Part shown: positions 1 to 64,000 of the stretch, piece by piece | How positions within the stretch are numbered: the first letter of the stretch is position 1 | How the letters are laid out: every line of letters starts with the position of its first letter | IMG/VR virus record: IMGVR_UViG_3300032073_000008 | Location: 1-64,000 of that record | From: a virus | Reading direction: 5' to 3' (one strand) | DNA length: 64,000 nucleotides | Notes under the pieces: model-generated | The model's database searches: none | Told to the model about the DNA's origin: nothing | The model's input: the letters and a program-made list of their open reading frames with translations, nothing else | Translations under genes and position numbers: made by a program

Positions 1-149
1 TTATTCTCTTCAGTAGTCTCGGGAGACTTTATTTTCTTCCCTCTCTCATCAATAATGCCTAACTTATAAGCATTGGTTTTATTGAAAGGTGTTGTCAACC
101 TTTTAATAAATTGATAAGCGAGAATAAGATCTGCTATCTTTCCAGCCAT
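1..149 (-). CDS. Hypothetical protein, 3'-truncated by window edge
   Basis: ATG at 147-149 directly follows the stop of 150..536. Reads MAGKIADLILAYQFIKRLTTPFNKTNAYKLGIIDERGKK and stays open to the edge. Confidence 0.7.
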   Translation of the reverse strand, partial: MAGKIADLILAYQFIKRLTTPFNKTNAYKLGIIDERGKKIKSPETTEEN

Positions 150-536
150 TTATATTTTCCTAAGAGTCTCAACAATTAAATTGTCTAGTAGTATCTCAGA
201 GTCTTTGATTCTCTTACCATCGACTAGACCAATATCTGTTGGCCAATAGTTTAGCATTATTAAAAAAGGTTTTAAGTAGTGCAGATAACCGTCCAACTTC
301 AAGAACATCATCCTTGTTGCAGCTTTTGCCTCAAACATATTGTAGATAACTATTAAATGATTCAGAATTAAGCGTTCTTTTAAAACACCAGTCTGCTCAT
401 ATTTACGAAACAATCTTTTTATGTATCGTATTCTTTTTAAGTCATCATGAAACTCAAGCAAATCCGTACAATTAGGATTCGTATATGTCTTCATAGCAAA
501 AAGTAAGAAGTTCTCTTCAGTCAAGTTATCAAACAT
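150..536 (-). CDS. Conserved T4-like phage hypothetical protein
   Basis: 128-aa ORF tightly packed in the late block; resembles small conserved T4-like proteins (YxNPxC...EFxxDLKR...LILNH). Confidence 0.7.
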   Translation of the reverse strand: MFDNLTEENFLLFAMKTYTNPNCTDLLEFHDDLKRIRYIKRLFRKYEQTGVLKERLILNHLIVIYNMFEAKAATRMMFLKLDGYLHYLKPFLIMLNYWPTDIGLVDGKRIKDSEILLDNLIVETLRKI

Positions 537-539
537 AAT

Positions 540-914
540 TTAGAATGTGCTCAGTGCTGCCCTCTTAATAACAGTTGAACTAACTGCAACATAGATGTAA
601 TCAGCATCAAACCAAATAGATCCAGCAGCAACATTTGGATTAGTTGTTGTTGGATTATTTGTTGTTGGTGTCGCACTTGTTAGTCTGAGATTACCAGTAC
701 CAGAAAATGTAGTGTTAGCAGAAACAGTAGCGTTGTCACCACTAACAGTAACATCTTTTGTGAACACAGCAGCAGTCGGGACAGAACCAAATATGTTTGT
801 CACCGAAACCTTTTTGCTTACTGGAGTGCCTGATGGATTATCCACAACCATAAACAAATCTTCTGCTGCAACCGATGTTGCAGCAGTCAATGCAGTAACT
901 TTCTTATCAGCCAT
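540..914 (-). CDS. Probable virion structural/fibre-like protein
   Basis: MADKKVTAL N-terminus, Thr/Ala/Ser-rich, GSIWFDADYIYVA C-terminal motif typical of phage fibre modules. Confidence 0.5.
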   Translation of the reverse strand: MADKKVTALTAATSVAAEDLFMVVDNPSGTPVSKKVSVTNIFGSVPTAAVFTKDVTVSGDNATVSANTTFSGTGNLRLTSATPTTNNPTTTNPNVAAGSIWFDADYIYVAVSSTVIKRAALSTF

Positions 915-927
915 CAGCTAAATCCCC

Positions 928-1413
928 TTATGCGTCAGGTAATTGTGTATCGTCTGCAGCGTCGCCAGAGATAGAACCTGCAGCTACTAATGTTTCATAG
1001 TGTATTCGACCAGAACGACCACCAGAACCAGCTGTACGCTTAACCCAACCAGCGTGAGCAATTCGTTTACCTTCGCCAGCAACACCAACCTCTGTAGTGT
1101 CAGCACCAAATACTAAACTAGCGTCACCACCAGACTCAGAATATGTAATGCTTTTTGGCTTTTCAGAAACAACATAGTTAGCGTTTGCTGAAGCACCTGC
1201 TAATGTTCCACCGTTATCTGCTGAACGAACAGTCGCAACTGTCGCATTAGCAATAGCAGTGAATACATAGTCATTACCACCAACATTTAAAAAGTCACCA
1301 ACTTTAAATGCTGTTAAGGTTGTGCTGGTGCCAATAACAGTGCTGTTTGCAGCAGTAACAACTACTGATCCAGGACTTGCACCTATTTTATCTTTCATTC
1401 CCCATAAACTCAT
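928..1413 (-). CDS. Probable virion structural protein
   Basis: MSLWG start and AHAGWV...GR..YETLVA C-terminus, as in T4-like structural proteins; GGAG RBS upstream. Confidence 0.55.
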   Translation of the reverse strand: MSLWGMKDKIGASPGSVVVTAANSTVIGTSTTLTAFKVGDFLNVGGNDYVFTAIANATVATVRSADNGGTLAGASANANYVVSEKPKSITYSESGGDASLVFGADTTEVGVAGEGKRIAHAGWVKRTAGSGGRSGRIHYETLVAAGSISGDAADDTQLPDA

Positions 1414-1452
1414 CTTATTTTTCTCCTAAGATTTATTTTAATTTCTTTCTAT

Positions 1453-3684
1453 TTAGTCTTTTTTCATAGCCAATTTAGTGGCAGTTGCTTCCATCACTCG
1501 TTCCCAGCGATTGCCATATTTCTTTTTAAAGAAGTTTTCGTCAAGTTTTGGTTTAGTTTCAACCTTTTCTTTCTTACCTGATTTAACTTCTTTTTCATCT
1601 CCTTCCTTATCAGTCTTTTCATCTGAATCGTCTTTGTCGATAGCTTTAGAGATAGCTTTGCGTTTCTTGTGTAAGAACTTGTCTGAGCTGTCAACATCAC
1701 CATCGTTGTCGATGTCTTTGTCTTTACGATCTTTGAACTTCTTCTTAACAGCTTTAGGTTGGACTTTATCAAGACCTTCACCGTCATCAGACTTATCATT
1801 AGTGTTGTCTTCGTTAATCTGCTCTGGCTCTTGAACTGGCTCAGGTTTATCTTCATTAGTAGGTTCTTGACCAGTAACAACGCCACGAACAGCATCTAGC
1901 AATGAATCGCTTATGCCATGATTTTTAGCTGTACCAAAAAAGTTTTCATTAGATTCTCTAAATGTAACTCTACCTCTTTGTCCACCTTTTATCTTAAGAA
2001 TGGTATCAACGATTTCAGTCGCTTTCTCTTTATCAACCTTCATACCTTTCATTACAAATTGAATGCCTTGATCTTTATTTTTTGATGGCATCATAAATTT
2101 TTCAGCTTTCTTTAAATATGGGGTTAGACCTTTATTCGCTTCATCTAATTGCACACTAAGAAGTGAAATATATTTTTCATCTGATTCGTTCATTTCTGTT
2201 GACTCCATTTTACCTTTAACTTTGAACATTTTGTATTCGCCTTCTTTCTCAGCTTTGTTTGCTCGGTCAAGATACTTCTTAGCTTTCTGCTCATTGTCGA
2301 ACTTAGAGAACTTAGTGGTATCAGCTTTACCTTTCTTATCGTAGTATTGAACCATGAAGTAATCTTCTTCTAATTCAACAGACTCTTTCTGATCAAAACG
2401 AACACCGTCATCTTTTATTACATAATCAGCCTTTCTATCCATTTTAGCAACAGCAAATTGGTCCATTCTAAAATTACCTTTTGTACCGCTTTTCCATTGA
2501 ACTGTTGCCGCAGGCTTACCATTCACTTTAATTTGTTTAATCACTTTACCATATAACGCCTGACCTGCACCAAAATCCATTTTTACAGTAGCACCTTTAT
2601 CAATATTAAAGGCTTCATCAAGTTCCTCACGAACAAGAACTTGTATGTGATCTTCTCCACTACGCAATCCACCTTTATCAACATGAACATTCTTTTTGCC
2701 ATATTTTTTTATTGCTTGAGCAGCAGTCACGCTGTTGGTTGTTTTCCAACGCATTCCTTTTGGTGCTTTTGGATATGCTTCATCAAGTTGTTGATCACCT
2801 TCAACTTCAGTTGAATTCATTAAGTATTTTTTTCTACTTATAAGCTGAAATGTGTTCTTAATAGATGGAGCAACTTTTGCAATTGCTTTAGATGCAGCGT
2901 CTTCTACTTTCTCAGCACCTTTAATTGTTTTATCTATTTCTTTTATTACATCTTCAAGAGACTTAACTAAAACAGGATCAGAAAGTTTTGTTCTTTGTTT
3001 TTCTGCTTTTTTCTTAGCTACTTTTAACTTTTCTATAGAAGTAAATAAATCACTGTTAGGTATATCACCTACTTTAAACTGAGCACTCATTACTTGATTC
3101 TCATTAAGCTCAACTTCTTCTTTCATATCATAACTAGCAACCAAACCACTAAGCTGATTCACCATAGTCGTTAAGACTGGCATTGGAAGAGTTATCAACT
3201 GATTGTATGCATCTTTTGACAAACCTTTCACTTTGCTTAATTGTTTTTTAACATCAGACATATTAGCTTCTTTAAATGTAACCTTGCCCTTTTGACTGCC
3301 TTTCATTTTAAGAATTCTATTAACTAGATGAGTTGCTTTCTTTTTATTAACTTTCATAACATCCATTACAGCTTGAATGCCTTGTTCTTTATTTTTTGTA
3401 CCCATCATCGCATCTTCGACTTTCTTTAAATCGCCAATAAGAGCTTCATCAAGAGATTCTTCTTCAGCTAGAAAGTCATCAAATGCCTTTTCAAATGCTT
3501 CGTCAAGATCCTTTTCGTCTTTTGTTTCAGGCTTCTCGTGAGTATAACCCAACTTCTTCATGCGCTCATGGTCTTCTGGCTTCTCAGCTTTATACGCTTT
3601 GCCAGTCTCTGGATCATACATCATGTGCGGTTCAAAGTCTTGTTTTGATTCATACATTGATCTAATTGTATTTGCTAGATTCAT
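1453..3684 (-). CDS. Large charged modular protein, probable internal head polyprotein
   Basis: 743 aa, Lys/Glu-rich, modules separated by L-D-E-A and other (L/I/M/F)-x-E linkers; internal 58-aa duplication. Confidence 0.55.
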   Translation of the reverse strand: MNLANTIRSMYESKQDFEPHMMYDPETGKAYKAEKPEDHERMKKLGYTHEKPETKDEKDLDEAFEKAFDDFLAEEESLDEALIGDLKKVEDAMMGTKNKEQGIQAVMDVMKVNKKKATHLVNRILKMKGSQKGKVTFKEANMSDVKKQLSKVKGLSKDAYNQLITLPMPVLTTMVNQLSGLVASYDMKEEVELNENQVMSAQFKVGDIPNSDLFTSIEKLKVAKKKAEKQRTKLSDPVLVKSLEDVIKEIDKTIKGAEKVEDAASKAIAKVAPSIKNTFQLISRKKYLMNSTEVEGDQQLDEAYPKAPKGMRWKTTNSVTAAQAIKKYGKKNVHVDKGGLRSGEDHIQVLVREELDEAFNIDKGATVKMDFGAGQALYGKVIKQIKVNGKPAATVQWKSGTKGNFRMDQFAVAKMDRKADYVIKDDGVRFDQKESVELEEDYFMVQYYDKKGKADTTKFSKFDNEQKAKKYLDRANKAEKEGEYKMFKVKGKMESTEMNESDEKYISLLSVQLDEANKGLTPYLKKAEKFMMPSKNKDQGIQFVMKGMKVDKEKATEIVDTILKIKGGQRGRVTFRESNENFFGTAKNHGISDSLLDAVRGVVTGQEPTNEDKPEPVQEPEQINEDNTNDKSDDGEGLDKVQPKAVKKKFKDRKDKDIDNDGDVDSSDKFLHKKRKAISKAIDKDDSDEKTDKEGDEKEVKSGKKEKVETKPKLDENFFKKKYGNRWERVMEATATKLAMKKD
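1954..2127 (-). repeat. Intragenic domain duplication, copy 2 (copy 1 at 3268..3441)
   Basis: LTPYLKKAEKFMMPSKNKDQGIQFVMKGMKVDKEKATEIVDTILKIKGGQRGRVTFRE aligns without gaps to LIGDLKKVEDAMMGTKNKEQGIQAVMDVMKVNKKKATHLVNRILKMKGSQKGKVTFKE. Confidence 0.85.
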
Positions 3685-3696
3685 TTTTATTATTCC

Positions 3697-6282
3697 TTAG
3701 TTATCAACTTTTTTACTGGCTCGCCACTGATAACAAGACCAGTATCCAGCTTTTGTTTTATCGGTTTTGTTATCACAATCGTGCCTTGCTCTAAATGACT
3801 TTCTTCGCTCTGGATCATCACGCTTGATCTCCATATTTGGATCACCAAATGTGACTTTAACTACATTACCTTTATCATTCTTAACATACACACCAAATTT
3901 CTTTTTAGATCCTGCTGGAAGTCTGAATGGGTCATTCAGCTTTACTTTGCGACCCTGATACTCTGACTCCTCAACAATCAAATCATCATACATGTCAGTA
4001 CACTCTTGACATGGAGTATCTTTCTTATATTGAGCTACAAGTTTGTTAGTACCTTCCTCGCCTGCACCACCTTCCTCAGTGATAGCATCTTTATACATCT
4101 TAGCAAGAACGCGAGCGGTCACACCATTGTATTGTTTGGCAACCTGAGCAGCATAGTAATCTACACTGTGTTTTAACGAACTTCCTTTTGCTTCTTTCTT
4201 TTTGCGAGAATAAATTTGTTTCAATACTTCTAGTGCAGCTTTGTATTTATTCTTACTGACAGTTCTAGCTTTCAAGCGGTCAATCAATTCAGTTGTTGGA
4301 ACTTCTTTCAACAACTCCTTATCTTCCTTTAATGCAACTTTTACTTGTCGCACCTTTGTTTCCATATCTCGAATTTCAGGTTCTAGATCTTTACGTTGGC
4401 GACCGCGACTCTTTTTAATTAAGTCTTGAAGTTGTGATTCAAAAGAATCGAGCTTACGCTTTAGATCACGCTCAGGCTTCCCTTTGTATGGATTTCTAAG
4501 TGCTTCCTCTAGAGACTCAACAATACCACTACCAACTTGACCAAGTTTTTTTCCATAGATTGCTCTGCCAGTTGCTAGATCAACTAAGTCTTGAGCAGCA
4601 CGCCTTGAATACCCCATTTTACTTTGGATATCAGATACTGCACGCTTTGCACCTCGTTTTTTGATTATGTCTTGAATCATGTCAACATGCTTTTTCTTTA
4701 ATGCAAACTTATCACCGTCTTGTGGAAATACACCCATTGATTCATTAACACTTTCTTTCTTTGGCTTTGGCTTACCTTTATGCTTTGCCCATAAATCAGC
4801 ATCGCCAGTAGTTCTTGTCTTACCGCCAGTAATGAAAGAGTTTACACGAGCATATGCCCATTGCTGTTGGCTTGCTCCTGGACGATGTCCAGTCTTCCAT
4901 GCAGCCATTCCGCGATTGTAAACTTTCTTCAGGATACCAAGAGATATGCCAGACTTCTCAGACTTTTTCTTTAGCGCAGTGGCTGAGTCTTCGGTGATCT
5001 CAAAAGATTCTTCTTGGTTCTTAGCTTTAGTGTCAGCAGTACGAGCACGATCCAACATACGATCATGTTTTTTCTTATCAGAAGCCTTTTCTCTGTCTAT
5101 CTTTTCTTTAGCAGAGTCAACTTCACCCTCACCAAACATATCATGATACTTTTTAGTATGTTTAGAAGTACGAGTCTTTGCACCTGCATCGCCAGCATGC
5201 TTATCTGGATATGCTGATGGATCATCCGAATCTTTCTCAGCACCCTTCTTAAATTGAGCATCACGCTTTGCTTTGGTAGACTTTGATAAACCGCTATGGT
5301 ATTTCTTTGGTTGTGTTCCTTCGCGATCTTTGATATCTTTATCCTGAGCAACCCTCGCTTCAAATAATTGATCAAAGTCTATCTCTTCTTTGACGCCACC
5401 GCGAACTCTCTTCAATCTTTCAATCTCCGCTTTACGAACTTTTGGTAATATTTTCTTGGCTATCTTGGGAACAAGACCAGCTTTCTTTGCGACCAACTTA
5501 TCAATCTGTATCTTGTCTGATGGCGATAGAGTAGCATAACTTTTCCCACGATCACCAGCAACCTTTTTACGAACAATTGCAATTGCTTGTTTTTGAGCAC
5601 GCTTTTGTATAGTCTTAGCATCAGCCATTTTCTTTGCTTTCATCTTCTTAATACGCTGTAACTTCGGTGCTAATCGTTTCATCCTACGACCGATAGCTTT
5701 GCGTTGTGAAATGCTTAGTGGCTTTTTATCTTCATCTAAATCTTCTTTTATTACCGACCTGATAGTATCATAGATATCTTTAGCGTCACGGTCATTTAAT
5801 TTCTTTGGTAATCCAGACTTAAATGTATCAAAGTCTCCTTCAACAGCAGTAGCTCTCAACTTTGATGCGGACATACCCTCAACGCCAGTTGCATCGGGAT
5901 CTCGTGCGCCTGCTGATACGACCTTAATAGTTTTAAAGTCATAGTCTCTTCCGTTATACTTTTGTAATAAACCATTGAACTCAGTAACTCGATCAGAGCC
6001 AACAACCATAACAACCTCATCATACTGCTTATCGAGTTCGTCCATTATCTGGAAGATTGTCTTAGACTTTGATTGTGTTACTGACTTACCGAATGCTTTG
6101 CGTGCGAAACGAATCTTCTCAGCGTAGTTGAGAGGATCTTTCTTATTATTCTGAGTGTGTGACAGGTATACTTTTGCTGGAGCTTTTTCTTTCTTTGCTA
6201 CAGCTTCCACTTTATCAACCAGCTTCTGATGTCCGATTGTTGGTGGGTTCATTCTACCGAATGTGATTACTACTTTTGCCAT
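3697..6282 (-). CDS. Cytidylyltransferase-like (HIGH-motif nucleotidyltransferase) multidomain protein
   Basis: N-terminal TFGRMNPPTIGH, VVGSDRV and MSAS motifs, followed by several basic modules (e.g. GHRPGASQQQWAYARVNSF; C-terminal FRARHDC...YWSC). Confidence 0.75.
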   Translation of the reverse strand: MAKVVITFGRMNPPTIGHQKLVDKVEAVAKKEKAPAKVYLSHTQNNKKDPLNYAEKIRFARKAFGKSVTQSKSKTIFQIMDELDKQYDEVVMVVGSDRVTEFNGLLQKYNGRDYDFKTIKVVSAGARDPDATGVEGMSASKLRATAVEGDFDTFKSGLPKKLNDRDAKDIYDTIRSVIKEDLDEDKKPLSISQRKAIGRRMKRLAPKLQRIKKMKAKKMADAKTIQKRAQKQAIAIVRKKVAGDRGKSYATLSPSDKIQIDKLVAKKAGLVPKIAKKILPKVRKAEIERLKRVRGGVKEEIDFDQLFEARVAQDKDIKDREGTQPKKYHSGLSKSTKAKRDAQFKKGAEKDSDDPSAYPDKHAGDAGAKTRTSKHTKKYHDMFGEGEVDSAKEKIDREKASDKKKHDRMLDRARTADTKAKNQEESFEITEDSATALKKKSEKSGISLGILKKVYNRGMAAWKTGHRPGASQQQWAYARVNSFITGGKTRTTGDADLWAKHKGKPKPKKESVNESMGVFPQDGDKFALKKKHVDMIQDIIKKRGAKRAVSDIQSKMGYSRRAAQDLVDLATGRAIYGKKLGQVGSGIVESLEEALRNPYKGKPERDLKRKLDSFESQLQDLIKKSRGRQRKDLEPEIRDMETKVRQVKVALKEDKELLKEVPTTELIDRLKARTVSKNKYKAALEVLKQIYSRKKKEAKGSSLKHSVDYYAAQVAKQYNGVTARVLAKMYKDAITEEGGAGEEGTNKLVAQYKKDTPCQECTDMYDDLIVEESEYQGRKVKLNDPFRLPAGSKKKFGVYVKNDKGNVVKVTFGDPNMEIKRDDPERRKSFRARHDCDNKTDKTKAGYWSCYQWRASKKVDN

Positions 6283-6371
6283 TTACGTGTTTCCCTTGGG
6301 CTTAACGTGTTAAAATTAGTTGTTGACTTATCTCAAATTAGACGTATAATAGAGGTGTCGTTTTGTAAGTG

Positions 6372-6379
6372 TATTTATA
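6372..6379 (-). promoter_or_regulatory. T4-type late promoter TATAAATA
   Basis: Exact TATAAATA in the intergenic gap upstream of 3697..6282; gp55 is encoded in the window. Confidence 0.75.
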
Positions 6380-6386
6380 AGTTTTG

Positions 6387-7313
6387 TTACTCTAACAACC
6401 CACCTTCTTCTAGTTCATTTCTGAAATATTCAATTGTCTTTTCCATCCCCTCTTCAAGAGTTACTAATTTAGAAGGATCCATATCGACAAGAGCAAGAGT
6501 AGATGTATCTGCCTTTACCACATCACCAACATTCTCACCTGGACGCATAGGAAGATTAACAATCTTTGATTCACTATTAGACATTCGGATAATAGTCTCA
6601 GCAACTTCTTGAACAGTGCTGTTTATTTCTGGACCAACTTCAACAGTCCTATCAAATACAACACCATCTGCTGCTTTCTCTACAGCAGTAACAAGAGCTT
6701 TTGCTACATCACCAACATAAACCATATCAGAAACTTGCGAGCCATCACCATATACTTCCACATCTTGATTTGTTAATGCACGGCACGCAAAAGAAGGTGT
6801 TATCTTTCGTACCTTACCAGAACCAAATGGTGCTACTGCAAGTTGTCTTGGACCATATGCATTCATAGCTCTTACTATATTAACTTTTGTTCCGCGAAAC
6901 CGATTGAACATATCAATAAATCTTTCTATCATTGTTTTTGTAATTGAGTATGTATTATTCATCCAATGATTTCCAACACCGATATATGCACCTGGAAGGT
7001 CATACTGTGCTGCAGCTTCGAGAACATTTAATCCACCAACCAAATTTGATTTAGCAGCAGGTCTTGGATTCTGAATAGTCTCTTGTGTGCCAAGAACAGC
7101 AGCAAGGTGGATCCAACCATCAACATGTGCCATTGCTTCAGTAACAGCAATGTCGTCCATAATATCGCCTGAGAATACTTCAACTTCTGGATCATACTCT
7201 GAATAATGTCTCCTATGATGATCAAATATAACAGGCTTGTGCCCTCTTGATTGAAGTTCTTCTACAACATATCTTCCAATAAAACCCATACCACCAGTAA
7301 CTAAAATTTTCAT
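6387..7313 (-). CDS. NAD-dependent epimerase/dehydratase (extended SDR)
   Basis: TGGMGFIG Rossmann motif, HLAA, YSITK catalytic YxxxK, NAYGP. Confidence 0.9.
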   Translation of the reverse strand: MKILVTGGMGFIGRYVVEELQSRGHKPVIFDHHRRHYSEYDPEVEVFSGDIMDDIAVTEAMAHVDGWIHLAAVLGTQETIQNPRPAAKSNLVGGLNVLEAAAQYDLPGAYIGVGNHWMNNTYSITKTMIERFIDMFNRFRGTKVNIVRAMNAYGPRQLAVAPFGSGKVRKITPSFACRALTNQDVEVYGDGSQVSDMVYVGDVAKALVTAVEKAADGVVFDRTVEVGPEINSTVQEVAETIIRMSNSESKIVNLPMRPGENVGDVVKADTSTLALVDMDPSKLVTLEEGMEKTIEYFRNELEEGGLLE

Positions 7314-8125
7314 GTAAGTTTTCCTTCGTTATAATATTGTTTCCACAAGTTTGTAAAATTTATTCCTGAATATATATATTCATCTGTCCATGGGAGCTTT
7401 TTACCACCACCAATATAATGTAAAATATATGGATCTTTAAGCATGCCCATTTCTTTTGCCATAGCCAACCATGAAACATCTGTATTCATTTCAAACGGTA
7501 ATTGAACAAAGTTTCCTCTTAATATCCAACCCAGATAACTTTGCACCACAAATGCTCCATCTGGCACATCTTTATCTAGTGTAGCATCAATAAACATATC
7601 AGTCAATTGTAATTCCATCCATTTTTTATTATCGAATAGCATTATTCCAGATTGACAAGCTGGTGTTTCGCCTAGACCGAGATCAGTATCATAATCTCTT
7701 CTGAGCATTTGTTTTTCTTTATTCCATGGATTACCATTTAATGACATTGCGACTGGCATGTCGTGCATGTCTACATCCCACAAAAAAGAAAAATCTTTTA
7801 TAGCGATAGTGTCAGCATCCATCCACATAGATCTAGAATATTTTTTATGTGATAAGTTTGGTATCAATATTCGATTATACATTGACGGCATACCGCTATC
7901 AGCTCTTCCATCTCCCCACCCTCTACCGCTTGGGTTACATGGTAATGAAACATTAAAGATAAGTTCTATATCTGGGTGTTCAAGTTGTTTGAATTCTTCT
8001 GGCTCGCCAGTACAATAAACTTGGAAATCAAAATTCCACTCAACTTCTTTTTTTAGACTATTGAAAAGAGCAATGACACCAGATATGTGTGATGGGGTGC
8101 ATCCTGTAACTATATTATTTTTCAT
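7310..8125 (-). CDS. Glycosyltransferase, GT8-like
   Basis: R-I-L-I-P, WMDADT (DxD), SGIMLFD, ILHYIG..KLPW motifs. Confidence 0.8.
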   Translation of the reverse strand: MKNNIVTGCTPSHISGVIALFNSLKKEVEWNFDFQVYCTGEPEEFKQLEHPDIELIFNVSLPCNPSGRGWGDGRADSGMPSMYNRILIPNLSHKKYSRSMWMDADTIAIKDFSFLWDVDMHDMPVAMSLNGNPWNKEKQMLRRDYDTDLGLGETPACQSGIMLFDNKKWMELQLTDMFIDATLDKDVPDGAFVVQSYLGWILRGNFVQLPFEMNTDVSWLAMAKEMGMLKDPYILHYIGGGKKLPWTDEYIYSGINFTNLWKQYYNEGKLT

Positions 8126-8143
8126 CTAGTGGACCTTTGAAGT
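8110..8143. repeat. 34-bp direct repeat, copy 1
   Basis: ctatattatttttcatctagtggacctttgaagt; 33/34 identical to 8733..8766. Confidence 0.9.
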
Positions 8144-8748
8144 ATTTTAATCTTTTTTTGTTGACCAACGAAAGGTTCGTTATAATATCCTTCCATATCC
8201 ATGGGTGCTTCTGTGTATACACAAGCATATAACCCACGCGGTTTGTCACTTGTATTCTCATTTGACGCATGAACAGTAGATCCATTGATTGCTACAATAT
8301 CTCCTGCTTTGGGCAGGAGTGTTTTCCACTTATCATCTTTATCTCTAATAAACAATGCACCATTGTGTCTGGTGAAATCATCTATTGCGATACTAAGATT
8401 TACAGTGTGTATATCATTACCTTTGTTTCTCAATGAGTATTGATTGTCATAATGTGGTCCAAAGCTCATCTTATCATGCGGTAGTTTGTATATCATCTGA
8501 TCATTGAATAGATGGGGTGTGCCCAATAGGTCAGTTGCAATATCCTTCATTATATCAGAAGTGTATATCTCGGTCAAGGGTTGTGAGAACTTCCCTGCAC
8601 ACGATATACCTTTCCATGTAGAATACTTATCACATTCTGTCCGCATATTATGTCCACAATCAGAGAGTATTTCAAGATCTTTTTTAGAAAAGACATTAGG
8701 TATGATTACCCATCCTTCTTTCTTATAGTGATCTATATTATTTTCCAT
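8122..8748 (-). CDS. PhyH-like 2OG-Fe(II) dioxygenase
   Basis: Y..EGWVII start, H-x-D (HYD), distal H (VHAS..N.S..PR), GDIV motif. Confidence 0.85.
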   Translation of the reverse strand: MENNIDHYKKEGWVIIPNVFSKKDLEILSDCGHNMRTECDKYSTWKGISCAGKFSQPLTEIYTSDIMKDIATDLLGTPHLFNDQMIYKLPHDKMSFGPHYDNQYSLRNKGNDIHTVNLSIAIDDFTRHNGALFIRDKDDKWKTLLPKAGDIVAINGSTVHASNENTSDKPRGLYACVYTEAPMDMEGYYNEPFVGQQKKIKILQRSTR

Positions 8749-8766
8749 CTAGTGGACCTTTGAAGT
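8733..8766. repeat. 34-bp direct repeat, copy 2
   Basis: ctatattattttccatctagtggacctttgaagt; with copy 1 it brackets the PhyH gene. Confidence 0.9.
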
Positions 8767-9487
8767 GTTCTAAACCTGCTTCTGTTTTTAATCTTGATTC
8801 ATTCCAAACATGACCGCTTTGTGTCTCATGTATTTTTGTATTAGCAACAATACCATATCTCTCAAACCTCTCACGCAACACATCAAATATATAACTGTCA
8901 TGCCATTCAGATTCGCTAAAAATTAATAAACCATTATACATACCAGACATTGCATTCCAAAAATAATAATGAATTGGATGTTGTGTATCAAACATAACAA
9001 ATCCGCATTCACTGTGTCTTTGTGTTCTAGAAAGGTATGCCATATAATCACCCTTTATCAATAAAGAAGGAAAGAATTGATTATCAATATTTTTGGTTGC
9101 CTTTGTGTCAGCATCAATCCATATTAAATATCTTCCTTTCGGTGATTGTAGTGCTTGGAATATAGAATATATTTTGTAAGCAAATCTTGTAGCATCCCAT
9201 TTGAACATAAGTTTTTTATCATACTCGTCAGAGTTTCTTTCAGCTGTTATAACACTACTTATCAAAGGTGTGGCGACATTACTAAATGCTTCATACAAAT
9301 TTGTGTCTAGTTTTTGATATTCAATTTTTTCACCTGAAAAGAGTTCATCGAACTTATCGAAGTCATCTATAAAAACAGTAAGTGAGGAGTTGTCAGGCAG
9401 GTATGAATTCATGCTGACGATCATGTTTTCGCCAAATGCACGATATTGTTTGATTGACATTGATGTAACTAAATGATATTGGTCCAT
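8738..9487 (-). CDS. Nucleotide-diphospho-sugar transferase (GT-A fold)
   Basis: RFAYK, WIDAD (DxD), ECGF, WHDSYIFD, HFKG motifs. Confidence 0.7.
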   Translation of the reverse strand: MDQYHLVTSMSIKQYRAFGENMIVSMNSYLPDNSSLTVFIDDFDKFDELFSGEKIEYQKLDTNLYEAFSNVATPLISSVITAERNSDEYDKKLMFKWDATRFAYKIYSIFQALQSPKGRYLIWIDADTKATKNIDNQFFPSLLIKGDYMAYLSRTQRHSECGFVMFDTQHPIHYYFWNAMSGMYNGLLIFSESEWHDSYIFDVLRERFERYGIVANTKIHETQSGHVWNESRLKTEAGLEHFKGPLDGK

Positions 9488-9528
9488 TCATCAAATCCCA
9501 TAATATAATTAATAATATATATAAGCTG

Positions 9529-10752
9529 TTAATTCCAGCCTTTTAAATAGTTGTCAGAAAAGTTAGCATGACTAAATTGCATTCTATTCACTAGCTTGAG
9601 TGCACTGCCATCGTTATCAATAGCAACATAACCTTCTGGAGCAGTTACTTGGAACCCATCCTTTGTTCTGAGTAGTGTATCAATATTGCTTGCTTGATCC
9701 ATCTTACTAATAATCATCTCTTTAGCATCAATCAATTCATTCATTAACAAGAAGATGCTTTCAAGATTCTTAACATTAGCATTAGAAAAGAACTTTAGTA
9801 TCTCATCACGCTTATCAGTCTGGACTTTCTTACCCTTTGGTGTCTTGCGTTTATCAGCTTCTTTGGCATAAAACCCAGTAATGTGATTCACGAGATCCTT
9901 AACATGTGATTTTACATTTGTAATCTTTTGTCCTGCTCTCACTTTAGTATTAAAGTGGACTGTAATCTGACGAATCAACTCTGGGTTCTCAGAGATAGCA
10001 TTCATTGTTTTAGCGTCCAACTTTCTGAATATCTTACCAGCATTACTAATGTATTTGGTCACTTCTTTGTTTTCTTTAGCAGTGAATGTAGCTTTACCAG
10101 ACACATCAGTGAACTCGGGATCAACATACCAAACGTCTTTAGATGGTCTTAGCTTTTCAGATATCTTCTGACCGAATGATGCTTTCATTGTCTCAAATGA
10201 CGAGCCACTGTATACAGTATGCCACACAATACCAATCTTAGCTGAACGGATAGACTTACCCATTTCTGATTTACTTGGTACAGAGTACACAATTGTGTTT
10301 GGGTGGAATGTTGTAACTTTCTCACCATCTATTGTTTCACTTTTCAAGTCACTTTTGCTGAATAGGAAGTCCCCTTGTAACACTCCAGTGATTCCAAGAT
10401 CTGGTAAATGTTTCAGAGCGAGTTTTAACTTAACTGCCAAATCACCGCTAGTGTCATCATCTACCTCTGCAGCAGTCTTGTAGATTTTAGGGTTTTTATT
10501 AAAGACTCCTTTTTTCGCCACAAAAAACTCGCCATCGCGTGGATCTTGTCCAGCAAATATAGCAGGAGCACCATCCCACTTAACAGTAGTAGAGACACCC
10601 CGAGAAGAACTGCCCGAAAGCATATCACGCATACTGCGTAAAAGGTTAATAGCTTGTCTTGCACCTGTCACACCCCCATAGAGTACAGCATCTTCAAGAT
10701 GCGTCATGTGTGTATTTTTTTGTTCAATTAAGAAACTGCTAAACTTTTTCAT
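9529..10752 (-). CDS. Conserved T4-like protein with ligase-type nucleotidyltransferase motifs (DUF6267-like), probable internal head protein
   Basis: TVKWDGAPA (KxDG), QGD, EGYV, KLV; N-terminus MKKFSSFLIE resembles the T4 capsid-targeting sequence. Confidence 0.6.
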   Translation of the reverse strand: MKKFSSFLIEQKNTHMTHLEDAVLYGGVTGARQAINLLRSMRDMLSGSSSRGVSTTVKWDGAPAIFAGQDPRDGEFFVAKKGVFNKNPKIYKTAAEVDDDTSGDLAVKLKLALKHLPDLGITGVLQGDFLFSKSDLKSETIDGEKVTTFHPNTIVYSVPSKSEMGKSIRSAKIGIVWHTVYSGSSFETMKASFGQKISEKLRPSKDVWYVDPEFTDVSGKATFTAKENKEVTKYISNAGKIFRKLDAKTMNAISENPELIRQITVHFNTKVRAGQKITNVKSHVKDLVNHITGFYAKEADKRKTPKGKKVQTDKRDEILKFFSNANVKNLESIFLLMNELIDAKEMIISKMDQASNIDTLLRTKDGFQVTAPEGYVAIDNDGSALKLVNRMQFSHANFSDNYLKGWN

Positions 10753-10753
10753 A

Positions 10754-12085
10754 TTAATATATCTTACAGTGGATTGATGAGAAGTCGTTTTTCTTGATAG
10801 CTGAATAATAACAGCTCTTTAGTACATCTGGATCACTTTCTGATAATATTTCTAGATAGTATGTCAGCCAAGCACCAGCTTTTAATTGTACTTCAGATGT
10901 GGGGAATGGTGATACTTTATCAATTACAAACGACTTCTTCAACAATTTAGGAAGTTTTGTGCTCAAGTATTTCATTGGATCATTCATGATTTTAGTCTTG
11001 TCAGACTTTATGTCGAACCCATTTTGAGAAGCGAGTTCAGGGAATAATTGCGCAGACACAGAGCCCAATTGGACATCAGCACCCTTCTGTCTGCCCTCAA
11101 GATAAATGCGGATATCTCCAACCTTTGAGATTGTGCCAGCCTTGTATCCAACACGCAAATTAAATCCACTAATGTTACCTTGAGTTTCGAAAATAAAATT
11201 CTTTTGGAATGGATCAAACAAAACACGCATTGGTGTTAATTCAACATCAGGGATATCAGATGTTGAAACAGTTTCAACTTTAGCAGTTTTGTTTTTAGAT
11301 ATCTTTTTAAGAGATACACCGATAATTTCTTTGCTTTCATACTTATCAGATAACCAAGCATTAAATTCAAGTAATGATGTTATGTCTTTTGTTTGTTTAA
11401 TTATCTGTGCTTTTGTAATCTTCATAACCCAGATGTCAGCAGGATTCCAGTTATCTTTTAAATCCTTTAGACCAAATCGTTTTGCTAGATTAAACAAAAC
11501 ATTAGAATCATTCTTTTCTGAGTCTAAGTATATTTTATGTTTTGGAAGATTACCGAAGTTTTTAGAGAATGCAATATATTGTTGCTCAAAATTATGCATC
11601 CATTCTGGACTGAAATCAAACCCCACTGCTGAAGACACTTGCTTCAGTGTTGGCTTCTTACCTTTAAATGCACCTTCAAAGTATGAGATTGTACCAGCTT
11701 CTTGTTCTGCTGTTGTTGGGTTTGCTACTGTCTGTCCTTTCTTTGGTAGACGACCACTACCACGCATTCCACCTGAAGGAACAAGAGCAATGTTAACAAG
11801 TTTAGATGAAACATATTTTTCACCTTTAGGCATGAAGCCATAACCTGACAAGTCTTTATGTACCGCAAGTTTGGGAATAAGTTTTTTGTCAGTGATCTTT
11901 ATCATCAACTGTGTCTTTGCTTTTTTAAAGTCATACTTTGGTTCGATATATACAACATCATCATCAGCATGCTTTTTGAGACGAGTTATGAATCTTTTCA
12001 ATTCAGGATTCATAGCTGTAGGAAGGTGTTCGTATCCGAGCCACAGTTTTGTAGACTCCACTAGATACTCTCCGAATTTATACAT
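10754..12085 (-). CDS. Probable PD-(D/E)xK-fold nuclease-like internal head protein
   Basis: T..QE, WNPADIW and IGVSLKK motifs; CTS-like N-terminus MYKFGEYLVE; late promoter upstream. Confidence 0.5.
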   Translation of the reverse strand: MYKFGEYLVESTKLWLGYEHLPTAMNPELKRFITRLKKHADDDVVYIEPKYDFKKAKTQLMIKITDKKLIPKLAVHKDLSGYGFMPKGEKYVSSKLVNIALVPSGGMRGSGRLPKKGQTVANPTTAEQEAGTISYFEGAFKGKKPTLKQVSSAVGFDFSPEWMHNFEQQYIAFSKNFGNLPKHKIYLDSEKNDSNVLFNLAKRFGLKDLKDNWNPADIWVMKITKAQIIKQTKDITSLLEFNAWLSDKYESKEIIGVSLKKISKNKTAKVETVSTSDIPDVELTPMRVLFDPFQKNFIFETQGNISGFNLRVGYKAGTISKVGDIRIYLEGRQKGADVQLGSVSAQLFPELASQNGFDIKSDKTKIMNDPMKYLSTKLPKLLKKSFVIDKVSPFPTSEVQLKAGAWLTYYLEILSESDPDVLKSCYYSAIKKNDFSSIHCKIY

Positions 12086-12123
12086 TTGTCAACCTTTGTT
12101 TTGTCAAAAAGAATATTATATGT

Positions 12124-12131
12124 TATTTATA
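12124..12131 (-). promoter_or_regulatory. T4-type late promoter TATAAATA
   Basis: Exact match about 40 nt upstream of the ATG at 12085. Confidence 0.75.
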
Positions 12132-12150
12132 ATCCAAAGGCAATAGAAAA

Positions 12151-12229
12151 TGAGCATTTTAATGACATGCTCAGGTCATAGAGTTATGTGTGTGATGAGA
12201 GAGAGTGAGAGAGAGTTCACACACACAAC
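12151..12229 (-). ncRNA. Candidate structured RNA 3' of gp41: hairpin with CU-repeat loop plus H-type pseudoknot
   Basis: 13-bp stem GUUGUGUGUGUGA/UCACACACAUAAC closes loop ACUCUCUCUCACUCUCUCUCA; then AUGAC-C-UGAGCAU-GUCAU-UAAA-AUGCUCA, two interleaved stems, followed by UUUU. Confidence 0.55.
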
Positions 12230-12230
12230 A

Positions 12231-13658
12231 TTATACTTTCAATCCTCCGAAGTTTTTACGACCCATCTTTTTGGTTGCCCACTTCATTTGATCATCTTCT
12301 TTAGCCCTAGACCCAAACTCTGAGTTATCAAATACTGGTCCAGTGTCACCACTATCGGAAAGACCCTCTTGAGCAGTTTGCTCAACATCATACAACCTCA
12401 TCTTAGCACGATCAATACCAACCATAAACCTTTTATGTGTACTTGGATCACCATAACGATTTTTTAACTGTTTCACCATTATCTGCCCAAGCTCATCTAA
12501 CTCTTCTGTAACAATCAATGCAGCCATAAAATCAGCAGTTGCTGGTAGACCAAACGATTCAGAAGTATCAGTCAACTCAATATCACTGCTACCATATCCA
12601 CTACGAGTTGTTTGTGTAGCTGATACAATAGGAACATTTTGTTCAACAGCCAAACCACGCATCTCCTCAGCAATGGCTTTGATCAGAGTATATGAGTTAA
12701 TGTTTGCACCAGCACGAACTCTTGAAGAACTGCATATGTTTAGATAATCAACATAGATGATATCAGGTGTAAATGATTTCTTTAATTTCATCTCATTCAG
12801 TAGATGACGAAAATGACCAACACCAGCAGATGCAGTTGGATATTCTTTTATAATTAATTTGCCAGATGTCTTACCTTTAACTCTTTCTATTTTCTTTTCA
12901 TACATACTTTTAGATAATGCTTTTAAATTATCTAGTGTGACATTAAGTAAGTTGGCATCAATACGCTCAGCAATCTTTTCTTCAGCCATCTCCATAGTGA
13001 TGTATAAAACATTCTTGCCATCCATTAGATTAGCCGAAGCCATATGACACATAGCCAAAGACTTACCAGCACCAGTACCTGCCATGAGTATGTTCAAAGA
13101 TTTACGAGGCAACCCACCTTGTGTGATCTTGTTCATATAATCAAGGTCAAAGGGAACACGCTCTTCTTTGCGGTGATAAAACTCAAACCGTTCTTCAGCA
13201 TCTTCAACAAAATCATGACCAATGTTAGGATCAAATGAAACGCTTAGAGCATCAGACAACAACTCAGGTATTGCTCCTTTGTCTTGCTTCTGCCCTTTAG
13301 TTTGATCGAGTATACTGATGCTTTCCATTATGGCATTATATACAGCTTTTTCTTGACAGAACTTCTCAGTTGTATTAATTAACCACTCAGGATCTTCAGC
13401 TTGCTCAACAGATAGTGATGAAATATATTCACCACATTCTTTGAATTCACTATCTGAAAGATTCGTCTGTTGATCAAGTTCAATAACAAGTGCCTCTTTA
13501 GTTGGCACAGTATTAAACTTGTTTATGAAATGATCTATTTGTTCATAGACCGCACGCTCAACACGATCACTGAAGTATTCAGATTTTAGATAGGGGAGTG
13601 TTCTCCTAGCATAATCCTCATCATTCAGTAGGTGTCTCAGTATCAGTTGTTCCTGCAT
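12231..13658 (-). CDS. gp41: Replicative DNA helicase (DnaB-like)
   Basis: AGTGAGKS Walker A, YITMEMAEE, VDYLNI, SATQTTR, SESFGLPATAD, KNRY. Confidence 0.95.
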   Translation of the reverse strand: MQEQLILRHLLNDEDYARRTLPYLKSEYFSDRVERAVYEQIDHFINKFNTVPTKEALVIELDQQTNLSDSEFKECGEYISSLSVEQAEDPEWLINTTEKFCQEKAVYNAIMESISILDQTKGQKQDKGAIPELLSDALSVSFDPNIGHDFVEDAEERFEFYHRKEERVPFDLDYMNKITQGGLPRKSLNILMAGTGAGKSLAMCHMASANLMDGKNVLYITMEMAEEKIAERIDANLLNVTLDNLKALSKSMYEKKIERVKGKTSGKLIIKEYPTASAGVGHFRHLLNEMKLKKSFTPDIIYVDYLNICSSSRVRAGANINSYTLIKAIAEEMRGLAVEQNVPIVSATQTTRSGYGSSDIELTDTSESFGLPATADFMAALIVTEELDELGQIMVKQLKNRYGDPSTHKRFMVGIDRAKMRLYDVEQTAQEGLSDSGDTGPVFDNSEFGSRAKEDDQMKWATKKMGRKNFGGLKV

Positions 13659-13935
13659 TATCTACGCTCTCTCTCAATTGTTGTTCAATAATATCGACAA
13701 GTATGTCTCCCATTATACTAATTGCTTCTTCAGAAGTCAAGTCAACATCTGTGGGGTTATCAATAGTGATTGTATTGTAGTCAAGTACAGCTTGACCATC
13801 TTCTTCTCTTTCATGAAAAGATACAGTGTCATACTGATAAGTGAGTCCCTCACAACTACCTTCCAGCACCTTAACAGCCCAATGATCTGCATGGAATCCT
13901 TCTGGCGATTCTACTAAATCATATTTAACTGACAT
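13621..13935 (-). CDS. Small acidic protein, positional equivalent of T4 gp40
   Basis: 104 aa between uvsX and gp41, matching the T4 order uvsX-40-41; sequence identity not verified. Confidence 0.45.
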   Translation of the reverse strand: MSVKYDLVESPEGFHADHWAVKVLEGSCEGLTYQYDTVSFHEREEDGQAVLDYNTITIDNPTDVDLTSEEAISIMGDILVDIIEQQLRESVDNAGTTDTETPTE

Positions 13936-14974
13936 TTTCTATATCCTCTTGAGGTGTTTCATCAATACCAACCTGACCATACTTAAACTCTTTGGCTGCA
14001 GCCACTTCAAGCTGTTCCATAATCTCAGGAGTAAAATACTTCTCAGGGTCGTTGTTTATTGCTTTACCAAACACCTTACTTCCATCAGGTAATTCATAGC
14101 GTGTCGATACTTTCTTGATGATGTTATATTTTTCAGCAAGATCAAGTAGACCATAATAACGATCAAGACCACTATCATATGATAACTTCACTTCAACCTT
14201 TTTCTGTTCTTTAGTGAAGCGAGACTTATGCATGGTTGCTTTGATAATGTTACCAACAACATCAGTGCCATCTTTATCTTTCTTCTTACCTAACATAACA
14301 ATTGAAGATGCAGCATACTTCAAGCCACTACCACCGCTGATTTCTTTAGTCGGGATGTAAGCACCAACAACATCATAGACATGGTTTGTAACTAATAAAG
14401 GAACATTTGCTTTAGCTAATTTCAAAGACAATACACGGAAAGTACCACGCAACAACTGTGCTTTGGTCATATCTCGTTTGTCAGTACCAGCTTCAGTATC
14501 AGCCAACTCTTTATTAGAAGATAACATGCCGAGTGAATCAAGAACCATCATCATTGGGGGAGCATCTTTACCTTGATCAATGTAAGTGCTTAGAATACGA
14601 GTTGCGTTTGTACGAAACTCTTCAATAGAACATGGCTCAGAAATAACAACACGCTTTGTATCAATACCACGATCTTCCATCATCTGTTTTGTTACTGCAG
14701 CTTCAGTGTCAAAATATATGACACCACCATCTTTGTTATCATCTAAGAACTGTTTGAGCACACCCAAAACAAAGAATGTTTTACCAGTAGCAGATTCACC
14801 AGCAAACGCTGTAATTTTATTATTAGGCACACCACCATACAGACTACCAGACACAGCAGCATTCAAAATATATGATCCTGTGTCTATAGAGCCTGAAAAC
14901 TCGGAACTGTTTGCACCTTCATCAAGGAGTGATGTATTATCGATCCCCTTTACCATATCAGTTAAAAAACTCAT
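13925..14974 (-). CDS. uvsX: RecA-like recombinase UvsX
   Basis: GESATGKT, YFDTEAA, VLDSLG, VTNHVY, GGSGLKYAAS. Confidence 0.95.
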   Translation of the reverse strand: MSFLTDMVKGIDNTSLLDEGANSSEFSGSIDTGSYILNAAVSGSLYGGVPNNKITAFAGESATGKTFFVLGVLKQFLDDNKDGGVIYFDTEAAVTKQMMEDRGIDTKRVVISEPCSIEEFRTNATRILSTYIDQGKDAPPMMMVLDSLGMLSSNKELADTEAGTDKRDMTKAQLLRGTFRVLSLKLAKANVPLLVTNHVYDVVGAYIPTKEISGGSGLKYAASSIVMLGKKKDKDGTDVVGNIIKATMHKSRFTKEQKKVEVKLSYDSGLDRYYGLLDLAEKYNIIKKVSTRYELPDGSKVFGKAINNDPEKYFTPEIMEQLEVAAAKEFKYGQVGIDETPQEDIENVS

Positions 14975-15004
14975 AACTCTTCCTCAATTAAAAAATATTG
15001 TATA

Positions 15005-15033
15005 ATTATATATCATAACATATAGAAAGTCAA
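15005..15033 (-). promoter_or_regulatory. Sigma70-type promoter for uvsX-gp41
   Basis: TTGACT-N17-TATAAT. Confidence 0.75.
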
Positions 15034-15039
15034 TAACAA

Positions 15040-15303
15040 TTAGCTATTGTAGATCTTATCAATCAGATCACTAAACTCTTCCAATTTATTATTTCTATTT
15101 GGCCAATAGATGTAATCTTTTTCTGGATTTTTAGCCAGATTGTTTAGGAGCGGTTTGAATGTATTGTATAGATCAATACACTTTGCTTCCCATGTATCAG
15201 CAGTTTCTGCAGCTTTAGTTGCTTGTGTGCTTGCCTGCTGGACAACATCTAATTCATCTTCAGTGACGGCTGTGAAGCCAAAATCAAAATCGAAGTCACT
15301 CAT
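15040..15303 (-). CDS. Conserved hypothetical protein
   Basis: FDFGFTAV...LLNNLAKNPEKDYIYWPNR; GAGG RBS. Confidence 0.7.
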   Translation of the reverse strand: MSDFDFDFGFTAVTEDELDVVQQASTQATKAAETADTWEAKCIDLYNTFKPLLNNLAKNPEKDYIYWPNRNNKLEEFSDLIDKIYNS

Positions 15304-15315
15304 TTGTATTTCCTC

Positions 15316-16410
15316 TTATGCAAAAAAACTTTCTAACGAACTTTTCTTTTCAGACTGCCATCCAACCGACTTCAGAATATACTTTAGTGGTTCAAGGAAT
15401 GCTTTCTGAAACTGCAATTCGCGGTCTATGTAGGAGTTTAACTCAAATTCTTTGGGCAGTGTTGTCATAACACTGATGATATTTTGCCTTGTTGGATTAG
15501 GCAATTTCAAATAACAAAACTTAATCTTCTCACCATCTTTGATGGACTCATATTTTTTGGTGAGCTTCATATCACGAAGCATATGATTATATACCAACCC
15601 ACCACGAACATGAATTGGTGTTCCTTTAGGAATTGTCAGCTCATCACCCAATACTGTATACTTATTCAAATCAGAAATTGAACGAGGAAAGGCAATGTCC
15701 TCGAAGCTGAAAGTATCAAACTTTTCTCTGAATTCAGAAATATAACTCTGCACTTCATCTTCACCTTTTGTCATAATAATCTTGATGGCTTCTTTCAAAG
15801 CATCACGACAGACTGCTGGTGTTGATGACTTAACAGTCTCAATACCCATCATCTTCAATTGCGGTTCAGCATAACGCACACCCTCATTATCATACACATT
15901 CATCATGTAGCGTTTCTTAGCAGTCCAGATAGCTTTATCTGCAATCGCTTCACGCTTCATAAACATCTTTTGGGAATATGCGTTTGTTAGGTGTGCCAGC
16001 TCTTCATAACTTTTATCAATAAAAGGTTCCAACTTCTCAGCTGCAACTTTGTCCAAGAAATTGACGACTTTGACAGCATCACTTCCCTCTTCAAAGCATT
16101 TGCGTACAAGTTTGTCGAGATTGACATAAATTGAATCTGTGTCCGACGCAATAACATAATCAACTTCGTCTGTATCCAAGATCTTGTTGAGATATTCATT
16201 TACTCTCCTTTCAATCCATCTAATTGCTAACTGACCAGACAATGTAATTGCCTCTGCCTTTCGTACATCAAAGAATCGAAAGTATTTATTACCGACTGCA
16301 CCATAAGCTGAGTTGAGCTGAACCTTTTTTGCAAGTTGAAGATTCTTGTACTTGCTTATATCTTTAACAAGTTGCTTCTTCCGTTCAAGAAGTTCAGCTC
16401 TTTCAGTCAT
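15316..16410 (-). CDS. gp43B: Family B DNA polymerase, C-terminal subunit (split gp43)
   Basis: KVQLNSAYG (motif B), SDTDS (motif C), KKRY, GIETVKSSTP, C-terminal clamp-binding SLESFF. Confidence 0.93.
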   Translation of the reverse strand: MTERAELLERKKQLVKDISKYKNLQLAKKVQLNSAYGAVGNKYFRFFDVRKAEAITLSGQLAIRWIERRVNEYLNKILDTDEVDYVIASDTDSIYVNLDKLVRKCFEEGSDAVKVVNFLDKVAAEKLEPFIDKSYEELAHLTNAYSQKMFMKREAIADKAIWTAKKRYMMNVYDNEGVRYAEPQLKMMGIETVKSSTPAVCRDALKEAIKIIMTKGEDEVQSYISEFREKFDTFSFEDIAFPRSISDLNKYTVLGDELTIPKGTPIHVRGGLVYNHMLRDMKLTKKYESIKDGEKIKFCYLKLPNPTRQNIISVMTTLPKEFELNSYIDRELQFQKAFLEPLKYILKSVGWQSEKKSSLESFFA

Positions 16411-16682
16411 TATACTACAATCCCGCTTGTTGCTTGAATATATGCTTTCTCAACATCTTCATTGGTTTCAGTCATGAATACTGTTCCACCAGTATAGAAA
16501 GAAACTGAGTCAACATTTGCTTTACCTGTCGCACAAACGCCATGAGCAAATCCCATACCCTGCTCGCCATGGACAAGCATGCGTGGATCTTTGATAACAA
16601 TACTAGCATCTGTTTCTTCTTCAAACTTACCAACAAACTCTCCAGTGAGAGTTACTAATGAAACTACAGTTCCTTTCTTCAT
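16410..16682 (-). CDS. Small Sm/Hfq-like beta-barrel protein inserted between the gp43 halves
   Basis: 90 aa (VVSLVTLTGEFVGKF...IVIKDPRML...Y..ATSGIV); ATGA overlap with gp43A and TAATG overlap with gp43B. Fold is inferred. Confidence 0.7.
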   Translation of the reverse strand: MKKGTVVSLVTLTGEFVGKFEEETDASIVIKDPRMLVHGEQGMGFAHGVCATGKANVDSVSFYTGGTVFMTETNEDVEKAYIQATSGIVV

Positions 16683-18133
16683 AATTCTAATAACCTTTTG
16701 TTTATCTGTTCAAGTTCAGTCTGTGCTTCAAGCATTTTTTGCTTATAGCCCACACGCTCATTATACATCTTCTCCATCATCTCAGGCAAGAAACCTTGCT
16801 TGTCTTTTCTGAAGTATCTACCATTACCAGCCATAGCGAAACCATCTGGTGGTGTTTGTATATCACGATCAATTATATCCTCAACCGTGACATTTGTCAA
16901 CCACTCATCTTCAACAAATGTTTCGGGTGATATATTGTACTGCATGATAAGGTGAGGATATAGTGAGTTCAAATCAAAACTCATAACCCAATCATGCATA
17001 CCAACATGCGGATCTTTCACATAAGCACCAGCAAACTGAGAGTTTTTGATTGATTCGCTTTTTGGTGGTATGACAATATTCTTTGACATGAGATAATTAT
17101 GTATAAGAACATCCCACATTGTAACTTGAGTGAAGACATCGTTGTAGTTCACTTTGGCATCATAAGCAATCGCCAACGCACCTTCAATCAGCTTCATCTT
17201 ATCTTCAAGCCTATCAACAAGCTCAACATCCTTTATGTTATAGTCAATAAACTTTTTGTAATCTAGTTTGTAGAGTTGATTCAAGTTATCATACTCTGAA
17301 TAATCAATCTTCTTTTCGCCCAACTCAACTTCACCTATATGATCAAGACGATATGATTCCTGCTGTGAATATGTAAACTTCTTATACAGCTGGAGATAAT
17401 CAAGCAAAGCAATCCCAGTCAACTCATAGATTGTCTCTTCACGATTAAAGTTCCGAATGGTACGCTCTTTGATCCATCCATAAGGTGATAAACGCTTAAC
17501 AAACTTTTCATCAAATAATCTGCCAATACGGTTTACAAGATATGGAATATCAAAACCCTCAATGTTCCACCCAGTAACAATATCAGGATCAAGTCTTTGC
17601 CACAAAGCAACAAAGGCTGATAATAATTTCTTCTCATCTCGACAGTTTATGTAGCTGACATTATCCTTTCCGCTGTCATCATACTCACCAACACCCATTA
17701 CATAATATTGACGCTTACCGTTGCGTGTTAAGGATAGTGTGATTGCTGTAACTTCTTGATCAGCTTTTTCTGGAGCAGGGAATCCATCATCAGAGGCAAC
17801 CTCAATATCGATATTAGCAATACGAATAACATCTGTGTCATACTCGCTACCAAATCGCTCATTGACACAAACATGTGCCCATTTAGTTGAGCCATAGATC
17901 TTGAAGTTCGACACACCCTCATATTTTTGTACGAAATAACCAGCTTCACGAATATCACCAAGAGCGACTTCTTCAACATAGTCGCCCTCTAATGTTTTCC
18001 ATTTAGTTGGTTTTGGTGACGGAACATACATTTTAGGATTGTAATCGATCTTATGATCAAATCGTCTGCCGTCTTGATATCCACGGATGTTTACTTTGTT
18101 CCCACGGACATGAGCATGAGTATAAAAATACAT
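16679..18133 (-). CDS. gp43A: Family B DNA polymerase, N-terminal subunit (exonuclease plus motif A)
   Basis: DIEV (ExoI), GWNIEGFDIPY (ExoII), YNIKDV (ExoIII), SFDLNSLYP (motif A); stops in the fingers helix. Confidence 0.93.
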   Translation of the reverse strand: MYFYTHAHVRGNKVNIRGYQDGRRFDHKIDYNPKMYVPSPKPTKWKTLEGDYVEEVALGDIREAGYFVQKYEGVSNFKIYGSTKWAHVCVNERFGSEYDTDVIRIANIDIEVASDDGFPAPEKADQEVTAITLSLTRNGKRQYYVMGVGEYDDSGKDNVSYINCRDEKKLLSAFVALWQRLDPDIVTGWNIEGFDIPYLVNRIGRLFDEKFVKRLSPYGWIKERTIRNFNREETIYELTGIALLDYLQLYKKFTYSQQESYRLDHIGEVELGEKKIDYSEYDNLNQLYKLDYKKFIDYNIKDVELVDRLEDKMKLIEGALAIAYDAKVNYNDVFTQVTMWDVLIHNYLMSKNIVIPPKSESIKNSQFAGAYVKDPHVGMHDWVMSFDLNSLYPHLIMQYNISPETFVEDEWLTNVTVEDIIDRDIQTPPDGFAMAGNGRYFRKDKQGFLPEMMEKMYNERVGYKQKMLEAQTELEQINKRLLEL

Positions 18134-18568
18134 TTAGTCTTCACCAACCTCTTCAATTTCAAGTTCACCGTGCATTACAACATTTGATTCTTCAGAATCA
18201 TATCCTTCCTCTTCAAGAAAGAAAAAACTATCTTCATCATATCCTTCTTGAAGAGCTTCCTTCTCATTATCGCTGAATTCACCAACAAAGTCAATGTCAA
18301 CTGAAATGCCATCCCATGTAGATTGAAACTCATGCTCTTCAAAATCATATGGCTCAAACTCATCGTCATCTTCAGCATACATTGCAGCTTCAAGAGCATC
18401 GACTTCATCTTTATCTTGTGGCGTAACATTAACAGTCCCATTTCGCCATAGTGTACTTATAATTATTTGTTGTTTTTGGTCATCACAATGAGTAAATGTC
18501 TCAGACTCTACGAAACATTTTTTGTATGCTGGCGAAACAGCATATGTTTTACCGATTTTTATTTCCAT
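18134..18568 (-). CDS. Acidic hypothetical protein (paralogue of 25962..26387)
   Basis: 144 aa with a GGAGAG RBS; shared N-terminal pattern. Confidence 0.65.
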   Translation of the reverse strand: MEIKIGKTYAVSPAYKKCFVESETFTHCDDQKQQIIISTLWRNGTVNVTPQDKDEVDALEAAMYAEDDDEFEPYDFEEHEFQSTWDGISVDIDFVGEFSDNEKEALQEGYDEDSFFFLEEEGYDSEESNVVMHGELEIEEVGED

Positions 18569-18569
18569 C

Positions 18570-19157
18570 TCACTCTCCTATAATCATATTATAAATGTCA
18601 TTCCAATTATTGGCTCTTGTTCCATTATACTCTTTATTGTATCTATGGTCAACCAAAATACTTTTTAGACCAAACCTTGTTCCTAACTCAGCATTGGCAG
18701 GCTTATCTTCAATCCACCAACACTCACTGTCTCTGTACTTTAACAAAGCATCATCTTTATCAGCACCACACTCAAGGCATGTCAAAACTTCAAATACACC
18801 TCTACCAAAAACGCTGTCCAGATTTCTCTGTCTCAGAGCAATAGCTTTATCATCATCCGACATAGAAGTGATACAGTGGAATACATAACCATGCTCTTCA
18901 TGTAACTTGCGAACATACTTCACCGCATCTCTTAATGGTGGAATATCTTCCATCCATGCACTTTCATTGAAGTGACGAACCAATGGCTTTGTCTCTTCAC
19001 GACTAACACCATATCGCTTGTGTACCTTATAAAGATCTCTATATCCATCAACAGTTTTGAAACCTTTTTTATCCATCCAAGAACTGAAGGAATGCTCCCA
19101 ATCAAGAAGCACTCCATCACAGTCAGTTAAAATTACTTTATCAAAAGTAGCATACAT
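18570..19157 (-). CDS. HAD-superfamily 5'(3')-deoxyribonucleotidase-like phosphatase
   Basis: LTDCDGVLLDW (DxDGV), ITS, WIEDK, YN. Confidence 0.8.
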   Translation of the reverse strand: MYATFDKVILTDCDGVLLDWEHSFSSWMDKKGFKTVDGYRDLYKVHKRYGVSREETKPLVRHFNESAWMEDIPPLRDAVKYVRKLHEEHGYVFHCITSMSDDDKAIALRQRNLDSVFGRGVFEVLTCLECGADKDDALLKYRDSECWWIEDKPANAELGTRFGLKSILVDHRYNKEYNGTRANNWNDIYNMIIGE

Positions 19158-19357
19158 TAAAATTTCTCACTGTATTTTTTATCAGTTAATGCAAAACCAA
19201 CAAACATTTGATTAATCAAAATTAACATAACAAACGCTGTTGATAATAAAACTTGATCTTGTGACATACCTAAAACTTTAGCACCATAACCAAAAAACAA
19301 TCCTGTTGGTACATACATAAAAATGGCAAACGCCAATTTGAGATTTAATTTACTCAT
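19157..19357 (-). CDS. Small membrane protein
   Basis: 66 aa, two hydrophobic segments, overlapping start/stop with both neighbours. Confidence 0.6.
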   Translation of the reverse strand: MSKLNLKLAFAIFMYVPTGLFFGYGAKVLGMSQDQVLLSTAFVMLILINQMFVGFALTDKKYSEKF

Positions 19358-20190
19358 TCAGTTTCCTCATGATTTTTAAATTTAATGTTTTGCTCTTTTT
19401 CTCGAGCATCTCTTTCATACTGAGATCTATACACATCATTGATCTCAATAACTTTGGACAACAAGCTCATTTTATCAGTGAAGCGAACAAACGCACTCGT
19501 GTCTTTTGGAAAACACGCTCCACCAAAACCTTTCTTGCCGTCAAATCCTGGAACTTTAGTGTGTGAAACATTGATTCTTTTGTCTGCACCGACTGCCTTG
19601 ATTACTTCATTGAAGTTCACATTGTCATGCGTATTACAAGCATCATAAAGCTGATTGAAAAATACAACTTTAGTTGCCAAGAAAGAGTTGATTGCATACT
19701 TAACAAAACTCGCTTCTTCTTTGCTGAGTATATATGAAGGACAGTGATTGCATAGACTGTGTGTCTCATAATAACTCTTCAACTTCTTACAAATTTCTAT
19801 GTGACCTCCAAAGATATGAAACTCTGGATTAACAAACTGTTCACACGCTGACCTCTCAGTCAAAAACTCTGGGTTGTAGACGATATTGACTTCATCATAC
19901 TTACCGATAATCGATGGTGTCACTGTAGACTTAATAGCAATTATACCTGACATCCCATCTATCTTCTCAATAACATCATCAAGGATGGATGTGTCAATAT
20001 CACCATCATCTTGCATCGGAGTAGGAACACAAATGAATGTTAAGTCAGGAGACCAGATTTTAAGGTCATCGATTTTATCTGATTCTGAACCATATTTTGG
20101 ATCAATTATTTTCTTTTCAACAAATGGACTGCTGAATCCATATTCAACAGCCTTACCAACAAAACCGTGACCAATGATTGCTATTTTCAT
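19354..20190 (-). CDS. ugd: UDP-glucose/GDP-mannose dehydrogenase family protein (short form)
   Basis: GHGFVG, FICVPTP, KSTV, YNPEFL, GFGGACFPKD; no C-terminal UDP-binding domain. Confidence 0.85.
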   Translation of the reverse strand: MKIAIIGHGFVGKAVEYGFSSPFVEKKIIDPKYGSESDKIDDLKIWSPDLTFICVPTPMQDDGDIDTSILDDVIEKIDGMSGIIAIKSTVTPSIIGKYDEVNIVYNPEFLTERSACEQFVNPEFHIFGGHIEICKKLKSYYETHSLCNHCPSYILSKEEASFVKYAINSFLATKVVFFNQLYDACNTHDNVNFNEVIKAVGADKRINVSHTKVPGFDGKKGFGGACFPKDTSAFVRFTDKMSLLSKVIEINDVYRSQYERDAREKEQNIKFKNHEETE

Positions 20191-20600
20191 TCAGCACCTT
20201 GCAACTCAACATAGCCATAATTTTCACGACCACCTTGCGGAAGCATCGTGAAACTTTCCTCAACTGGAATAGTCCAGTGAGTTGGTCTGCGAGTAGCAAC
20301 CCACTTACCGTCTTCTTTCTTCAAGAACCATGGAGCTTCCCAATGTTCCCATGTAACATCAACATCATCAACAATTACCCAATCAATGATGTACTCTTGC
20401 GAACCCTCATCAGAAGATTCAATTAAATCGCGGACAGAATCAACCAAATCACTACCCGACAATGCGTCAGCAACCGAGATATTCTCAATAACATACTCGG
20501 AACCACCTTTTGACTTCCAATACTGAGGACACTCACCCTCACCATCCCAGTCGTGAGCACCATAGTTTTCGCGATATTGAGTATTGATTACTAATTTCAT
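20187..20600 (-). CDS. Hypothetical protein
   Basis: TQYRENYGAHDW...YWKSKGG; GAGG RBS; ATGA-coupled. Confidence 0.7.
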   Translation of the reverse strand: MKLVINTQYRENYGAHDWDGEGECPQYWKSKGGSEYVIENISVADALSGSDLVDSVRDLIESSDEGSQEYIIDWVIVDDVDVTWEHWEAPWFLKKEDGKWVATRRPTHWTIPVEESFTMLPQGGRENYGYVELQGAE

Positions 20601-20803
20601 GATGATTCCTCTTTAGATAATTGACCGTCAGATAAAGTATAGATAAGAACATTTGAAGACGTTTCGGGATTTTTGAAGACAGTAAGTTCATAACCATTGA
20701 AACAAATAACATCTTCAGTTGTTTTACCAGATTCGTAATCAGATTCGATACGCTTTTTGAGACTGGAAAGGCTATCCCACTTTTTAGAACAATAATCAAT
20801 CAT
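20597..20803 (-). CDS. Hypothetical protein
   Basis: Start moved to the ATG at 20803 (MIDYCSKK), downstream of the promoter at 20839..20867. Confidence 0.5.
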   Translation of the reverse strand: MIDYCSKKWDSLSSLKKRIESDYESGKTTEDVICFNGYELTVFKNPETSSNVLIYTLSDGQLSKEESS

Positions 20804-20838
20804 AAAAAATCTCACAGAGGGGGAAGGAACAAGATACA

Positions 20839-20867
20839 ATTATAGTTCAAACTCAAACTTAAAGCAA
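20839..20867 (-). promoter_or_regulatory. Sigma70-type promoter
   Basis: TTGCTT-N17-TATAAT. Confidence 0.55.
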
Positions 20868-20884
20868 GGTAAATTTTTGGCTTT

Positions 20885-21097
20885 TTAGACCTGACTCGCT
20901 TCAGTACGGTATGCGAGATCAAGAGTCCTGACATTTTCCTCGTGCATCTGGAGCAACTCAGCATGGGTGTATATATCATACCCAGTGAACAAGATTTCCT
21001 TCCCCTCGCACGCTCCAGAGGTGTCTCCGAAGTCTTTAGTGGTTAAGGCATCAACATCAAGGCTTAAAAGATTAGCAAGCTCAGTGGTGGTCAACAT
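20885..21097 (-). CDS. Small early hypothetical protein
   Basis: 70 aa, GAGGAGAGA RBS, own promoter. Confidence 0.65.
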   Translation of the reverse strand: MLTTTELANLLSLDVDALTTKDFGDTSGACEGKEILFTGYDIYTHAELLQMHEENVRTLDLAYRTEASQV

Positions 21098-21127
21098 AGG
21101 TCTCTCCTCTCATCAATTTATAAGAGA

Positions 21128-21156
21128 ATTCTACCCTATATTTGATCTCTGGACAA
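21128..21156 (-). promoter_or_regulatory. Putative early promoter (TTGTCY-N17-TAGAAT class)
   Basis: TTGTCC-N17-TAGAAT with an A-tract upstream; same class at 32743 and 35101. Confidence 0.7.
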
Positions 21157-21212
21157 GACTTTTTTTAAACTATTTTTGTCTAAAAATGGACTTTCTTATA
21201 GCTTTTTAGCAT

Positions 21213-21237
21213 AAAAAAAGGGGACTATTTAGTCCCC
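21213..21237 (-). terminator. Rho-independent terminator
   Basis: GGGGACT-AAAT-AGTCCCC followed by T7, after 21263..21796. Confidence 0.8.
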
Positions 21238-21262
21238 AATATTAGTGTAAAAAATAACCTAT

Positions 21263-21796
21263 TTAGCCTAATGGTGAAGATGCAGCGTCTAGCCCATCCC
21301 AGAGATTATCAAGCTCTGTTTTGAACTTGCCTTGAGTCTTTTCAAATTCTTTAATCGCATCTGCCATCTTTTTATATTCGTTGCGGACTTCGATCCAATC
21401 CTTTTCTAGCTTCGCTACCTTTTCCGTTGAGGCTTTTGCATCATCCAAAACCTCTTGTTGCCTTTTGCCAATATTCTCAAGCATTGTTTGAAGCTCTGCT
21501 AGTTTGCCTTGCAGATGACTTATGTTGTTATCTTCAATCTTTGTTTCAATTGCTGTCAATTTAATTTGTTCAGACTCAAGAGTAACTCTTAATGTTTCAA
21601 TTGCTTCGTTCGAGATAGTTGATACAGTTTCTTCTAATGCAGAAAGATTTTCTTCTATAACACCAACCTTTGAATAAAATTCTGATATAGCCCAAATACC
21701 ACCACTAATGGTAGTGATAATAGACACCATGATTGCGATGTAAATCCCCTTAAATTTTACACCACCAATATTAAGTTCTGTTTCTTCGAGACTCAT
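21263..21796 (-). CDS. Membrane-anchored coiled-coil protein
   Basis: One N-proximal TM helix (IYIAIMVSIITTISGGIWAI), then a long heptad-rich region. Confidence 0.65.
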   Translation of the reverse strand: MSLEETELNIGGVKFKGIYIAIMVSIITTISGGIWAISEFYSKVGVIEENLSALEETVSTISNEAIETLRVTLESEQIKLTAIETKIEDNNISHLQGKLAELQTMLENIGKRQQEVLDDAKASTEKVAKLEKDWIEVRNEYKKMADAIKEFEKTQGKFKTELDNLWDGLDAASSPLG

Positions 21797-21808
21797 ATAC
21801 TACTCCTA

Positions 21809-23047
21809 TTATGGTCCAGGATCTGAAATGGGTGGTGGGGGTGTTGTATTACCATCACCACTAAATGTTGGGTCAGGATTGAAAGCACCTGGATTTCCAT
21901 CTGAAGCACCATTCATTGCTCCAGTCACCATTGTGCTTGGTCCAGTTGAACCCAAGTTTCCGTTGTCGTTATTAAACTGTGTTATATCAATTGATGCATC
22001 TTGAGTAACAATCACTTCTGTGACTAATCCAACAGGATCATATAATTTTGCATTAACATTATATCCTGGAGCTACTGCTGCATATGATTCTCCAGTTCCA
22101 TAACTATAAGCACTATACATGTCATTCACATCAACTGGGGGTGTATCTCCATAGAACCCATCATATATTTCAGTTGTTGCTTGTGTCCAATTCACCTCAC
22201 CTTCGTTATTAAAGAACATACCTTGTAACACAGTGTCAGTAGCATTATCCCATGTGATAGTCATTTGATCTGTCCAAGCATCATAAGAGACTGTTGAACT
22301 GGTTATATTAGATAATGTTGCAGCAGCATCGTAGTTGATCATCGCGAGAGCTGCAGCATCCTGACTAGCCCAAAGTGACGCAGTTGCAGCCTGTGCTTTA
22401 TCCTCAATTGTATCCAATGATTGGTTAAATGTTTGTACTGTTGACTGATCAATCTGCACATCGTTTGCTCGAATATAATTTTGTAGATCAATTCTTTCTT
22501 CGTCTGATTGTGCATTAATTGCTTCAGTGTAGATTGCTTCAGCTTTACTAATCTCAGTTGCAGCATCGGCAAACATATCAATTGCTGCATCCATTTCATC
22601 TTTATTGTCTTCATAACTTTGTACTAATAAATGCTCTGCACTATAATAATTTGCATTTACAATGTCAAGAATCGACTGGTTGTAATATGCAGCTTCGATC
22701 AGATCTATCTTGTGTGCATCTGTTCTTCCCGCAACTGGAACGATTGCTTCATTTGCGAGTGATGCATCATTAGGTGTCATCATACTCATTTCAACAACAC
22801 TTGCTTGTGCATTACTTACTTGTGTGTTGATGTAATTAGCAGTGTTCACCAACTCTTGGATCTCTACATAATCACCAGTTGGTCTTAAAGGATTGATTCC
22901 TGGATCAATTAAATTGCCAAATGTTAAACTTTGAATTGATGTGCCTTGCGGATTACCAAATGACAGTGCGGTAACGATCAGAGATAGACTTGCCACTACC
23001 ATCATCGCCATTTTTCGCATGTTCACCATTTCCGTTACCATTCGCAT
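21809..23047 (-). CDS. Secreted/exported acidic helical protein
   Basis: Signal-like hydrophobic N-terminus; Ala/Asn/Asp/Thr-rich; Pro-rich tail; exact start uncertain. Confidence 0.6.
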   Translation of the reverse strand: MRMVTEMVNMRKMAMMVVASLSLIVTALSFGNPQGTSIQSLTFGNLIDPGINPLRPTGDYVEIQELVNTANYINTQVSNAQASVVEMSMMTPNDASLANEAIVPVAGRTDAHKIDLIEAAYYNQSILDIVNANYYSAEHLLVQSYEDNKDEMDAAIDMFADAATEISKAEAIYTEAINAQSDEERIDLQNYIRANDVQIDQSTVQTFNQSLDTIEDKAQAATASLWASQDAAALAMINYDAAATLSNITSSTVSYDAWTDQMTITWDNATDTVLQGMFFNNEGEVNWTQATTEIYDGFYGDTPPVDVNDMYSAYSYGTGESYAAVAPGYNVNAKLYDPVGLVTEVIVTQDASIDITQFNNDNGNLGSTGPSTMVTGAMNGASDGNPGAFNPDPTFSGDGNTTPPPPISDPGP

Positions 23048-23630
23048 ATTCTCCTATTCCGAGTATCGTGTGATAATATATTTTTTTATCCTTATCCAAT
23101 TTTTTATAATTAGGAATAAAGATTTCAGGTTTTGTTTTTAACATCACAAAAGCAGATTTACCAACAATCACCTTTCCTTTCACTACAATTGGACAAGGTG
23201 TGCCACTCAACAACATTGCTTCCCATGTAGCAGCAGATTGACACATTCGTGTTATAGCTGCAATTTTCATGTTAAGTGTAAAGAGCATTTGAGCATCCTT
23301 TCTTCTATTACACTCTTCATCTTGTATGTAATCGCCTTTACTAAAACCTATAACTGTTGTTTGAGCACCAGCAGACTTTGATTTCAGACAACTATCATTA
23401 CCAGCCGACATTAATGATGGTGCGGTCGCTGTTGCTACTGGAATCTCACTTGCACTTCCAGCACCATTATATTGATTAGTGTTTGTGACAGTTTCATTGT
23501 TGGAGTCCACAGTCGCACCTTGCTGGTTTGTGTTTAAATCACCAGACTGTGTGCTACTATTATTACTGTCTACATCCTGTGCAACTGCTACATTACAAAA
23601 CAATAGCAAAGATATAATATATTTTCTCAT
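22953..23630 (-). CDS. Secreted Cys-containing protein
   Basis: Signal peptide MRKYIISLLLFCNVAVA|Q, Asn/Thr/Ser-rich linker, four Cys in the mature domain. Confidence 0.65.
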   Translation of the reverse strand: MRKYIISLLLFCNVAVAQDVDSNNSSTQSGDLNTNQQGATVDSNNETVTNTNQYNGAGSASEIPVATATAPSLMSAGNDSCLKSKSAGAQTTVIGFSKGDYIQDEECNRRKDAQMLFTLNMKIAAITRMCQSAATWEAMLLSGTPCPIVVKGKVIVGKSAFVMLKTKPEIFIPNYKKLDKDKKIYYHTILGIGEYANGNGNGEHAKNGDDGSGKSISDRYRTVIW

Positions 23631-23664
23631 TCCAATCCTTCACAATCAGTTTCAACTTTATTAC

Positions 23665-23672
23665 TATTTATA
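23665..23672 (-). promoter_or_regulatory. T4-type late promoter TATAAATA
   Basis: Exact match about 35 nt upstream of 23630. Confidence 0.75.
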
Positions 23673-23716
23673 ACAATTAATGTCTTTTATGAGCTAAGTA
23701 TTAATACCTATACAAC

Positions 23717-23745
23717 AAAAAACACGACAAAAGCCGTGTTTTTTT
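23717..23745. terminator. Possible bidirectional terminator
   Basis: A-tract-CACG.C-loop-G.CGTG-T-tract just downstream of the lysozyme. Confidence 0.5.
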
Positions 23746-23760
23746 CAATCTAAAACACAT

Positions 23761-24204
23761 TTATGATATAGATTCTAATCGAACCATTAATCTTTCAGCA
23801 CGATTTGTTACTTGTTTATGCCATCGAGAGTCTCGACCTTGAACTGCTGCTTCTTGCCAATCACCAACTTCGGCTGCAGCTACCATTTTCTTAAACTTAC
23901 TCAGGCGAGTACGACCCATGTTAAACATCATGTTTGCGAATACTTGTTTTGCTTCTTCAGGATAATCTTCCCAACTCTCAAAACAAATTTCACAATCTGC
24001 TAATACGACTTGAACATCTTTATCAAATACTTCAAATACACGCTCTTCAGAGACTGGTGTACCAACTTCTTGACCATGCTCTGGATCTGAATCTAGAACC
24101 AAATGACCAATACCAAATGTGGCATAACCTAGATGGTCGTGGTATATTTCATTTACTTGACCTTCATCGATTACAAGTTGTTCTCTTAATTTTACAATAT
24201 CCAT
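23761..24204 (-). CDS. Lysozyme, GH24 (T4 e-like endolysin)
   Basis: DEG....Y.DHLGYATFGIGHL catalytic E-D-T triad, MMFNMG, SRWHKQV.NRA; start placed at MDIVKL with GGAGAG RBS. Confidence 0.9.
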   Translation of the reverse strand: MDIVKLREQLVIDEGQVNEIYHDHLGYATFGIGHLVLDSDPEHGQEVGTPVSEERVFEVFDKDVQVVLADCEICFESWEDYPEEAKQVFANMMFNMGRTRLSKFKKMVAAAEVGDWQEAAVQGRDSRWHKQVTNRAERLMVRLESIS

Positions 24205-24212
24205 AATCTCTC

Positions 24213-24587
24213 CTATAAGAATTTTTCTAAATCTGGTTTCCAATAATTTGGACCTTTAAGAATCTTGCCATCTTCTCGATAAATTGGTTTGCCATCTTCA
24301 CCGAGTTTACTCATATTAGATTCGTGGACTTCATCAAATGTTGCATCTAGATCGATACCATATGCAGCACCAGCACCATAAACAACATATAATAAATCAG
24401 TAAGAGCGTCTGCGATTTCTGCTAAATCTTTTTTCTCTACAGCTTCACATAATTCTTCTAATTCTTCAGATATTAATTCAATACGCAAGCTCGCAACATC
24501 ATCATCTACAAACTCAGCATCATCTTTGACCGCTTGTCCAAATGTTTGCATGAACTCACGAACTTTGTTATAATTAGTATTTGACAT
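24213..24587 (-). CDS. MazG-like / PRA-PH-like NTP pyrophosphohydrolase
   Basis: EELEEL, ADALTDLLYV.YG, EVHESNMSK, DGKILKGPNY. Confidence 0.85.
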   Translation of the reverse strand: MSNTNYNKVREFMQTFGQAVKDDAEFVDDDVASLRIELISEELEELCEAVEKKDLAEIADALTDLLYVVYGAGAAYGIDLDATFDEVHESNMSKLGEDGKPIYREDGKILKGPNYWKPDLEKFL

Positions 24588-24588
24588 A

Positions 24589-24978
24589 TTATTGTTTTTT
24601 ACCAATGTTGTATTTTGTTTCAAGATTCCAGTCAGCTTTGTCCTTGTACGGCAAAACTTTAATTTGGTTCAAAGGAGCAATTAGCTCTTTTGTTTTATCA
24701 TCATCCACCAACTTTATCAATCCCCACTCAGCCAACAAGTTCGCAATAGTATTGCGTCTTGCAACATCTTCATCACCAAAATTACTAGGCTTACCATCAA
24801 GGGCAAACAACTCTTTAAAGTGGACAATGTAATACTTACCTTGCTTATGCAAGATATGGCACGATTGATATAGGGTTTTGTTTTTATGAGATGCAACACC
24901 GATTCGTGTTAGTGTTTCTCGAATCTTTAGAAAATCATCATCATTCTTTAGTATAACTTCCACTAGACTATCCAGCAT
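24589..24978 (-). CDS. regA: Translational repressor RegA
   Basis: DDFLKIRETLTRIGVAS, LYQSCHILHKQGKYYIVHFKELFALDG. Confidence 0.95.
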   Translation of the reverse strand: MLDSLVEVILKNDDDFLKIRETLTRIGVASHKNKTLYQSCHILHKQGKYYIVHFKELFALDGKPSNFGDEDVARRNTIANLLAEWGLIKLVDDDKTKELIAPLNQIKVLPYKDKADWNLETKYNIGKKQ

Positions 24979-25366
24979 TTTTACCACCCTTATCTATTCT
25001 TCTTTTTATATCGCTGATTTGATCATCAGAAAGAATAGCAAGGGCTTGTTGGGTTTTAACATCGTTATAACCATAATACTCTTTAACACACGCCACATCA
25101 CTGTCTTTCTGCTTCTTTTCCCATTTAGCATAACGCTTTTTTGGTCTAACAGTATTTATAAAAAAGTGGAACTGTGGCTTTTTATCTAAGTAGTGGCGTG
25201 TATTCATTTCGTTGGCAAGACCAACAGTATCTGCATGGTATGACAATGCACGATTTGTTAGGAAAGGTTCATAACCTTTCTCAGCAAGTTTATCATTATC
25301 AGTTCCAGTCATCAAGTCGACTTTGGAAGTGTTAATGGCATTAATGTAATCAAATGGATTAGACAA
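24968..25366 (-). CDS. gp62: Clamp loader small subunit
   Basis: Y.PFL.NRALS, KKRYAKW.K, VKEYYGY, GG end; directly upstream of regA; probable TTG start with GGAG RBS. Confidence 0.9.
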   Translation of the reverse strand: MSNPFDYINAINTSKVDLMTGTDNDKLAEKGYEPFLTNRALSYHADTVGLANEMNTRHYLDKKPQFHFFINTVRPKKRYAKWEKKQKDSDVACVKEYYGYNDVKTQQALAILSDDQISDIKRRIDKGGKNAG

Positions 25367-25367
25367 T

Positions 25368-25958
25368 TTATTCTCCAGCAACAATGTTGATGAGCTTTTG
25401 CATGCGCATCACATCCATAACAATATCATGGCGTGGGTCATGTCCAACAAATTTATCAGCTAACTCCTCAGGAACAAAAGTGTTCTTTAGTGGAGAGCCA
25501 TAAGACAAACCTTCAATGAATGATCGAGTATCTCGAATCAACCACCAGTCAAATGGATCTTTCTCATCAGAGTGAGCAAGCAGTGTGCGAAGAAAGATGG
25601 GATCAAATGAATTACCTCTTGTCCAAACCTTTCTTACTGGTTCAACATCAATCTTATCACAGAACCAATTATACAACTCTTTAATAGATTTGTCAAGAGG
25701 AGACGGTTTCAATAAAGCCTGAGCTTCTTTGGGTTGATTCTTCCACCAGTCTAGTGTACTCTTTTGGATAGTGCGACCAAGCTCAATCTGTTCAGCAACA
25801 TCAAAGCGAATCATATGTGAATCATCAAGCAACTCTTCATATTCATATGGGTTAGTTAAGAATCTTTTCTCATCATATTGCAAGACAGCCAAGCTAACCG
25901 CAACACCATTCACCATATCTTGACTTAATGTTTCGAAGTCATATATCACACTATTCAT
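25368..25958 (-). CDS. dexA: DexA-like 3'-5' exonuclease (DEDDh)
   Basis: DFETL, TLDWW, WTRGNSFD, RDTRS, HDPRHD. Confidence 0.8.
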   Translation of the reverse strand: MNSVIYDFETLSQDMVNGVAVSLAVLQYDEKRFLTNPYEYEELLDDSHMIRFDVAEQIELGRTIQKSTLDWWKNQPKEAQALLKPSPLDKSIKELYNWFCDKIDVEPVRKVWTRGNSFDPIFLRTLLAHSDEKDPFDWWLIRDTRSFIEGLSYGSPLKNTFVPEELADKFVGHDPRHDIVMDVMRMQKLINIVAGE

Positions 25959-25961
25959 AGT

Positions 25962-26387
25962 TTACCATTCCCTAACATCAAGAACACCAGACAAAACATA
26001 ATCATTATTTTCTAACTCAAAACCTATTTCTTCAAGAGGACAACCAACTGCGTGTCCTGAAGATTCATGTAATGCACGAACATGTTTCTTATTATCATCA
26101 TCCCAATACCCTTCAGTAATAAAATTATCACTGCGGTTTTTGGCACAAGAAAGAAACTCCCATTCCTCAAACACTTTGGATGGATCTAACTCATCATTAG
26201 AACCACTGATGATATGTTCTATTAAACCAACCTCATCCCAATTGCTTGGAGTGACGAGAATCTCTCCTAGATCCCATGTAGTATCAAGAGTAATATATTC
26301 AGCATCACGACCATAGATTTCATTGATCTTAAATGAATTATCTTGAGTAGTTGATAGTACATATTTTCCACCAATATCAATTTTCAT
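25962..26387 (-). CDS. Acidic hypothetical protein (paralogue of 18134..18568)
   Basis: 141 aa; shared pattern M.I.IG..Y..S...F...E...T.W..G...VTP...DEV. Confidence 0.65.
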   Translation of the reverse strand: MKIDIGGKYVLSTTQDNSFKINEIYGRDAEYITLDTTWDLGEILVTPSNWDEVGLIEHIISGSNDELDPSKVFEEWEFLSCAKNRSDNFITEGYWDDDNKKHVRALHESSGHAVGCPLEEIGFELENNDYVLSGVLDVREW

Positions 26388-26488
26388 TTTTTCCTCTCTC
26401 GTCTTGCTTCTGCGTTAATTTGTGGGACTTTATCACCAGTATATGCCCATATTAAAATTAATACAAATATGAATGTGAATGTGATCAT
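26384..26488 (-). CDS. 34-aa single-TM microprotein (not in ORF track)
   Basis: MITFTFIFVLILIWAYTGDKVPQINAEARRERKK; ATGA overlaps at both ends fill the gap exactly. Confidence 0.65.
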   Translation of the reverse strand: MITFTFIFVLILIWAYTGDKVPQINAEARRERKK

Positions 26489-26844
26489 GCTTCTTTGTCT
26501 TGATCCCATACACACTTGTTTAATTGTTTTCGATTTTGTTTTATCTTTGCTTTAAGTTGATCTAATCTTAATGCAAGTAACCAACTGTCGCCTCGTCTTT
26601 CAGCATCATAAAATACAGAAGCAGTAAACATAATCATGAACAATATACCCATGTGGGCAACAAGACTCACGCCCATATAGATTACACTGCCAATATAAAG
26701 ACCAAATGCAATACACCACATCCAAGCAAGAACAGTCATAATCCAAAGTCTTGATACTGGGTCTGGAATATGACGCAGTGGATTTTTATTGTGATCCATT
26801 ACTGAATTATAAAGATCATAAAGCCATAAAAAATAAAGTTTCAT
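26485..26844 (-). CDS. Membrane protein, hypothetical
   Basis: NPLRHIPD motif followed by two TM helices; GGAG RBS. Confidence 0.7.
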   Translation of the reverse strand: MKLYFLWLYDLYNSVMDHNKNPLRHIPDPVSRLWIMTVLAWMWCIAFGLYIGSVIYMGVSLVAHMGILFMIMFTASVFYDAERRGDSWLLALRLDQLKAKIKQNRKQLNKCVWDQDKEA

Positions 26845-26857
26845 ATGTTACTCCTTA

Positions 26858-27799
26858 TTACTTCCATTCACAATCAATCATCATTTCAGTCAACATAGCC
26901 ATCATGTTGATCTCAGCATCAGCTGCAAATGCAGCCTTGTACTGATAGTCAGCTAATGTAACAACAACCTGAGGAACGCTGTTCGGCTCAACATACTCGC
27001 CAATTGTATCATAGATTGTTCGGAATACCTGAGATGTATCACCATCAATATTCTGAGCAACCCATTTACGAACCTTGCTGAACTCCTTTTCCTTCATAGA
27101 CTTCATCAAGTCCTTCATATTCAAGTCAGCAAAGTTTACTAGGATTCCAGCATCAATCTTACCAGTCCCAGCATAACGCTGAAGCTCATTCAAGACTCTG
27201 CGATTATCAGGGAAGTGACGCTTCACAACTTCAGCTACAACTTTCTTATCATAGTCGACTTGCTCGTTATCAAGTATAATACATGCACGCTTGAATAACT
27301 CAGAAGCAAGTTTTGGTTTGTCTTCGGGAGTTATTTTAAATTCAACGACAGAGCATCGCGAGTGTAGTGGCGAAATAATCTTGTTCACAAAGTTACATGT
27401 TAAGATAAATCCACAGTTGGCACTGTACTCTTCCATGAAGTTCCGAAGAGCTGGTTGAACAGTGTCTGCATTAAGATAGTCAGCTTCATCTAGGATGACA
27501 TATTTTCTGCCACCTGCCAAAGACATAGAAGAGGCAAACCCTTTTATCTTAGTCCGCAATGTATCAATTAATCGACCTTCATCTGATCCATTGATTACAA
27601 TATAGTCACATCCCAACTCCTCAAGCATTGCTTTGGCGATAGTTGTTTTACCAACACCAGCAGTACCTGTGAGTAATAAGTTTGGAACATTTTTGTTATC
27701 AACAAATGTCTGGAAAGTTTTCTTCAAACTGTTTGGTAGGATTGTATCAACCACAGACTGTGGGCGATACTTTTCAACATACAAAAATTCTTGTTGCAT
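26858..27799 (-). CDS. gp44: Clamp loader AAA+ subunit
   Basis: EKYRP, GTAGVGKTT, ILDEAD, PLHSRC. Confidence 0.95.
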   Translation of the reverse strand: MQQEFLYVEKYRPQSVVDTILPNSLKKTFQTFVDNKNVPNLLLTGTAGVGKTTIAKAMLEELGCDYIVINGSDEGRLIDTLRTKIKGFASSMSLAGGRKYVILDEADYLNADTVQPALRNFMEEYSANCGFILTCNFVNKIISPLHSRCSVVEFKITPEDKPKLASELFKRACIILDNEQVDYDKKVVAEVVKRHFPDNRRVLNELQRYAGTGKIDAGILVNFADLNMKDLMKSMKEKEFSKVRKWVAQNIDGDTSQVFRTIYDTIGEYVEPNSVPQVVVTLADYQYKAAFAADAEINMMAMLTEMMIDCEWK

Positions 27800-27826
27800 A
27801 ATATAATTTCTCCTCAATGTCCATCT

Positions 27827-27855
27827 ATTCTACTACATGATGGGTTAAATGTCAA
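27827..27855 (-). promoter_or_regulatory. Sigma70-type promoter for gp44
   Basis: TTGACA-N17-TAGAAT. Confidence 0.75.
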
Positions 27856-28601
27856 GTATTGCTCCTAACATATTCTTCAATATCATATTTTGGTGACCAG
27901 CCAAGATCTTTCAAGTCAGAATTATCAGCAGTGTTATCCCATGCCTCACATTCTTCACCTGCTCTAACCTCTGCATTACATCCAGCTAATTCACCCAGCT
28001 CAGATACAACCACACCTTTACCAGTTCCAATATCATAGACTGGTTTTAATTTATTCAGATCTTTATCCATAAGTAAGATTATTGCGTCCACTACATCATC
28101 AACATGAATGAAGTCACGGATATGATTTGTTAAGTAATCAACACGACCATCAATCAAGCGACCAATGAGCATTGAATCTCTTGCTCCCTCACCATAAACT
28201 GTAGTGAACCGTAAACCCACTTGATTGTAAAATGCAGTTTCTTCATTTATCTTTTTGCTCATACCATACGGTGATAAATGCCAGTTATGGACACAAGAAG
28301 AAGATGCATACAATAATGGTATCTCACTGTTGTGGCAATATTTTTGAAGTTTAGTTGTAAGTGAAACATTATTATCCCAATACTTTTGTGGATGGTTAAT
28401 GCTTTCTCTAACATTCGCAAATGCTGCAAGATGAATCACATAATCAGTGTCTAATTCCAATCTATTAGTTCTGGGATCAAGATCTTCTAAAGATTTGCCA
28501 ATCTTAGAGTCCCACTCATCAACAATGTGACCTAATGATTCAAGTCTTGACTTTACATGACTGCCAATAAAACCACGAGAACCTGTGACTGTTACTCTCA
28601 T
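27852..28601 (-). CDS. NAD-dependent epimerase/dehydratase
   Basis: TGSRGFIG, HLAA, YASSS, YGMSK, RDFIHVDD. Confidence 0.88.
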   Translation of the reverse strand: MRVTVTGSRGFIGSHVKSRLESLGHIVDEWDSKIGKSLEDLDPRTNRLELDTDYVIHLAAFANVRESINHPQKYWDNNVSLTTKLQKYCHNSEIPLLYASSSCVHNWHLSPYGMSKKINEETAFYNQVGLRFTTVYGEGARDSMLIGRLIDGRVDYLTNHIRDFIHVDDVVDAIILLMDKDLNKLKPVYDIGTGKGVVVSELGELAGCNAEVRAGEECEAWDNTADNSDLKDLGWSPKYDIEEYVRSNT

Positions 28602-28858
28602 AAAACTTTCCATCCTGTGACAGTGTTAGTGCGGAATGATCTCCAAGCCTGAACATCTATCCCCCAAACTGGAATGTCTGCTGAATTTGCATTCACAGCT
28701 GATACTGTGATACTAGATCCAGCTTGCTCACTTATAATCTCGGGGTTGAGAGTACAAGGCATCACCCTTGTACCCCCACCATCAACTTTCTCATATGTGA
28801 CTTCGACAACGCCATCTTTGAGATGTTTTACCAGATTATTTACAGCTGATGACAACAT
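28598..28858 (-). CDS. Small SH3/WYL_2-like protein
   Basis: V.YEK.DG..R.M.CTL...VW..D..AWRSFR. Confidence 0.6.
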   Translation of the reverse strand: MLSSAVNNLVKHLKDGVVEVTYEKVDGGGTRVMPCTLNPEIISEQAGSSITVSAVNANSADIPVWGIDVQAWRSFRTNTVTGWKVL

Positions 28859-28875
28859 TTTATCCTTTCCTCATA

Positions 28876-29433
28876 TTATACAATCGCATAGATATCTGTA
28901 CTTTCTACCCAGCAAGTATATCCATATTTTTTTAATCGTTCCAGAAGAAGATTACAATCTACATGGGAATGTTCTATCTTAATTAATGTTGGTTTTATAC
29001 CAAAGCTAAACCCCTCAAAGACATTTGCTTCATGCCCTTCAACATCAATCTTTAGAAAGTCTATATGGTCAATATTATTCTTACTGATGTAAGAGTCTAA
29101 TGTCATAGCAGGAACTGTTATCTTTGCATGGTTAAAGCGTATATTATCTGGAATATCCAGAAGTTTTTCTCCCATATGTTCATCAGTGTCAACATGTCCG
29201 ATACCTCTGACCCAGCTATCAGTTGCTATGCTCTGTCTGAATGGGACATAACCATCTATATCTGAAATGGCAAGATTATCAACTTGGATATCATATGGCT
29301 TTGCTTGTTCAGACATAGTTTCAGCATATCGTGGATCAGCTTCAACCATGTAGCCAGACCAACCAGATTTTGCTAGAGGAAGGCATGTTCCAAAATCGCA
29401 CACGCCTACCTCTAGAAAGACTTTATTAGGCAT
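28876..29433 (-). CDS. FkbM-family SAM methyltransferase
   Basis: FLEVG, VEA.P, TLD...IDFLKIDVEGHE; start placed at MPNK. Confidence 0.85.
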   Translation of the reverse strand: MPNKVFLEVGVCDFGTCLPLAKSGWSGYMVEADPRYAETMSEQAKPYDIQVDNLAISDIDGYVPFRQSIATDSWVRGIGHVDTDEHMGEKLLDIPDNIRFNHAKITVPAMTLDSYISKNNIDHIDFLKIDVEGHEANVFEGFSFGIKPTLIKIEHSHVDCNLLLERLKKYGYTCWVESTDIYAIV

Positions 29434-30088
29434 ACTTGCTCCCAGCTTCAGTTGCAACCCAATACTCAACAACAGATCCTTTGAAGTTTGAGATACCTTT
29501 AGATGATACATTCACCTTATAATCATCAGCCATGAACTTGAGATTTTCAGTCTTAAAGATAAACTCAAACTCAGCTTCAGTGACACCAACACTCAATCCA
29601 AACTCATTAGATGTTGGATTCTTGGTATCAGTAGCAACCAAAGAGATAGATCCATCAACACCACGAACAACAACTTCTGGTAATGATAATTGATTTGCAG
29701 CATTGACCACTTTCTTATAGTCGGCTTCACTCATATCAAAAGTTACTTCTGGATCAGGCAATTCAAGATCCTTTTCTGGTGGTGATACAACCATAGATGG
29801 ATCAGTGTAAGTGTAACGCGAAGTGCTGTTACCACCATTCTCTTTGATAGTCATAGATTTGTCACCAAAGTCTATGTCTGCATCATCAAACAAGCTAGTG
29901 AGACCAATAAACTGATTCAACTCATAGATCGCAAAGTCTTGAGGAAACGACTCATTCACAACAGCAGAAGCAAGAATGTTCTTCTGTGGTGACACTGTAC
30001 GCAAAACATTACCTGCTTTGAATACAAGAGACGGATTAATGGTGGAAAAGTTTTTCAAAACTTCAAAAGTGTTATCGCTTAATTTCAT
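29426..30088 (-). CDS. gp45: Sliding clamp
   Basis: MKLS..T..VLKNFSTIN.S, FAIYEL..F, YWVA.E. Confidence 0.93.
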   Translation of the reverse strand: MKLSDNTFEVLKNFSTINPSLVFKAGNVLRTVSPQKNILASAVVNESFPQDFAIYELNQFIGLTSLFDDADIDFGDKSMTIKENGGNSTSRYTYTDPSMVVSPPEKDLELPDPEVTFDMSEADYKKVVNAANQLSLPEVVVRGVDGSISLVATDTKNPTSNEFGLSVGVTEAEFEFIFKTENLKFMADDYKVNVSSKGISNFKGSVVEYWVATEAGSKYA

Positions 30089-30567
30089 GGTGATTCCTCA
30101 TTATTTAAATCGTGATTGTGTAATGCAATCAATGCATAGTGTAATACTTTCAATAAATCCTTGCGGTTGTAACCGTCTTTCCTGCCATAACGCTGAACAT
30201 ACTTCAATACATTACCCAACGCAAACCCCTCGCCATGACCACAGTCAATAATGAACTCTGTTGACTGAAACTTATTCTTTGAATAGTGCTCAGAATAAGT
30301 AGCATTAACATAGTCACGCAATTCATCAATCAACTCACCCTCATTAAATTTGTAGAGTGTTATGTCAAAAACATCAGAAGATTTGTTAGAAGGAACTAAT
30401 GGCTCATTATAATGTTCCAAAGAGTCATTATACCTTATTGGCTTGTTTCTGTCAACCTCAGAATAATATTCAGCAGTGTGTTCATAATTATCTTTCTGTT
30501 TGGAAGATGATTTTTTTCTCAGCTGATTCCATTCCTGAGGAGTAGCATCGTCAATACTTTTGCCCAT
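30085..30567 (-). CDS. DUF3310-like protein
   Basis: HY...GF..GNVLKY..RYG.K.G...DL.K..HY. Confidence 0.7.
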   Translation of the reverse strand: MGKSIDDATPQEWNQLRKKSSSKQKDNYEHTAEYYSEVDRNKPIRYNDSLEHYNEPLVPSNKSSDVFDITLYKFNEGELIDELRDYVNATYSEHYSKNKFQSTEFIIDCGHGEGFALGNVLKYVQRYGRKDGYNRKDLLKVLHYALIALHNHDLNNEESP

Positions 30568-31445
30568 TACTTCCTCCCTCGTTTTTTCTTTTTCTTGCCT
30601 TTCTTTAACACAGCTTCGTCTGCAGTAGCACTAACACCGAGTGCAGCAAGATCAGGTAAAGAACCACCGAAGTGATAAGTGCCGACATGAACCATCTTCA
30701 TCCAAGGACACAACCAAGTTTCAACACCAACCTTTTCCATCCACTGACAAAACATGTAATCTTCTGACAGATATCGTCTTGAATCTGGATCAATTAGTGC
30801 TTGGAAATACATCATGATTTCTCGCGATCCATCAAACTCAGTAGTCCTGATATGATCAGGCAGGTATGTGAAGTCAGGATATGCTTCAGCAAACTTTTCA
30901 AATGCTGACCGCTGAACCATCATGAATCCAGTACCACCCTCAAGAACCTTACATGGTCTGTCAATCCTAATTTGACCACCCTGAGTCTCTTTGGGGTTGA
31001 AAACATAATCACCAACAAACTTCTCAAGCTCATTTGGGTCTTTGTCAGCAAAACCTCTATCAACAGCTGTCTTAATTTTCTCCCATGCAATCGTTTTCTT
31101 GGGATATGGACCACACATTATCTCTTTGCGATCTTCAGCATTAACATCAGGATCCATAAAAGCAGCAAGAGACAAAACATCATGAGGATCAAACCCAATA
31201 TCAGAATCAATAAACATTAAGTGGGTGCAGTCACTTCGTAAAAATTCATCAACACAATAATTTCTAGCACGAGTGATTAATGATTCATTAAATAAGTAGA
31301 AAAAGTTTAGGCTGACTTCATATGCTTGACACAGTTTGGATAAATCCGCACATGCCTTTGCGTACATACCATGACAGTTACCACCATACATTGGAGTCGC
31401 GACCATAATCTTTCTTTTGCGCAACTCTTCTAATTTTATTTCCAT
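30567..31445 (-). CDS. GT-A fold glycosyltransferase-like protein
   Basis: VATPMYGG, ESLITRARN, MFIDSD (DxD), GTGFM, LSEDY.FC, H.G. Confidence 0.7.
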   Translation of the reverse strand: MEIKLEELRKRKIMVATPMYGGNCHGMYAKACADLSKLCQAYEVSLNFFYLFNESLITRARNYCVDEFLRSDCTHLMFIDSDIGFDPHDVLSLAAFMDPDVNAEDRKEIMCGPYPKKTIAWEKIKTAVDRGFADKDPNELEKFVGDYVFNPKETQGGQIRIDRPCKVLEGGTGFMMVQRSAFEKFAEAYPDFTYLPDHIRTTEFDGSREIMMYFQALIDPDSRRYLSEDYMFCQWMEKVGVETWLCPWMKMVHVGTYHFGGSLPDLAALGVSATADEAVLKKGKKKKKRGRK

Positions 31446-31477
31446 CGTGTTTCCTCTTTTAATTTTGCGATGTAAAG

Positions 31478-31506
31478 ATTATATTCCAAAATGTGAAAAA
31501 AGTCAA
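31478..31506 (-). promoter_or_regulatory. Sigma70-type promoter overlapping a terminator
   Basis: TTGACT-N17-TATAAT; the -35 box is the 3' arm of the cobS terminator. Confidence 0.7.
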
Positions 31507-31520
31507 CCCGAAGATTGACT
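31496..31520 (-). terminator. Rho-independent terminator with UUCG loop
   Basis: AGTCAATC-TTCG-GGTTGACT followed by a T-tract. Confidence 0.8.
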
Positions 31521-31538
31521 TCCTTCACAAGAGAGATA

Positions 31539-32705
31539 TTAAGCAGCAATTTCTTCAGGCTCTTCAGCCATGTCATCAACTGTGCCAGCATCAGCATCAA
31601 TCTTTGAATAGAGATCAAGGAATGATGTTTTGGTGTCTTCATCAAAACGATTAATACACATATTAATCGCAGTCATCCGACCACCTTTATCACCAAAGAT
31701 CTTATATGCTTTGGCAATATGAACAAGACGACGAGTCGAGATAACTTCATCAATACCGCCATCATAAAAAGTCTTGCGGATAATGTCAGCCCAATCAACA
31801 AGTTTGGTTACAAACTCAGAGTCATCTAGACCGAGACTAGCGAACACTTCATTCAAGATTCGTTTCTCAGTGCTCACTGGAGGATACTCCTGCTCGCAAG
31901 TAATAGGGAATCTTTCAAGGAATGCTTCATTCAGCACATTAGTACCAATAAAGCGACCATCATCAGATCCTTTACCTTTGGTGTTAGCAGTAGCGATAAC
32001 ATTAAACCCAACAGCAGGATTAATATACTCACCAGTCTTTTTGATAAAATATCCTTTACCCTCAAGGATAGACTGAAGACACATAATCTTTGCTGGATTA
32101 CCCAGATCGATCTCATCCAGAAGTAATAAAGCACCACGCTCCATTGCCTTGATAACTGGACCTTTGAAGAAACGAGTGTCACCGTCAACAAGACGGAAAC
32201 CACCAATCAGGTCATCTTCATCAGTCTCAATTGTAAAGTTTACACGGATGACTTCACGCTTCAACTGAGCACATGCTTGTTCAACCGAGAATGTTTTACC
32301 ATTACCAGACATACCAGTAATGAAAGATGGATAGAACATACCAGACTTAATGACTTGCTTCAGTGTCGAGAAATTACCAAAGGGAACAAACAAAGGATCT
32401 TTGGCAGGGACAAGATTTTCAGTGAAGCCATCAGTGACAACATTCATCTCAGCAACAAGTTTGTTAGGCTCAAGATTAGTCACAGGAGCTGGAGCAGACG
32501 GTGCGAGAGGAGCAGGAGAGCTCACTGCAGTCGTCTTTGGAGCAGTTGAAGGCAGGTTATACAAACCACGATCAACACGGAGAGCAGTCGCGAAATACTT
32601 ACTCGGCACTTTCACGCCAAGCTCACGAGCAACTCTTTTGGTTTCAAGACTAGGAACAGGATTATTCCCATACTTTTCTTTCAGGATAGAATATAGATCA
32701 GTCAT
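31539..32705 (-). CDS. cobS: CobS/MoxR-like AAA+ ATPase
   Basis: GMSGNGKT, ETDEDDLIGG, LLLDEID, ATANTKG.G, NEAFLERF, ISTRRL. Confidence 0.88.
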   Translation of the reverse strand: MTDLYSILKEKYGNNPVPSLETKRVARELGVKVPSKYFATALRVDRGLYNLPSTAPKTTAVSSPAPLAPSAPAPVTNLEPNKLVAEMNVVTDGFTENLVPAKDPLFVPFGNFSTLKQVIKSGMFYPSFITGMSGNGKTFSVEQACAQLKREVIRVNFTIETDEDDLIGGFRLVDGDTRFFKGPVIKAMERGALLLLDEIDLGNPAKIMCLQSILEGKGYFIKKTGEYINPAVGFNVIATANTKGKGSDDGRFIGTNVLNEAFLERFPITCEQEYPPVSTEKRILNEVFASLGLDDSEFVTKLVDWADIIRKTFYDGGIDEVISTRRLVHIAKAYKIFGDKGGRMTAINMCINRFDEDTKTSFLDLYSKIDADAGTVDDMAEEPEEIAA

Positions 32706-32742
32706 ATAGGTCTCTCTCATTTATTAATCAATTTCAAATACA

Positions 32743-32771
32743 ATTCTAGCACAAAAACAACATAAAGACAA
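32743..32771 (-). promoter_or_regulatory. Putative early promoter
   Basis: TTGTCT-N17-TAGAAT. Confidence 0.7.
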
Positions 32772-32830
32772 CAAAAAAATTAGCCAATTATTACCTTTTT
32801 TGTATAATAGGTTATTTTTTAACCTATTCA

Positions 32831-35071
32831 TTAAGCAATCGACTCTATCAAGTCACTCAACATTTTACGCGACTCTTTTCTAGAACCATTCGCTTTCTTA
32901 AAGGCAGTGCGGATCTTTGCTTTTGTTGCATCACTACCGACCGCAATCGAAGTATTGCTCACTTCAAGATTTTTACCACCATGAATTAAGAACAGTCGAT
33001 CATAACCAAAGTTGTCTTCAAGCATAACAAACTTTTCTTTTTTGGCTCTCATATGATATGATTTAGCATCATACCAGTCCATACTGTTAGGAGCATTACG
33101 AGTCCATTTGTTTATACTACTCTCCATAATCCGATAACCAATAACAGTAGAACCAGTCCTTTCACGATACATATCTAAAAGGACTTTGGTGATCGCATCA
33201 CCATATCCAGTCACACGATAGCGTTTCTTGGTCACAGGATCATTTACATACAACACTGCAGTGCCACTTCTATTATGATAATAATTAGTTTGTGAACCCC
33301 ATTCTTTGTCAGGGTTAGTGAATTCCATAGGATGACTATCACCATCAGTCAAGAATATTGTATTCACAATATCAAGACGATTTTTCTTTTGGAAATCATC
33401 ATGCACTTTCATTGCAGCCATTATAGTCTCATCAAGAGGAGTACCGCTCAAAGCCAACCCTCTAGGAAAACGAAACCTGTTCATTTTCTTTTGAGCTTCC
33501 CAGCTGTATTTGTTGCGACGAGAGACACGGATATCATAATATCTCCCGACACAAAGAACGAATTTCATCATGTCATTGAAAGTTTGACGATTCATATTGT
33601 TATTGAAAAACTCTAATAATCTGAAACAATGATGATAACGCAAAACACTATCTCGTTTTTGTTGGGTCGCACTTTCAGAGTCAGAACCATACCAATTATT
33701 TGTAAAAGCATAAACACGGTATGGTATCTTCACCTGACGGCAGAACAAAACTAAATTCAACATTTGATCAATCGTGGCTTTAAGATCTTCCATCATTGAG
33801 CCAGACCAATCAACATACATGATTATACCATGACTTTTACCATCTGGTGTCACTGTTACTTTGCGGAAAATATCATCATTGTAACGATAGCTGTTCATCT
33901 TGACAGGATCAATCACACCAGTCTTTGCCACAGTTTGTCTAGAGTAAGCTGATGCACTTTTCTTCATCTCAAACTCTTTTGCCATGTAATTTACGCTTCT
34001 CTTATTATTATTCATGAAGTCATTAACATATCCTTCACCCAGATCATTCATCGCTTGATCAAACGAATCAGGCTCTTGAACTTTGAAATTTTCTAGAATT
34101 TCTTTTGCTGATATAATCAAGTCATTAATCGGTGCGTCATTCAAGAACACATTAGTGATTTTTATATCATCATCATCACCATGCTCAGCAGCAATATTGT
34201 TTCTTAATGACTGATCAGTTTTTGATTCAAGATCTTCTTCAGATGATTCACCACCTGTCTGTCCTGTCTGGTTATCATCAGAATCATCTTCATCATCTTT
34301 CCAGAAGTCATCTTGATCTTCATCAGAACTCCAGAAGTCACCATCATCTTCATCTTCATCTTCATCATCAGGAGTGCTACCAGATGAATCACCTGATTCA
34401 CTTTCATCTTCATCATCAGAATCATCAAAATCATAAGAGCCACTGCCATCAGTATCTTCTTGACTCTCATCTTTTGCCATTTCATCCATAGCTTTCTGCT
34501 TGTCAGCATTTTCTTCTTCTTGCTTTTGTTTACAGAAATCATACAAACGCTCAGTCAGGTCAACAACCTGATCCCATGTTTCAAGAGTTTCAATCTCATC
34601 AATCCATGGTTGCTCATCTGCCTCAATGCGAACACCAGCAGAACGACCGCATTTAAAATAAGTGTTGATACGATCAATAAGACCATAATTGTTTATTTGT
34701 TTGATGTCACCACCAAAGAAACCATCAGCAAGCATGCGTCTGTATGAAGAAACAAATGAAGTTCGCAGACCTTGATATCGTTTTTGAATTAGCTTTTCAA
34801 TCCTAGCATCTTCAATAACATTTAAAAAAGATCTGAAAGTTTGACCACGCTTATGAGTAGACTCATGCCATCCCTCTTCTGGAGTATACAAAGCATGACC
34901 AACCTCATGACCAACCAAATGATCATAAGTGTCAGACCTCATATCATCCCACATTGGTAGAGTAAGGATGCGGTCACGAACATTAAATGAAGCAGTCTTT
35001 GCTTGCTTATGAGAAACAGTAATGTTTTCAGTAGCAAGTAGACGAGCCAATGTATCTTTAGAAGTATTCAT
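32831..35071 (-). CDS. CobT-like metallopeptidase/VWA protein (partner of CobS)
   Basis: HEVGHALYT (HExxH), NVIEDARIE, Asp-rich linker, DWSGSM (MIDAS), GTPL, FLTDG. Confidence 0.82.
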   Translation of the reverse strand: MNTSKDTLARLLATENITVSHKQAKTASFNVRDRILTLPMWDDMRSDTYDHLVGHEVGHALYTPEEGWHESTHKRGQTFRSFLNVIEDARIEKLIQKRYQGLRTSFVSSYRRMLADGFFGGDIKQINNYGLIDRINTYFKCGRSAGVRIEADEQPWIDEIETLETWDQVVDLTERLYDFCKQKQEEENADKQKAMDEMAKDESQEDTDGSGSYDFDDSDDEDESESGDSSGSTPDDEDEDEDDGDFWSSDEDQDDFWKDDEDDSDDNQTGQTGGESSEEDLESKTDQSLRNNIAAEHGDDDDIKITNVFLNDAPINDLIISAKEILENFKVQEPDSFDQAMNDLGEGYVNDFMNNNKRSVNYMAKEFEMKKSASAYSRQTVAKTGVIDPVKMNSYRYNDDIFRKVTVTPDGKSHGIIMYVDWSGSMMEDLKATIDQMLNLVLFCRQVKIPYRVYAFTNNWYGSDSESATQQKRDSVLRYHHCFRLLEFFNNNMNRQTFNDMMKFVLCVGRYYDIRVSRRNKYSWEAQKKMNRFRFPRGLALSGTPLDETIMAAMKVHDDFQKKNRLDIVNTIFLTDGDSHPMEFTNPDKEWGSQTNYYHNRSGTAVLYVNDPVTKKRYRVTGYGDAITKVLLDMYRERTGSTVIGYRIMESSINKWTRNAPNSMDWYDAKSYHMRAKKEKFVMLEDNFGYDRLFLIHGGKNLEVSNTSIAVGSDATKAKIRTAFKKANGSRKESRKMLSDLIESIA

Positions 35072-35100
35072 ATGATAGTCTCTCAACAAAATAGACGCCC

Positions 35101-35129
35101 ATTCTACCATATCAGGAGACCTGAGACAA
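35101..35129 (-). promoter_or_regulatory. Putative early promoter
   Basis: TTGTCT-N17-TAGAAT. Confidence 0.7.
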
Positions 35130-35397
35130 CACTTTTTTCAATTAAAAACGGTAATTTTACCTATTTATTGATATTATTTTGGAATAAAAAGGTAGATTTT
35201 AAGAACTTTTTTGTATAAAAGGACAAAAGTCCTGTATTATCAATAACTTAGTGAAATACACTATTTTGCCCTTTTATAACTCTTCGGATTAACTTAATGC
35301 AATCAGGCAGTTAGCGATTGTTACATAAACCGACACTTGAAACGCCCAACAGAAAAAGCAATCAGTTTTGCTATTTTCCATATTTCCTCCTCGAAAA

Positions 35398-35814
35398 TTA
35401 TTTAATTTCAATTTTTCGAGGACGCTTCTCTTCTGGCAAATTGACCTTTAGGTTCACTACAAGGATTCCTTTGTCTAGAGTCGCTCCGACTACTTCGACA
35501 TATTCAGACAGACGAAAAGTTCTCTGAAATCTTTTTGTGGATATTCCTTTGTGTAGATACTCAACATCAGTACCGTGGAATTGATCCCCAGTGATGTTCA
35601 AAGTTCTTTCATCTTGTTCAATGGTCAGATCTTTCATATCGAACCCAGCTACTGCCACTTCAATGGCATATTCATGCTCATCTACTTTAACCACATTGTG
35701 TGGTGGGTATGTATCTTTGGCGTTTCGATTGATGAATTCTAATTCATTGAAAAGGTGGTCAAACCCAACAAATGCTGCTCGTGGGAAAAGACTCGGTGTT
35801 TTAATACTCGTCAT
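35398..35814 (-). CDS. hsp20: Small heat-shock protein Hsp20 (IbpA-like)
   Basis: GFD.LF, YPPHN, AVAGF, YLHKGIS.KRF.R.F.L, PEEKRPRKIEI. Confidence 0.95.
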   Translation of the reverse strand: MTSIKTPSLFPRAAFVGFDHLFNELEFINRNAKDTYPPHNVVKVDEHEYAIEVAVAGFDMKDLTIEQDERTLNITGDQFHGTDVEYLHKGISTKRFQRTFRLSEYVEVVGATLDKGILVVNLKVNLPEEKRPRKIEIK

Positions 35815-35878
35815 AATGCTCTCCTTTTGTTTAAAGCAAGATTAATAAGTGAACCCGATTATTCGGCATCCACTCACC
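35815..35878 (-). promoter_or_regulatory. ROSE-like RNA thermometer in the hsp20 leader
   Basis: 5' hairpin GUGAGUGGAUGCCGA-AUAA-UCGGGUUCACUUAU, then UUGCUUU pairing over AAAGGAG (SD) with the ROSE UUGCU signature. Confidence 0.6.
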
Positions 35879-35886
35879 TATTTATA
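35879..35886 (-). promoter_or_regulatory. T4-type late promoter TATAAATA
   Basis: Exact match directly before the hsp20 leader. Confidence 0.75.
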
Positions 35887-35892
35887 CTGACT

Positions 35893-36441
35893 CTACATAA
35901 GATTTTCAATAAAGCCAATAATTTTTTTCGTATCTTCAGGGACATTGTGTTCAAAAGCATGGACACATCCAGCTTCGCCCATCAATATTTTTTCCCCAAA
36001 CATATCTTCAATGTTAGCAACTTTCGTTACTCGCCCATTGATAAATGTTTCTGATTGATCAGAACCTCTATCAGCATAACGCTGTTCACGAACAGCATCA
36101 TCTGTTTTTAATACTATAATTGTTAGATCATGCCCTGCTCTCTTCACAGCCTCAAAGAACTTAGAAGAAGTCAATCTGTCACCCTCGAACACTACGACAG
36201 GTGATGGATTGTTTTCTAGGTATTCAATTGCCATTGGCTGTACTGCCATTGACAGTTTATCAGTACCAGCAAACACTTCTCCTTCATCATATTTACCAAA
36301 CAAACGGATATCTCCAGAAACATAACCATCAAGCAACTTAACTGGAGTATCTTTAGTCCACTCTCGTTTTGACATCCACTCACGCATAAGTGTTGTTTTT
36401 CCAGTTCCTGGAATTCCAATAATACCAATCACTTTACTCAT
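35893..36441 (-). CDS. P-loop nucleotide kinase (candidate 5-hmU kinase)
   Basis: GIPGTGKTT, FAGTDKLSMAVQP, FEGDRL, R...RG..Q...F..GR.TK; ATGA-coupled to the TET/JBP gene. Confidence 0.7.
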   Translation of the reverse strand: MSKVIGIIGIPGTGKTTLMREWMSKREWTKDTPVKLLDGYVSGDIRLFGKYDEGEVFAGTDKLSMAVQPMAIEYLENNPSPVVVFEGDRLTSSKFFEAVKRAGHDLTIIVLKTDDAVREQRYADRGSDQSETFINGRVTKVANIEDMFGEKILMGEAGCVHAFEHNVPEDTKKIIGFIENLM

Positions 36442-37826
36442 GAAAAGAATCCTTCTAATGATGACTTTGTCACAACAGCTTCTGGATGATATTGCGATAA
36501 CATTCCTTCACCGCCTTTCTGTTTCAGATAATCATACCACTCATCTTCAGCCCACATATTTGGCGAAACACCATTCCAAAATTCTTTCCACAACTTGTGG
36601 TTCTTATTGAGTCTGCGATCATCAACATATTGTCTACGCAGTTTTTCATATTCCCAAGAACCAACCTCAAGCATTTTTTCACGGAAGTAGCATACAAGAG
36701 ATATGCGTTCCATTTCTTCAATAGTGGTTCCAGCAGGTGGTTTCAGTTCAGTGTTACCATGAATGCCACCATGATTATTGATCAACAAAAGATCTCCTGG
36801 ACGGATATTGATACCTACACGAAACTCTGGAAGGACAAGATAACCACCTTCCCAATTCTTTTCTTTAGCAACAACAGTAAGGTTTGAAAATCCTTCATTC
36901 AAATCACCAGCATCTCTGTGAGCTGCAGTTCTGAAGTTTTTATTTACAGTAATCGTAGTGAACGGTGTATCTTCACCAGCAACACGAAAGCGTGGATCTA
37001 GCTTGCTTGCAGCTTCGTTTTGAATACCATAACGAATAGGTAAATGCTCCTTAAATTTGTCAGCTAATTGACGCATGAAAGGATAGCACTTCTCATAGAC
37101 AGGATAGTTGTTCTCTGTATACGCAGTTGCTCGACCGTATGGAATACGAGGATATCGATCAAAGAATCCAGCAATACCTGACAACACCATGTTAGCATAT
37201 GTTGTCTCAGAGATATAGTTCTTTTGAGTTGCCTTTGCGTCTTTCTGAGCATCCTCTGCTGACATACCTTGCCATTCAGCAACCTTGTCATTGAAGAATG
37301 ATTCGTAATTATAACCACTATCAGTGATCTTAGATCTGATCCAAACTATACCACGAGATTCACCTGCTGTAATTGAAGCATGTTTTGCTCTGATTCTTTC
37401 TACTGGATCAGTGTCATCTTCAAACAGAGAAACTTCACGCTCAGCAAAGTGCTTCATAATATCAAGCTGTTCTTCAGTTACCCAATCACGACCGCCTTGC
37501 TTTGCTCCTTTTGGACCAGCAGCAAGACCACGATTTTGTGTAGGTAATGCAGCACCTAATAATCCTTCATAAGCACCGTGCTGTTGTTCTTCAGTAAAAA
37601 CATTTTTGCGAAACTTAAAGATAATGTTATCTTCATTATTCTCACCACCAAACCCAGCAGGAGCATAGAAGTCAGTATCTTCTTCACAAATAAAATCCCA
37701 GTCAGTATCTTCCATATATTGACCGAGTTTGTGTTCACAATCATCCCAAAACTTGGCTGTAATGATTCTGACATTGTTTACATTATCTACCTTAACATCA
37801 TACTTTTCGTTTATCACACCAATCAT
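36438..37826 (-). CDS. TET/JBP-family 2OG-Fe(II) 5-methylpyrimidine dioxygenase
   Basis: FTTITVNKNFRTAAHRDAGD (HxD), GGYLVLPE, PGDLLL, HGNT, RISLVCYFRE; C-terminal SSLEGFF resembles a clamp-binding motif. Confidence 0.82.
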   Translation of the reverse strand: MIGVINEKYDVKVDNVNNVRIITAKFWDDCEHKLGQYMEDTDWDFICEEDTDFYAPAGFGGENNEDNIIFKFRKNVFTEEQQHGAYEGLLGAALPTQNRGLAAGPKGAKQGGRDWVTEEQLDIMKHFAEREVSLFEDDTDPVERIRAKHASITAGESRGIVWIRSKITDSGYNYESFFNDKVAEWQGMSAEDAQKDAKATQKNYISETTYANMVLSGIAGFFDRYPRIPYGRATAYTENNYPVYEKCYPFMRQLADKFKEHLPIRYGIQNEAASKLDPRFRVAGEDTPFTTITVNKNFRTAAHRDAGDLNEGFSNLTVVAKEKNWEGGYLVLPEFRVGINIRPGDLLLINNHGGIHGNTELKPPAGTTIEEMERISLVCYFREKMLEVGSWEYEKLRRQYVDDRRLNKNHKLWKEFWNGVSPNMWAEDEWYDYLKQKGGEGMLSQYHPEAVVTKSSLEGFFS

Positions 37827-38833
37827 ATCATAAATCTCTCTATTCCAACATTACTCATTTCATTTGTAAAAGTATTCATATGGTCTATCTTCCCAGTGTC
37901 TAGGAATATCTCCATTTTACTCTTACTTATCGAATTAGTCAAGTATTCATTTCTCAATGTCTCTTTTCTAGCATCCCACATGGGTGTCCAGTCAATACCA
38001 TCCCATCCATCTCTCTCCACTTGCTTTATTTCTTCAGCTTGTCTGTCAATATAATAACCAAGATAACGACCTCTACTCTTGCGAAACAGTTTCTTAAATG
38101 AACACAGTGCTGTTTCCATAGCAAAAAAGTCTGCTTTGCTCTCAGCATTTGGGTGTGTGCGTTTTACATCTTCGAGTATTTTCTTTCCTTCTCCTTCCAT
38201 CCATTGTATTTGATCATCTTCGAGCTTTTTATTCACCCAATCATCTTTACCTAAAGCATAACAAAGACCATTCCGATGAGATCGAGATCCAGAATAGTCA
38301 TGTAACCATAGACTTGGAACATCAACATTGAGACCAGCACACTGCTTTAGAGTTTGGATATAAAACCAAGATGTGTATCTTCCGAACTTGTGTAATGAAG
38401 TTACAGAATCCCAAACTTTTTGGAAGTTTTGATATTTGTCGCCACGACATAACTCTTCAAATGCATCTTCTTGTTTCCTACCACCAACCCATTCTTTATA
38501 GGAAACAAATTGATCAGCAAGATGACCTTTATTCCATTTTGTATCTGTTTGATATCTGAGACGCGAATAGTTTTCATTGTTCCATTCACGCAAACGATCA
38601 ACACCAACCAACTCCATATCAGGGAACTCATTCCAGATAAGGTATGCTGTTGGGAAGTTGTATGTTGTTCCATATAACCAACAGAGCCATAACTTCTGTT
38701 CTGTGTTATATTCAAACCGATCAAAGAAGTAATTTGTGAGATACAATGCTGAGTCACAATCTTCTATCTCAAGACTCCACTTAAACCAGTTGACAAATGC
38801 TTGTCTACGATGTTCACTTAATCTATAATCCAC
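37823..38833 (-). CDS. Amino acid:DNA transferase (aGPT-PPlase2/AADT-like, DNA-glycosylase HhH fold)
   Basis: WLCWLYG.TY, FGRY.SWFY.Q.L, GS.S.RNGL, ETALCSFKK, RYLGYY.DR. Confidence 0.7.
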   Translation of the reverse strand: MDYRLSEHRRQAFVNWFKWSLEIEDCDSALYLTNYFFDRFEYNTEQKLWLCWLYGTTYNFPTAYLIWNEFPDMELVGVDRLREWNNENYSRLRYQTDTKWNKGHLADQFVSYKEWVGGRKQEDAFEELCRGDKYQNFQKVWDSVTSLHKFGRYTSWFYIQTLKQCAGLNVDVPSLWLHDYSGSRSHRNGLCYALGKDDWVNKKLEDDQIQWMEGEGKKILEDVKRTHPNAESKADFFAMETALCSFKKLFRKSRGRYLGYYIDRQAEEIKQVERDGWDGIDWTPMWDARKETLRNEYLTNSISKSKMEIFLDTGKIDHMNTFTNEMSNVGIERFMI

Positions 38834-39489
38834 TAAAAGAATTCCTCTAGAGTGTTTGGCTCATCACCTATTAATTTATCACGCATCCAAAACTCTCCTA
38901 CAGAAGAAATAGCTTCTTCTACAGTAGCAGTCTTTTTCTTACCAAAGCCATGAGACTCAAGCGATTCATCAAACAATTGTTTGATCACCTTTGGATCTTT
39001 AGGCAAAGCCAGATGCGGGACATTAATTGCTGTTGCCCTAAATGTGCACTGCTCCCTGATAGAAGGAAACAGTGGTTGATCAGAACGCAACGACCCAGTT
39101 GGATCAACAGCCCAAAATATCAAACCATTTCTTTTATGCCAAGTTATAGAAGATGGAGTGCAAGATATTTTCAAACGACTCATGCCATTATTAAAAGCAT
39201 CACTCATTACTCTTTCCCAGATAGCTGTAGCATATCCCTTTCCTTCATGACCTTGCCTAGTTACAATCTCATATAGATTAATATATCTCGATCTTTGACT
39301 ATAAGTAGCAAACACAAATGCAACCATTTCGCCATCAACCTCTAAGGCAAATGGCTTATTATCTTTTTCATAGTTTTTAAAACGAAACCACAAACTGTGT
39401 GATGAATTGAGGAACTTTGTATTTTTTCCTTCAGGGGAGTTCTCAATGACTTTCTCAATCATCTCTTGTGAACATCTTACTATGCGCAT
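38833..39489 (-). CDS. GNAT-family acetyltransferase
   Basis: LYEIVTRQGHEGKGYA acetyl-CoA-binding motif, W...G; C-terminal TLEEFF. Confidence 0.72.
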   Translation of the reverse strand: MRIVRCSQEMIEKVIENSPEGKNTKFLNSSHSLWFRFKNYEKDNKPFALEVDGEMVAFVFATYSQRSRYINLYEIVTRQGHEGKGYATAIWERVMSDAFNNGMSRLKISCTPSSITWHKRNGLIFWAVDPTGSLRSDQPLFPSIREQCTFRATAINVPHLALPKDPKVIKQLFDESLESHGFGKKKTATVEEAISSVGEFWMRDKLIGDEPNTLEEFF

Positions 39490-40172
39490 TGTAAGTCTCT
39501 CACTAATGCACCACCACGCAATGGAGAAGATTTCTCTAGCTTTCCATTGTATGTGTATGTTACATACATGTCTGTTCTTTGTTGATTTGTAATTGCACTT
39601 CTTTTTAGAATATCTTTTGTTGATGCGAATACAATACCATTATTTCGCTCACTATACCATAGTGGTCTTGCTTCATTTCTAAATCCAGTTAGACTCTTAT
39701 CTTTTTTGATACGACAGACAGCCATACTTGATGGGTAAAAATCATTCAATGGATCATTACCAGCCTCATATGATTTCAATATCAATTCACTGTCATTAGC
39801 TGTTTCAGTGTTATATTTCCACTTCTCTTTATCTTCTTGTGATATAACACCATTGTGAACAATACTTTGATCACCATTAGAGAAAGGTTGATTGTATCGA
39901 AGATCAGATGTTGAATAGCGAATATGACCAATAAGGTAGATACCACCATCCTCATTTATCATACTCTGAATTGGATATTTTGCGAGGAACTCATCACAAG
40001 GGATGCCCTCTTTTATCGTATATATCTTAGAATCTTTGACATATGATACACCAGTCGCATGTTTCCCTCTTATCATAGATTCGCGGAAAATACGCTCTAC
40101 CAGTTTAACATTCTCAATACTACCACGACTGACAGAGGATCTCTCTAACCAAACGCCTATCACACCACACAT
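39480..40172 (-). CDS. Class II (Ntn) glutamine amidotransferase domain protein
   Basis: MCGVIG (Cys2 nucleophile), RG.HATG, GHIRYST, NQP, VHNG, DSE, RPL, FAS. Confidence 0.88.
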   Translation of the reverse strand: MCGVIGVWLERSSVSRGSIENVKLVERIFRESMIRGKHATGVSYVKDSKIYTIKEGIPCDEFLAKYPIQSMINEDGGIYLIGHIRYSTSDLRYNQPFSNGDQSIVHNGVISQEDKEKWKYNTETANDSELILKSYEAGNDPLNDFYPSSMAVCRIKKDKSLTGFRNEARPLWYSERNNGIVFASTKDILKRSAITNQQRTDMYVTYTYNGKLEKSSPLRGGALVRDLQCA

Positions 40173-40200
40173 AATATACCCTTTATGTAAATAAACAGAT

Positions 40201-40229
40201 ATTATACATTATCAAATGTAATTTGTCAA
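40201..40229 (-). promoter_or_regulatory. Consensus sigma70 promoter for the modification operon
   Basis: Perfect TTGACA-N17-TATAAT, 28 nt upstream of the GATase ATG. Confidence 0.8.
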
Positions 40230-40745
40230 GTTCTTCTTTCTTAGCTTATCTAACTTCTTTTTCTGTTTCTTTGCCTTTTCAACATGATATGATGATGCTT
40301 TGCTCAAGAAGTTAATCCCAATAAGGTGGTCATATTCGTGCTGAAAACACTTAGATGTAAAGTCAGTCAAATTTTTTGTTATTGTGACACCGTTATAATT
40401 TGAGAATCTAGCTCTTATATTTACAGGTCTTTTTACTGGGATGAAGATTCCAGGAAAACTCAAACACCCTTCTTCTTCTGTCAAGACCTCATCAGAGTAC
40501 CCAACAATCCTTGGATTGAACACTGGTAAGACATCATCTGGTTTAGCTGGTAATCCAATAACAAATACTGATAAATTTATTCCGCATTGGTTTGCTGCCA
40601 GACCAACACCGCTGTTTTCAAGCATTGTAGCCTTGAGCCTTTCAAACAATACAACTGGATCCATCTGTGGGTTTTGAAAATCAAACTCTTGTGTTGGTGT
40701 TCTTAAACACTGATGTGAGCTTGATACTAATTTATATGGCTTCAT
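40212..40745 (-). CDS. def: Peptide deformylase
   Basis: GVGLAANQ, EGCLS, QHEYDHL. Confidence 0.93.
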   Translation of the reverse strand: MKPYKLVSSSHQCLRTPTQEFDFQNPQMDPVVLFERLKATMLENSGVGLAANQCGINLSVFVIGLPAKPDDVLPVFNPRIVGYSDEVLTEEEGCLSFPGIFIPVKRPVNIRARFSNYNGVTITKNLTDFTSKCFQHEYDHLIGINFLSKASSYHVEKAKKQKKKLDKLRKKNLTNYI

Positions 40746-42457
40746 GCTGCTATCCTGCTAAATGATTTAAACTTCTCAAAGCGTATTTGACTGCGGAACT
40801 TATCAGTCAACACATCACCTTTGGTATGTGTGATAATAAAGACATTGGTGTCAGACATGTTGTTTAGTAGTTTAGTCAACTCATCTGTTCCAGTTAAGTC
40901 AAGAGAGTTATCAAACACCTCATCAAGTATCAATAGGTTGGTGTTAGTAGAGTTTTTTAATTTGGCTATTGCTCTCCATGTAAGTAGTAGAGCAATATCA
41001 ATACGAGTCTTTTCACCCTCAGAGAAACTTGCATATGAAAACTCATCACGATGACGACTTTTGATTATCTCATTAAACTCCTCATCAAGCTCAAAGTTCA
41101 CAAAGAAGTCTAGAGCTGATAGATACTTATTAACTAGCTTGTTCATAATAGGAACATACTGCTTAATTATTTTAGACTTGATGCCACCGTCTTTCAGCAT
41201 AGTTGAGGCAACCTCAAATAACGCTTTATCATCAGATAGATCTGACGCTTGCTTCTTGTAAACATTCAAGTCTTTCTTGAATTGTTTAAGTTTACCACTA
41301 GAATCGCTGTCGGCAGTAGCCTGCTGTTCAGCCTCTTTGATCTTTTTCTCCACACCACTAATCTGTTTACCATACAAATTTATCTGGGTCTGGCAATCGC
41401 GTATTTTATTCTGAACATCTTGTATCTCATACTGCACAGTGTTCATCTCGCTCAGTTCTTTGTGTAGAATATCATACTCTTCATTTAATTGTTCAACAGC
41501 TTCTTGCGTCTTGTGTAGTATCTTAGTAGTATCATCAACCTTCTGTTTCTTAACCTTCATGTCAATGATCTGTTCGCAAGTCGGGCAGTTATCATTCTTC
41601 TCATAAAACTTAATTCGCTTCTTAGCTTTTGATGACTTATCTTCCAGCTTATCAAGAAGTGATGTAATCTTATTTGACTTAGCTTCAAACTTCCCTTTGT
41701 GAGAGATTGAATCAATCAGAGTGTCAACTGTCATGGTAAGAGCAATACAAAGATTGTCAGCATCCTGCTTTGATTCAACATAACCTTGTGCCTCTTCTTT
41801 TAAGGAGCTGATCAGCTTGTTAGCATCAGATGTGACCTTCTTCAAGTAGTCTTGCTGTATATCTATTTTCTCTTGAGTTATGTCAAGCTGATATTGAATA
41901 TCGGATATACTTCGCTTGTTCTCAGATACTCGCTCTTTCAATAGCATATTCATTGTTGAGAATATCTGGATATCTAGCAGGTCTTCAATAACTTCTCTGC
42001 GATCACGAGTAGACAGCTGCATGAATGGAGTGAATGAAGCATTACCCAAGATAACAATCTGAGTGAATGACTTGTAGTTCAACTTTAGAATAGTGTTCTC
42101 TAGGATAAGCTGATAGTCTCTCGCATTTCCAGGTTGGTCAATCATCTTACCATTCTTGTATATCTCAAAGAATGCTGGCTTCATACCTCTACGAACTTTA
42201 TATCCAACTGTACCAATAGAAAACTCAATAGAAACCTCACAACCCTTTTCATTGATGCTGTTACAAAGCAATGCCTTATTGACTTTGCGGAATGGCTTAT
42301 TGAATAGTACAAAGGTCAGTGCATCCAGTATAGTCGACTTCCCAGCACCGTTTTCTCCAGTTATAACTGTGCTTGGAGAACGATTCAACTGTATTTCAGT
42401 CGCCACATTACCTGTGCTCAGGAAATTTTTATAAGATAACTTCTTGAATTCAATCAT
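40742..42457 (-). CDS. gp46: Rad50/SbcC-like recombination ATPase
   Basis: GENGAGKST, CPTC hook, FSEGEK, LDEVFD. Confidence 0.95.
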   Translation of the reverse strand: MIEFKKLSYKNFLSTGNVATEIQLNRSPSTVITGENGAGKSTILDALTFVLFNKPFRKVNKALLCNSINEKGCEVSIEFSIGTVGYKVRRGMKPAFFEIYKNGKMIDQPGNARDYQLILENTILKLNYKSFTQIVILGNASFTPFMQLSTRDRREVIEDLLDIQIFSTMNMLLKERVSENKRSISDIQYQLDITQEKIDIQQDYLKKVTSDANKLISSLKEEAQGYVESKQDADNLCIALTMTVDTLIDSISHKGKFEAKSNKITSLLDKLEDKSSKAKKRIKFYEKNDNCPTCEQIIDMKVKKQKVDDTTKILHKTQEAVEQLNEEYDILHKELSEMNTVQYEIQDVQNKIRDCQTQINLYGKQISGVEKKIKEAEQQATADSDSSGKLKQFKKDLNVYKKQASDLSDDKALFEVASTMLKDGGIKSKIIKQYVPIMNKLVNKYLSALDFFVNFELDEEFNEIIKSRHRDEFSYASFSEGEKTRIDIALLLTWRAIAKLKNSTNTNLLILDEVFDNSLDLTGTDELTKLLNNMSDTNVFIITHTKGDVLTDKFRSQIRFEKFKSFSRIAA

Positions 42458-42467
42458 AAAATATAAA

Positions 42468-43526
42468 TTACTCTATTGTAAGGGATTCATTATATAACGA
42501 ACGGAGCAGAGAGTCAAGCCTTTCCTTTGGAACAGTGTCTGGCAATCCACTAACATACTTTGAGAGTATTGTCATGGTATCTTCAGCTTCATTAACTATA
42601 TCCTCATCATCCTCTAGATTCAGATTCATATGATCATCTACAATCTGAATGTTCAATGGATCAACTTTATATAGCTTATCCATGTAAAGATCAAACCAAT
42701 ATGGGTTGTCACACTTTTGCTTGATGACTTTAACATATGTGTTTCTGAAACCTTCAAAATCAACATCAAGGATTTCATCCATAGTCTTGCCAGACTCATT
42801 ATAAAATAGCTTGTGAAACATAGAATATGGATTGCGGATAAACTCTAGATCACGAGTGTCAGTGTCATAGATATGAAAACCTTTCACATCACCATAATCA
42901 GCCCATGTTAGTTCATATGGACACCCAAGATATTCTATGTTTTTAGTGGTAGATTTATGATGGAAGTGACCAGAGCAAACAAGATCAAACTTAGAAAAAT
43001 CTGAGATCTTCATGCCGTGTTCATTCATGTTACCGCGATCCATCAAACATCCAGCAATCTCTAAGTGACCAAACAATACTTGTGCTGGAGTATCTTCCAT
43101 AGCTTGTATTGCTGCTGAATAATTTTGATTGTTTATCCATGGCATGATATGAATATCATGACCGTCAAAGTTTAGGTCGGTTGGATCTGAATAGTAATTC
43201 ACATTACTTTTATCAAACAACTCACGCATGGAATTTACATCGTTGGTGTTCTTATACGGAACATCGTGATTACCAACTATGACATGAAGCTCAATACCTT
43301 CCTCTGTGCACTTGTCAATGAACATCTCTTTCATTCTACGAAGTGTAACATAGTTGATATATTTGCGTCTATCAACAATATCACCCAAATGAATGATTGT
43401 GTCAATACCTTGCTCTTTCAAGTGAGGAAAGAAATGTTTGCTATAAAACTTCTCGAAGTAATCTAAGAAGTTCACATTATCGTTACGAATACCAAAGTGT
43501 GTGTCTGTTACTAAACCTATCTTCAT
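42468..43526 (-). CDS. gp47: Mre11/SbcD-like recombination nuclease
   Basis: DTHFG, LGD..DRR, GNHD, GHFH, YLG.P. Confidence 0.95.
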   Translation of the reverse strand: MKIGLVTDTHFGIRNDNVNFLDYFEKFYSKHFFPHLKEQGIDTIIHLGDIVDRRKYINYVTLRRMKEMFIDKCTEEGIELHVIVGNHDVPYKNTNDVNSMRELFDKSNVNYYSDPTDLNFDGHDIHIMPWINNQNYSAAIQAMEDTPAQVLFGHLEIAGCLMDRGNMNEHGMKISDFSKFDLVCSGHFHHKSTTKNIEYLGCPYELTWADYGDVKGFHIYDTDTRDLEFIRNPYSMFHKLFYNESGKTMDEILDVDFEGFRNTYVKVIKQKCDNPYWFDLYMDKLYKVDPLNIQIVDDHMNLNLEDDEDIVNEAEDTMTILSKYVSGLPDTVPKERLDSLLRSLYNESLTIE

Positions 43527-43559
43527 GTGATAATATACCCTTTGACTGGCAGATGGTTA

Positions 43560-43588
43560 ATTATACTACAATTCAATACAAGTGTCAA
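43560..43588 (-). promoter_or_regulatory. Consensus sigma70 promoter for gp47-gp46-def
   Basis: TTGACA-N17-TATAAT. Confidence 0.8.
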
Positions 43589-44142
43589 GCAGAGTCCTTA
43601 GAGACCTTTTTCTTCACTTTTCTGCGTTTATTAGCTTCAAAGTCTTCAACAAACCGAGCCATATACTCTTCAGTCCATTCACTATACTTCATATCATCAT
43701 TATAGTCTTTACCACCATCGTGTTCTTGTCGATCTGATGTGTCACCTACCACATTGGTGTGTTCAGCATATTTAATTTTGACATAGAGATTCTTTTTCTC
43801 TTTCTGAATTCTACGAAGAAACGCATAGTAGATAATCTGAGTAAAATAGGCAAATGGATTGTTTGACTTCTCAGGGTTAAAGTTGTCAATATATTGTAAA
43901 CAGTTTTCAATACCATCGCAGATCATTTCATCGCGAAAAGTATAGTTCACAAAGTTTGGTTTATATGACAAGTGGGTGGCGATCTTCATGATGCATTCAG
44001 CAATATAATTAGGAACAACAGGTCTTGGATCACCAGCTTCCTTTGCTTCCATTACACTCTGGCGAAATTCAGTCATCGCCCCCAGAAACTTTTTATTGTC
44101 TACATAATATGGCTTTTTCTTCGCTTCTTTGCTCTTACTCAT
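43585..44142 (-). CDS. gp55: Late-transcription sigma factor
   Basis: YVDNK.F, PNFVNY, EMI.DGIENC, NPFAYFTQI.Y.AF.RRI.KEK. Confidence 0.95.
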   Translation of the reverse strand: MSKSKEAKKKPYYVDNKKFLGAMTEFRQSVMEAKEAGDPRPVVPNYIAECIMKIATHLSYKPNFVNYTFRDEMICDGIENCLQYIDNFNPEKSNNPFAYFTQIIYYAFLRRIQKEKKNLYVKIKYAEHTNVVGDTSDRQEHDGGKDYNDDMKYSEWTEEYMARFVEDFEANKRRKVKKKVSKDSA

Positions 44143-44149
44143 AATCCCC

Positions 44150-44575
44150 TCAATGCATTGATGTATTTGCTGATAAATGATAGACATTATCTATCTGTTT
44201 TGGTTTATCATCTATAATTTTTAATTTCTTCAACAGCTCATCTATTTCTTGTGCTGTCATCGAATCCTTCTTACTATTAAAAAAAGTGCCACCATCTTCC
44301 CTCATCGCCCTTAAACAGTTATCATAATATTCAACCATATCATCATCAACATCTACTGTTACTAGGATAGTAGATTGTTTTAAGTGAAGCAAGTTTACTG
44401 CTTTAGTTAATGGAACCCATATTGTAGATATACAAACTGGCGATGCTCCTGTCCTAGACTGTATGATCATTTGAACTGGATCTATAATATGTAGATGAGT
44501 TTCATCTTCATGTGTAACTTCTGCTATTAGTGTATCACCATTCACCAGCTTAATAATCTTAATGCTCATTATCAA
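44150..44575 (-). CDS. Sm-like hypothetical protein
   Basis: IKLVNGD.LIAEV...I.DP...W.P; located between uvsW and gp55. Confidence 0.6.
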   Translation of the reverse strand: MIMSIKIIKLVNGDTLIAEVTHEDETHLHIIDPVQMIIQSRTGASPVCISTIWVPLTKAVNLLHLKQSTILVTVDVDDDMVEYYDNCLRAMREDGGTFFNSKKDSMTAQEIDELLKKLKIIDDKPKQIDNVYHLSANTSMH

Positions 44576-46031
44576 TTCCTATGTTATATATTTTGTATGT
44601 AAAGTTTTCTTCATTATACATTTTAACCCTTACTGCAAAATGTTTCAATGTGTGGTTGTTGTATGACTTCCAGCTAAGATCATCTGATATGTCATAGAGT
44701 GTAGCAACCTCTTTACTGTCCCCTTTCCTCAAACCACGACCTATTGACTGTAAGTTCCTTATGCGTGATTTACTAGGACTAGCAAAGATAACATTATGTA
44801 AGTTTCTGATATTAATCCCAGTTGAGAAAGTTCCATAAGAAGCGATGATAATTGCATCTTCTTCTTTCTCAACAACTGCTCTAACTTGTTCTCTTGTTTC
44901 TGCATCTACTCCACCGTATATAAAAAATACTTGTCGACCTTCTTCAGCCGATTCTTTTATTTGGTTATACAACATCTTACCGTGTTTTTCTACATATTGG
45001 AAGAGTAATAGTGTATTACCTTTTCTTGTCAAAGTCAAGTTCTTAATGAACGCATTTCTTCTATCGTGCTTGACCAAGAAGTCCATTTCTTCCTGATATG
45101 TTTTCCTATTCATCATCTTACGAATAGCATCACTATATTTTAAAACTAGACATTTTATCCTGAAGTCTGCCAAAGTATTATTATCAATAAGCTCTTTGGT
45201 TGTTATCACTTTCATAACTGGACCAAACAAACCCTCTAGCACCAACTTGTTTGTTACAGTTCCGTCTAATGTACCTGTGAAGCCAAACCTATATTTACAA
45301 TCAACCATCTTCTCCATTATCTTGGTGAGTGATGTAGCCTTAAATAAATGTGCTTCATCTCCAATTATAATATCAAACTGATCAAAATATGATTTTGGTT
45401 GTTTATATATGCTCTGCCATGTGCTGATAATTATTTGTGCTTCAGGGTCAGATTTTGCTTGACCTCCAGTCACTAAGTGTGTATAATAAGGTTGTCCCTT
45501 TTCGGAATAGTCTATAAAGTCAGTATTCAACTGAGAAACAAGTGATGTAGTTGGTACAATAACCAGAGCTTTCTTACAAGTCTTTCTTAGATAGTATTTC
45601 AGTAAGCAGTAGATAATGAATGATTTACCTGATGCTGTTGGGGAAAGGATCAAGGCTCTGTGATTGCGGATAGCATGAGCAACTGCTCTTAGCTGATAGT
45701 CTCTTGGTTTATAGTTTTCCTCTTCAAGAAATTTCTCTAATCCATTTAATGGCAGGTCAATAGTATCATCCAAACCATCATGTACTATGACTTCATAATC
45801 CCTTTCTTCAGCAAACTTCTTTAACTTCTCTATTAGACCAACATATATCTGCATTGAATTAACATTAAAAAGTCGGATTTTTCCATCCCACATTTTAGAT
45901 CTAACTGAAGGAATGAATGATGCATTAGGCACAAGAAACTCAAAATAACTTGAAAGTTCCATAGCGATACCACGATCACATTCGACCTTTAGATGCACCT
46001 CATTCTTCTTGTATATGTTGATCTGTTCCAT
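44559..46031 (-). CDS. uvsW: UvsW DNA helicase
   Basis: WDGKIRL, SPTASGKS, GDEAH, GFTGTL, QSIGRGLR. Confidence 0.95.
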   Translation of the reverse strand: MEQINIYKKNEVHLKVECDRGIAMELSSYFEFLVPNASFIPSVRSKMWDGKIRLFNVNSMQIYVGLIEKLKKFAEERDYEVIVHDGLDDTIDLPLNGLEKFLEEENYKPRDYQLRAVAHAIRNHRALILSPTASGKSFIIYCLLKYYLRKTCKKALVIVPTTSLVSQLNTDFIDYSEKGQPYYTHLVTGGQAKSDPEAQIIISTWQSIYKQPKSYFDQFDIIIGDEAHLFKATSLTKIMEKMVDCKYRFGFTGTLDGTVTNKLVLEGLFGPVMKVITTKELIDNNTLADFRIKCLVLKYSDAIRKMMNRKTYQEEMDFLVKHDRRNAFIKNLTLTRKGNTLLLFQYVEKHGKMLYNQIKESAEEGRQVFFIYGGVDAETREQVRAVVEKEEDAIIIASYGTFSTGINIRNLHNVIFASPSKSRIRNLQSIGRGLRKGDSKEVATLYDISDDLSWKSYNNHTLKHFAVRVKMYNEENFTYKIYNIGIDNEH

Positions 46032-46033
46032 AA

Positions 46034-46465
46034 TTAACCTGTGGTAAACTGTGCCCAATCAATTGCACTTTTGATTTGAAAGCCACGACTATTAATGCTT
46101 TTGATAATAGACTCTAAATAACTGACTTTTTCTTCTTGCATACCCAACTGAAGATTTGCTTGTATCATCATATCATCTGATTCTATATATGTTTCCACTT
46201 CATTCTTTAATAATTTCTTATAGAACTGCTCTCTGTTAATATCATTAAGTTCAGATTGATCAAGCTCACCAAGATAATACTCAAGGAGCAACTTGCGAGT
46301 CTTCTTTGTTTCGGCTTTTAGTTTGATAAGAGCTACACGCTCACCCATATAGATTTTGAGATACTTGTTATGGACAACAGATATTTTGGCACTTTCCGCA
46401 CCAAGCTCAGTTTCATCTAGTTTACAGTCTTTATCCCATTCAATAACAATTTGTTCTATATTCAA
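46034..46465 (-). CDS. uvsY: Recombination mediator UvsY
   Basis: W.KD..LD, HNKYL, YY.G, I..RGFQIK.AIDW..F..G; TTG start. Confidence 0.9.
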   Translation of the reverse strand: MNIEQIVIEWDKDCKLDETELGAESAKISVVHNKYLKIYMGERVALIKLKAETKKTRKLLLEYYLGELDQSELNDINREQFYKKLLKNEVETYIESDDMMIQANLQLGMQEEKVSYLESIIKSINSRGFQIKSAIDWAQFTTG

Positions 46466-46498
46466 TTTTCACCTCATAAAATAGTTACATGCTTCAAT

Positions 46499-46527
46499 AT
46501 TATATCGTATTACTGAATTGTAGTCAA
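46499..46527 (-). promoter_or_regulatory. Sigma70-type promoter for uvsY-uvsW
   Basis: TTGACT-N17-TATAAT. Confidence 0.72.
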
Positions 46528-47031
46528 CTCATATTTCCTATAATTAAAACTGACTTGGGCTGAAAGATAATCAACATCAGAGTTCTCTATACTAAACTCT
46601 AATGATGAAAGATTAGTTGGGTACATATCAACAAATTTAACTTCAATATTTGGTGTCATGGCTGCAGTCGTGATAATCATTGAACCATCAGAATATATAT
46701 TACCAGTGTTGTCTTTAGTTCTTCCAAGAGCCTTTGATTGATCAAAACTGTCTGGATAACCAAGACCAATCAACCAATCGTATATTTCAGAAAAGTTTTT
46801 CATATCTTCATCAACGCGGAATGTTAATTGCAACGCACCAAAGTCTAGCTTGTCACCTGGAATTGGAAGTTTCGCGAATGGATTTTGAACTTCAGTTGGT
46901 GCACTAAGAGAGATATCAGGTATCGCTGCAGCAGTACAAAAATAATTTACATGTGGCAATCTTTGTACGCTGAATCTAAACCCTATTGGAGAAAGAAAAC
47001 TTTTATTTGTTGGTTGTGATGGAACAGTCAT
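46510..47031 (-). CDS. gp3: Tail tube terminator/completion protein
   Basis: FLSP.GF.F, PGDKL.F..L...F.VDEDM.N, F...YP..LS.L.F; position between gp23 and uvsY. Confidence 0.85.
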   Translation of the reverse strand: MTVPSQPTNKSFLSPIGFRFSVQRLPHVNYFCTAAAIPDISLSAPTEVQNPFAKLPIPGDKLDFGALQLTFRVDEDMKNFSEIYDWLIGLGYPDSFDQSKALGRTKDNTGNIYSDGSMIITTAAMTPNIEVKFVDMYPTNLSSLEFSIENSDVDYLSAQVSFNYRKYELTTIQ

Positions 47032-47057
47032 TTGCTTTTCCTATGATTAATATTATC

Positions 47058-47065
47058 TATTTATA
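47058..47065 (-). promoter_or_regulatory. T4-type late promoter TATAAATA (gp3)
   Basis: Exact match. Confidence 0.75.
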
Positions 47066-47071
47066 ATCAAT

Positions 47072-47100
47072 AAAAAAAGGGGAATATTAAACTCCCCTTT
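47072..47100 (-). terminator. Rho-independent terminator after the YRG peptide
   Basis: AAAGGGGAG...TTCCCC followed by T7. Confidence 0.75.
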
Positions 47101-47117
47101 CTTCCACGCACTAACAA

Positions 47118-47216
47118 TTAACTGACCTTAACACCTCTGTAAACACGCTCAGATCTAGTTTTATTTTTGGCAGATTTTTTAGGTGCAACTCGCACACCAC
47201 GATATATAATAGTCAT
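47118..47216 (-). CDS. 32-aa double-YRG peptide (DUF4278-like; not in ORF track)
   Basis: MTIIYRGVRVAPKKSAKNKTRSERVYRGVKVS; AGGAG RBS; follows the riboswitch. Confidence 0.85.
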   Translation of the reverse strand: MTIIYRGVRVAPKKSAKNKTRSERVYRGVKVS

Positions 47217-47241
47217 AGCTATCTCCTATAGTTAAATAAAA

Positions 47242-47297
47242 GATGCGTTCCTTCGACACAATTGTCTACTTCCGTTCACTTATAGTGAATGAACGAT
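47242..47297 (-). ncRNA. Glutamine riboswitch (glnA RNA motif)
   Basis: AUCGUUC-A-UUCAC(UAUAA)GUGAA-CGGAAGUA-GACA(AUUG)UGUC-GAAG-GAACGCAU: P1/P2/P3 three-way junction with GGAAGUA/GAA E-loop, matching the glnA consensus as recalled. Confidence 0.85.
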
Positions 47298-47350
47298 GTA
47301 GTCTTTTGACCGATGACTTATCGGAGCATATCAGAATAGATATACACCAT

Positions 47351-47358
47351 TATTTATA
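47351..47358 (-). promoter_or_regulatory. T4-type late promoter for the riboswitch-peptide unit
   Basis: Exact TATAAATA directly after the gp23 terminator. Confidence 0.75.
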
Positions 47359-47363
47359 AGAAT

Positions 47364-47390
47364 AAAAAAAGAGGCTCCGAAGAGCCTCTT
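47364..47390 (-). terminator. gp23 terminator
   Basis: GAGGCTC-TTCG-GAGCCTC followed by T7. Confidence 0.9.
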
Positions 47391-47423
47391 ATAAAGTTGT
47401 CTGTTAAGACAGATCTTTTTATC

Positions 47424-48791
47424 TTATACCAAGTTAGCAACTTTAACGCGACGGTAGTAAGAGTTTTTACTAGCAAAGTTAACAGCACTTGCAGCAAATG
47501 GGTTCGCAACCATGCCGTAGCGAGTTTTGAAACCGATTTTTGGTTGGAAGGTATTCTCACCAACCGCACGAACCATTTGTAGAGGCACATATGGGCAGTA
47601 GAATAAACCAGCATCAAAGGCACTATCACCTTTGTAACCAATAGTGAAGTAGTTGTTAGTTGTATCAGAGAAGTATGGATCAATGTATACTTTGATACGA
47701 CCATTTAATACACCAGCGAAAGTGTTACCAGTGTCATCTACTTGCAAGTTGTTGCTAAGTGCAGGAGCATAGTCAAGAACACCAGCCATTTGAAGAGCAG
47801 AAGCTACATCAGATGAAGTGATCAAAACATTACCTTTACCGCGACGAGTTGCTTTACCGATTGCGTTAGCTTCACGCTCGATTTGGAACATTAAGCCTTT
47901 GAACTTCTCAACAGACCAGCGACCGTTTGAGTCAGTGTCTAGATCGAAAACACCATTATTAGTTACAAGACCTTGTGCACCGATAGTAGCAGTGTAGTTG
48001 ATAGTACGAACAACTTCACGGTTAATTTCAGCAAGGATCTCAGTAGATAAGATGTTGCTTAACTCTTGCTCAGCATCTAAACCATGGACAGCTTTAAGAT
48101 CTTGAGCTAATTCCATAGTGTATTCTGCTTTTAACGCACGAGATACAGCTGTTACACTGATTTTCTCGATAGAGAACGCCATTTCAGCAAAAGAGTTACC
48201 AGCTGCATCGCCAAGAGCTTCAGCAGTAGCAGTTGACATACCAGTGTGAACAGTATAGCCAGAACCAGAAGCAGCTTCAGTTGCATCTTGACCAGCTTGA
48301 GTAGTACCAGCAGCACCATCGATTACACCACCGAAGTTTGCTGTGTTAGCAGTCTCACTACCGATTGCAGAGAATGAAGTGTCAGCTTCGTTAAATAAGG
48401 CTTCAGTACCAGCTTGAGTATTGAGGCGTGATTTCATCGCAAAGATAAGACCAGTTGGACCAGTCATTGGCTGTACGCCACAAATATCATAAGCGATAAG
48501 GTTAGGCATTGAGCGACGCACTAAGCTGATTAGGACAGGATCGAAAGTATCGACACTACCGTCACCAGCAGTAGAGCTAGATGCACCCATTGCGTTTACT
48601 GGTGCTGCTTCGCCTAAAAGCGAAGGAGCGTGAGCACCGCCAGACTGAGCAGATTGCTCAGCTGCAGCTCGTTCTTGGTTTTCTAAAAGAGTTGCAACAG
48701 TTGAACGCTTGTGAGCGTCAGTGATCGAAGGAAGATCAGCGTGCTCAAGAACAGGTTGCCACTTCTTTTGTAGACTATCAGATTGAATCAT
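47424..48791 (-). CDS. gp23: Major capsid protein
   Basis: KW.P.L, LISLVRR.MPNLIAYDICGVQPMTGPTGLIFA, KAEYT.ELAQDLKAVHGLDAE, FQPKIGFKTRYG. Confidence 0.98.
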   Translation of the reverse strand: MIQSDSLQKKWQPVLEHADLPSITDAHKRSTVATLLENQERAAAEQSAQSGGAHAPSLLGEAAPVNAMGASSSTAGDGSVDTFDPVLISLVRRSMPNLIAYDICGVQPMTGPTGLIFAMKSRLNTQAGTEALFNEADTSFSAIGSETANTANFGGVIDGAAGTTQAGQDATEAASGSGYTVHTGMSTATAEALGDAAGNSFAEMAFSIEKISVTAVSRALKAEYTMELAQDLKAVHGLDAEQELSNILSTEILAEINREVVRTINYTATIGAQGLVTNNGVFDLDTDSNGRWSVEKFKGLMFQIEREANAIGKATRRGKGNVLITSSDVASALQMAGVLDYAPALSNNLQVDDTGNTFAGVLNGRIKVYIDPYFSDTTNNYFTIGYKGDSAFDAGLFYCPYVPLQMVRAVGENTFQPKIGFKTRYGMVANPFAASAVNFASKNSYYRRVKVANLV

Positions 48792-48835
48792 TATAGGTTC
48801 TCCTTAAAATAAGACCTTTTATTAAATTACTTGAT

Positions 48836-48843
48836 TATTTATA
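48836..48843 (-). promoter_or_regulatory. Late promoter (gp23)
   Basis: TATAAATA. Confidence 0.8.
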
Positions 48844-48848
48844 AAAAA

Positions 48849-49925
48849 TTACTTTTTAATGCTTTTTGAAATGGCATTCAAGTACGCACTCATGCTAGGA
48901 TCAGCATGATTTGTCTCTTCAGTTAATTCATCTAACTCAAGAGGCTCTTCATCGACAACCACTTGCTCAGCGACAACTTCTTCTTTAGGGAAGTAGCTCT
49001 CTTTGAGTGTCTCTAACTTTTCAGCATATGAATCTTCATCTTCAAACTCTACGCCTTCAGACAAAGAAGCCAGCTTAACGGCTTGAGACTCTGTGATATC
49101 TTCGCAAGCAGAAGCTAAGATCGCAGATTTCTTTGACTCAACTAATTCTTTGCGAAGAACGATGTTTCTTTCCATTTCTTCATTGATTGAAGATTCGAGC
49201 TCAGTAACCTTAGATGCTAATTCATCAACAAGGTCAACTTTCTCTTCTGGAATATCGATGTAGTTTTCAGTGAACAGACTGCGTAAACCAGTCATGAAGT
49301 TCTCAACGATTTCTGCTCGAACTCCTTGCTCAACTGCTAACTCATTTTCTTGCATCCACTCTTCAGCGACATACTCTAAGTAGTCATCTAAGCGTGATGA
49401 AAGAGATTCATTAATGGTAGATTTTTCTGCTTCAAGTTCTGCTTCAAAATCAACAGTAACAGATTCTAAAACTTCGTTGACTTTTGAAACTACTGCAGCT
49501 TCAAAGATAGTTGTAGCTTTTGATACAAAATCTTCTGAAAGATCTTGACCACCAAACATTGCTTCAACATCTTCAGCGATAGATACATCTTCAGCACTAA
49601 TCTGACGGATTTCTTTGATAGATTGTGTATCAGCTTCTTCTGAAACTTCTTCAGCTTCAAAACCTTCAACCTTCAAAGATGCCATAACCTTACCATAGTT
49701 TGCTGCGATGTCGTCTTTCTTCATGCCTTTAACAGCATCCATCATAGCATTGATCATACCAACTTTTGTTTTGGGAGCAGGCACTTGTTTAGGAGCACCC
49801 TTCTTAATTTCTGCAGCATTGTCGTCAGCGATTTTTTCGCCATCAACTTCTGGTGCAGCATTCGCTTCTTCGAGAGCGTCATCAGTTTGCTCAACTTCTA
49901 CACCCTCTAGTTCTAAATCAGACAT
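48849..49925 (-). CDS. gp22: Prohead core scaffold protein
   Basis: Acidic coiled coil, KA.TIFEAAV, DYL.YV.EEW..EN, KL.TLKESYF; synteny. Confidence 0.92.
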   Translation of the reverse strand: MSDLELEGVEVEQTDDALEEANAAPEVDGEKIADDNAAEIKKGAPKQVPAPKTKVGMINAMMDAVKGMKKDDIAANYGKVMASLKVEGFEAEEVSEEADTQSIKEIRQISAEDVSIAEDVEAMFGGQDLSEDFVSKATTIFEAAVVSKVNEVLESVTVDFEAELEAEKSTINESLSSRLDDYLEYVAEEWMQENELAVEQGVRAEIVENFMTGLRSLFTENYIDIPEEKVDLVDELASKVTELESSINEEMERNIVLRKELVESKKSAILASACEDITESQAVKLASLSEGVEFEDEDSYAEKLETLKESYFPKEEVVAEQVVVDEEPLELDELTEETNHADPSMSAYLNAISKSIKK

Positions 49926-49957
49926 GGATTTCTCCTTTAAATTAATTGAATACAGTC

Positions 49958-49965
49958 TATTTATA
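49958..49965 (-). promoter_or_regulatory. Late promoter (gp22)
   Basis: TATAAATA. Confidence 0.78.
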
Positions 49966-49970
49966 AAAAT

Positions 49971-50627
49971 TTATAATTTGGAAATAAAGTCCTTAAAAAC
50001 AGCCAACTTTGTCTCTTCGAGCTCTTGAGAACTGGCTTTTTGAACTTCATTCTTATAATCAGCAATATTGGCTTCGCGGATAACACCGTTTTCCCAAACC
50101 CACTCTTTGCCTTCCATGATACCTTGCACGAAAGCATCTGGTGCTGATGGGTCTGCAACAATATCAGCTGCAGTTGCGAGATAGAAGTCATTTTGAACTT
50201 CACCAACACCAGCTTTTGTTTGTTTGACTGAACCCATACCACGAGATGAAACACCTAGTTGAGCACCCTCGTCCATCAAAGATTTGACGATAGCACCATA
50301 AGGAGTTTCTGTCATGATTTTAGCTTTACCAAGAAAGTTAGAACCATCACGCTTCAACTCAGTGATCATATGCGAAACACGCTCAAGATTTATAGTTGGA
50401 CCTTGTGGATGTCCAAGCTCACCATAAGCACGATTCTTTTCAACATACTCTTCAGAGTATCGTTTGATTTCTTTATCTAAAACCTCAGCAGGATATAATC
50501 GACCGTTGCGGTTTTGTATATCACCTTGCAAGAAAACACCTTCAATAAAATATGACTTCTTACCATCTTTATCTTTGGCTTCTGTAAGGTAATTAATATC
50601 TTCGTTTACTTCGCATATTAGCTTCAT
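49971..50627 (-). CDS. gp21: Prohead protease
   Basis: IEG.FLQ....NRNGR.YP, GELGHP, GVSSRGMGS, DIVADPSAPDA. Confidence 0.96.
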   Translation of the reverse strand: MKLICEVNEDINYLTEAKDKDGKKSYFIEGVFLQGDIQNRNGRLYPAEVLDKEIKRYSEEYVEKNRAYGELGHPQGPTINLERVSHMITELKRDGSNFLGKAKIMTETPYGAIVKSLMDEGAQLGVSSRGMGSVKQTKAGVGEVQNDFYLATAADIVADPSAPDAFVQGIMEGKEWVWENGVIREANIADYKNEVQKASSQELEETKLAVFKDFISKL

Positions 50628-50628
50628 A

Positions 50629-50886
50629 TTAGTAACCTGAGTTTGCTATAGCTGTGCCATAAAAGGTTGTAGCACCACGCAATCCTTGACTATCTGCTAA
50701 GTGGACTACAATACCAGAACCTGCAGCAACATATATTGTTCCTAAATCACCGCCATCTGCAGCATTACGAACAGTTGCAACCGCAGCAGAAGTATGAGTG
50801 TTAAACAGATAAACTGCGTGTTGACCTGTTGTTTTAAATTTTGTTGTTCCTGTGGCTAGTGCCGTTGCTGTTCCTAATACCTTCAT
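50629..50886 (-). CDS. Small virion-associated hypothetical protein
   Basis: 85 aa, Ala/Thr/Gly-rich, coupled within the head operon. Confidence 0.6.
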   Translation of the reverse strand: MKVLGTATALATGTTKFKTTGQHAVYLFNTHTSAAVATVRNAADGGDLGTIYVAAGSGIVVHLADSQGLRGATTFYGTAIANSGY

Positions 50887-51350
50887 TATTTACCCCCGAA
50901 TGCGATGTCAACCAACTGAAACATTCCTTCAGGCGATTTTTCTAACATCTTTTCAGCCTTTTTTGCATTAGCAGGCTTTAGTTTATTTAGCATGTTAACA
51001 AGAGCAGAAGCAGTAGTCATGTCTATTGTCTCAGACTTACCATCACCGAACTTAACCTTCTTTGCTGCTTTTTTCTTAACAATATCGTTTAACTGATCTA
51101 CAACTTTTCCCTCAGATAAGTCACTTTCCTCATCTTGTTCAGTTTCAGTTTCTTCAGTGATCTCAGCACGATCACCATCGAATTGATGATCTCCAGCAAC
51201 TGGATGTTTTGTTACAGTCATCTTGTGCTTGGCTTTAAAATCTTTTTCGCCTTTTGGTTTTGGTTCTAATTGATCCTTTTCAGTATTATCATTAGGACGA
51301 CCGCCTGATGCAGCTTCAGATACAAATGTCTTAAATCTTTTGATAGGCAT
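50886..51350 (-). CDS. Prohead core/internal protein (gp68-region)
   Basis: CTS-like KRFKTFVSE, I-T-E and L-S-E sites; between portal and protease. Confidence 0.55.
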   Translation of the reverse strand: MPIKRFKTFVSEAASGGRPNDNTEKDQLEPKPKGEKDFKAKHKMTVTKHPVAGDHQFDGDRAEITEETETEQDEESDLSEGKVVDQLNDIVKKKAAKKVKFGDGKSETIDMTTASALVNMLNKLKPANAKKAEKMLEKSPEGMFQLVDIAFGGK

Positions 51351-51352
51351 TA

Positions 51353-51544
51353 CTAATCCTCTGGTTCTTGATTATCTTGTTGTGACATAAAGTTTGTTGA
51401 AACCTCATGTTTTTTAATTTCTACAGCATCTTTAATTTTGTCCATCAACAAGTCGTTGACGACATCTTTAAACCCTGATACATCGCCTTCTGCAGCTTTA
51501 TTTATTGCGTCTAAAGATGTTACAGTTTCTTGTTCTTCGCTCAT
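51353..51544 (-). CDS. Prohead core protein gp67-like
   Basis: Small acidic ORF immediately after the portal. Confidence 0.55.
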   Translation of the reverse strand: MSEEQETVTSLDAINKAAEGDVSGFKDVVNDLLMDKIKDAVEIKKHEVSTNFMSQQDNQEPED

Positions 51545-51556
51545 AATAATCTCCAA

Positions 51557-51572
51557 TATTTATATATTTATA
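51557..51572 (-). promoter_or_regulatory. Tandem late promoter TATAAATA x2
   Basis: tatttatatatttata on the + strand gives two abutting copies. Confidence 0.7.
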
Positions 51573-51589
51573 AGATAAATCTCTTACAA

Positions 51590-53071
51590 TTAAAATTCGT
51601 TATCGTCACCATCACCTTCATCAGCGATATCTTTATCCATCTGTTCAATATCTTCTTCTGTCTGCATAAGAACATTTTTACGGATCCATGCTGTGGAGAA
51701 ATATTTACCAGTATATTGGTCAACATCTTGAAGTAGTGATAATCTTTCTCTCATAACTTCAGATGTTTTCAATTCAGAAAAATGGTTGTCTTCAGCGAAA
51801 TTAAACCGCAATTCTTTCTTTATTTCAGACCACTCTTCTTTTGTTATAACGCCTTTCAAAAGTAGTTGCTTTTCAAGAAGAATCATAAACAATTCTGAAA
51901 AACGACTTCTTAATCTTTTAACAAACTTAGAAAACTTTAACTCGTCACGAGTTATCTCGGATGCTCTTCCAAGATTAAATTGTCCATCTGACTGTAATCT
52001 TGATGAAGGAACATTAAGAGATTCATAAAGTTTTCTGCGAAAATATTCTACATCATCCATCTCTCCAAGATTTTGCCCACCTGGAAGTGTGGTGATTTCT
52101 GTTCCGCTACTACCTTCTCTTCTTGGTAGCCAATAATCTTCAAGCATAGTAAGAAATTTACGATCATCTCTAACTTCACCAGTGTTAGCATCATAGACTA
52201 ATTTATTCTTATGCTTAACCATCATATCTCGTAGATATTGTTCAGCTTTTGCTTTGGGCAAATTACCTACATCGATATAAAATATTCTTCTTTCTGGTGC
52301 ACGAGCTAGACGATAAATAATTGTCGCATCTTCTAACATACGCAACTGATTCAAGGGCTTAACAGCTTTGTGTAAATGCCCAAGAACCATTGAATTCTTT
52401 TGATCCATAACACCGCTATGGATATATGCGATAGCATCAGGAGCAATCTTAACACCCGAATTACCAGCACTTACTCCTTTGCCAGAGTAAATAAAATATT
52501 CATTATATTGTTTACCAATAACACCTTGTCTGTCAGCACCGCCATTTTTTGGTTTCTTTTCAGTCCTGACTTTTTTGATCTTTCTTGGATCAATATATCT
52601 GAGTTCTTGTATTCCTTTTCTGGGATTAGCAGTATCAATCATCAGATGATAATACAACCTTCCATCAACATACCAATTACGGAATATGTCATATCCGCTG
52701 TTCTCAAAATGCATTAAATTAAGAATTCCGTCAAACTCTTCACGGATCCTTTCTTTGATTGCATCTGGTTGCTCGACTTCGTCAACAACAACCTCAACAG
52801 CAGCACTACTATCTTCAAACACAACAGCTTCATTAATAATATCATCTACAGCCTTGTCACATTCACCTTGATATGACATTTCTCTGTATTTTGTTATCAA
52901 TGTAACTTCAGTTTTAGCAGATCCTTCAAGATCAACTGTAGTGCCGAAAGCACCACCTGCATTCACATCTATCGTACCATCTATGTTAGGTGGTGGTGCG
53001 AATGACTGTACTGTTGGTGGTGCTTCTTGTTCTTTGCGTCCGATCTGAAAACCGAAAAGTTCTATTGCCAT
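51590..53071 (-). CDS. gp20: Portal protein
   Basis: ELFGF, WYVDGR, LRMLEDA..IYRL.RAPERRIFYIDVGNLP, EDYWLPRREG...TEI.TLPGGQNLG. Confidence 0.97.
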   Translation of the reverse strand: MAIELFGFQIGRKEQEAPPTVQSFAPPPNIDGTIDVNAGGAFGTTVDLEGSAKTEVTLITKYREMSYQGECDKAVDDIINEAVVFEDSSAAVEVVVDEVEQPDAIKERIREEFDGILNLMHFENSGYDIFRNWYVDGRLYYHLMIDTANPRKGIQELRYIDPRKIKKVRTEKKPKNGGADRQGVIGKQYNEYFIYSGKGVSAGNSGVKIAPDAIAYIHSGVMDQKNSMVLGHLHKAVKPLNQLRMLEDATIIYRLARAPERRIFYIDVGNLPKAKAEQYLRDMMVKHKNKLVYDANTGEVRDDRKFLTMLEDYWLPRREGSSGTEITTLPGGQNLGEMDDVEYFRRKLYESLNVPSSRLQSDGQFNLGRASEITRDELKFSKFVKRLRSRFSELFMILLEKQLLLKGVITKEEWSEIKKELRFNFAEDNHFSELKTSEVMRERLSLLQDVDQYTGKYFSTAWIRKNVLMQTEEDIEQMDKDIADEGDGDDNEF

Positions 53072-53140
53072 TATGGTCAATCCTCATCATTAATAGGGGC
53101 ATCATACTATTTATGCCTGCCCCTAGATCACTTTTTTGGA

Positions 53141-53686
53141 CTAAATTCCGCCAGCGTTTCCAGTAACACCGCCAGATACTTCCCAATAATCATATTGGAA
53201 TGTCACAGTGTACTCTTGGATTGCATCACTATCCCATGCTAAGTCGATGGTGCCAACTTCAGATGGATACAAGCCAACAAAGTTATAAACACGGAGTATA
53301 GCACCGTCTTTACCAAACTGTGTTACTTGTGCATTAGCTTTATATAGGCTTGGAGCAGAGCCAGACTGATTAACATTACCTTGAGCAGTGTTAATTGAGT
53401 TTGACCATGCTTCCATAGCATTTCGGACTGCGAAGTCTTCGTCATTAATAATAGTTGGTGCCCATTCAGCATAAGTACGATTACCAGCCAACTTAATTTG
53501 ACGACCGAAGTATGGAACTTCAACCGTACCAAGCGTAGAGGCAGGTATTTGTGCAGCCTTTGTCATAAAAGGCACTTGTGCATCAGCAACACCGTTAATT
53601 GGATTTGTAATCTGGACTTGGAAGAGTGATGCTCTTGCACCACCCCCAGTTAAAGCTCCAGCAAAATCATTTACATTAAACGCCAT
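53141..53686 (-). CDS. gp19: Tail tube protein
   Basis: GGAR..LF, V.YFGR..KLAGNRT, NDEDF, VTFQYDYWE. Confidence 0.94.
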   Translation of the reverse strand: MAFNVNDFAGALTGGGARASLFQVQITNPINGVADAQVPFMTKAAQIPASTLGTVEVPYFGRQIKLAGNRTYAEWAPTIINDEDFAVRNAMEAWSNSINTAQGNVNQSGSAPSLYKANAQVTQFGKDGAILRVYNFVGLYPSEVGTIDLAWDSDAIQEYTVTFQYDYWEVSGGVTGNAGGI

Positions 53687-53716
53687 TTTTTTTATCTCCC
53701 GATTCTTATTTTATAT

Positions 53717-55663
53717 TTATGCACGACCAACAATTTCAGAAAACTCAACGCCAGTTCGTACAGCAACAAAGTTCAACTGAATAAAGTTGATTGATCGGGC
53801 TGGTTTGATATAGATGTCGCCTATGAATTCATTACGATCTATAACTTCGCCAGTGTTATTTGTTCCGTCACATACTACAACGAAATCATTAATACCACGA
53901 CGACCTTGAACATCTCTTAAGAAAGGTTCAACTAAGTTCTTAAATTGACTTCTAGTGAATTCATCATTGAATTCGAATAAAGTAAATTGTGAAGCTGTAG
54001 AAATAGCCTTTTCTAGTACGATGAACAGTCTACGAACATTAATACGATCAAATGCAGACGGTTTAGCTAACAGCGTCTTGTCTCCAAACAGTACAGTACC
54101 TTGTCCTGGAAATGTGACAACTGGATTAATGCCTTTCTTATAAAGGGCATCACGATCGCCTTTAGTTGGATTATATGCTAATTTGACAACGCTCTTAACA
54201 TTACCGCGATTGAATCCAGCAGGTGAGTACCAAGGATCACGAGTAGTGTCAGTTTGTACCATCAAACCAGCTGTATCGGCATTTAAAGGAATGTAACGGT
54301 AAACATCATTGTACTTATCATACATGTACTTCCAGCCACCATCCATAACTGCGTATGAAGATGAAGGTAATGAGTCGCGGAATGCAATTACATCAGCAAC
54401 CTCTTTACCAGCATATGAGTTGTTGTTAACAACATCAGCATACTCTGGTGAGATTACAGCGATACAATCTTTACGACTTTCAGCAATGTTTGTAATTAGG
54501 TATGTTGCTAATGTTTGGTCAGCATTACCACCCAACAAGAATGATACATCAACATCTTCAGAGGATTTGAATAAATCATATCCAACTATTTTTTGTGCTC
54601 CAGTCAGATCATTACCATCAGTACCACCAGAAAGCGAGATGTTTTTAACACCTGATTTTATAGTCGCTTGATCAACAGTAAATGATTCGTCGGCTTCTGA
54701 TGTTGTAGTTCCATCTAAAAATGTTTTATCAGAAACTTTAATAAATTGAGATTGTTGGTTTATAACTTCTCGGAAATTATTTCCTGCACCTTCTGCTGTT
54801 TTTGCATCAATTGCTTTGGAAACAGAGCTATATGTTTCTAAGATAGCATTTTTGGTTCCTGTAATAAGACCATCTTCATCTATGACTGCTATATGAAGCT
54901 CATCAGTCGTACCACCACGATTAGTAGCAGTTGCTGAAGTTCCAGGTGCAGTATCAAAACTGTTGAAGTATTCCCAATTTCGTATTACACCATATTGCGC
55001 ATTTGATGTTGTTCCATTATAGGTATCATCAATGAGCAATGTTACAAAAGCAGTGCTATTTGCGGATGGACCAGTACCAGTGGTTGTCACACTCAAAACT
55101 TTACTATCATGAGCGTTGTTTTCACCTACAGATACTATATCACCCACGCTAAACTGTTCAGCTAAAGCGGTTGCTTGTGAATCGCCAGCAGCATCTATTA
55201 CAACAGATTTTGTTCCATTAGCAATTGTGTGTTTATCAGCTAATGTTTTTTGATATCCATTTGCACTAGCACAAACTGAAATTTTTATAGAGTTTCCTAA
55301 TTTTCCAGGATACTTAGCATAAAAATTATCAGTTGTTGGTACAGTTGAATCATCATTTTTAATCATAACCTCAAAATTAGATTCTGATGCATTATTTGCT
55401 CCAGGACCAGCAACACGCACAACATTAAGTGCATTGCCGTATGCTAAAAAGTTTGCAGCCGTGAAAAAATCAACTGCATTATTTGAGTTCGGTTTTTGGA
55501 AAGTGCTCACAAGTCGATCTTCAGAGTCAACTAAAACTCTGTCCTCTACTGGACCCCACCTAAACTGACCAGCAATTGCACCTTCTGTGGTGGAAACTGC
55601 AGGAACAACTGTGGTAAGGTCGATCTCGCTTACATTAACTCCAGGACTTACTTGGAATGGCAT
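53717..55663 (-). CDS. gp18: Tail sheath protein
   Basis: SPGVNVSEIDLT, WGP, W.SPAG.NRG, FDRINVRRLF, KPARSINFI.LNF. Confidence 0.97.
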   Translation of the reverse strand: MPFQVSPGVNVSEIDLTTVVPAVSTTEGAIAGQFRWGPVEDRVLVDSEDRLVSTFQKPNSNNAVDFFTAANFLAYGNALNVVRVAGPGANNASESNFEVMIKNDDSTVPTTDNFYAKYPGKLGNSIKISVCASANGYQKTLADKHTIANGTKSVVIDAAGDSQATALAEQFSVGDIVSVGENNAHDSKVLSVTTTGTGPSANSTAFVTLLIDDTYNGTTSNAQYGVIRNWEYFNSFDTAPGTSATATNRGGTTDELHIAVIDEDGLITGTKNAILETYSSVSKAIDAKTAEGAGNNFREVINQQSQFIKVSDKTFLDGTTTSEADESFTVDQATIKSGVKNISLSGGTDGNDLTGAQKIVGYDLFKSSEDVDVSFLLGGNADQTLATYLITNIAESRKDCIAVISPEYADVVNNNSYAGKEVADVIAFRDSLPSSSYAVMDGGWKYMYDKYNDVYRYIPLNADTAGLMVQTDTTRDPWYSPAGFNRGNVKSVVKLAYNPTKGDRDALYKKGINPVVTFPGQGTVLFGDKTLLAKPSAFDRINVRRLFIVLEKAISTASQFTLFEFNDEFTRSQFKNLVEPFLRDVQGRRGINDFVVVCDGTNNTGEVIDRNEFIGDIYIKPARSINFIQLNFVAVRTGVEFSEIVGRA

Positions 55664-55707
55664 TGTTATTCTCCTTTGGAAGAGTTTTTATTTCAATTCA
55701 GACTTGA

Positions 55708-55715
55708 TATTTATA
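55708..55715 (-). promoter_or_regulatory. Late promoter (gp18)
   Basis: TATAAATA. Confidence 0.78.
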
Positions 55716-55727
55716 AAAACTCAATGT

Positions 55728-57368
55728 TTAGTAATTTTCAAAGTTCCCATGAGTGATGTAATCTTGCGTGTCAAATGGGTCAGATGGTGTGTAATCTACA
55801 ACATTATCATCAGGTATGCCATCATCATGGAACCCAAATGGTAACATACTCTCCATCATTTCTTGATCTGTTTTTTCTCTTAATTGGATTAGTGTATTTA
55901 TGTCTGTCATATCTTTAAAATATGACTGGTCTGTCAGCCATGCAAATAAAACAAGACACATCACTAGATCATCATGAGCACCAGACTCTGCTTCATACGA
56001 GTTTCTTTTTCTCGAGAAAGTTGATAGCTCTTTTATAGTATTAAAATCGTTAATTATAAGTTGATCTTGTTCAATCAACAGCTTTAGTATAGAACATCCT
56101 ACAGCCTTCACGCTTTTAGTTGTTCTAATTCCTTTATCACACCTTTTGCTGAACCCAGTTGATATTCTTTTACCTGATCTTCCAGCACTTTCGGTGAATA
56201 ATATGTTTTCATATTCAAATTCATAATGAAGAAGCTCTGCGACTTGTTCACCAATATCATTTATTTCAACTAATACAGTCGCTTCATTAAAGCTCTTGCA
56301 TGTTCTATATATTACTTCTGAGTATTCAGCAGGAGTGATAAAGTTATCTCTGTAAACACAGACTTGTTTATATGGCATTTCTGTTATGTCTATTATCTGA
56401 AATGCTGAATAGTCTAAACCCTTTCCTCTTGATACATCAACGACACAAGCATAGGTATGATCTGGCTGTCCTTGATCATACATTGATATGCCACTACCCT
56501 CAACTAATGGTCTTTTATCCACTAATGTTTTTAGTTTACTACCATCAATCAATGTTCCAGAACTGCCAAGAAACTCACACTCATATTCTTGAGCAAACTT
56601 CTCAAGATCATAATCCATAGACTGCAATGTTTCTTCTTTCCAAGCATCATCTCTTCCAGGAACATCAGTCCAATTTACCCTGACATACTCATATCCATTT
56701 TTACCATCTCTAGCACCTTCGCAAGTTTTATAAAAATGATTCAAACCATTTGGTGTGGATGTCAATAATATTTTAGTTGTGTTACCAGAAGATATTGTGG
56801 GGAATACAGAAGCAAAAAATTCATCCCAATTATCTACGAATGCAGTTTCATCAATGTATAGGAATGATACAGACTTACCACGAATAGCAGATGAGGATGT
56901 TGCAGCAGCAATAATTTTACAACCATTCTCAAACTGAACTGAACCTTTGTTCCACTCAACGACACCTTGTTGCATCCATTGCGGTAGTGCTTCATATGCA
57001 ATCTTAATTCTGTCAAGAATCTCACGAGCTGAGTCGCCCTTGTTCGCAAGCAACGCAACAGTCTTATGCTCATTGAATAGAATGAAGTGTAATATAACAG
57101 CAACTGCGGTTGTAGTTTTACCTGCCTGCCGAGATGTGACCACAGTTACTCTACGATTATCAGTTATCTTCTCAATAATATCTCGTTGATAATCATACAG
57201 ACGCATTGGTATTAGACCGTGATCTACATGAACAATTTGTATGTAGTTCTCAGCAAAATAGAGTGGATCTTTAGCACACTTCACATATTCTGTGACTTGC
57301 TCTTGAGTCCAGCTGATCTGAACACCCTTCTTTTTGAGAAGAGCATTTCCATTATATGTATCAGCCAA
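55728..57368 (-). CDS. gp17: Terminase large subunit
   Basis: SRQAGKTT, YIDE.AF, STPNG.NHF, DVSRG...DYS, HDDLVM; no intein or intron seen. Confidence 0.97.
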   Translation of the reverse strand: MADTYNGNALLKKKGVQISWTQEQVTEYVKCAKDPLYFAENYIQIVHVDHGLIPMRLYDYQRDIIEKITDNRRVTVVTSRQAGKTTTAVAVILHFILFNEHKTVALLANKGDSAREILDRIKIAYEALPQWMQQGVVEWNKGSVQFENGCKIIAAATSSSAIRGKSVSFLYIDETAFVDNWDEFFASVFPTISSGNTTKILLTSTPNGLNHFYKTCEGARDGKNGYEYVRVNWTDVPGRDDAWKEETLQSMDYDLEKFAQEYECEFLGSSGTLIDGSKLKTLVDKRPLVEGSGISMYDQGQPDHTYACVVDVSRGKGLDYSAFQIIDITEMPYKQVCVYRDNFITPAEYSEVIYRTCKSFNEATVLVEINDIGEQVAELLHYEFEYENILFTESAGRSGKRISTGFSKRCDKGIRTTKSVKAVGCSILKLLIEQDQLIINDFNTIKELSTFSRKRNSYEAESGAHDDLVMCLVLFAWLTDQSYFKDMTDINTLIQLREKTDQEMMESMLPFGFHDDGIPDDNVVDYTPSDPFDTQDYITHGNFENY

Positions 57369-57807
57369 TTACGACAATGCCTTCTTTTATTAATCGCTCA
57401 CGATTTTTTAAATGAGCTTCAGCAATATCATCTTTGTTTTGTCCGTGATAAGCGACAGCAAAACCTTCATCGATCATGATCTGAGTGGCTGGACGCCATG
57501 AATCAGTAGTTGCATCGTAGACATCAAAGTCACCAAGTATACGACCGAACTTACCTTTCATATCTTCGCCTTTTTTACTCACTTGAGTTTTAAGGACAGA
57601 CTGTTTACCGAGTAATGATTTTAGCTTTTCTTTGGCAGCAAGACCAAACTTTTTTTCAACCTTATCGCGAGTACGAGATTCAGGAGTATCAATACCCATA
57701 ACACGAACACGCTCGCCTTTAAGCCATATACCAAACCCCAGATCAATATCTACATCTACAGTATCGCCATCTACGACACGAACAATCTTACATCTATAAT
57801 CATACAT
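57361..57807 (-). CDS. Thermonuclease (SNase-like) protein
   Basis: VVDGDTVD, R..GIDTPE, GKFGR.LG. Confidence 0.85.
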   Translation of the reverse strand: MYDYRCKIVRVVDGDTVDVDIDLGFGIWLKGERVRVMGIDTPESRTRDKVEKKFGLAAKEKLKSLLGKQSVLKTQVSKKGEDMKGKFGRILGDFDVYDATTDSWRPATQIMIDEGFAVAYHGQNKDDIAEAHLKNRERLIKEGIVVIG

Positions 57808-58234
57808 CTTTTTCTTCACCTTTAATTAATTTTTGTAAATCTGCTGTGCTACCAACAAACAGAGCATTATTAGTCACATTTGCTGGTTGATTATTTTCTT
57901 CTTCGCGCAGAAGTTTAACTTTCTTTTGAATGTCTAACAAATCTTTATTTGCATCAACAAGAGTTTTTGTTAGTTGTGAAACAACTTCGAATGCTCTTGG
58001 ATGTTCACTTGCTTTGGCTAACTCAAGCAAATTATCAAGAGCATATGAACCTTTCTCTATAACATCATAGAGATTATCTCTGGCATAGGTGTAGTCTTTA
58101 GAGACATCATCTGGCAGATTTTTTGTTTTCTCTTCAAAGTTTGAACGAACTAATGATTGTTTTGGTTCATCATCTACAAGCTCTGCTTCAACTTCAAAAA
58201 TTTCATTCAAATTATCTGTGACATTGTTTTTCAT
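57800..58234 (-). CDS. gp16: Terminase small subunit
   Basis: DY.YAR.NL, HPRAFEV, TNNALFVGSTADLQK. Confidence 0.92.
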   Translation of the reverse strand: MKNNVTDNLNEIFEVEAELVDDEPKQSLVRSNFEEKTKNLPDDVSKDYTYARDNLYDVIEKGSYALDNLLELAKASEHPRAFEVVSQLTKTLVDANKDLLDIQKKVKLLREEENNQPANVTNNALFVGSTADLQKLIKGEEKDV

Positions 58235-58246
58235 AATTTTTCATAC

Positions 58247-59080
58247 CTAATCATCAATACCATCAAAGAAATCAAACTTATCAAAGGCTAATCCATATGT
58301 GCTGTTTGCACTCACCGATGAATATGCTACACTTGCTGACGAGTTTGTTGTTGGTGAACCATTTGCCAATAATCCTGGACTCAGTTTAATTCTACTGCTC
58401 GGTGCTTCATTTGTAGCTAGTGGCGACAATGTAGACGGCATGTTAAAATCGACCGTTGATCTTTTGATCACACCTCTATTGCTAGTTGGTCCAAAAATAT
58501 AACCCTTGACTGTGAAGTTAAAAGTGTATATAATAGCTCTGCGAGTTTGAAAGTCTGCTTCATATGCATCTTCAATCGACATACCTTGCATGACTGTTGG
58601 TATGTCATAATAATGACCAGTCTCTTTAACCAACTTCAAACTGTGAGTAAACTCAGGTCTAAAGTAAGGCAGAATCTGTTCTGTAACCTGAACAGCATCT
58701 TCATTGTTAGCAAACATACCATATAAAGAAATATTTATATCATATGGCACAGGTGTAAACTGAGAAACAGAAGCATTGTTGTTAGAAGAAATAGCTGTAT
58801 TTTTCTGTAACTTATTTAATCCTCTGTTTGGAGAATATGACATATCAGTAATTTCAAACGAAAGTCTCGGGAGCTGAGTAGCAACTTGTCTATTCAAGTT
58901 TGGATCTTGATTTAATCTCGCCAAGAACTTTTCTTTTGGTCCATATGCTATCGGTACACGAATTGATTGAACAGCTACACCGCTTGTGTTAAAGCGAACA
59001 ACATCAATATCGTTGAACATTGAGCCAAACATAATGATATATTTTCGAATCGCACCGTGATTATAATAGTTACCAAACAT
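58247..59080 (-). CDS. gp15: Tail sheath stabiliser/completion protein
   Basis: FG..FN.I, VPIAYGPKEKFL, LPR.SFE, EQILPYF.P. Confidence 0.93.
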   Translation of the reverse strand: MFGNYYNHGAIRKYIIMFGSMFNDIDVVRFNTSGVAVQSIRVPIAYGPKEKFLARLNQDPNLNRQVATQLPRLSFEITDMSYSPNRGLNKLQKNTAISSNNNASVSQFTPVPYDINISLYGMFANNEDAVQVTEQILPYFRPEFTHSLKLVKETGHYYDIPTVMQGMSIEDAYEADFQTRRAIIYTFNFTVKGYIFGPTSNRGVIKRSTVDFNMPSTLSPLATNEAPSSRIKLSPGLLANGSPTTNSSASVAYSSVSANSTYGLAFDKFDFFDGIDD

Positions 59081-59845
59081 TTAGAAACCCTCACTAAATG
59101 GATTCATCTCACTGAAGTCAACAAAGTCTGCTGCTTTTAAGTCAAATGTGCTATTTCTTGCTGCTGAATCAGTTGATTCAATGCTATATTCTTCATTCAA
59201 TACATTCTCTCCACTCTCCATGACAAGATTATCGCCAGACTCATCAAGTATCTGGTTGTCCATTCTATCGCCAGAGTATAATGTCTCGATCTCATCAATG
59301 GTATTGATACCAGTGTTAAGCCTTTCATGGCTGTATTCAAACAACTCACAACGGAGATCATATGTTTGTAGTGAGCCAAGCTGGTAGAAAACAGATTCAT
59401 GCTCAACAAACTTAACTTCAAACAACTTATTATTGAGCGGAAAATAAATTAGATCACCCTCAACTGGACGACCTGCAGCTTTTGTTGTGTTTTCGTCTTG
59501 AATTTCTTCGCTGAATCTTCTGCGTGAAACAGTTAATGTCATTTCGTCTCTTATCTCAACATTAAACTTAGATAAGAAATCACCATCACCATCAAACCCA
59601 TCTACTGACTTAATATACATCTCAATAGAATAAGCTGATAATGATTCACCATCACCATCACCATTTGTAACTGCGTCAAACTTAGACAGGGTATCTTCGC
59701 CAAAGACACCGTCTTCAGCAACTAATGTTCTGGGCATGTAATAACAATCTACACCATAAACCTTAATTGCCTCAGTTACGAGATCTTCTATAAGGTTTTG
59801 TTCTTCTGTAAATTGATAATTATTAAAATATAAATTTGTAGCCAT
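59081..59845 (-). CDS. gp14: Neck protein
   Basis: EQ.L.EDL..E.I...G, RP.EGDLIYFP, FYQLG, DFSE.NPF. Confidence 0.93.
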   Translation of the reverse strand: MATNLYFNNYQFTEEQNLIEDLVTEAIKVYGVDCYYMPRTLVAEDGVFGEDTLSKFDAVTNGDGDGESLSAYSIEMYIKSVDGFDGDGDFLSKFNVEIRDEMTLTVSRRRFSEEIQDENTTKAAGRPVEGDLIYFPLNNKLFEVKFVEHESVFYQLGSLQTYDLRCELFEYSHERLNTGINTIDEIETLYSGDRMDNQILDESGDNLVMESGENVLNEEYSIESTDSAARNSTFDLKAADFVDFSEMNPFSEGF

Positions 59846-59849
59846 TTAA

Positions 59850-60590
59850 TTAGCCTATCATATCCATAGCTGGCATAGAGAATCGTTTCTGTACTTCTTC
59901 TTCTAACTTTTGGATTTCTTCATTGGCTTCATTCCAAATATTTTGACCATTAAATGTTACTCCACCTGGAAGTTGTAAACCCTCAAACTTTTTAAGGTTT
60001 TCACCCCATTGTTTTTTGATTAAAGCAGTCGCATATTGACGCAACCACCAATCGCCCCAGACTTGCGTATTTGAGTCTGGATCAATAACTTGATAACACT
60101 CAACGATAATATACTCACCGACATTTACTCTAGACCAGTCCATATCAATATGTAACTTGTCAGTGTGACGACTAAATCTTAATGGTTGCTTCCCTACAAA
60201 TAACTCTTGTAGGAGAGCGATTCTTTCCATAGAAGAAGCATAATTCTGAAATTGTGCGTGTGACCAATCATAAACATCATTAAGTGTTATTTGATATCTA
60301 AGATTGAACATATTATTTGTATTAAGTCCAGCACCAATTGGAAAAATGTTTATCACACCATTAATAGTTTCGGGTATAGTTAAATACCCATTATTAATAT
60401 CTGCTTGTGTTACTTGTGCTTTTAGAAAAGTTCTTTCGGTGCCATCATAATGATAATCTCTATAAAAATCTAATGCGTCATCTATACGATCATCTACTTG
60501 ATCGTCATCAACATTAATTTCAACAACTGGTGCACCGAGCCTGCGTAGGCAATATGTTTTGAATGTGCTTTTACTTGTAGGTACTGACAT
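59850..60590 (-). CDS. gp13: Neck protein
   Basis: YCLRRLGAPV.EINV, YHYDG, Y.TAL.K.QWG.NL.KF...QLPGG. Confidence 0.94.
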   Translation of the reverse strand: MSVPTSKSTFKTYCLRRLGAPVVEINVDDDQVDDRIDDALDFYRDYHYDGTERTFLKAQVTQADINNGYLTIPETINGVINIFPIGAGLNTNNMFNLRYQITLNDVYDWSHAQFQNYASSMERIALLQELFVGKQPLRFSRHTDKLHIDMDWSRVNVGEYIIVECYQVIDPDSNTQVWGDWWLRQYATALIKKQWGENLKKFEGLQLPGGVTFNGQNIWNEANEEIQKLEEEVQKRFSMPAMDMIG

Positions 60591-60623
60591 ATGTATAGTC
60601 TCGAAGTCTGGATTAATCTAGAC

Positions 60624-60631
60624 TATTTATA
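60624..60631 (-). promoter_or_regulatory. Late promoter (gp13)
   Basis: TATAAATA. Confidence 0.78.
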
Positions 60632-60672
60632 AGAACAATAAACAGTTATAATCTATCAACTACACCATAAAT

Positions 60673-61209
60673 TCATGAAGGTATGCCTTTAAACTTCCCA
60701 TCTTCAAAATCATCCTCACCGAACACAAAATCTTCATATGCATTTTTCAAATCATCATCCCAATATTTTTTTTCATGTTTTTCAATAGCAGCAAATGTGA
60801 CCTCACAACCATCAAGTTCTGGAGTATCAGGTTCCCAATCAATTAACACAGTAGTTGAAACCAACATCATATTCCTCACTGCTTCTGCTAAATTATCGCC
60901 ATGAGATTCTTCGGTTTTAGATGTAGTTGCTAGAGGATAAAAAATTAATCCATTTTGTATTCTTTCTTTCTTTAATAAGCCGTGTGTTGTTGTCATCTTT
61001 TTTGACAAGAATAATGGTTTAAACTTCAAATATTTCTGAGGAACACCATCTTTTTTTCTGGCGATACGGCTCTCAGTTATTTCAACAACAGGAACTTGAG
61101 ATTGAATTTTCGGAGATGGATCAAAATCTTCATATCTTTCACCCAGTTCTTTCCTTATATGTTCCAATTCTTCTTCTGTCATGTGGTAATTTTTATTTGA
61201 TCTACTCAT
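60673..61209 (-). CDS. Hypothetical protein
   Basis: Start MSRSNK has an ATGA overlap with the upstream fibre-like gene. Confidence 0.55.
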   Translation of the reverse strand: MSRSNKNYHMTEEELEHIRKELGERYEDFDPSPKIQSQVPVVEITESRIARKKDGVPQKYLKFKPLFLSKKMTTTHGLLKKERIQNGLIFYPLATTSKTEESHGDNLAEAVRNMMLVSTTVLIDWEPDTPELDGCEVTFAAIEKHEKKYWDDDLKNAYEDFVFGEDDFEDGKFKGIPS

Positions 61210-63998
61210 GTGTCTACGCACCTCATAACAAATGATTGTGCTATAACGGAATGCATTTTTTTCTGTACCGCATTTCCAGGTGGATAGCTATCATAATGAA
61301 CTGTTCCAGGACGCTGTAGCACTTCAAGTGCCAAGTTTCCAGCAGAGCTTGTTTTAGTGGGGTCATCAGGATCCATAATCATCGAAAGTGTGGTTCTAGC
61401 ACCGCCAGCATAGGATTGATATGTCCTGTATTCCTGTTCATGAATATGATTGTAGTCGACATTTGTGTGCGATATATCAAGAGTAGGTCTCTGAGGACCA
61501 AACGCAAAATCATCAAATACTGTATGAATCATAAGATCACCATAATTAACAGCTTGTTGAGTCTCTGGACCTAGAACATCACTCGAACCAAAAGTGAAAG
61601 ATTGAAGACCAGTTCTCTCTGGTGATTTGAAAGAGTTTGTCACACATTCCCATTTTCCTGGAAACATAAAAACATCTTGTACAGCAAAACGCTTGCTTGC
61701 ATGCTGACCGACAAATCTGACTTTTAATCTCCCTATCTCGCTAAGTGGAAGAGGGATATGATAGACATACCATAATGAGTGTGGGTGGTCTGCTTCATTG
61801 GATATGCCAGCTGTTTGACCTAGAGCTTCTAAATGTCCTTGCGGATAATCACCTTCTCCGTCGTTATCTTCTCCACCAAAAGAATATGCACCCCTCAATG
61901 GGAAACAGTCTACAGTAGATAAATCAGCATCACCAGTTCCTTCAGTAACATTTAAACAAGTGGGTTGAAATTTTGAAGAAGCATCATTAACAAAGTCATC
62001 CGAGTTGCCTCCCAAGTTCCCACCTTCATAAGAAAAATAACCTTTGGTGTCAGTTCCATCCATAACCTCTGCACCTAGCTGTGCGTGATTTATAAGGACG
62101 GTTGTGAAGGTATAGTCCCTATAATCTAATCTCTGGGAATAATTTTTTCTAGTTCCTTCTGAACCACCCCAAAATAAACCAAATAGATTAGTATCTTCTG
62201 TCACAGCAGATGTTGTGTCATGTTGAGGCATAGAACCAAAAAAACCGTCACCAGTGCCACCTGATATATATTGTTCAAACATAGCATCAGTGTCATATTT
62301 GAAAGAATAATAAGTCATTACTCTATCTTCTTCATGCTGAGGGCTTAAATATGTGTACTGTCTGCTAACTTCGGTTGGACCCCTGCTCCATGCTCTAGTA
62401 TTGTAAAAGTGTAACCTTGCTTCCCAAAGCTCTGGTTTTTTCTGAGCAGATTGAAAATCAGAAAATTTTAATAGGTTTCCTTCAACTGAGTGATCTCCGA
62501 TTGTTAATAACTCGCTATCATTGTAACGCGGTATTCCTCTTGTACCCCACCTTCCTGGTGTCGATGTTTGAAGCATTCTTCGCAATGCTTGTAACTCTAA
62601 CGCATCTGCATTAGAAGTATCACCTGCAGCACGAGTTTTTTTTGCTGCCGATATAAATGTGTTTACTATACCATCTGTTCTCGGAACATCAGCTAAAGGC
62701 AAGATTTTGTCTGAATGCCATAAAAAATCAGCAAAAGAAGTGTCATTATTCAAATCGCCATAGTAACCAACACTCGGAAGATTTAAAATACCATTATTGT
62801 CGCCTCTATCAGCATAATTGAGATAATATAATAACCTCACCACTCCAGCACTATCTGGACCCTCGACTGAGATGAGAGAACCACTTATAAAATATGGACC
62901 AATATCACTGCCAGTGTTATTTCTTAAGAACATGTTTTTTAGGTTGCCATTATATTCAATTTGACTAGCCCCAGTCGCAGTAAATTCACTACCAAAACGG
63001 TTTGATTCTATTATTGTTGTGAATTTAGTATCTCGCCCATCATTCAGGTTGTCAGTATCATAGGTTCCACCACTATCGCTTGGATTAAAACTGACTTGGA
63101 AAAAAGCACCGTCATTTCCTGACACAGTTCCTGAAGCGTCGGTAAAACCAGATGTGTCATATGCAGCATAAGTACCTGTGACATCTCGTGTTAAACCACG
63201 ATAATATCCGCTCAAGTATGACTCACTAAAAAATCTAACTCCTCCTTCCCATGAATGTGTTGACTCTGGTTTATAAACATCTGGCAGGTGACCAAATTCA
63301 TCCATGATACCACCTTCAAGTAAACTTAGATAAGTAATATCATTATTAACTTTTATACTGGGTGTTGATTCAGCACCAGTTTGGGAAATTTGAACAACCT
63401 TTCCTGCACCAATTTCTATCGAAGTATCATCGATTGTTGTACTCCATACACCATTTTCTTGGAGGCTTTGATCAAAATTCAAAATACCAAATATAGTATA
63501 AGTGGCAAAGGTTGGGTCGTTTGATGCTAATATTCTCGTATAATCTGCATGATGAAAACTGCTAGTATCAGTGCCTCTAATTTTAATTGTAAATTTGGAA
63601 ATGTTTCTTGGTTGAAGCATATCAATTTGCAGATAATTTAAACTTGCATCAGTGATGCCTAATGTCCACCACCAGTGAGATCCACCAAAAGCAGAATCTG
63701 GGCTATAGGTAGACGAATGAGAATAGCCAGCACTTACTGATATATCGCCTTGAGAGTATGGACCAAGTAGTTCGTCTGCACCACCATCAAGGTCGCTGCC
63801 ATCTACTGCGAATGTGGCGGTTGGATAGACTGTATTAGTCACAGCTTCCGTTATCTGACATGATGATATCGCCTGACGATCTGTGCTGTTATTAAAAGTT
63901 CTGAGAGCAGTTTCGTTTGCAGTTAATACAGCATCTGTGCCATCTGTAGCAATGATCCTATAATACCTATATGGACCGCCATGTGGACCACCGTTTCC
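61206..63998 (-). CDS. Large virion fibre/receptor-binding-like protein, 5'-truncated by window edge
   Basis: Frame stays open upstream of the track's GTG at 63842 to the edge (GPYRYYRII...). Gly/Ser/Thr/Asp-rich with a discoidin/F5-8-like segment (YLQIDM..PR.ISKF.I). Confidence 0.6.
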   Translation of the reverse strand, partial: GNGGPHGGPYRYYRIIATDGTDAVLTANETALRTFNNSTDRQAISSCQITEAVTNTVYPTATFAVDGSDLDGGADELLGPYSQGDISVSAGYSHSSTYSPDSAFGGSHWWWTLGITDASLNYLQIDMLQPRNISKFTIKIRGTDTSSFHHADYTRILASNDPTFATYTIFGILNFDQSLQENGVWSTTIDDTSIEIGAGKVVQISQTGAESTPSIKVNNDITYLSLLEGGIMDEFGHLPDVYKPESTHSWEGGVRFFSESYLSGYYRGLTRDVTGTYAAYDTSGFTDASGTVSGNDGAFFQVSFNPSDSGGTYDTDNLNDGRDTKFTTIIESNRFGSEFTATGASQIEYNGNLKNMFLRNNTGSDIGPYFISGSLISVEGPDSAGVVRLLYYLNYADRGDNNGILNLPSVGYYGDLNNDTSFADFLWHSDKILPLADVPRTDGIVNTFISAAKKTRAAGDTSNADALELQALRRMLQTSTPGRWGTRGIPRYNDSELLTIGDHSVEGNLLKFSDFQSAQKKPELWEARLHFYNTRAWSRGPTEVSRQYTYLSPQHEEDRVMTYYSFKYDTDAMFEQYISGGTGDGFFGSMPQHDTTSAVTEDTNLFGLFWGGSEGTRKNYSQRLDYRDYTFTTVLINHAQLGAEVMDGTDTKGYFSYEGGNLGGNSDDFVNDASSKFQPTCLNVTEGTGDADLSTVDCFPLRGAYSFGGEDNDGEGDYPQGHLEALGQTAGISNEADHPHSLWYVYHIPLPLSEIGRLKVRFVGQHASKRFAVQDVFMFPGKWECVTNSFKSPERTGLQSFTFGSSDVLGPETQQAVNYGDLMIHTVFDDFAFGPQRPTLDISHTNVDYNHIHEQEYRTYQSYAGGARTTLSMIMDPDDPTKTSSAGNLALEVLQRPGTVHYDSYPPGNAVQKKMHSVIAQSFVMRCVDT

Positions 63999-64000
63999 AG

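Follow-up and report, generated by a model that had tools for sequence, protein, structure and literature searches.

The window analysed here is the first 64 kb (64,000 nucleotides) of a 110,317-bp virus contig; its G+C content is 36.9% and nearly all of its genes lie on the minus strand. The gp41 helicase and the major capsid protein share only about 58-65% identity with the best-listed matches in cultured phages (cyanophages, pelagiphages and the OM43 phage Melnitz), which, judged by sequence, makes the source an uncultured marine T4-like myovirus, and a megablast search of the locus against the phage collection returned no near relative. The gene for the gp41-type replicative helicase (12231..13658, minus strand; 58-65% identical to the best-listed gp41 records of cyanophages, Melnitz and marine viruses) ends in a TAA stop codon that directly abuts a CU-loop hairpin (12183..12229, minus strand). 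It is the sense (minus-strand) RNA that forms the stem, and the original prediction of a 13-bp stem and a 21-nt loop right after the gp41 stop describes the structure exactly: the 5' arm (12217-12229), the loop ACUCUCUCUCACUCUCUCUCA (12196-12216) and the 3' arm (12183-12195) all lie on the minus strand, one of the 13 base pairs is G.U, and the loop consists of two copies of ACUCUCUCUC plus an A. Folded as a single sequence, the hairpin reaches a z-score of -1.19 against dinucleotide shuffles, an unimpressive value because the stem is itself dinucleotide-repeat-like. The case that it is more than a chance structure thus rests on comparison, namely on covarying stems with a conserved loop in relatives and on the enrichment of long loop complements in leaders.

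The window copy does not have the makings of an intrinsic terminator: its stem is GU/AC-repeat-like, its loop is 21 nt long, and it is followed by UCUAUGACC with no U run. A terminator scan of the window reported neither the hairpin nor the element that follows it, and no canonical terminator stands behind the hairpin, so that the hairpin would have to be processed out to become a discrete small RNA, or else act as part of the gp41 message. A candidate internal promoter in the 3' end of gp41 was rejected, being a lone TATAAT that is not conserved. Compared with rut sites, which are about 70-80 nt of C-rich, G-poor and unstructured RNA behind a stop codon, the hairpin holds 21 G-free nucleotides in a loop, and elsewhere the element is followed by intrinsic terminators. 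Four public RNA-type runs, compared as contigs only with positions 11600-13900, gave a few short pieces and none over 12139-12741, which says nothing either way. The Rfam 15 gathering scan of the window found no match on the hairpin; at E<=10 the interval 12040-12300 gave three chance-level matches, none of them on the hairpin, and the C4 antisense RNA model did not match either. The single gathering-level match in the window is a glutamine riboswitch aptamer (RF01739, 59.6 bits; 47242-47297, minus strand), located between the ORF 46510-47031 and the major capsid gene (47424-48791).

On the 3' side of the hairpin, an element made of AUGACCUGAGCAUGUCAUUAAAAUGCUCA and a U-rich tract (12142..12179, minus strand; 18 aligned copies) is conserved in the gp41-linked clade only. 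Since GACCUGAG served as the search anchor, its invariance is by construction and only the conservation of the flanking YAWGUC...AAAYUGCUY is informative. Outside the anchor, the 18 copies differ solely by wobble-compatible changes and offer no truly compensatory pair, which leaves the fold unproven; the element may form a small pseudoknot or act as a weak terminator. Behind it lies the promoter region of the next gene (12115..12143, minus strand), in which a T4-type late box TATAAATA (12124-12131) sits in the spacer of a sigma70-like promoter, TTGCCT-N17-TATAAT. This nested arrangement is conserved in relatives, which suggests that the downstream 443-aa gene is read by both early and late transcription.

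The other end of the gp41 message carries the complement of the hairpin loop. The gp41 leader UGAGAGAGAG (13667..13676, minus strand), 8 nt before the AUG, is a 10-nt perfect complement of either half of the loop at 12196-12216 (predicted duplex of -19.5 kcal/mol), and the leader keeps UGAGAGAGA in 13/13 distinct relatives, where the complement to the loop is 9-10 nt long. Transcription of gp41 is expected from a sigma70-like promoter, TTGACT-N17-TATAAT (13712..13740, minus strand; 11/12 consensus matches). Both the promoter and the GA-repeat leader are held within a 104-aa ORF of no known family (13621-13935, minus strand), which overlaps the gp41 start by 38 nt; the leader thus lies inside the coding end of this ORF and is under an added coding constraint.

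The complementary leaders listed in the original prediction all recur in our analysis, at gp41 (13667-13676), at 18568-18577, at cobS, in the 21107-21115 region and at 35079-35085, all on the minus strand. The ORF 18134-18568 has the leader GGAGAGUGAG directly before its AUG (18566..18578), a complement of the loop centre CUCACUCUC with a predicted duplex of -21.5 kcal/mol, and the leader is kept in the orthologues of two gp41-linked genomes (G001 and G003); the match first quoted for it is GAGAGUGAGA (18568-18577). The cobS gene combines an early promoter, TTGTCT-N17-TAGAAT (32743-32771), with the leader UGAGAGAGA (32711-32719), and a GA-repeat leader is kept in the cobS orthologues of G001-G004 and of a second clade. 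A 746-aa gene, formerly called a VWA-peptidase, has an early promoter at 35101-35129 and the leader UGAGAGA at 35079-35085; the leader of its clade-2 orthologue is UUGAGAGUGAGAG, an 11-nt complement of the loop centre. The small ORF 20885-21097 likewise has an early promoter (21128-21156), and its leader UGAUGAGAGGAGAGA (21101-21115) contains the match UGAUGAGAG. We add the leader AGUGAGAGA (39496..39504, minus strand) of the ORF 38833-39489, with a 9-nt complement. In the leaders of gp41, cobS, the 746-aa gene and the genes at 18568 and 37826, the motif is retained among orthologues while the flanks diverge. In the second clade, where the hairpin stands at the end of the cobS operon, the cobS leader matches the loop over 12-14 nt (L200 and L157). 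A transcript bearing the hairpin thus starts with the hairpin's complement in two independent contexts, gp41 and cobS.

Copies of the hairpin were collected by a protein-guided search for gp41 relatives in IMG/VR and by pattern scans. They constitute an RNA family with about 30 distinct copies in IMG/VR contigs of marine T4-like phages and one in the cultured OM43 phage Melnitz. Eighteen distinct copies, including that of the window, sit right after the gp41 stop, the IMG/VR gp41 relatives at 81-86% identity bearing the hairpin at the same position, and further copies are found at other places. The stem sequences are wholly different from copy to copy and always pair (e.g. GUGUGUGA/UCACACAC, GUGCGCGA/UCGCGCAC, GUCGAGUG/CACUCGAC and AUAGGUGC/GCACCUAU). 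The loop core CUCUCUCACUCUCUC is invariant and the number of flanking CU units varies, giving loops of about 18-27 nt. A covariance model was built from four copies and then used to align 24-27 matches, so that the alignments are fitted to the model; despite this, the margin of pairing over shuffles is overwhelming. All eight modelled stem pairs (8/8) show double-sided changes among the 24-27 aligned copies, standard pairs fill 100% of cells (column shuffles: 54-57%; sliding the partners: 22-42%), and 79-86 compensatory cells are observed where 23-25 are expected. RNAalifold predicts the same helix from the alignment. The covariation of the gp41 3' region in related phages, proposed earlier as a check, is thus found, and the combination of an invariant loop core with a freely changing, covarying stem is that of a seed displayed on a scaffold, as in base-pairing small RNAs with C/U-rich loops.

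The hairpin at 12183..12229 is the best match of both covariance models (R1, 59.7 bits; R2, 57.1 bits). Among the cultured phages and relatives scanned with the broader model R2, Melnitz and the source contig match, and the motif was not found in the pelagiphages HTVC008M and Mosig, nine cyanophages, phage DLP6 or G005, a 98%-complete IMG/VR relative. Weak covariance-model matches in the cyanophages P-TIM68, S-8S56 and S-PRM1 were rejected on inspection and vanish with the broader model, and many matches to (CT)n microsatellites were likewise rejected as family members. A recurrent element in other IMG/VR viruses (L155, L162, L168, L169, L174, L183 and L234) shares the 15-mer (UUCUCUCUCACUCUCUC followed by CACGC); it has no flanking stem and is unrelated.

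In the extended stems read on the gene-sense strand, G.U pairs outnumber A.C mismatches by 14 to 2, which points to an RNA structure on that strand rather than to a DNA cruciform or an antisense RNA. This bears on the idea that the locus acts as DNA, as a cruciform and H-DNA-prone homopyrimidine mirror repeat used in replication, recombination or late-promoter activation, or that it is simply a low-complexity accident. The loop is indeed a near-perfect mirror repeat (CUCUCUC-A-CUCUCUC), it has inverted-repeat flanks and it lies close to a late promoter. However, beyond the tolerance of G.U on the sense strand only, the hairpin is always oriented with the sense strand of the flanking genes, the L002/L093 subclade has lost part of the mirror symmetry, and the Melnitz copy is bracketed by a promoter and a terminator. 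An accident is excluded by conservation across about 30 divergent copies, and we regard this explanation as a whole as highly improbable.

To evaluate the leaders, we took positions -22 to -1 of genes predicted with a simple purpose-written gene caller, and used 2,000 permutations of each loop as the null. Perfect loop complements of at least 9 nt occur in 5/114, 6/147, 3/66 and 5/63 leaders of the four gp41-linked genomes G000-G003 (p = 0.0005-0.009 against permuted loops). In the source contig (G000), permuted loops average 0.46 such leaders (p=0.0025) and shuffled leaders 0.10, compared with the five observed. None of the 185 leaders of G005, which has no hairpin, carries such a complement, and the leader enrichment in G004 taken alone is not significant. 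Among matches of 6-7 nt, the real loop has no advantage over any CU-rich permutation, so that only the long matches are specific and part of the signal reflects a generic anti-Shine-Dalgarno likeness. (GA)4 leaders precede 22/748 genes in nine hairpin-bearing genomes versus 0/713 in four complete or near-complete genomes without it, and the generic loop core has complements of 8 nt or more at 36/748 versus 3/713, although the hairpin-bearing genomes are related and these co-occurrences do not count as independent events. HTVC008M, which lacks the hairpin, has a few AGAGAGG sites, and GA leaders could be a habit of the lineage.

Defining early-promoter genes as those within 110 nt downstream of a sigma70-like promoter, we found GA-type leaders at 25/64 early-promoter genes of the hairpin-bearing genomes versus 45/684 other genes (p = 7e-12), at 1/30 early-promoter genes in genomes without the hairpin, and at 2/72 genes behind late promoters. 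The proposal that loop-complementary 8-10-mers would be enriched in ribosome-binding windows thus holds, specifically for those proximal to early promoters. The accompanying remark that late genes mostly use plain AGGAG agrees with the finding of GA-repeat leaders at 0/14 late-promoter genes. Predicted duplexes of -14 kcal/mol or lower involve 7.0% of the initiation regions and 1.8% of the coding windows in G000, as against 1.6% and 1.1% in G005; 41 coding windows also pair at this threshold. When the leaders of each genome were tested against its own and foreign loops, by exact matches and by duplex energies, no diagonal emerged, because the loops are too alike, and co-evolution of loop and leaders is therefore not demonstrated. 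Two hints of it, in G004 (loops that begin with CC, GAGAGG leaders) and in Melnitz (a CUUUCUC loop, GAGAAAG leaders), were too weak to be claimed. Complementary sites at initiation regions are thus both enriched and conserved, in genomes that are related and whose loops show no own-versus-foreign specificity. Taken together with the covarying stems, these data confirm that the hairpin and the leader complementarity are real, far beyond chance.

The hairpin is a portable module. Each bearing genome has exactly one copy, in at least three different contexts. In the gp41-linked context the gp41 stop is followed by the hairpin, the conserved AUGACCUGAGCAUGUC...AUGCUCA element and then the TATAAATA late promoter. 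In the cobS-linked clade the hairpin follows the cobS-ORF160 operon, again with a late promoter behind it; there the stem is GC-rich (12-17 bp) and is followed by a U run, so that these copies are intrinsic terminators. In this clade (L148, L157, L163, L182, L200 and L225) the late promoter lies about 10-30 nt past the hairpin and is directly followed by (A)GAGAGAGA, or by AGAGUGGAGAGA in L163. The GA tract is unique to the post-hairpin late promoter, the other late promoters of the same loci being without it, and read-through transcripts could thus fold the loop against the GA tract in cis. A stretch of 5.4 kb or 2 kb separates gp41 from the hairpin downstream of it in G004 and G008, where the terminator is a separate one. 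In G004 (the contig of L006) this stretch includes a cluster of small early genes (4300-8300), most of which have sigma70-like promoters and AGAGAGG-type leaders; GAGAGG leaders are found at 7/65 genes in G004 versus 2/390 in G000-G003.

A further arrangement is found in Melnitz-1 (a Methylophilales phage; MZ577095.1), whose copy at 37301-37341 has a 15-bp stem and the loop ACCUCUCUCUCGACUUUCUCUCUCA. In Melnitz and its IMG/VR relatives the hairpin is part of a free-standing unit composed of a consensus promoter, TTGAC(T/A)-N17-TAT(G/T)AT, the hairpin and a strong terminator, with compensatory changes in the stem. A hypothetical CDS, Melnitz1EXVC043M_65 (L256; MZ577095.1 37295-37474), is annotated across the hairpin and through the strong terminator. 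A 2-nt CT indel within this CDS among the relatives and the compensatory stem changes argue against coding, and Melnitz1EXVC043M_65 is probably a misannotated small-RNA gene. The signals expected of a discrete transcript thus differ between copies: that of the window has neither a promoter nor a canonical terminator of its own, whereas that of the Melnitz lineage is bracketed by both. The label '3'-UTR-derived', given to the small RNA in the original prediction, accordingly names just one of the ways in which the family is packaged: the hairpin follows the gp41 stop in the window and is elsewhere an operon terminator or a free-standing gene.

These contexts also bear on a purely cis-acting function at the 3' end, in which the hairpin would protect early messages from 3' exonucleases and/or stop early transcription short of the late region, either intrinsically or by letting Rho enter, and in which the CU loop would be retained for nothing else. 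Such a role would account for the position of the hairpin, which invariably closes an early unit and in most cases shortly precedes a TATAAATA late promoter, and the cobS-clade copies have the stem and U run of intrinsic terminators. However, neither protection nor termination needs an invariant loop of 19-27 nt, and large loops weaken terminators; the window copy lacks a U run behind its stem; and no mRNA ends in the hairpin of the Melnitz-type phages, which has a promoter of its own and is followed by a strong terminator that is separate from it. We therefore consider a purely cis-acting element improbable as an account of the family.

The reading that we favour, with somewhat more confidence than doubt, is that the hairpin is a base-pairing regulatory RNA whose loop would mask the GA-repeat tracts at the ribosome-binding sites of early-class genes and of its own transcript. 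The (CU)n-CA-(CU)n loop, left unpaired at the tip of the covarying stem, would pair with (U)GAGAGAGA, GAGAGUGAG or AGAGAGG tracts that are predicted to be, or to overlap, the Shine-Dalgarno regions of genes just behind sigma70-type early promoters, gp41 included. Pairing at the ribosome-binding site would most likely lower translation and/or mark the mRNA for cleavage, so that the stable hairpin RNA, as it builds up, could exert a feedback on gp41 and turn down the early genes collectively. The RNA of the window would correspond to the 3' end of the gp41 mRNA and work in cis or, once processed, in trans; other phages have the same module as an operon terminator or as a free-standing small-RNA gene. 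The sequences show the structure with its conservation, strand and portability, as well as the complementarity and its statistical association with the hairpin; we infer the transcription and processing into an active RNA, the actual pairing and its repressive sense; repression is read from the position of the complement over the Shine-Dalgarno region, and the pairing could instead activate. The suggested shut-down of early genes and/or autoregulation of gp41 fits these data, including the gp41 leader complement kept in 13/13 relatives, and the original interpretation as a whole is partly supported.

A different reading of the same loop is that it binds a protein. The G-free YC-repeat loop might be a high-affinity site that titrates or recruits a host or phage protein with a preference for pyrimidine-rich single strands, such as Rho, ribosomal protein S1, a cold-shock-type protein or a phage factor, the GA leaders then being an unrelated trait of the lineage. 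Protein-recognition hairpins, too, combine an invariant loop with a freely covarying stem, the primary sites of Rho bind YC dinucleotides, the free-standing gene of Melnitz indicates that the RNA product matters without telling what it binds, and no diagonal between own and foreign loops emerged. Nevertheless, this leaves unexplained the perfect complements of 9-14 nt at early-gene ribosome-binding sites, which occur within the same transcript in two independent contexts, and the near-absence of GA leaders from relatives without the hairpin. A search for a binding partner among regA (present), regB (undetected) and a 90-aa ORF without a Pfam match gave no candidate; regA has no known affinity for CU repeats, and the idea that the 90-aa ORF (16410-16682) encodes an Sm/Hfq-like protein was dropped, as it has no Pfam support. 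We think a protein decoy rather unlikely, though it is to be taken more seriously than either the cis-acting or the DNA-level explanation.

Two extensions of the base-pairing reading go further. In the first, one small RNA would be the master off-switch of the early class in one lineage of abundant T4-like phages of the ocean, a portable counterpart of RegB and RegA in which the (CU)n/(GA)n repeats tune repression gene by gene; we put this forward tentatively, as an idea that has the odds against it. The second, more speculative, is that the mirror-repeat loop clamps the GA tract as a pyrimidine-purine-pyrimidine triple helix, and it is weakened by the L002/L093 subclade, in which the 3' half of the loop is shortened.

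In T4, the nuclease RegB and the repressor protein RegA silence early messages post-transcriptionally via their ribosome-binding sites, and the late genes have local cis hairpins that sequester their ribosome-binding sites in early read-through transcripts. The base-pairing reading follows the same logic as RegB and RegA, early-class messages being silenced through their ribosome-binding sites, with an RNA loop as the proposed effector. The contig encodes a clear homologue of RegA, the translational repressor of T4 (PF01818, E 1e-46; 24601-24966, within 24589-24978, minus strand). The regB family gave no match in the contig, G001, G005 or Melnitz, nor in the control genomes, so that this search cannot show absence. 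The presence of regA with regB undetected is compatible with an RNA taking part of the early shut-off role and does not show it.

Among known RNAs, the c4 antisense RNA of phages P1 and P7, attributed to work by Citron and Schuster in 1990, is reportedly made from the transcription unit of its target, pairs by exposed loops with the ribosome-binding region and is said to control one antirepressor operon of a temperate phage. Unlike c4, the present hairpin occurs in lytic T4-like marine phages, has a repeat as its seed and a putative multi-gene early regulon, and does not match the Rfam C4 model. The loop of SprX, grouped here with the C/U-rich-loop small RNAs that mask Shine-Dalgarno sequences, is likewise said to cover a ribosome-binding site. 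SprX, a phage-borne small RNA of Staphylococcus aureus (PMC4005690), has host genes as targets; its sequence and host are unrelated, and the best complements in our case lie in the phage's own early leaders.

In the icaR mRNA of S. aureus, a pyrimidine-rich motif (UCCCCUG) of a long 3' UTR complements the message's own Shine-Dalgarno region, and RNase III cleavage and a block of translation have been demonstrated (PMC3868564). Like icaR, the gp41 message (10 nt) and the second-clade cobS operon (12-14 nt) are self-complementary between 3' end and leader; unlike icaR, the phage motif is displayed in a portable hairpin, occurs in free-standing genes too and is complementary to several further leaders. 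In Helicobacter pylori, the C/U-rich loop of the terminator hairpin of the RepG small RNA pairs with a purine simple-sequence repeat in mRNA leaders, whose length differs among strains and thereby tunes regulation (PMC8295292). Similarly, (CU)n loops of about 18-27 nt here face (GA)3-5 leader repeats of variable length. RepG, however, is bacterial, acts on a homopolymeric G-repeat in one operon (PMC8295292) and has no sequence or Rfam relation to the hairpin, whose putative targets are many early-gene ribosome-binding sites. The hairpin family would thus be nearest, by mechanism, to the RNAs that mask Shine-Dalgarno sequences with C/U-rich loops, its predicted peculiarities being a phage-wide class of early-leader targets, the pairing of repeat against repeat and its portability.

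We found no description of the hairpin RNA in the literature, the Melnitz genome paper included. Little is known of regulatory RNAs in lytic phages, and our searches brought up no account of one in the T4-like myoviruses, which dominate marine viromes. If true, the proposed mechanism would show how phages without RegB time their early genes, add a repeat-against-repeat design to those known and account for an odd class of ribosome-binding sites that lack GG. The family is conserved, easily recognised and present in a cultured phage-host pair (Melnitz on the OM43 strain H5P1), so that the prediction is directly testable. The analysis also amends an existing annotation, as the Melnitz copy of the hairpin is at present filed as a hypothetical protein.

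Follow-up and report, generated by a model that had tools for sequence, protein, structure and literature searches.

A five-gene operon of a marine T4-like phage that most likely oxidizes thymine in finished DNA toward a predicted acylated aminomethyl-uracil

Introduction

Which base would a phage make when a TET/JBP dioxygenase, a P-loop kinase and an amino acid:DNA transferase (AADT) are encoded together with a glutamine amidotransferase (GATase) and a GNAT-fold acyltransferase? This question is raised by an operon of a marine T4-like myovirus (IMG/VR record IMGVR_UViG_3300032073_000008), of which positions 1 to 64,000 (64,000 nucleotides) form the window analysed here. Related gene clusters have been described. 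In metaviromes, clusters with kinase and AADT genes encode TET_JBP instead of dUMP hydroxymethylase, together with glutamine amidotransferases that were left unexplained (Lee et al. 2022, PMC8989533), and phage TET-like genes are linked to GATases, kinases and AADTs, mostly with a ParB activator (O'Toole et al. 2026, PMC13229309). The present operon most likely oxidizes thymine in finished DNA and converts it into an acylated aminomethyl-uracil, the latter being a predicted product.

Organization of the operon

Five overlapping minus-strand ORFs, encoding a class II GATase, a GNAT, an AADT, a TET/JBP dioxygenase and a P-loop kinase (Table 1), follow each other with successive overlaps of 10, 1, 4 and 4 nt. 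They stand behind a perfect promoter, the -35 hexamer of which lies inside the final codons of the deformylase gene. Only two 12/12 promoter matches occurred within 10 kb, the second one preceding gp47, and a rough estimate puts the chance of such a match at approximately 0.01 per 20 kb of strand. The upstream neighbours are the gp47/gp46 recombination nuclease and peptide deformylase, and the downstream neighbour is Hsp20 (all Pfam). An earlier sequence-only reading had described this arrangement of promoter and overlapping genes, which ORF calls and the promoter match confirmed; its five family assignments agreed with the Pfam profile search for every ORF, all assignments exceeding the curated cut-offs. 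It had also proposed to check whether the neighbourhood is conserved, and the gene order was indeed kept over many loci, with protein identities of 41-96%. Finally, it had noted that no C5-methyltransferase is adjacent; a search with PF00145 retrieved none in the whole 110,317-bp contig, which is approximately 61% complete. ThyA-family (PF00303), ThyX (PF02511) and ParB (PF02195) searches of this contig, at the same completeness, gave no match either, the ParB search being one that detects ParB beside TET in two related loci (L114 and L115). As the contig is approximately 61% complete, ParB or a C5-methyltransferase may be encoded in the remainder of the genome.

Table 1. Position of the operon genes, their promoter and two replication genes in the window.
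Feature	Position	Strand	Evidence
Split family-B DNA polymerase (gp43), C-terminal piece	15316..16410	-	ends KKSSLESFFA, reference clamp-binding tail
gp45 sliding clamp, proposed docking platform	29426..30088	-	gp45-slide_C 2.9e-17
P-loop kinase (Pfam Ploopntkinase3, PF18751), 182 aa	35893..36441	-	5.7e-18
TET/JBP (5mYOX) dioxygenase, 462 aa	36438..37826	-	Tet_JBP (Pfam) 2.4e-23
Amino acid:DNA transferase family protein (Pfam ADDT, PF18724), 336 aa	37823..38833	-	1.2e-23
GNAT-fold acyltransferase, 218 aa	38833..39489	-	Acetyltransf_1 2.5e-8
Stand-alone class II (Ntn) glutamine amidotransferase, 230 aa	39480..40172	-	GATase_6 1e-9, GATase_7 2.6e-6
Sigma-70-type promoter TTGACA-17-TATAAT (12/12)	40201..40229	-	sequence match

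Proposed oxidation, activation, transfer and acylation

The source of 5-hydroxymethyluracil (5-hmU) for thymidine hypermodification is probably the TET/JBP dioxygenase, as had been read from the sequence, since the full HxD...H...R residue set and the TET fold are present and the contig held no ThyA-family gene. Residues H303-x-D305, H356 and R374 were invariant in an alignment of 23 sequences, and the model resembled TET2, CcTet and NgTET1 (Foldseek E of approximately 1e-8; fold comparison VIA Z 18.3, rmsd 3.7, 255 residues aligned). An insert of approximately 100 aa follows the PTQNRG motif. The protein also has a long extension at its C-terminus, which reaches approximately 83 aa beyond C379 and finishes with SSLEGFFS. 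Phage TET-like (5mYOX) enzymes oxidize thymine in DNA (O'Toole et al. 2026, PMC13229309), which, together with the lack of a C5-methyltransferase or ThyA-family gene in the 110-kb contig, argues for thymine and not 5-methylcytosine (5mC) as the substrate. The P-loop kinase (Walker A, GIPGTGKT) is 30% identical (E 2e-5) to gp49 of PaMx11, a proven 5-hmdU DNA kinase, and this homology agrees with its predicted role in the activation of 5-hmU.

The assignment of the third gene product to the AADT-type transferases was upheld by the Pfam ADDT match and by the alignment of E240, T241 and C244 with the catalytic Glu243, Thr244 and Cys247 of PaMx11 gp46, the roles of which have been described (PMC11472151). 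C244 is invariant, and in the Pfam ADDT model the cysteines of both proteins fall at approximately position 222-223. The gene starts with GTG, relatives having ATG at the same position, and the protein is approximately 29% identical to homologues of ViI-like phages. A direct hhalign comparison of the AADT (A4) with gp46 did not link the two, and AF2 modelling of the AADT by itself gave a poor model (pLDDT 58). In the 21%-identity alignment with gp46, the glycine-holding Trp146 and Lys150 correspond to Tyr153 and Phe157 and are thus not kept. The published mechanism for PaMx11 gp46 and M6 gp51 consists of an attack of the cysteine on C6, loss of phosphate and formation of an exocyclic methylene.

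The GNAT, with an EGxGYA motif, is a predicted N-acylase of 5-aminomethyl-dU in DNA. Its polymerase-like C-terminal end (NTLEEFF) is as expected for an enzyme working on DNA, in line with the place in a DNA pathway that it had been given before. A comparison with PaMx11 gp48 revealed no significant similarity (E 0.45). In all variants of the locus, the enzymes downstream acylate amines, being a GNAT in some and an amidoligase with a second GNAT in others.

Predicted partnership of the glutamine amidotransferase and the transferase

The GATase starts with MC, and its Cys1 glutaminase set with R85, N107-G108 and D127 was invariant among 12 sequences, as was the C-terminal DLQ. Its top PDB profile match is the glutaminase domain of PurF (E 4.4e-8), and the JGI name of the family is PurF-like. 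In PurF, glutamine-derived ammonia displaces a (pyro)phosphate leaving group on carbon. When 38 loci extending 5 kb or more to either side of a GATase homologue were surveyed, an AADT was seen in all 38 (median gap, 625 bp), a kinase in 35, and a TET or, in four cases, a ThyA-like enzyme in 33, whereas amidoligase and the GNAT of the operon type were present in 18 and 19 of them, respectively. Some minimal loci (L058, L115 and L124) consist of GATase, AADT and kinase plus TET or ThyA alone. In addition, four protein clusters (P0124-P0127; 11 members in P0125) are single-chain fusions of an N-terminal MC-GATase and a full AADT. Judged from these gene neighbourhoods, the AADT appears to be the obligatory partner of the GATase, irrespective of the enzyme, TET or ThyA-like, that provides 5-hmU.

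Structure prediction of the AADT and GATase as a complex scored 0.77, the best of three controls scoring 0.00; 58 of 80 solved complexes attain this mark, as do two of 110 mismatched pairs, counts that hold only approximately here because custom alignments were supplied. The runs agreed in at least 90% of the contacts, with a partner pLDDT of at least 89. On the GATase side, the interface comprises residues 1, 33-38, 86, 88, 109 and 112 and the invariant tail residues 227-228. The predicted complex sets the glutaminase active-site face against the AADT. A sequence-profile search of the PDB retrieved no relative of the AADT, making it unlikely that the score reflects memory of a solved structure. 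Co-occurrence, natural fusions and the modelled complex together point to an ammonia nucleophile, with 5-aminomethyl-dU as the product that the GNAT would then acylate, and they agree with the earlier suggestion that the GATase possibly supplies ammonia to the transferase. GATase homologues are also fused to amidoligase (P0121 and P0123) and to GNAT (P0122), indicating that ammonia could feed another step, at least in some variants.

C-terminal tails and the sliding clamp

A C-terminus of the form [STGA]L[DE]x[FLM][FYMLI] was found in three of the 413 contig ORFs of at least 50 aa, namely the DNA polymerase, the TET and the GNAT. The last two share the polymerase motif (SLExFF), and the AADT tail (GIERFMI; GLExFM in relatives) is a near-match. 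The motif also occurs in the AADT of most T4-like relatives, in the TET-associated glycosyltransferase (TAGT) of six out of six sister loci, and in the polymerases of five related genomes; in locus L104 it is carried by the kinase. It is absent from the ParB-linked relatives L114 and L115. The T4 proteins gp43, gp33 and gp55 have hydrophobic-acidic C-termini that bind gp45 and can be exchanged for one another (PMC2988020). The alpha-glucosyltransferase (alpha-GT) of T4, a DNA-modifying enzyme, co-purifies with gp45 as well (PMC13216743, citing Sommer 2004). The enzymes of the present operon are like these gp45 clients in having a hydrophobic-acidic extreme C-terminus that resembles the phage's own gp43, but here the whole hypermodification set is tailed (TET, AADT and GNAT; TAGT in sister phages) and the binding is putative. 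On this short motif, the tailed enzymes are probably docked on the gp45 clamp and work close behind the fork. The clamp may, in this lineage, substitute for the ParB activator of related TET cassettes.

Proposed pathway and alternative explanations

The operon would be expressed early and serve to hypermodify thymine after replication, the target being the DNA of the phage itself. TET/JBP would hydroxylate thymine in DNA to 5-hmU, an activity shown in phage relatives, and the P-loop kinase would phosphorylate the hydroxymethyl group, as shown for homologues. Cys244 of the AADT may then attack C6, upon which the phosphate leaves and an exocyclic methylene is exposed. The GATase, docked on the AADT, would deliver ammonia to give 5-aminomethyl-dU without a free amino acid being taken. 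In this view, the two proteins would make up a two-subunit glutamine amidotransferase in which the AADT is the synthase. Acylation of the amine by the GNAT, in the simplest case with acetyl-CoA, would result in 5-acetamidomethyl-dU, the base proposed for PaMx11, made here without glycine or FAD lyase. TET, GNAT and AADT would be held on gp45 by their tails. Taken as a whole, with the ammonia step and the tethering to the clamp, this pathway is given a little better than an even chance. A stronger version, in which the AADT forms the synthase half of a heteromeric amidotransferase acting on a base in duplex DNA and the tailed enzymes (TET, AADT and GNAT; TAGT or the L104 kinase in relatives) ride gp45, with this clamp replacing the ParB CTPase clamp as activator, is put forward tentatively and falls short of probable. 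If true, it would provide a first known amidotransferase with a nucleic-acid polymer as its substrate, the first ammonia-using AADT, and a case of a replicative clamp in place of a ParB CTPase clamp as activator of a phage thymine dioxygenase. To our knowledge, no AADT with ammonia as donor is known.

Instead of ammonia, the AADT might install a free amino acid or polyamine, the GATase and GNAT tailoring this appendage, for example through carboxylate amidation or acetylation of a distal amine, with a base other than acetamidomethyl-U as the outcome. The characterized AADT donors are all organic amines or amino acids, namely glycine, serine, putrescine and 1,3-diaminopropane (PMC8989533, PMC13458397), and both the GATase-amidoligase fusions and the frequency of amidoligase in the surveyed loci fit a glutamine-dependent carboxylate amidation. 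However, it is the AADT that accompanies the GATase in every locus, approximately twice as often as the amidoligase or this GNAT, and the minimal loci lack any tailoring partner. The four GATase-AADT fusion clusters, the orientation of the glutaminase active-site face in the predicted complex, and the loss of the glycine-binding residues of gp46 argue against this explanation too, as does the absence of an ATP-dependent ligase for carboxylate activation from the window, and it is regarded as rather unlikely.

Ammonia transfer to thymine-derived 5-hmU, the preferred reading, has also to be weighed against an action of the cassette on cytosine, with TET oxidizing 5mC, as for clade A/B phage TETs (Burke et al. 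2021), and the kinase and transferase working on 5-hmC. P-loop kinases have been suggested to phosphorylate TET-made 5hmC in some contigs (Burke et al., PMC8256090), and the studied phage enzymes are reported to be active on 5mC too (O'Toole et al. 2026, PMC13229309). Against this stand the characterized AADT and kinase homologues, which work on 5-hmdU, and the pairing of the GATase-AADT-kinase core elsewhere with ThyA-like enzymes that are probably dUMP hydroxymethylases; the lack of a C5-methyltransferase in 110 kb adds to it, although this absence is not final at a completeness of approximately 61%. A cytosine substrate is therefore considered very improbable. It is scarcely credible that these are five ordinary auxiliary metabolic genes which became neighbours by chance and have no action on DNA. 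The folds of the GATase and GNAT are generic, and the PurF-like family name would suit such a role, but the conserved gene order, the overlapping reading frames, three DNA-modification-specific Pfam families, the tails like that of the polymerase, and the natural GATase-AADT fusions all speak against it.

Relation to known systems

All computationally testable parts of the pathway from TET through kinase and transferase to GNAT, as outlined in the sequence-only reading, held, but the TET-initiated route and the linkage of GATase, kinase and AADT had been published (PMC8989533, PMC13229309). Consequently, its claim of 5-(acetyl)aminomethyl-U made by a new route stands, for newness, with the ammonia step only, the product being a predicted one. 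The feeding of glutamine-derived ammonia to a DNA transferase and the enzyme tails like that of the phage DNA polymerase look new. Compared with PurF and other class II amidotransferases, the glutaminase is here a separate 230-aa protein, with fusions in P0124-P0127, and a helix-hairpin-helix DNA-base transferase, which works on a polymer, is proposed as the acceptor domain.

The 5-acetylaminomethyl-dU pathway of PaMx11 (PMC8989533; 8Z2M/8Z2N, PMC11472151) has the kinase, AADT and GNAT in common with the present operon, and proceeds through a 5-aminomethyl-dU intermediate that is N-acetylated, as proposed here. It differs in its 5-hmdU source, a dUMP hydroxymethylase (ThyA homologue) in place of TET, and in its amine, which is formed in two steps by glycine transfer and the FAD-dependent oxidase gp47, whereas the present operon encodes a GATase and no FAD enzyme. 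A single-sequence HMM of gp47 gave no reported match in related loci, and the five operon genes are otherwise assigned. The GNATs of the two systems are not detectably related.

In the clusters of Lee et al. 2022 that combine TET_JBP, 5-HMUDK and aGPT-Pplase2 (Fig. 2, sequences 22-25), TET was already read as an in situ source of 5-hmU for the neighbouring thymine-hypermodification enzymes; 'Glutaminotransferase' and 'amidoligase' were recorded as function unknown, and the GATase was given no role. The ParB-dependent loci of O'Toole et al. 2026 (clade C1; 'clade E' in the preprint, bioRxiv 10.1101/2025.08.14.668559) follow the same logic, thymine being oxidized in DNA and then hypermodified. 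They share the C-terminal extension past the last conserved Cys and the linkage to GATase, kinase and AADT. Assays covered the oxygenase and ParB only, and not the GATase, AADT or GNAT steps (PMC13229309). This type was recovered among the relatives, since L114 and L115 encode ParB_N beside a 324-aa TET, followed by GATase, AADT and kinase, with a GNAT in L114 only. The present operon differs in its T4-like myovirus host, in the lack of a ParB match in the 110-kb contig, in a TET of 462 aa with the insert of approximately 100 aa at the published 'variable insertion' and a longer C-terminus, and in polymerase-type tails on TET and GNAT (a near-match on AADT) that the ParB-linked loci do not have. 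The ParB-independent clade C2 thymine dioxygenases of the same study are approximately 290-300 aa and usually adjoin glycosyltransferases; the present TET is longer, and sister phages pair the same TET with TAGT. These sister phages retain the TET and have the remaining cassette swapped for that glycosyltransferase.

Gene content and genomic setting of the operon

The five minus-strand genes constitute a real, conserved DNA-hypermodification operon of the kind described from metaviromes. The perfect promoter ahead of five overlapping genes that had been reported by the sequence-only reading was found, and all five gene identities proposed there were matched by Pfam profiles (see the table of features). 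The operon is bordered by the gp47/gp46 recombination nuclease genes and a peptide deformylase gene on one side and by an Hsp20 gene on the other; a terminator scan 3' of the kinase gene gave no convincing terminator. In addition to a gp45 sliding clamp, the contig (IMG/VR; 110,317 bp; completeness about 61%) encodes UvsX, a clamp loader, and a family-B polymerase in split form, indicating a T4-like myovirus. The matching polymerase frame is uninterrupted in four related genomes, at 814-846 aa.

Features of the window, with positions in nt and the evidence for each
Feature	Position	Strand	Evidence or remark
Five-ORF operon	40172-35893	minus	overlaps of 10, 1, 4, and 4 nt
Promoter TTGACA-17-TATAAT	40229-40201	minus	motif scan, 12/12 match
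Operon gene 1, class II glutamine amidotransferase (GATase)		minus	Pfam GATase_6/7
Operon gene 2, GNAT		minus	Pfam Acetyltransf_1
Operon gene 3, amino acid:DNA transferase (AADT)	38833-37823	minus	Pfam ADDT, 1.2e-23
Operon gene 4, TET/JBP dioxygenase (TET)		minus	Pfam, 2.4e-23
Operon gene 5, P-loop kinase		minus	Pfam Ploopntkinase3, 5.7e-18
Second perfect TTGACA-17-TATAAT promoter	43560-43588	minus	directly upstream of gp47
Stretches identical to short contigs of RNA-type libraries	36619-37619 and 35946-36176		parts of the TET and kinase genes
gp45 sliding clamp	30088-29426
MazG/PRA-PH-like pyrophosphohydrolase	24213-24623	minus
Split family-B polymerase, whole	15316-18133	minus
Exonuclease and N-terminal polymerase part	18133-16679	minus
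Middle ORF	16682-16410	minus	90 aa
C-terminal polymerase part	16410-15316	minus

Several studies yielded marine metagenomes and viromes that contain the DNA of the operon contig, and contigs identical to window DNA are present in independent marine DNA runs. Two RNA-type marine libraries contained short contigs with the exact sequence of portions of the TET and kinase genes; as contigs cannot show transcription and carry-over of DNA is possible, they hint only weakly, if at all, at expression in the sea. In Megablast, no match to the cassette was obtained among cultured phages. The closest TET proteins of cultured phages are those of DLP6, C48C1, and Cr30 (44-51% identity). In Stenotrophomonas phage DLP6, the TET gene adjoins gp46/47 and the deformylase gene, and Caulobacter phage Cr30 (5992-11155) carries within 5 kb a TET gene (annotated as 'SNF2 DNA repair protein'), a gene for a 409-aa ADDT protein, and a weak match to a TET-associated glycosyltransferase (TAGT). 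Both Cr30 and DLP6 could serve as laboratory models for the TET family of the window.

Sequence and structure of TET, AADT, and kinase

TET, AADT, kinase, and GATase each look active. In TET, the residues H303-x-D305, H356, and R374 were invariant among 23 aligned sequences. Single-sequence phmmer searches of the PDB returned nothing for either TET or the GATase, and PDB relatives were reached through profile search, Foldseek, and VIA. An AF2 model of TET (pLDDT 78) matched human TET2, CcTet, and NgTET1, both in Foldseek (about 1e-8) and in VIA (Z of 18.3, 15.9, and 15.7). Compared with a 324-aa ParB-linked relative, the TET of the window possesses an insert of approximately 100 aa directly after the conserved PTQNRG motif and approximately 50 additional C-terminal residues, ending in a polymerase-like tail. 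The insert sits where O'Toole et al. (2026; PMC13229309) place the 'variable insertion' that they found to govern ParB dependence. A fused ParB-like or DNA-binding domain in residues 1-235 was considered and rejected, as the model aligns to NgTET1/TET2 from about residue 9-15 and the 324-aa relative reveals an internal insert instead; an Atlas look-up of these residues gave TET-like leads only, all below 0.9.

The assignment of the third gene as an AADT likewise held. Its residues E240, T241, and C244 share alignment columns with Glu243, Thr244, and Cys247 of the AADT PaMx11 gp46, in which the former two are metal ligands and the latter is the nucleophile (PMC11472151); C244 was the sole invariant cysteine in an alignment including gp46. 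The link with gp46 is based on the common Pfam model and the MAFFT alignment; an hhalign comparison of the two proteins detected no relation. When the AADT was modelled by AF2 on an alignment of 14 rows (pLDDT 58), Foldseek returned only meaningless helical matches, which are uninformative on the fold. The kinase contains a Walker A motif and is 30% identical to the proven kinase PaMx11 gp49. The sequence-only reading had seen no adjacent C5-methyltransferase gene, and neither such a gene nor one for a ThyA-family enzyme or ThyX was found anywhere in the 110,317-bp, about 61% complete contig, which favours T as the substrate.

Conservation and exchange of modules

The five-gene neighbourhood, taken by the sequence-only reading to be one operon, proved to be conserved. 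Among 44 IMG/VR loci encoding a TET 60-90% identical to that of the window, about half carry the GATase-GNAT-AADT-TET-kinase cassette, with partner proteins that are 41-96% identical. A search seeded with the GATase yielded 80 loci, and counts were made on the 38 that had at least 5 kb on either side of this gene. An AADT gene was present in 38/38 (median gap of 625 bp) and a kinase gene in 35; the source of 5-hmU was TET in 33 and a ThyA-like enzyme instead in four. Of the 38, 37 carried either a window-type GNAT or an amidoligase, the latter alone or accompanied by a second GNAT. Three minimal loci (L058, L115, and L124) have just GATase, AADT, kinase, and a 5-hmU source. The counts and the minimal loci thus define a constant core of 5-hmU source, kinase, AADT, and GATase, and a variable part, namely an amine-acylating enzyme.

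At this locus (gp47-gp46-deformylase ... Hsp20), the TET of sister phages shares 60-67% identity with that of the window and precedes genes for a TAGT glycosyltransferase and for enzymes of sugar-nucleotide metabolism; AADT, kinase, and GATase are absent from these loci. This suggests a base-J-like glycosylated 5-hmU. The replacement of an 'amino' module by a glycosyltransferase module, or vice versa, around a constant TET at one locus portrays hypermodification as evolving by module exchange. In the sister loci L011, L013-L017, L019-L023, L025, L041, and L045, TET is paired with a PF20691 glycosyltransferase, except for L025, where sugar-nucleotide genes alone accompany it (UDP-glucose dehydrogenase, epimerase, and UDP-galactopyranose mutase). 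A third form (loci L027, L036-L039, L060, L062, L067, L080-L086, and L099-L101) comprises GATase, an amidoligase (weak PF12224), another GNAT of 178 aa (Acetyltransf_10), a 433-439-aa protein without Pfam family, AADT, TET, and kinase; its product is probably a more elaborate N-acyl compound. One phage (L104/L105; a 247-kb contig, 97% complete) combines genes for TET, TAGT, GATase, amidoligase, AADT, and kinase.

Association of the GATase with the AADT

Besides co-occurrence, natural fusions, a predicted complex, and its interface support that the GATase belongs with the AADT. A search for longer GATase relatives recovered four protein clusters (P0124-P0127; 555-588 aa; 11 members in P0125) in which an N-terminal MC-GATase and a full AADT form a single chain. 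The predicted GATase-AADT complex scored 0.77, versus 0.00 for the best control; this mark was attained by 58 of 80 solved complexes and two of 110 mismatched pairs, counts that are only approximate as custom alignments were used as input. The prediction runs shared at least 90% of their contacts, with a partner pLDDT of at least 89. The predicted interface involves, on the GATase side, the N-terminus, the invariant RGKH stretch (33-38), Y86 and T88 adjoining the Arg that binds glutamine, and the C-terminal LQ, which is invariant, and, on the AADT side, the clade-invariant patches 38-45, 68-75, and 278-284. A sequence-profile search of the PDB found no AADT relative, which makes it unlikely that the score merely reproduces a known complex structure. 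The DLQ tail of the GATase is retained even in ParB-linked, non-T4 loci.

Among metagenome proteins, GATase homologues fused in-frame to an amidoligase (clusters P0121 and P0123) or to a GNAT (P0122) join their two parts at the DLQ motif. They may be genuine fusions or reflect lost stop codons on short contigs. In view of them, several of the enzymes may assemble, or the amidoligase variants may use the ammonia a second time. The GATases of cultured phages (LUZ24 gp19 and Vibrio phage 1.262.O) were rejected as members of the same system, being 480-510 aa long and approximately 26% identical; they sit in amidoligase-rich clusters, in LUZ24 also with RimK and gamma-glutamyl cyclotransferase genes.

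Proposed pathway

Lee et al. (2022; PMC8989533) described metavirome contigs without dUMP hydroxymethylase, in which TET_JBP lies beside a 5-hmdU DNA kinase and aGPT-Pplase2/AADT, and interpreted TET as an in-situ maker of 5-hmU; 'amidoligase and glutaminotransferase' genes co-occurred, with a function not known to the authors. O'Toole et al. (2026; PMC13229309) found that phage 5mYOX, a TET/JBP-type dioxygenase, oxidises T in DNA, in vivo as well as in vitro, and that a ParB-dependent subclass is 'consistently linked' to GATases, P-loop kinases, and AADTs, which are annotated by the same Pfam models as those of the present operon. The central idea of the sequence-only reading, a pathway from TET through kinase to transferase, was therefore a published prediction; it stands as the best-supported mechanism, but its novelty had been overstated, and its first step, the making of 5-hmU in DNA by TET, has been demonstrated experimentally in relatives. 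New and testable are the pairing of a glutaminase with the AADT, with ammonia as the proposed donor, and the clamp-type tails in the ParB-less lineage. Glutamine amidotransferases recurring in such clusters have been without assigned role since 2021, and a literature search retrieved no paper in which the GATase is given a role or the product made by a cassette of this type is determined.

Most likely, TET would convert T into 5-hmU in DNA, the kinase would yield 5-phosphomethyl-U, and Cys244 of the AADT would attack C6, upon which the phosphate departs, as based on characterised homologues. The remaining steps are inferred from genomic context and the complex prediction: ammonia released by the docked glutaminase would join the exocyclic methylene to form 5-aminomethyl-dU, the amine of which would be acylated by the GNAT, probably to 5-acetamidomethyl-dU. 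This final base would be the one proposed for PaMx11, reached here without glycine or FAD oxidase. If the GATase supplies the AADT with ammonia, AADTs would accept ammonia in addition to amino acids and diamines, two enzymes would suffice to make 5-aminomethyl-dU, which gives DNA a primary-amine handle, and it would be accounted for that the variable partners are all amine acylators. Hypermodification clusters for phage thymidine supply new DNA chemistry as well as enzymes useful in epigenetic sequencing and in the labelling of DNA.

As the main alternative, the AADT might install an organic amine or amino acid that is then tailored by the GATase and the GNAT, which is considered rather unlikely. 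Against a glycine donor, Trp146 and Lys150, the residues holding glycine in PaMx11 gp46 (PMC11472151), align with Tyr and Phe in the AADT clade of the window, although this is a weak point because of the low identity of the alignment. The GATase begins with MC and retains the residues typical of class II glutaminases (Arg, Asn-Gly, and Asp), and its profile search of the PDB gave the PurF glutaminase domain as best match, with GlmS also among the matches. That it could be an EgtC-like gamma-glutamyl hydrolase is less likely, as this search gave no EgtC-like match.

Polymerase-like tails and the sliding clamp

The C-terminal polymerase piece ends with KKSSLESFFA, and related endings occur on TET (KSSLEGFFS), GNAT (NTLEEFF), and AADT (GIERFMI). 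A terminal [STGA]L[DE]x[FLM][FYMLI] was present in three of the 413 contig ORFs of at least 50 aa, solely those of the polymerase, TET, and GNAT. The tail motif is kept on TET, GNAT, and AADT of T4-like relatives, on TAGT in 6/6 sister loci, and in one lineage on the kinase too; it is absent from the GATase, the amidoligase, and the kinase of the window. The polymerases of five related genomes end with SLESFFG, SLEDFFG, SLEDFFN, TLEDFFV, and TLDDYF. ParB-linked relatives have no tail, and the GNAT alignment breaks off precisely at the tail start.

In T4, the DNA polymerase gp43 as well as gp33 and gp55 have similar hydrophobic-acidic C-termini, which bind gp45 and are interchangeable (PMC2988020), and T4 alpha-glucosyltransferase is reported to co-purify with gp45 (PMC13216743). 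Given these gp45 clients and the motif or near-match on TET, AADT, and GNAT, it is proposed that the three enzymes are tethered to the gp45 clamp, and that this tether may take over the DNA-engagement role that ParB has for shorter TETs. The tails would thus provide a testable answer to the question left open by O'Toole et al. as to how the ParB-less enzyme of the lineage engages duplex DNA, and also address their question why modification is post-replicative, through coupling to the fork via the clamp. In the L104/L105 phage, TET, AADT, and kinase end with ...L(A/E/D)DFF(N/S) and the polymerase with ...LEDFFN. A looser polymerase-type tail, KPDLEKFL, is found on the MazG/PRA-PH-like pyrophosphohydrolase of the window.
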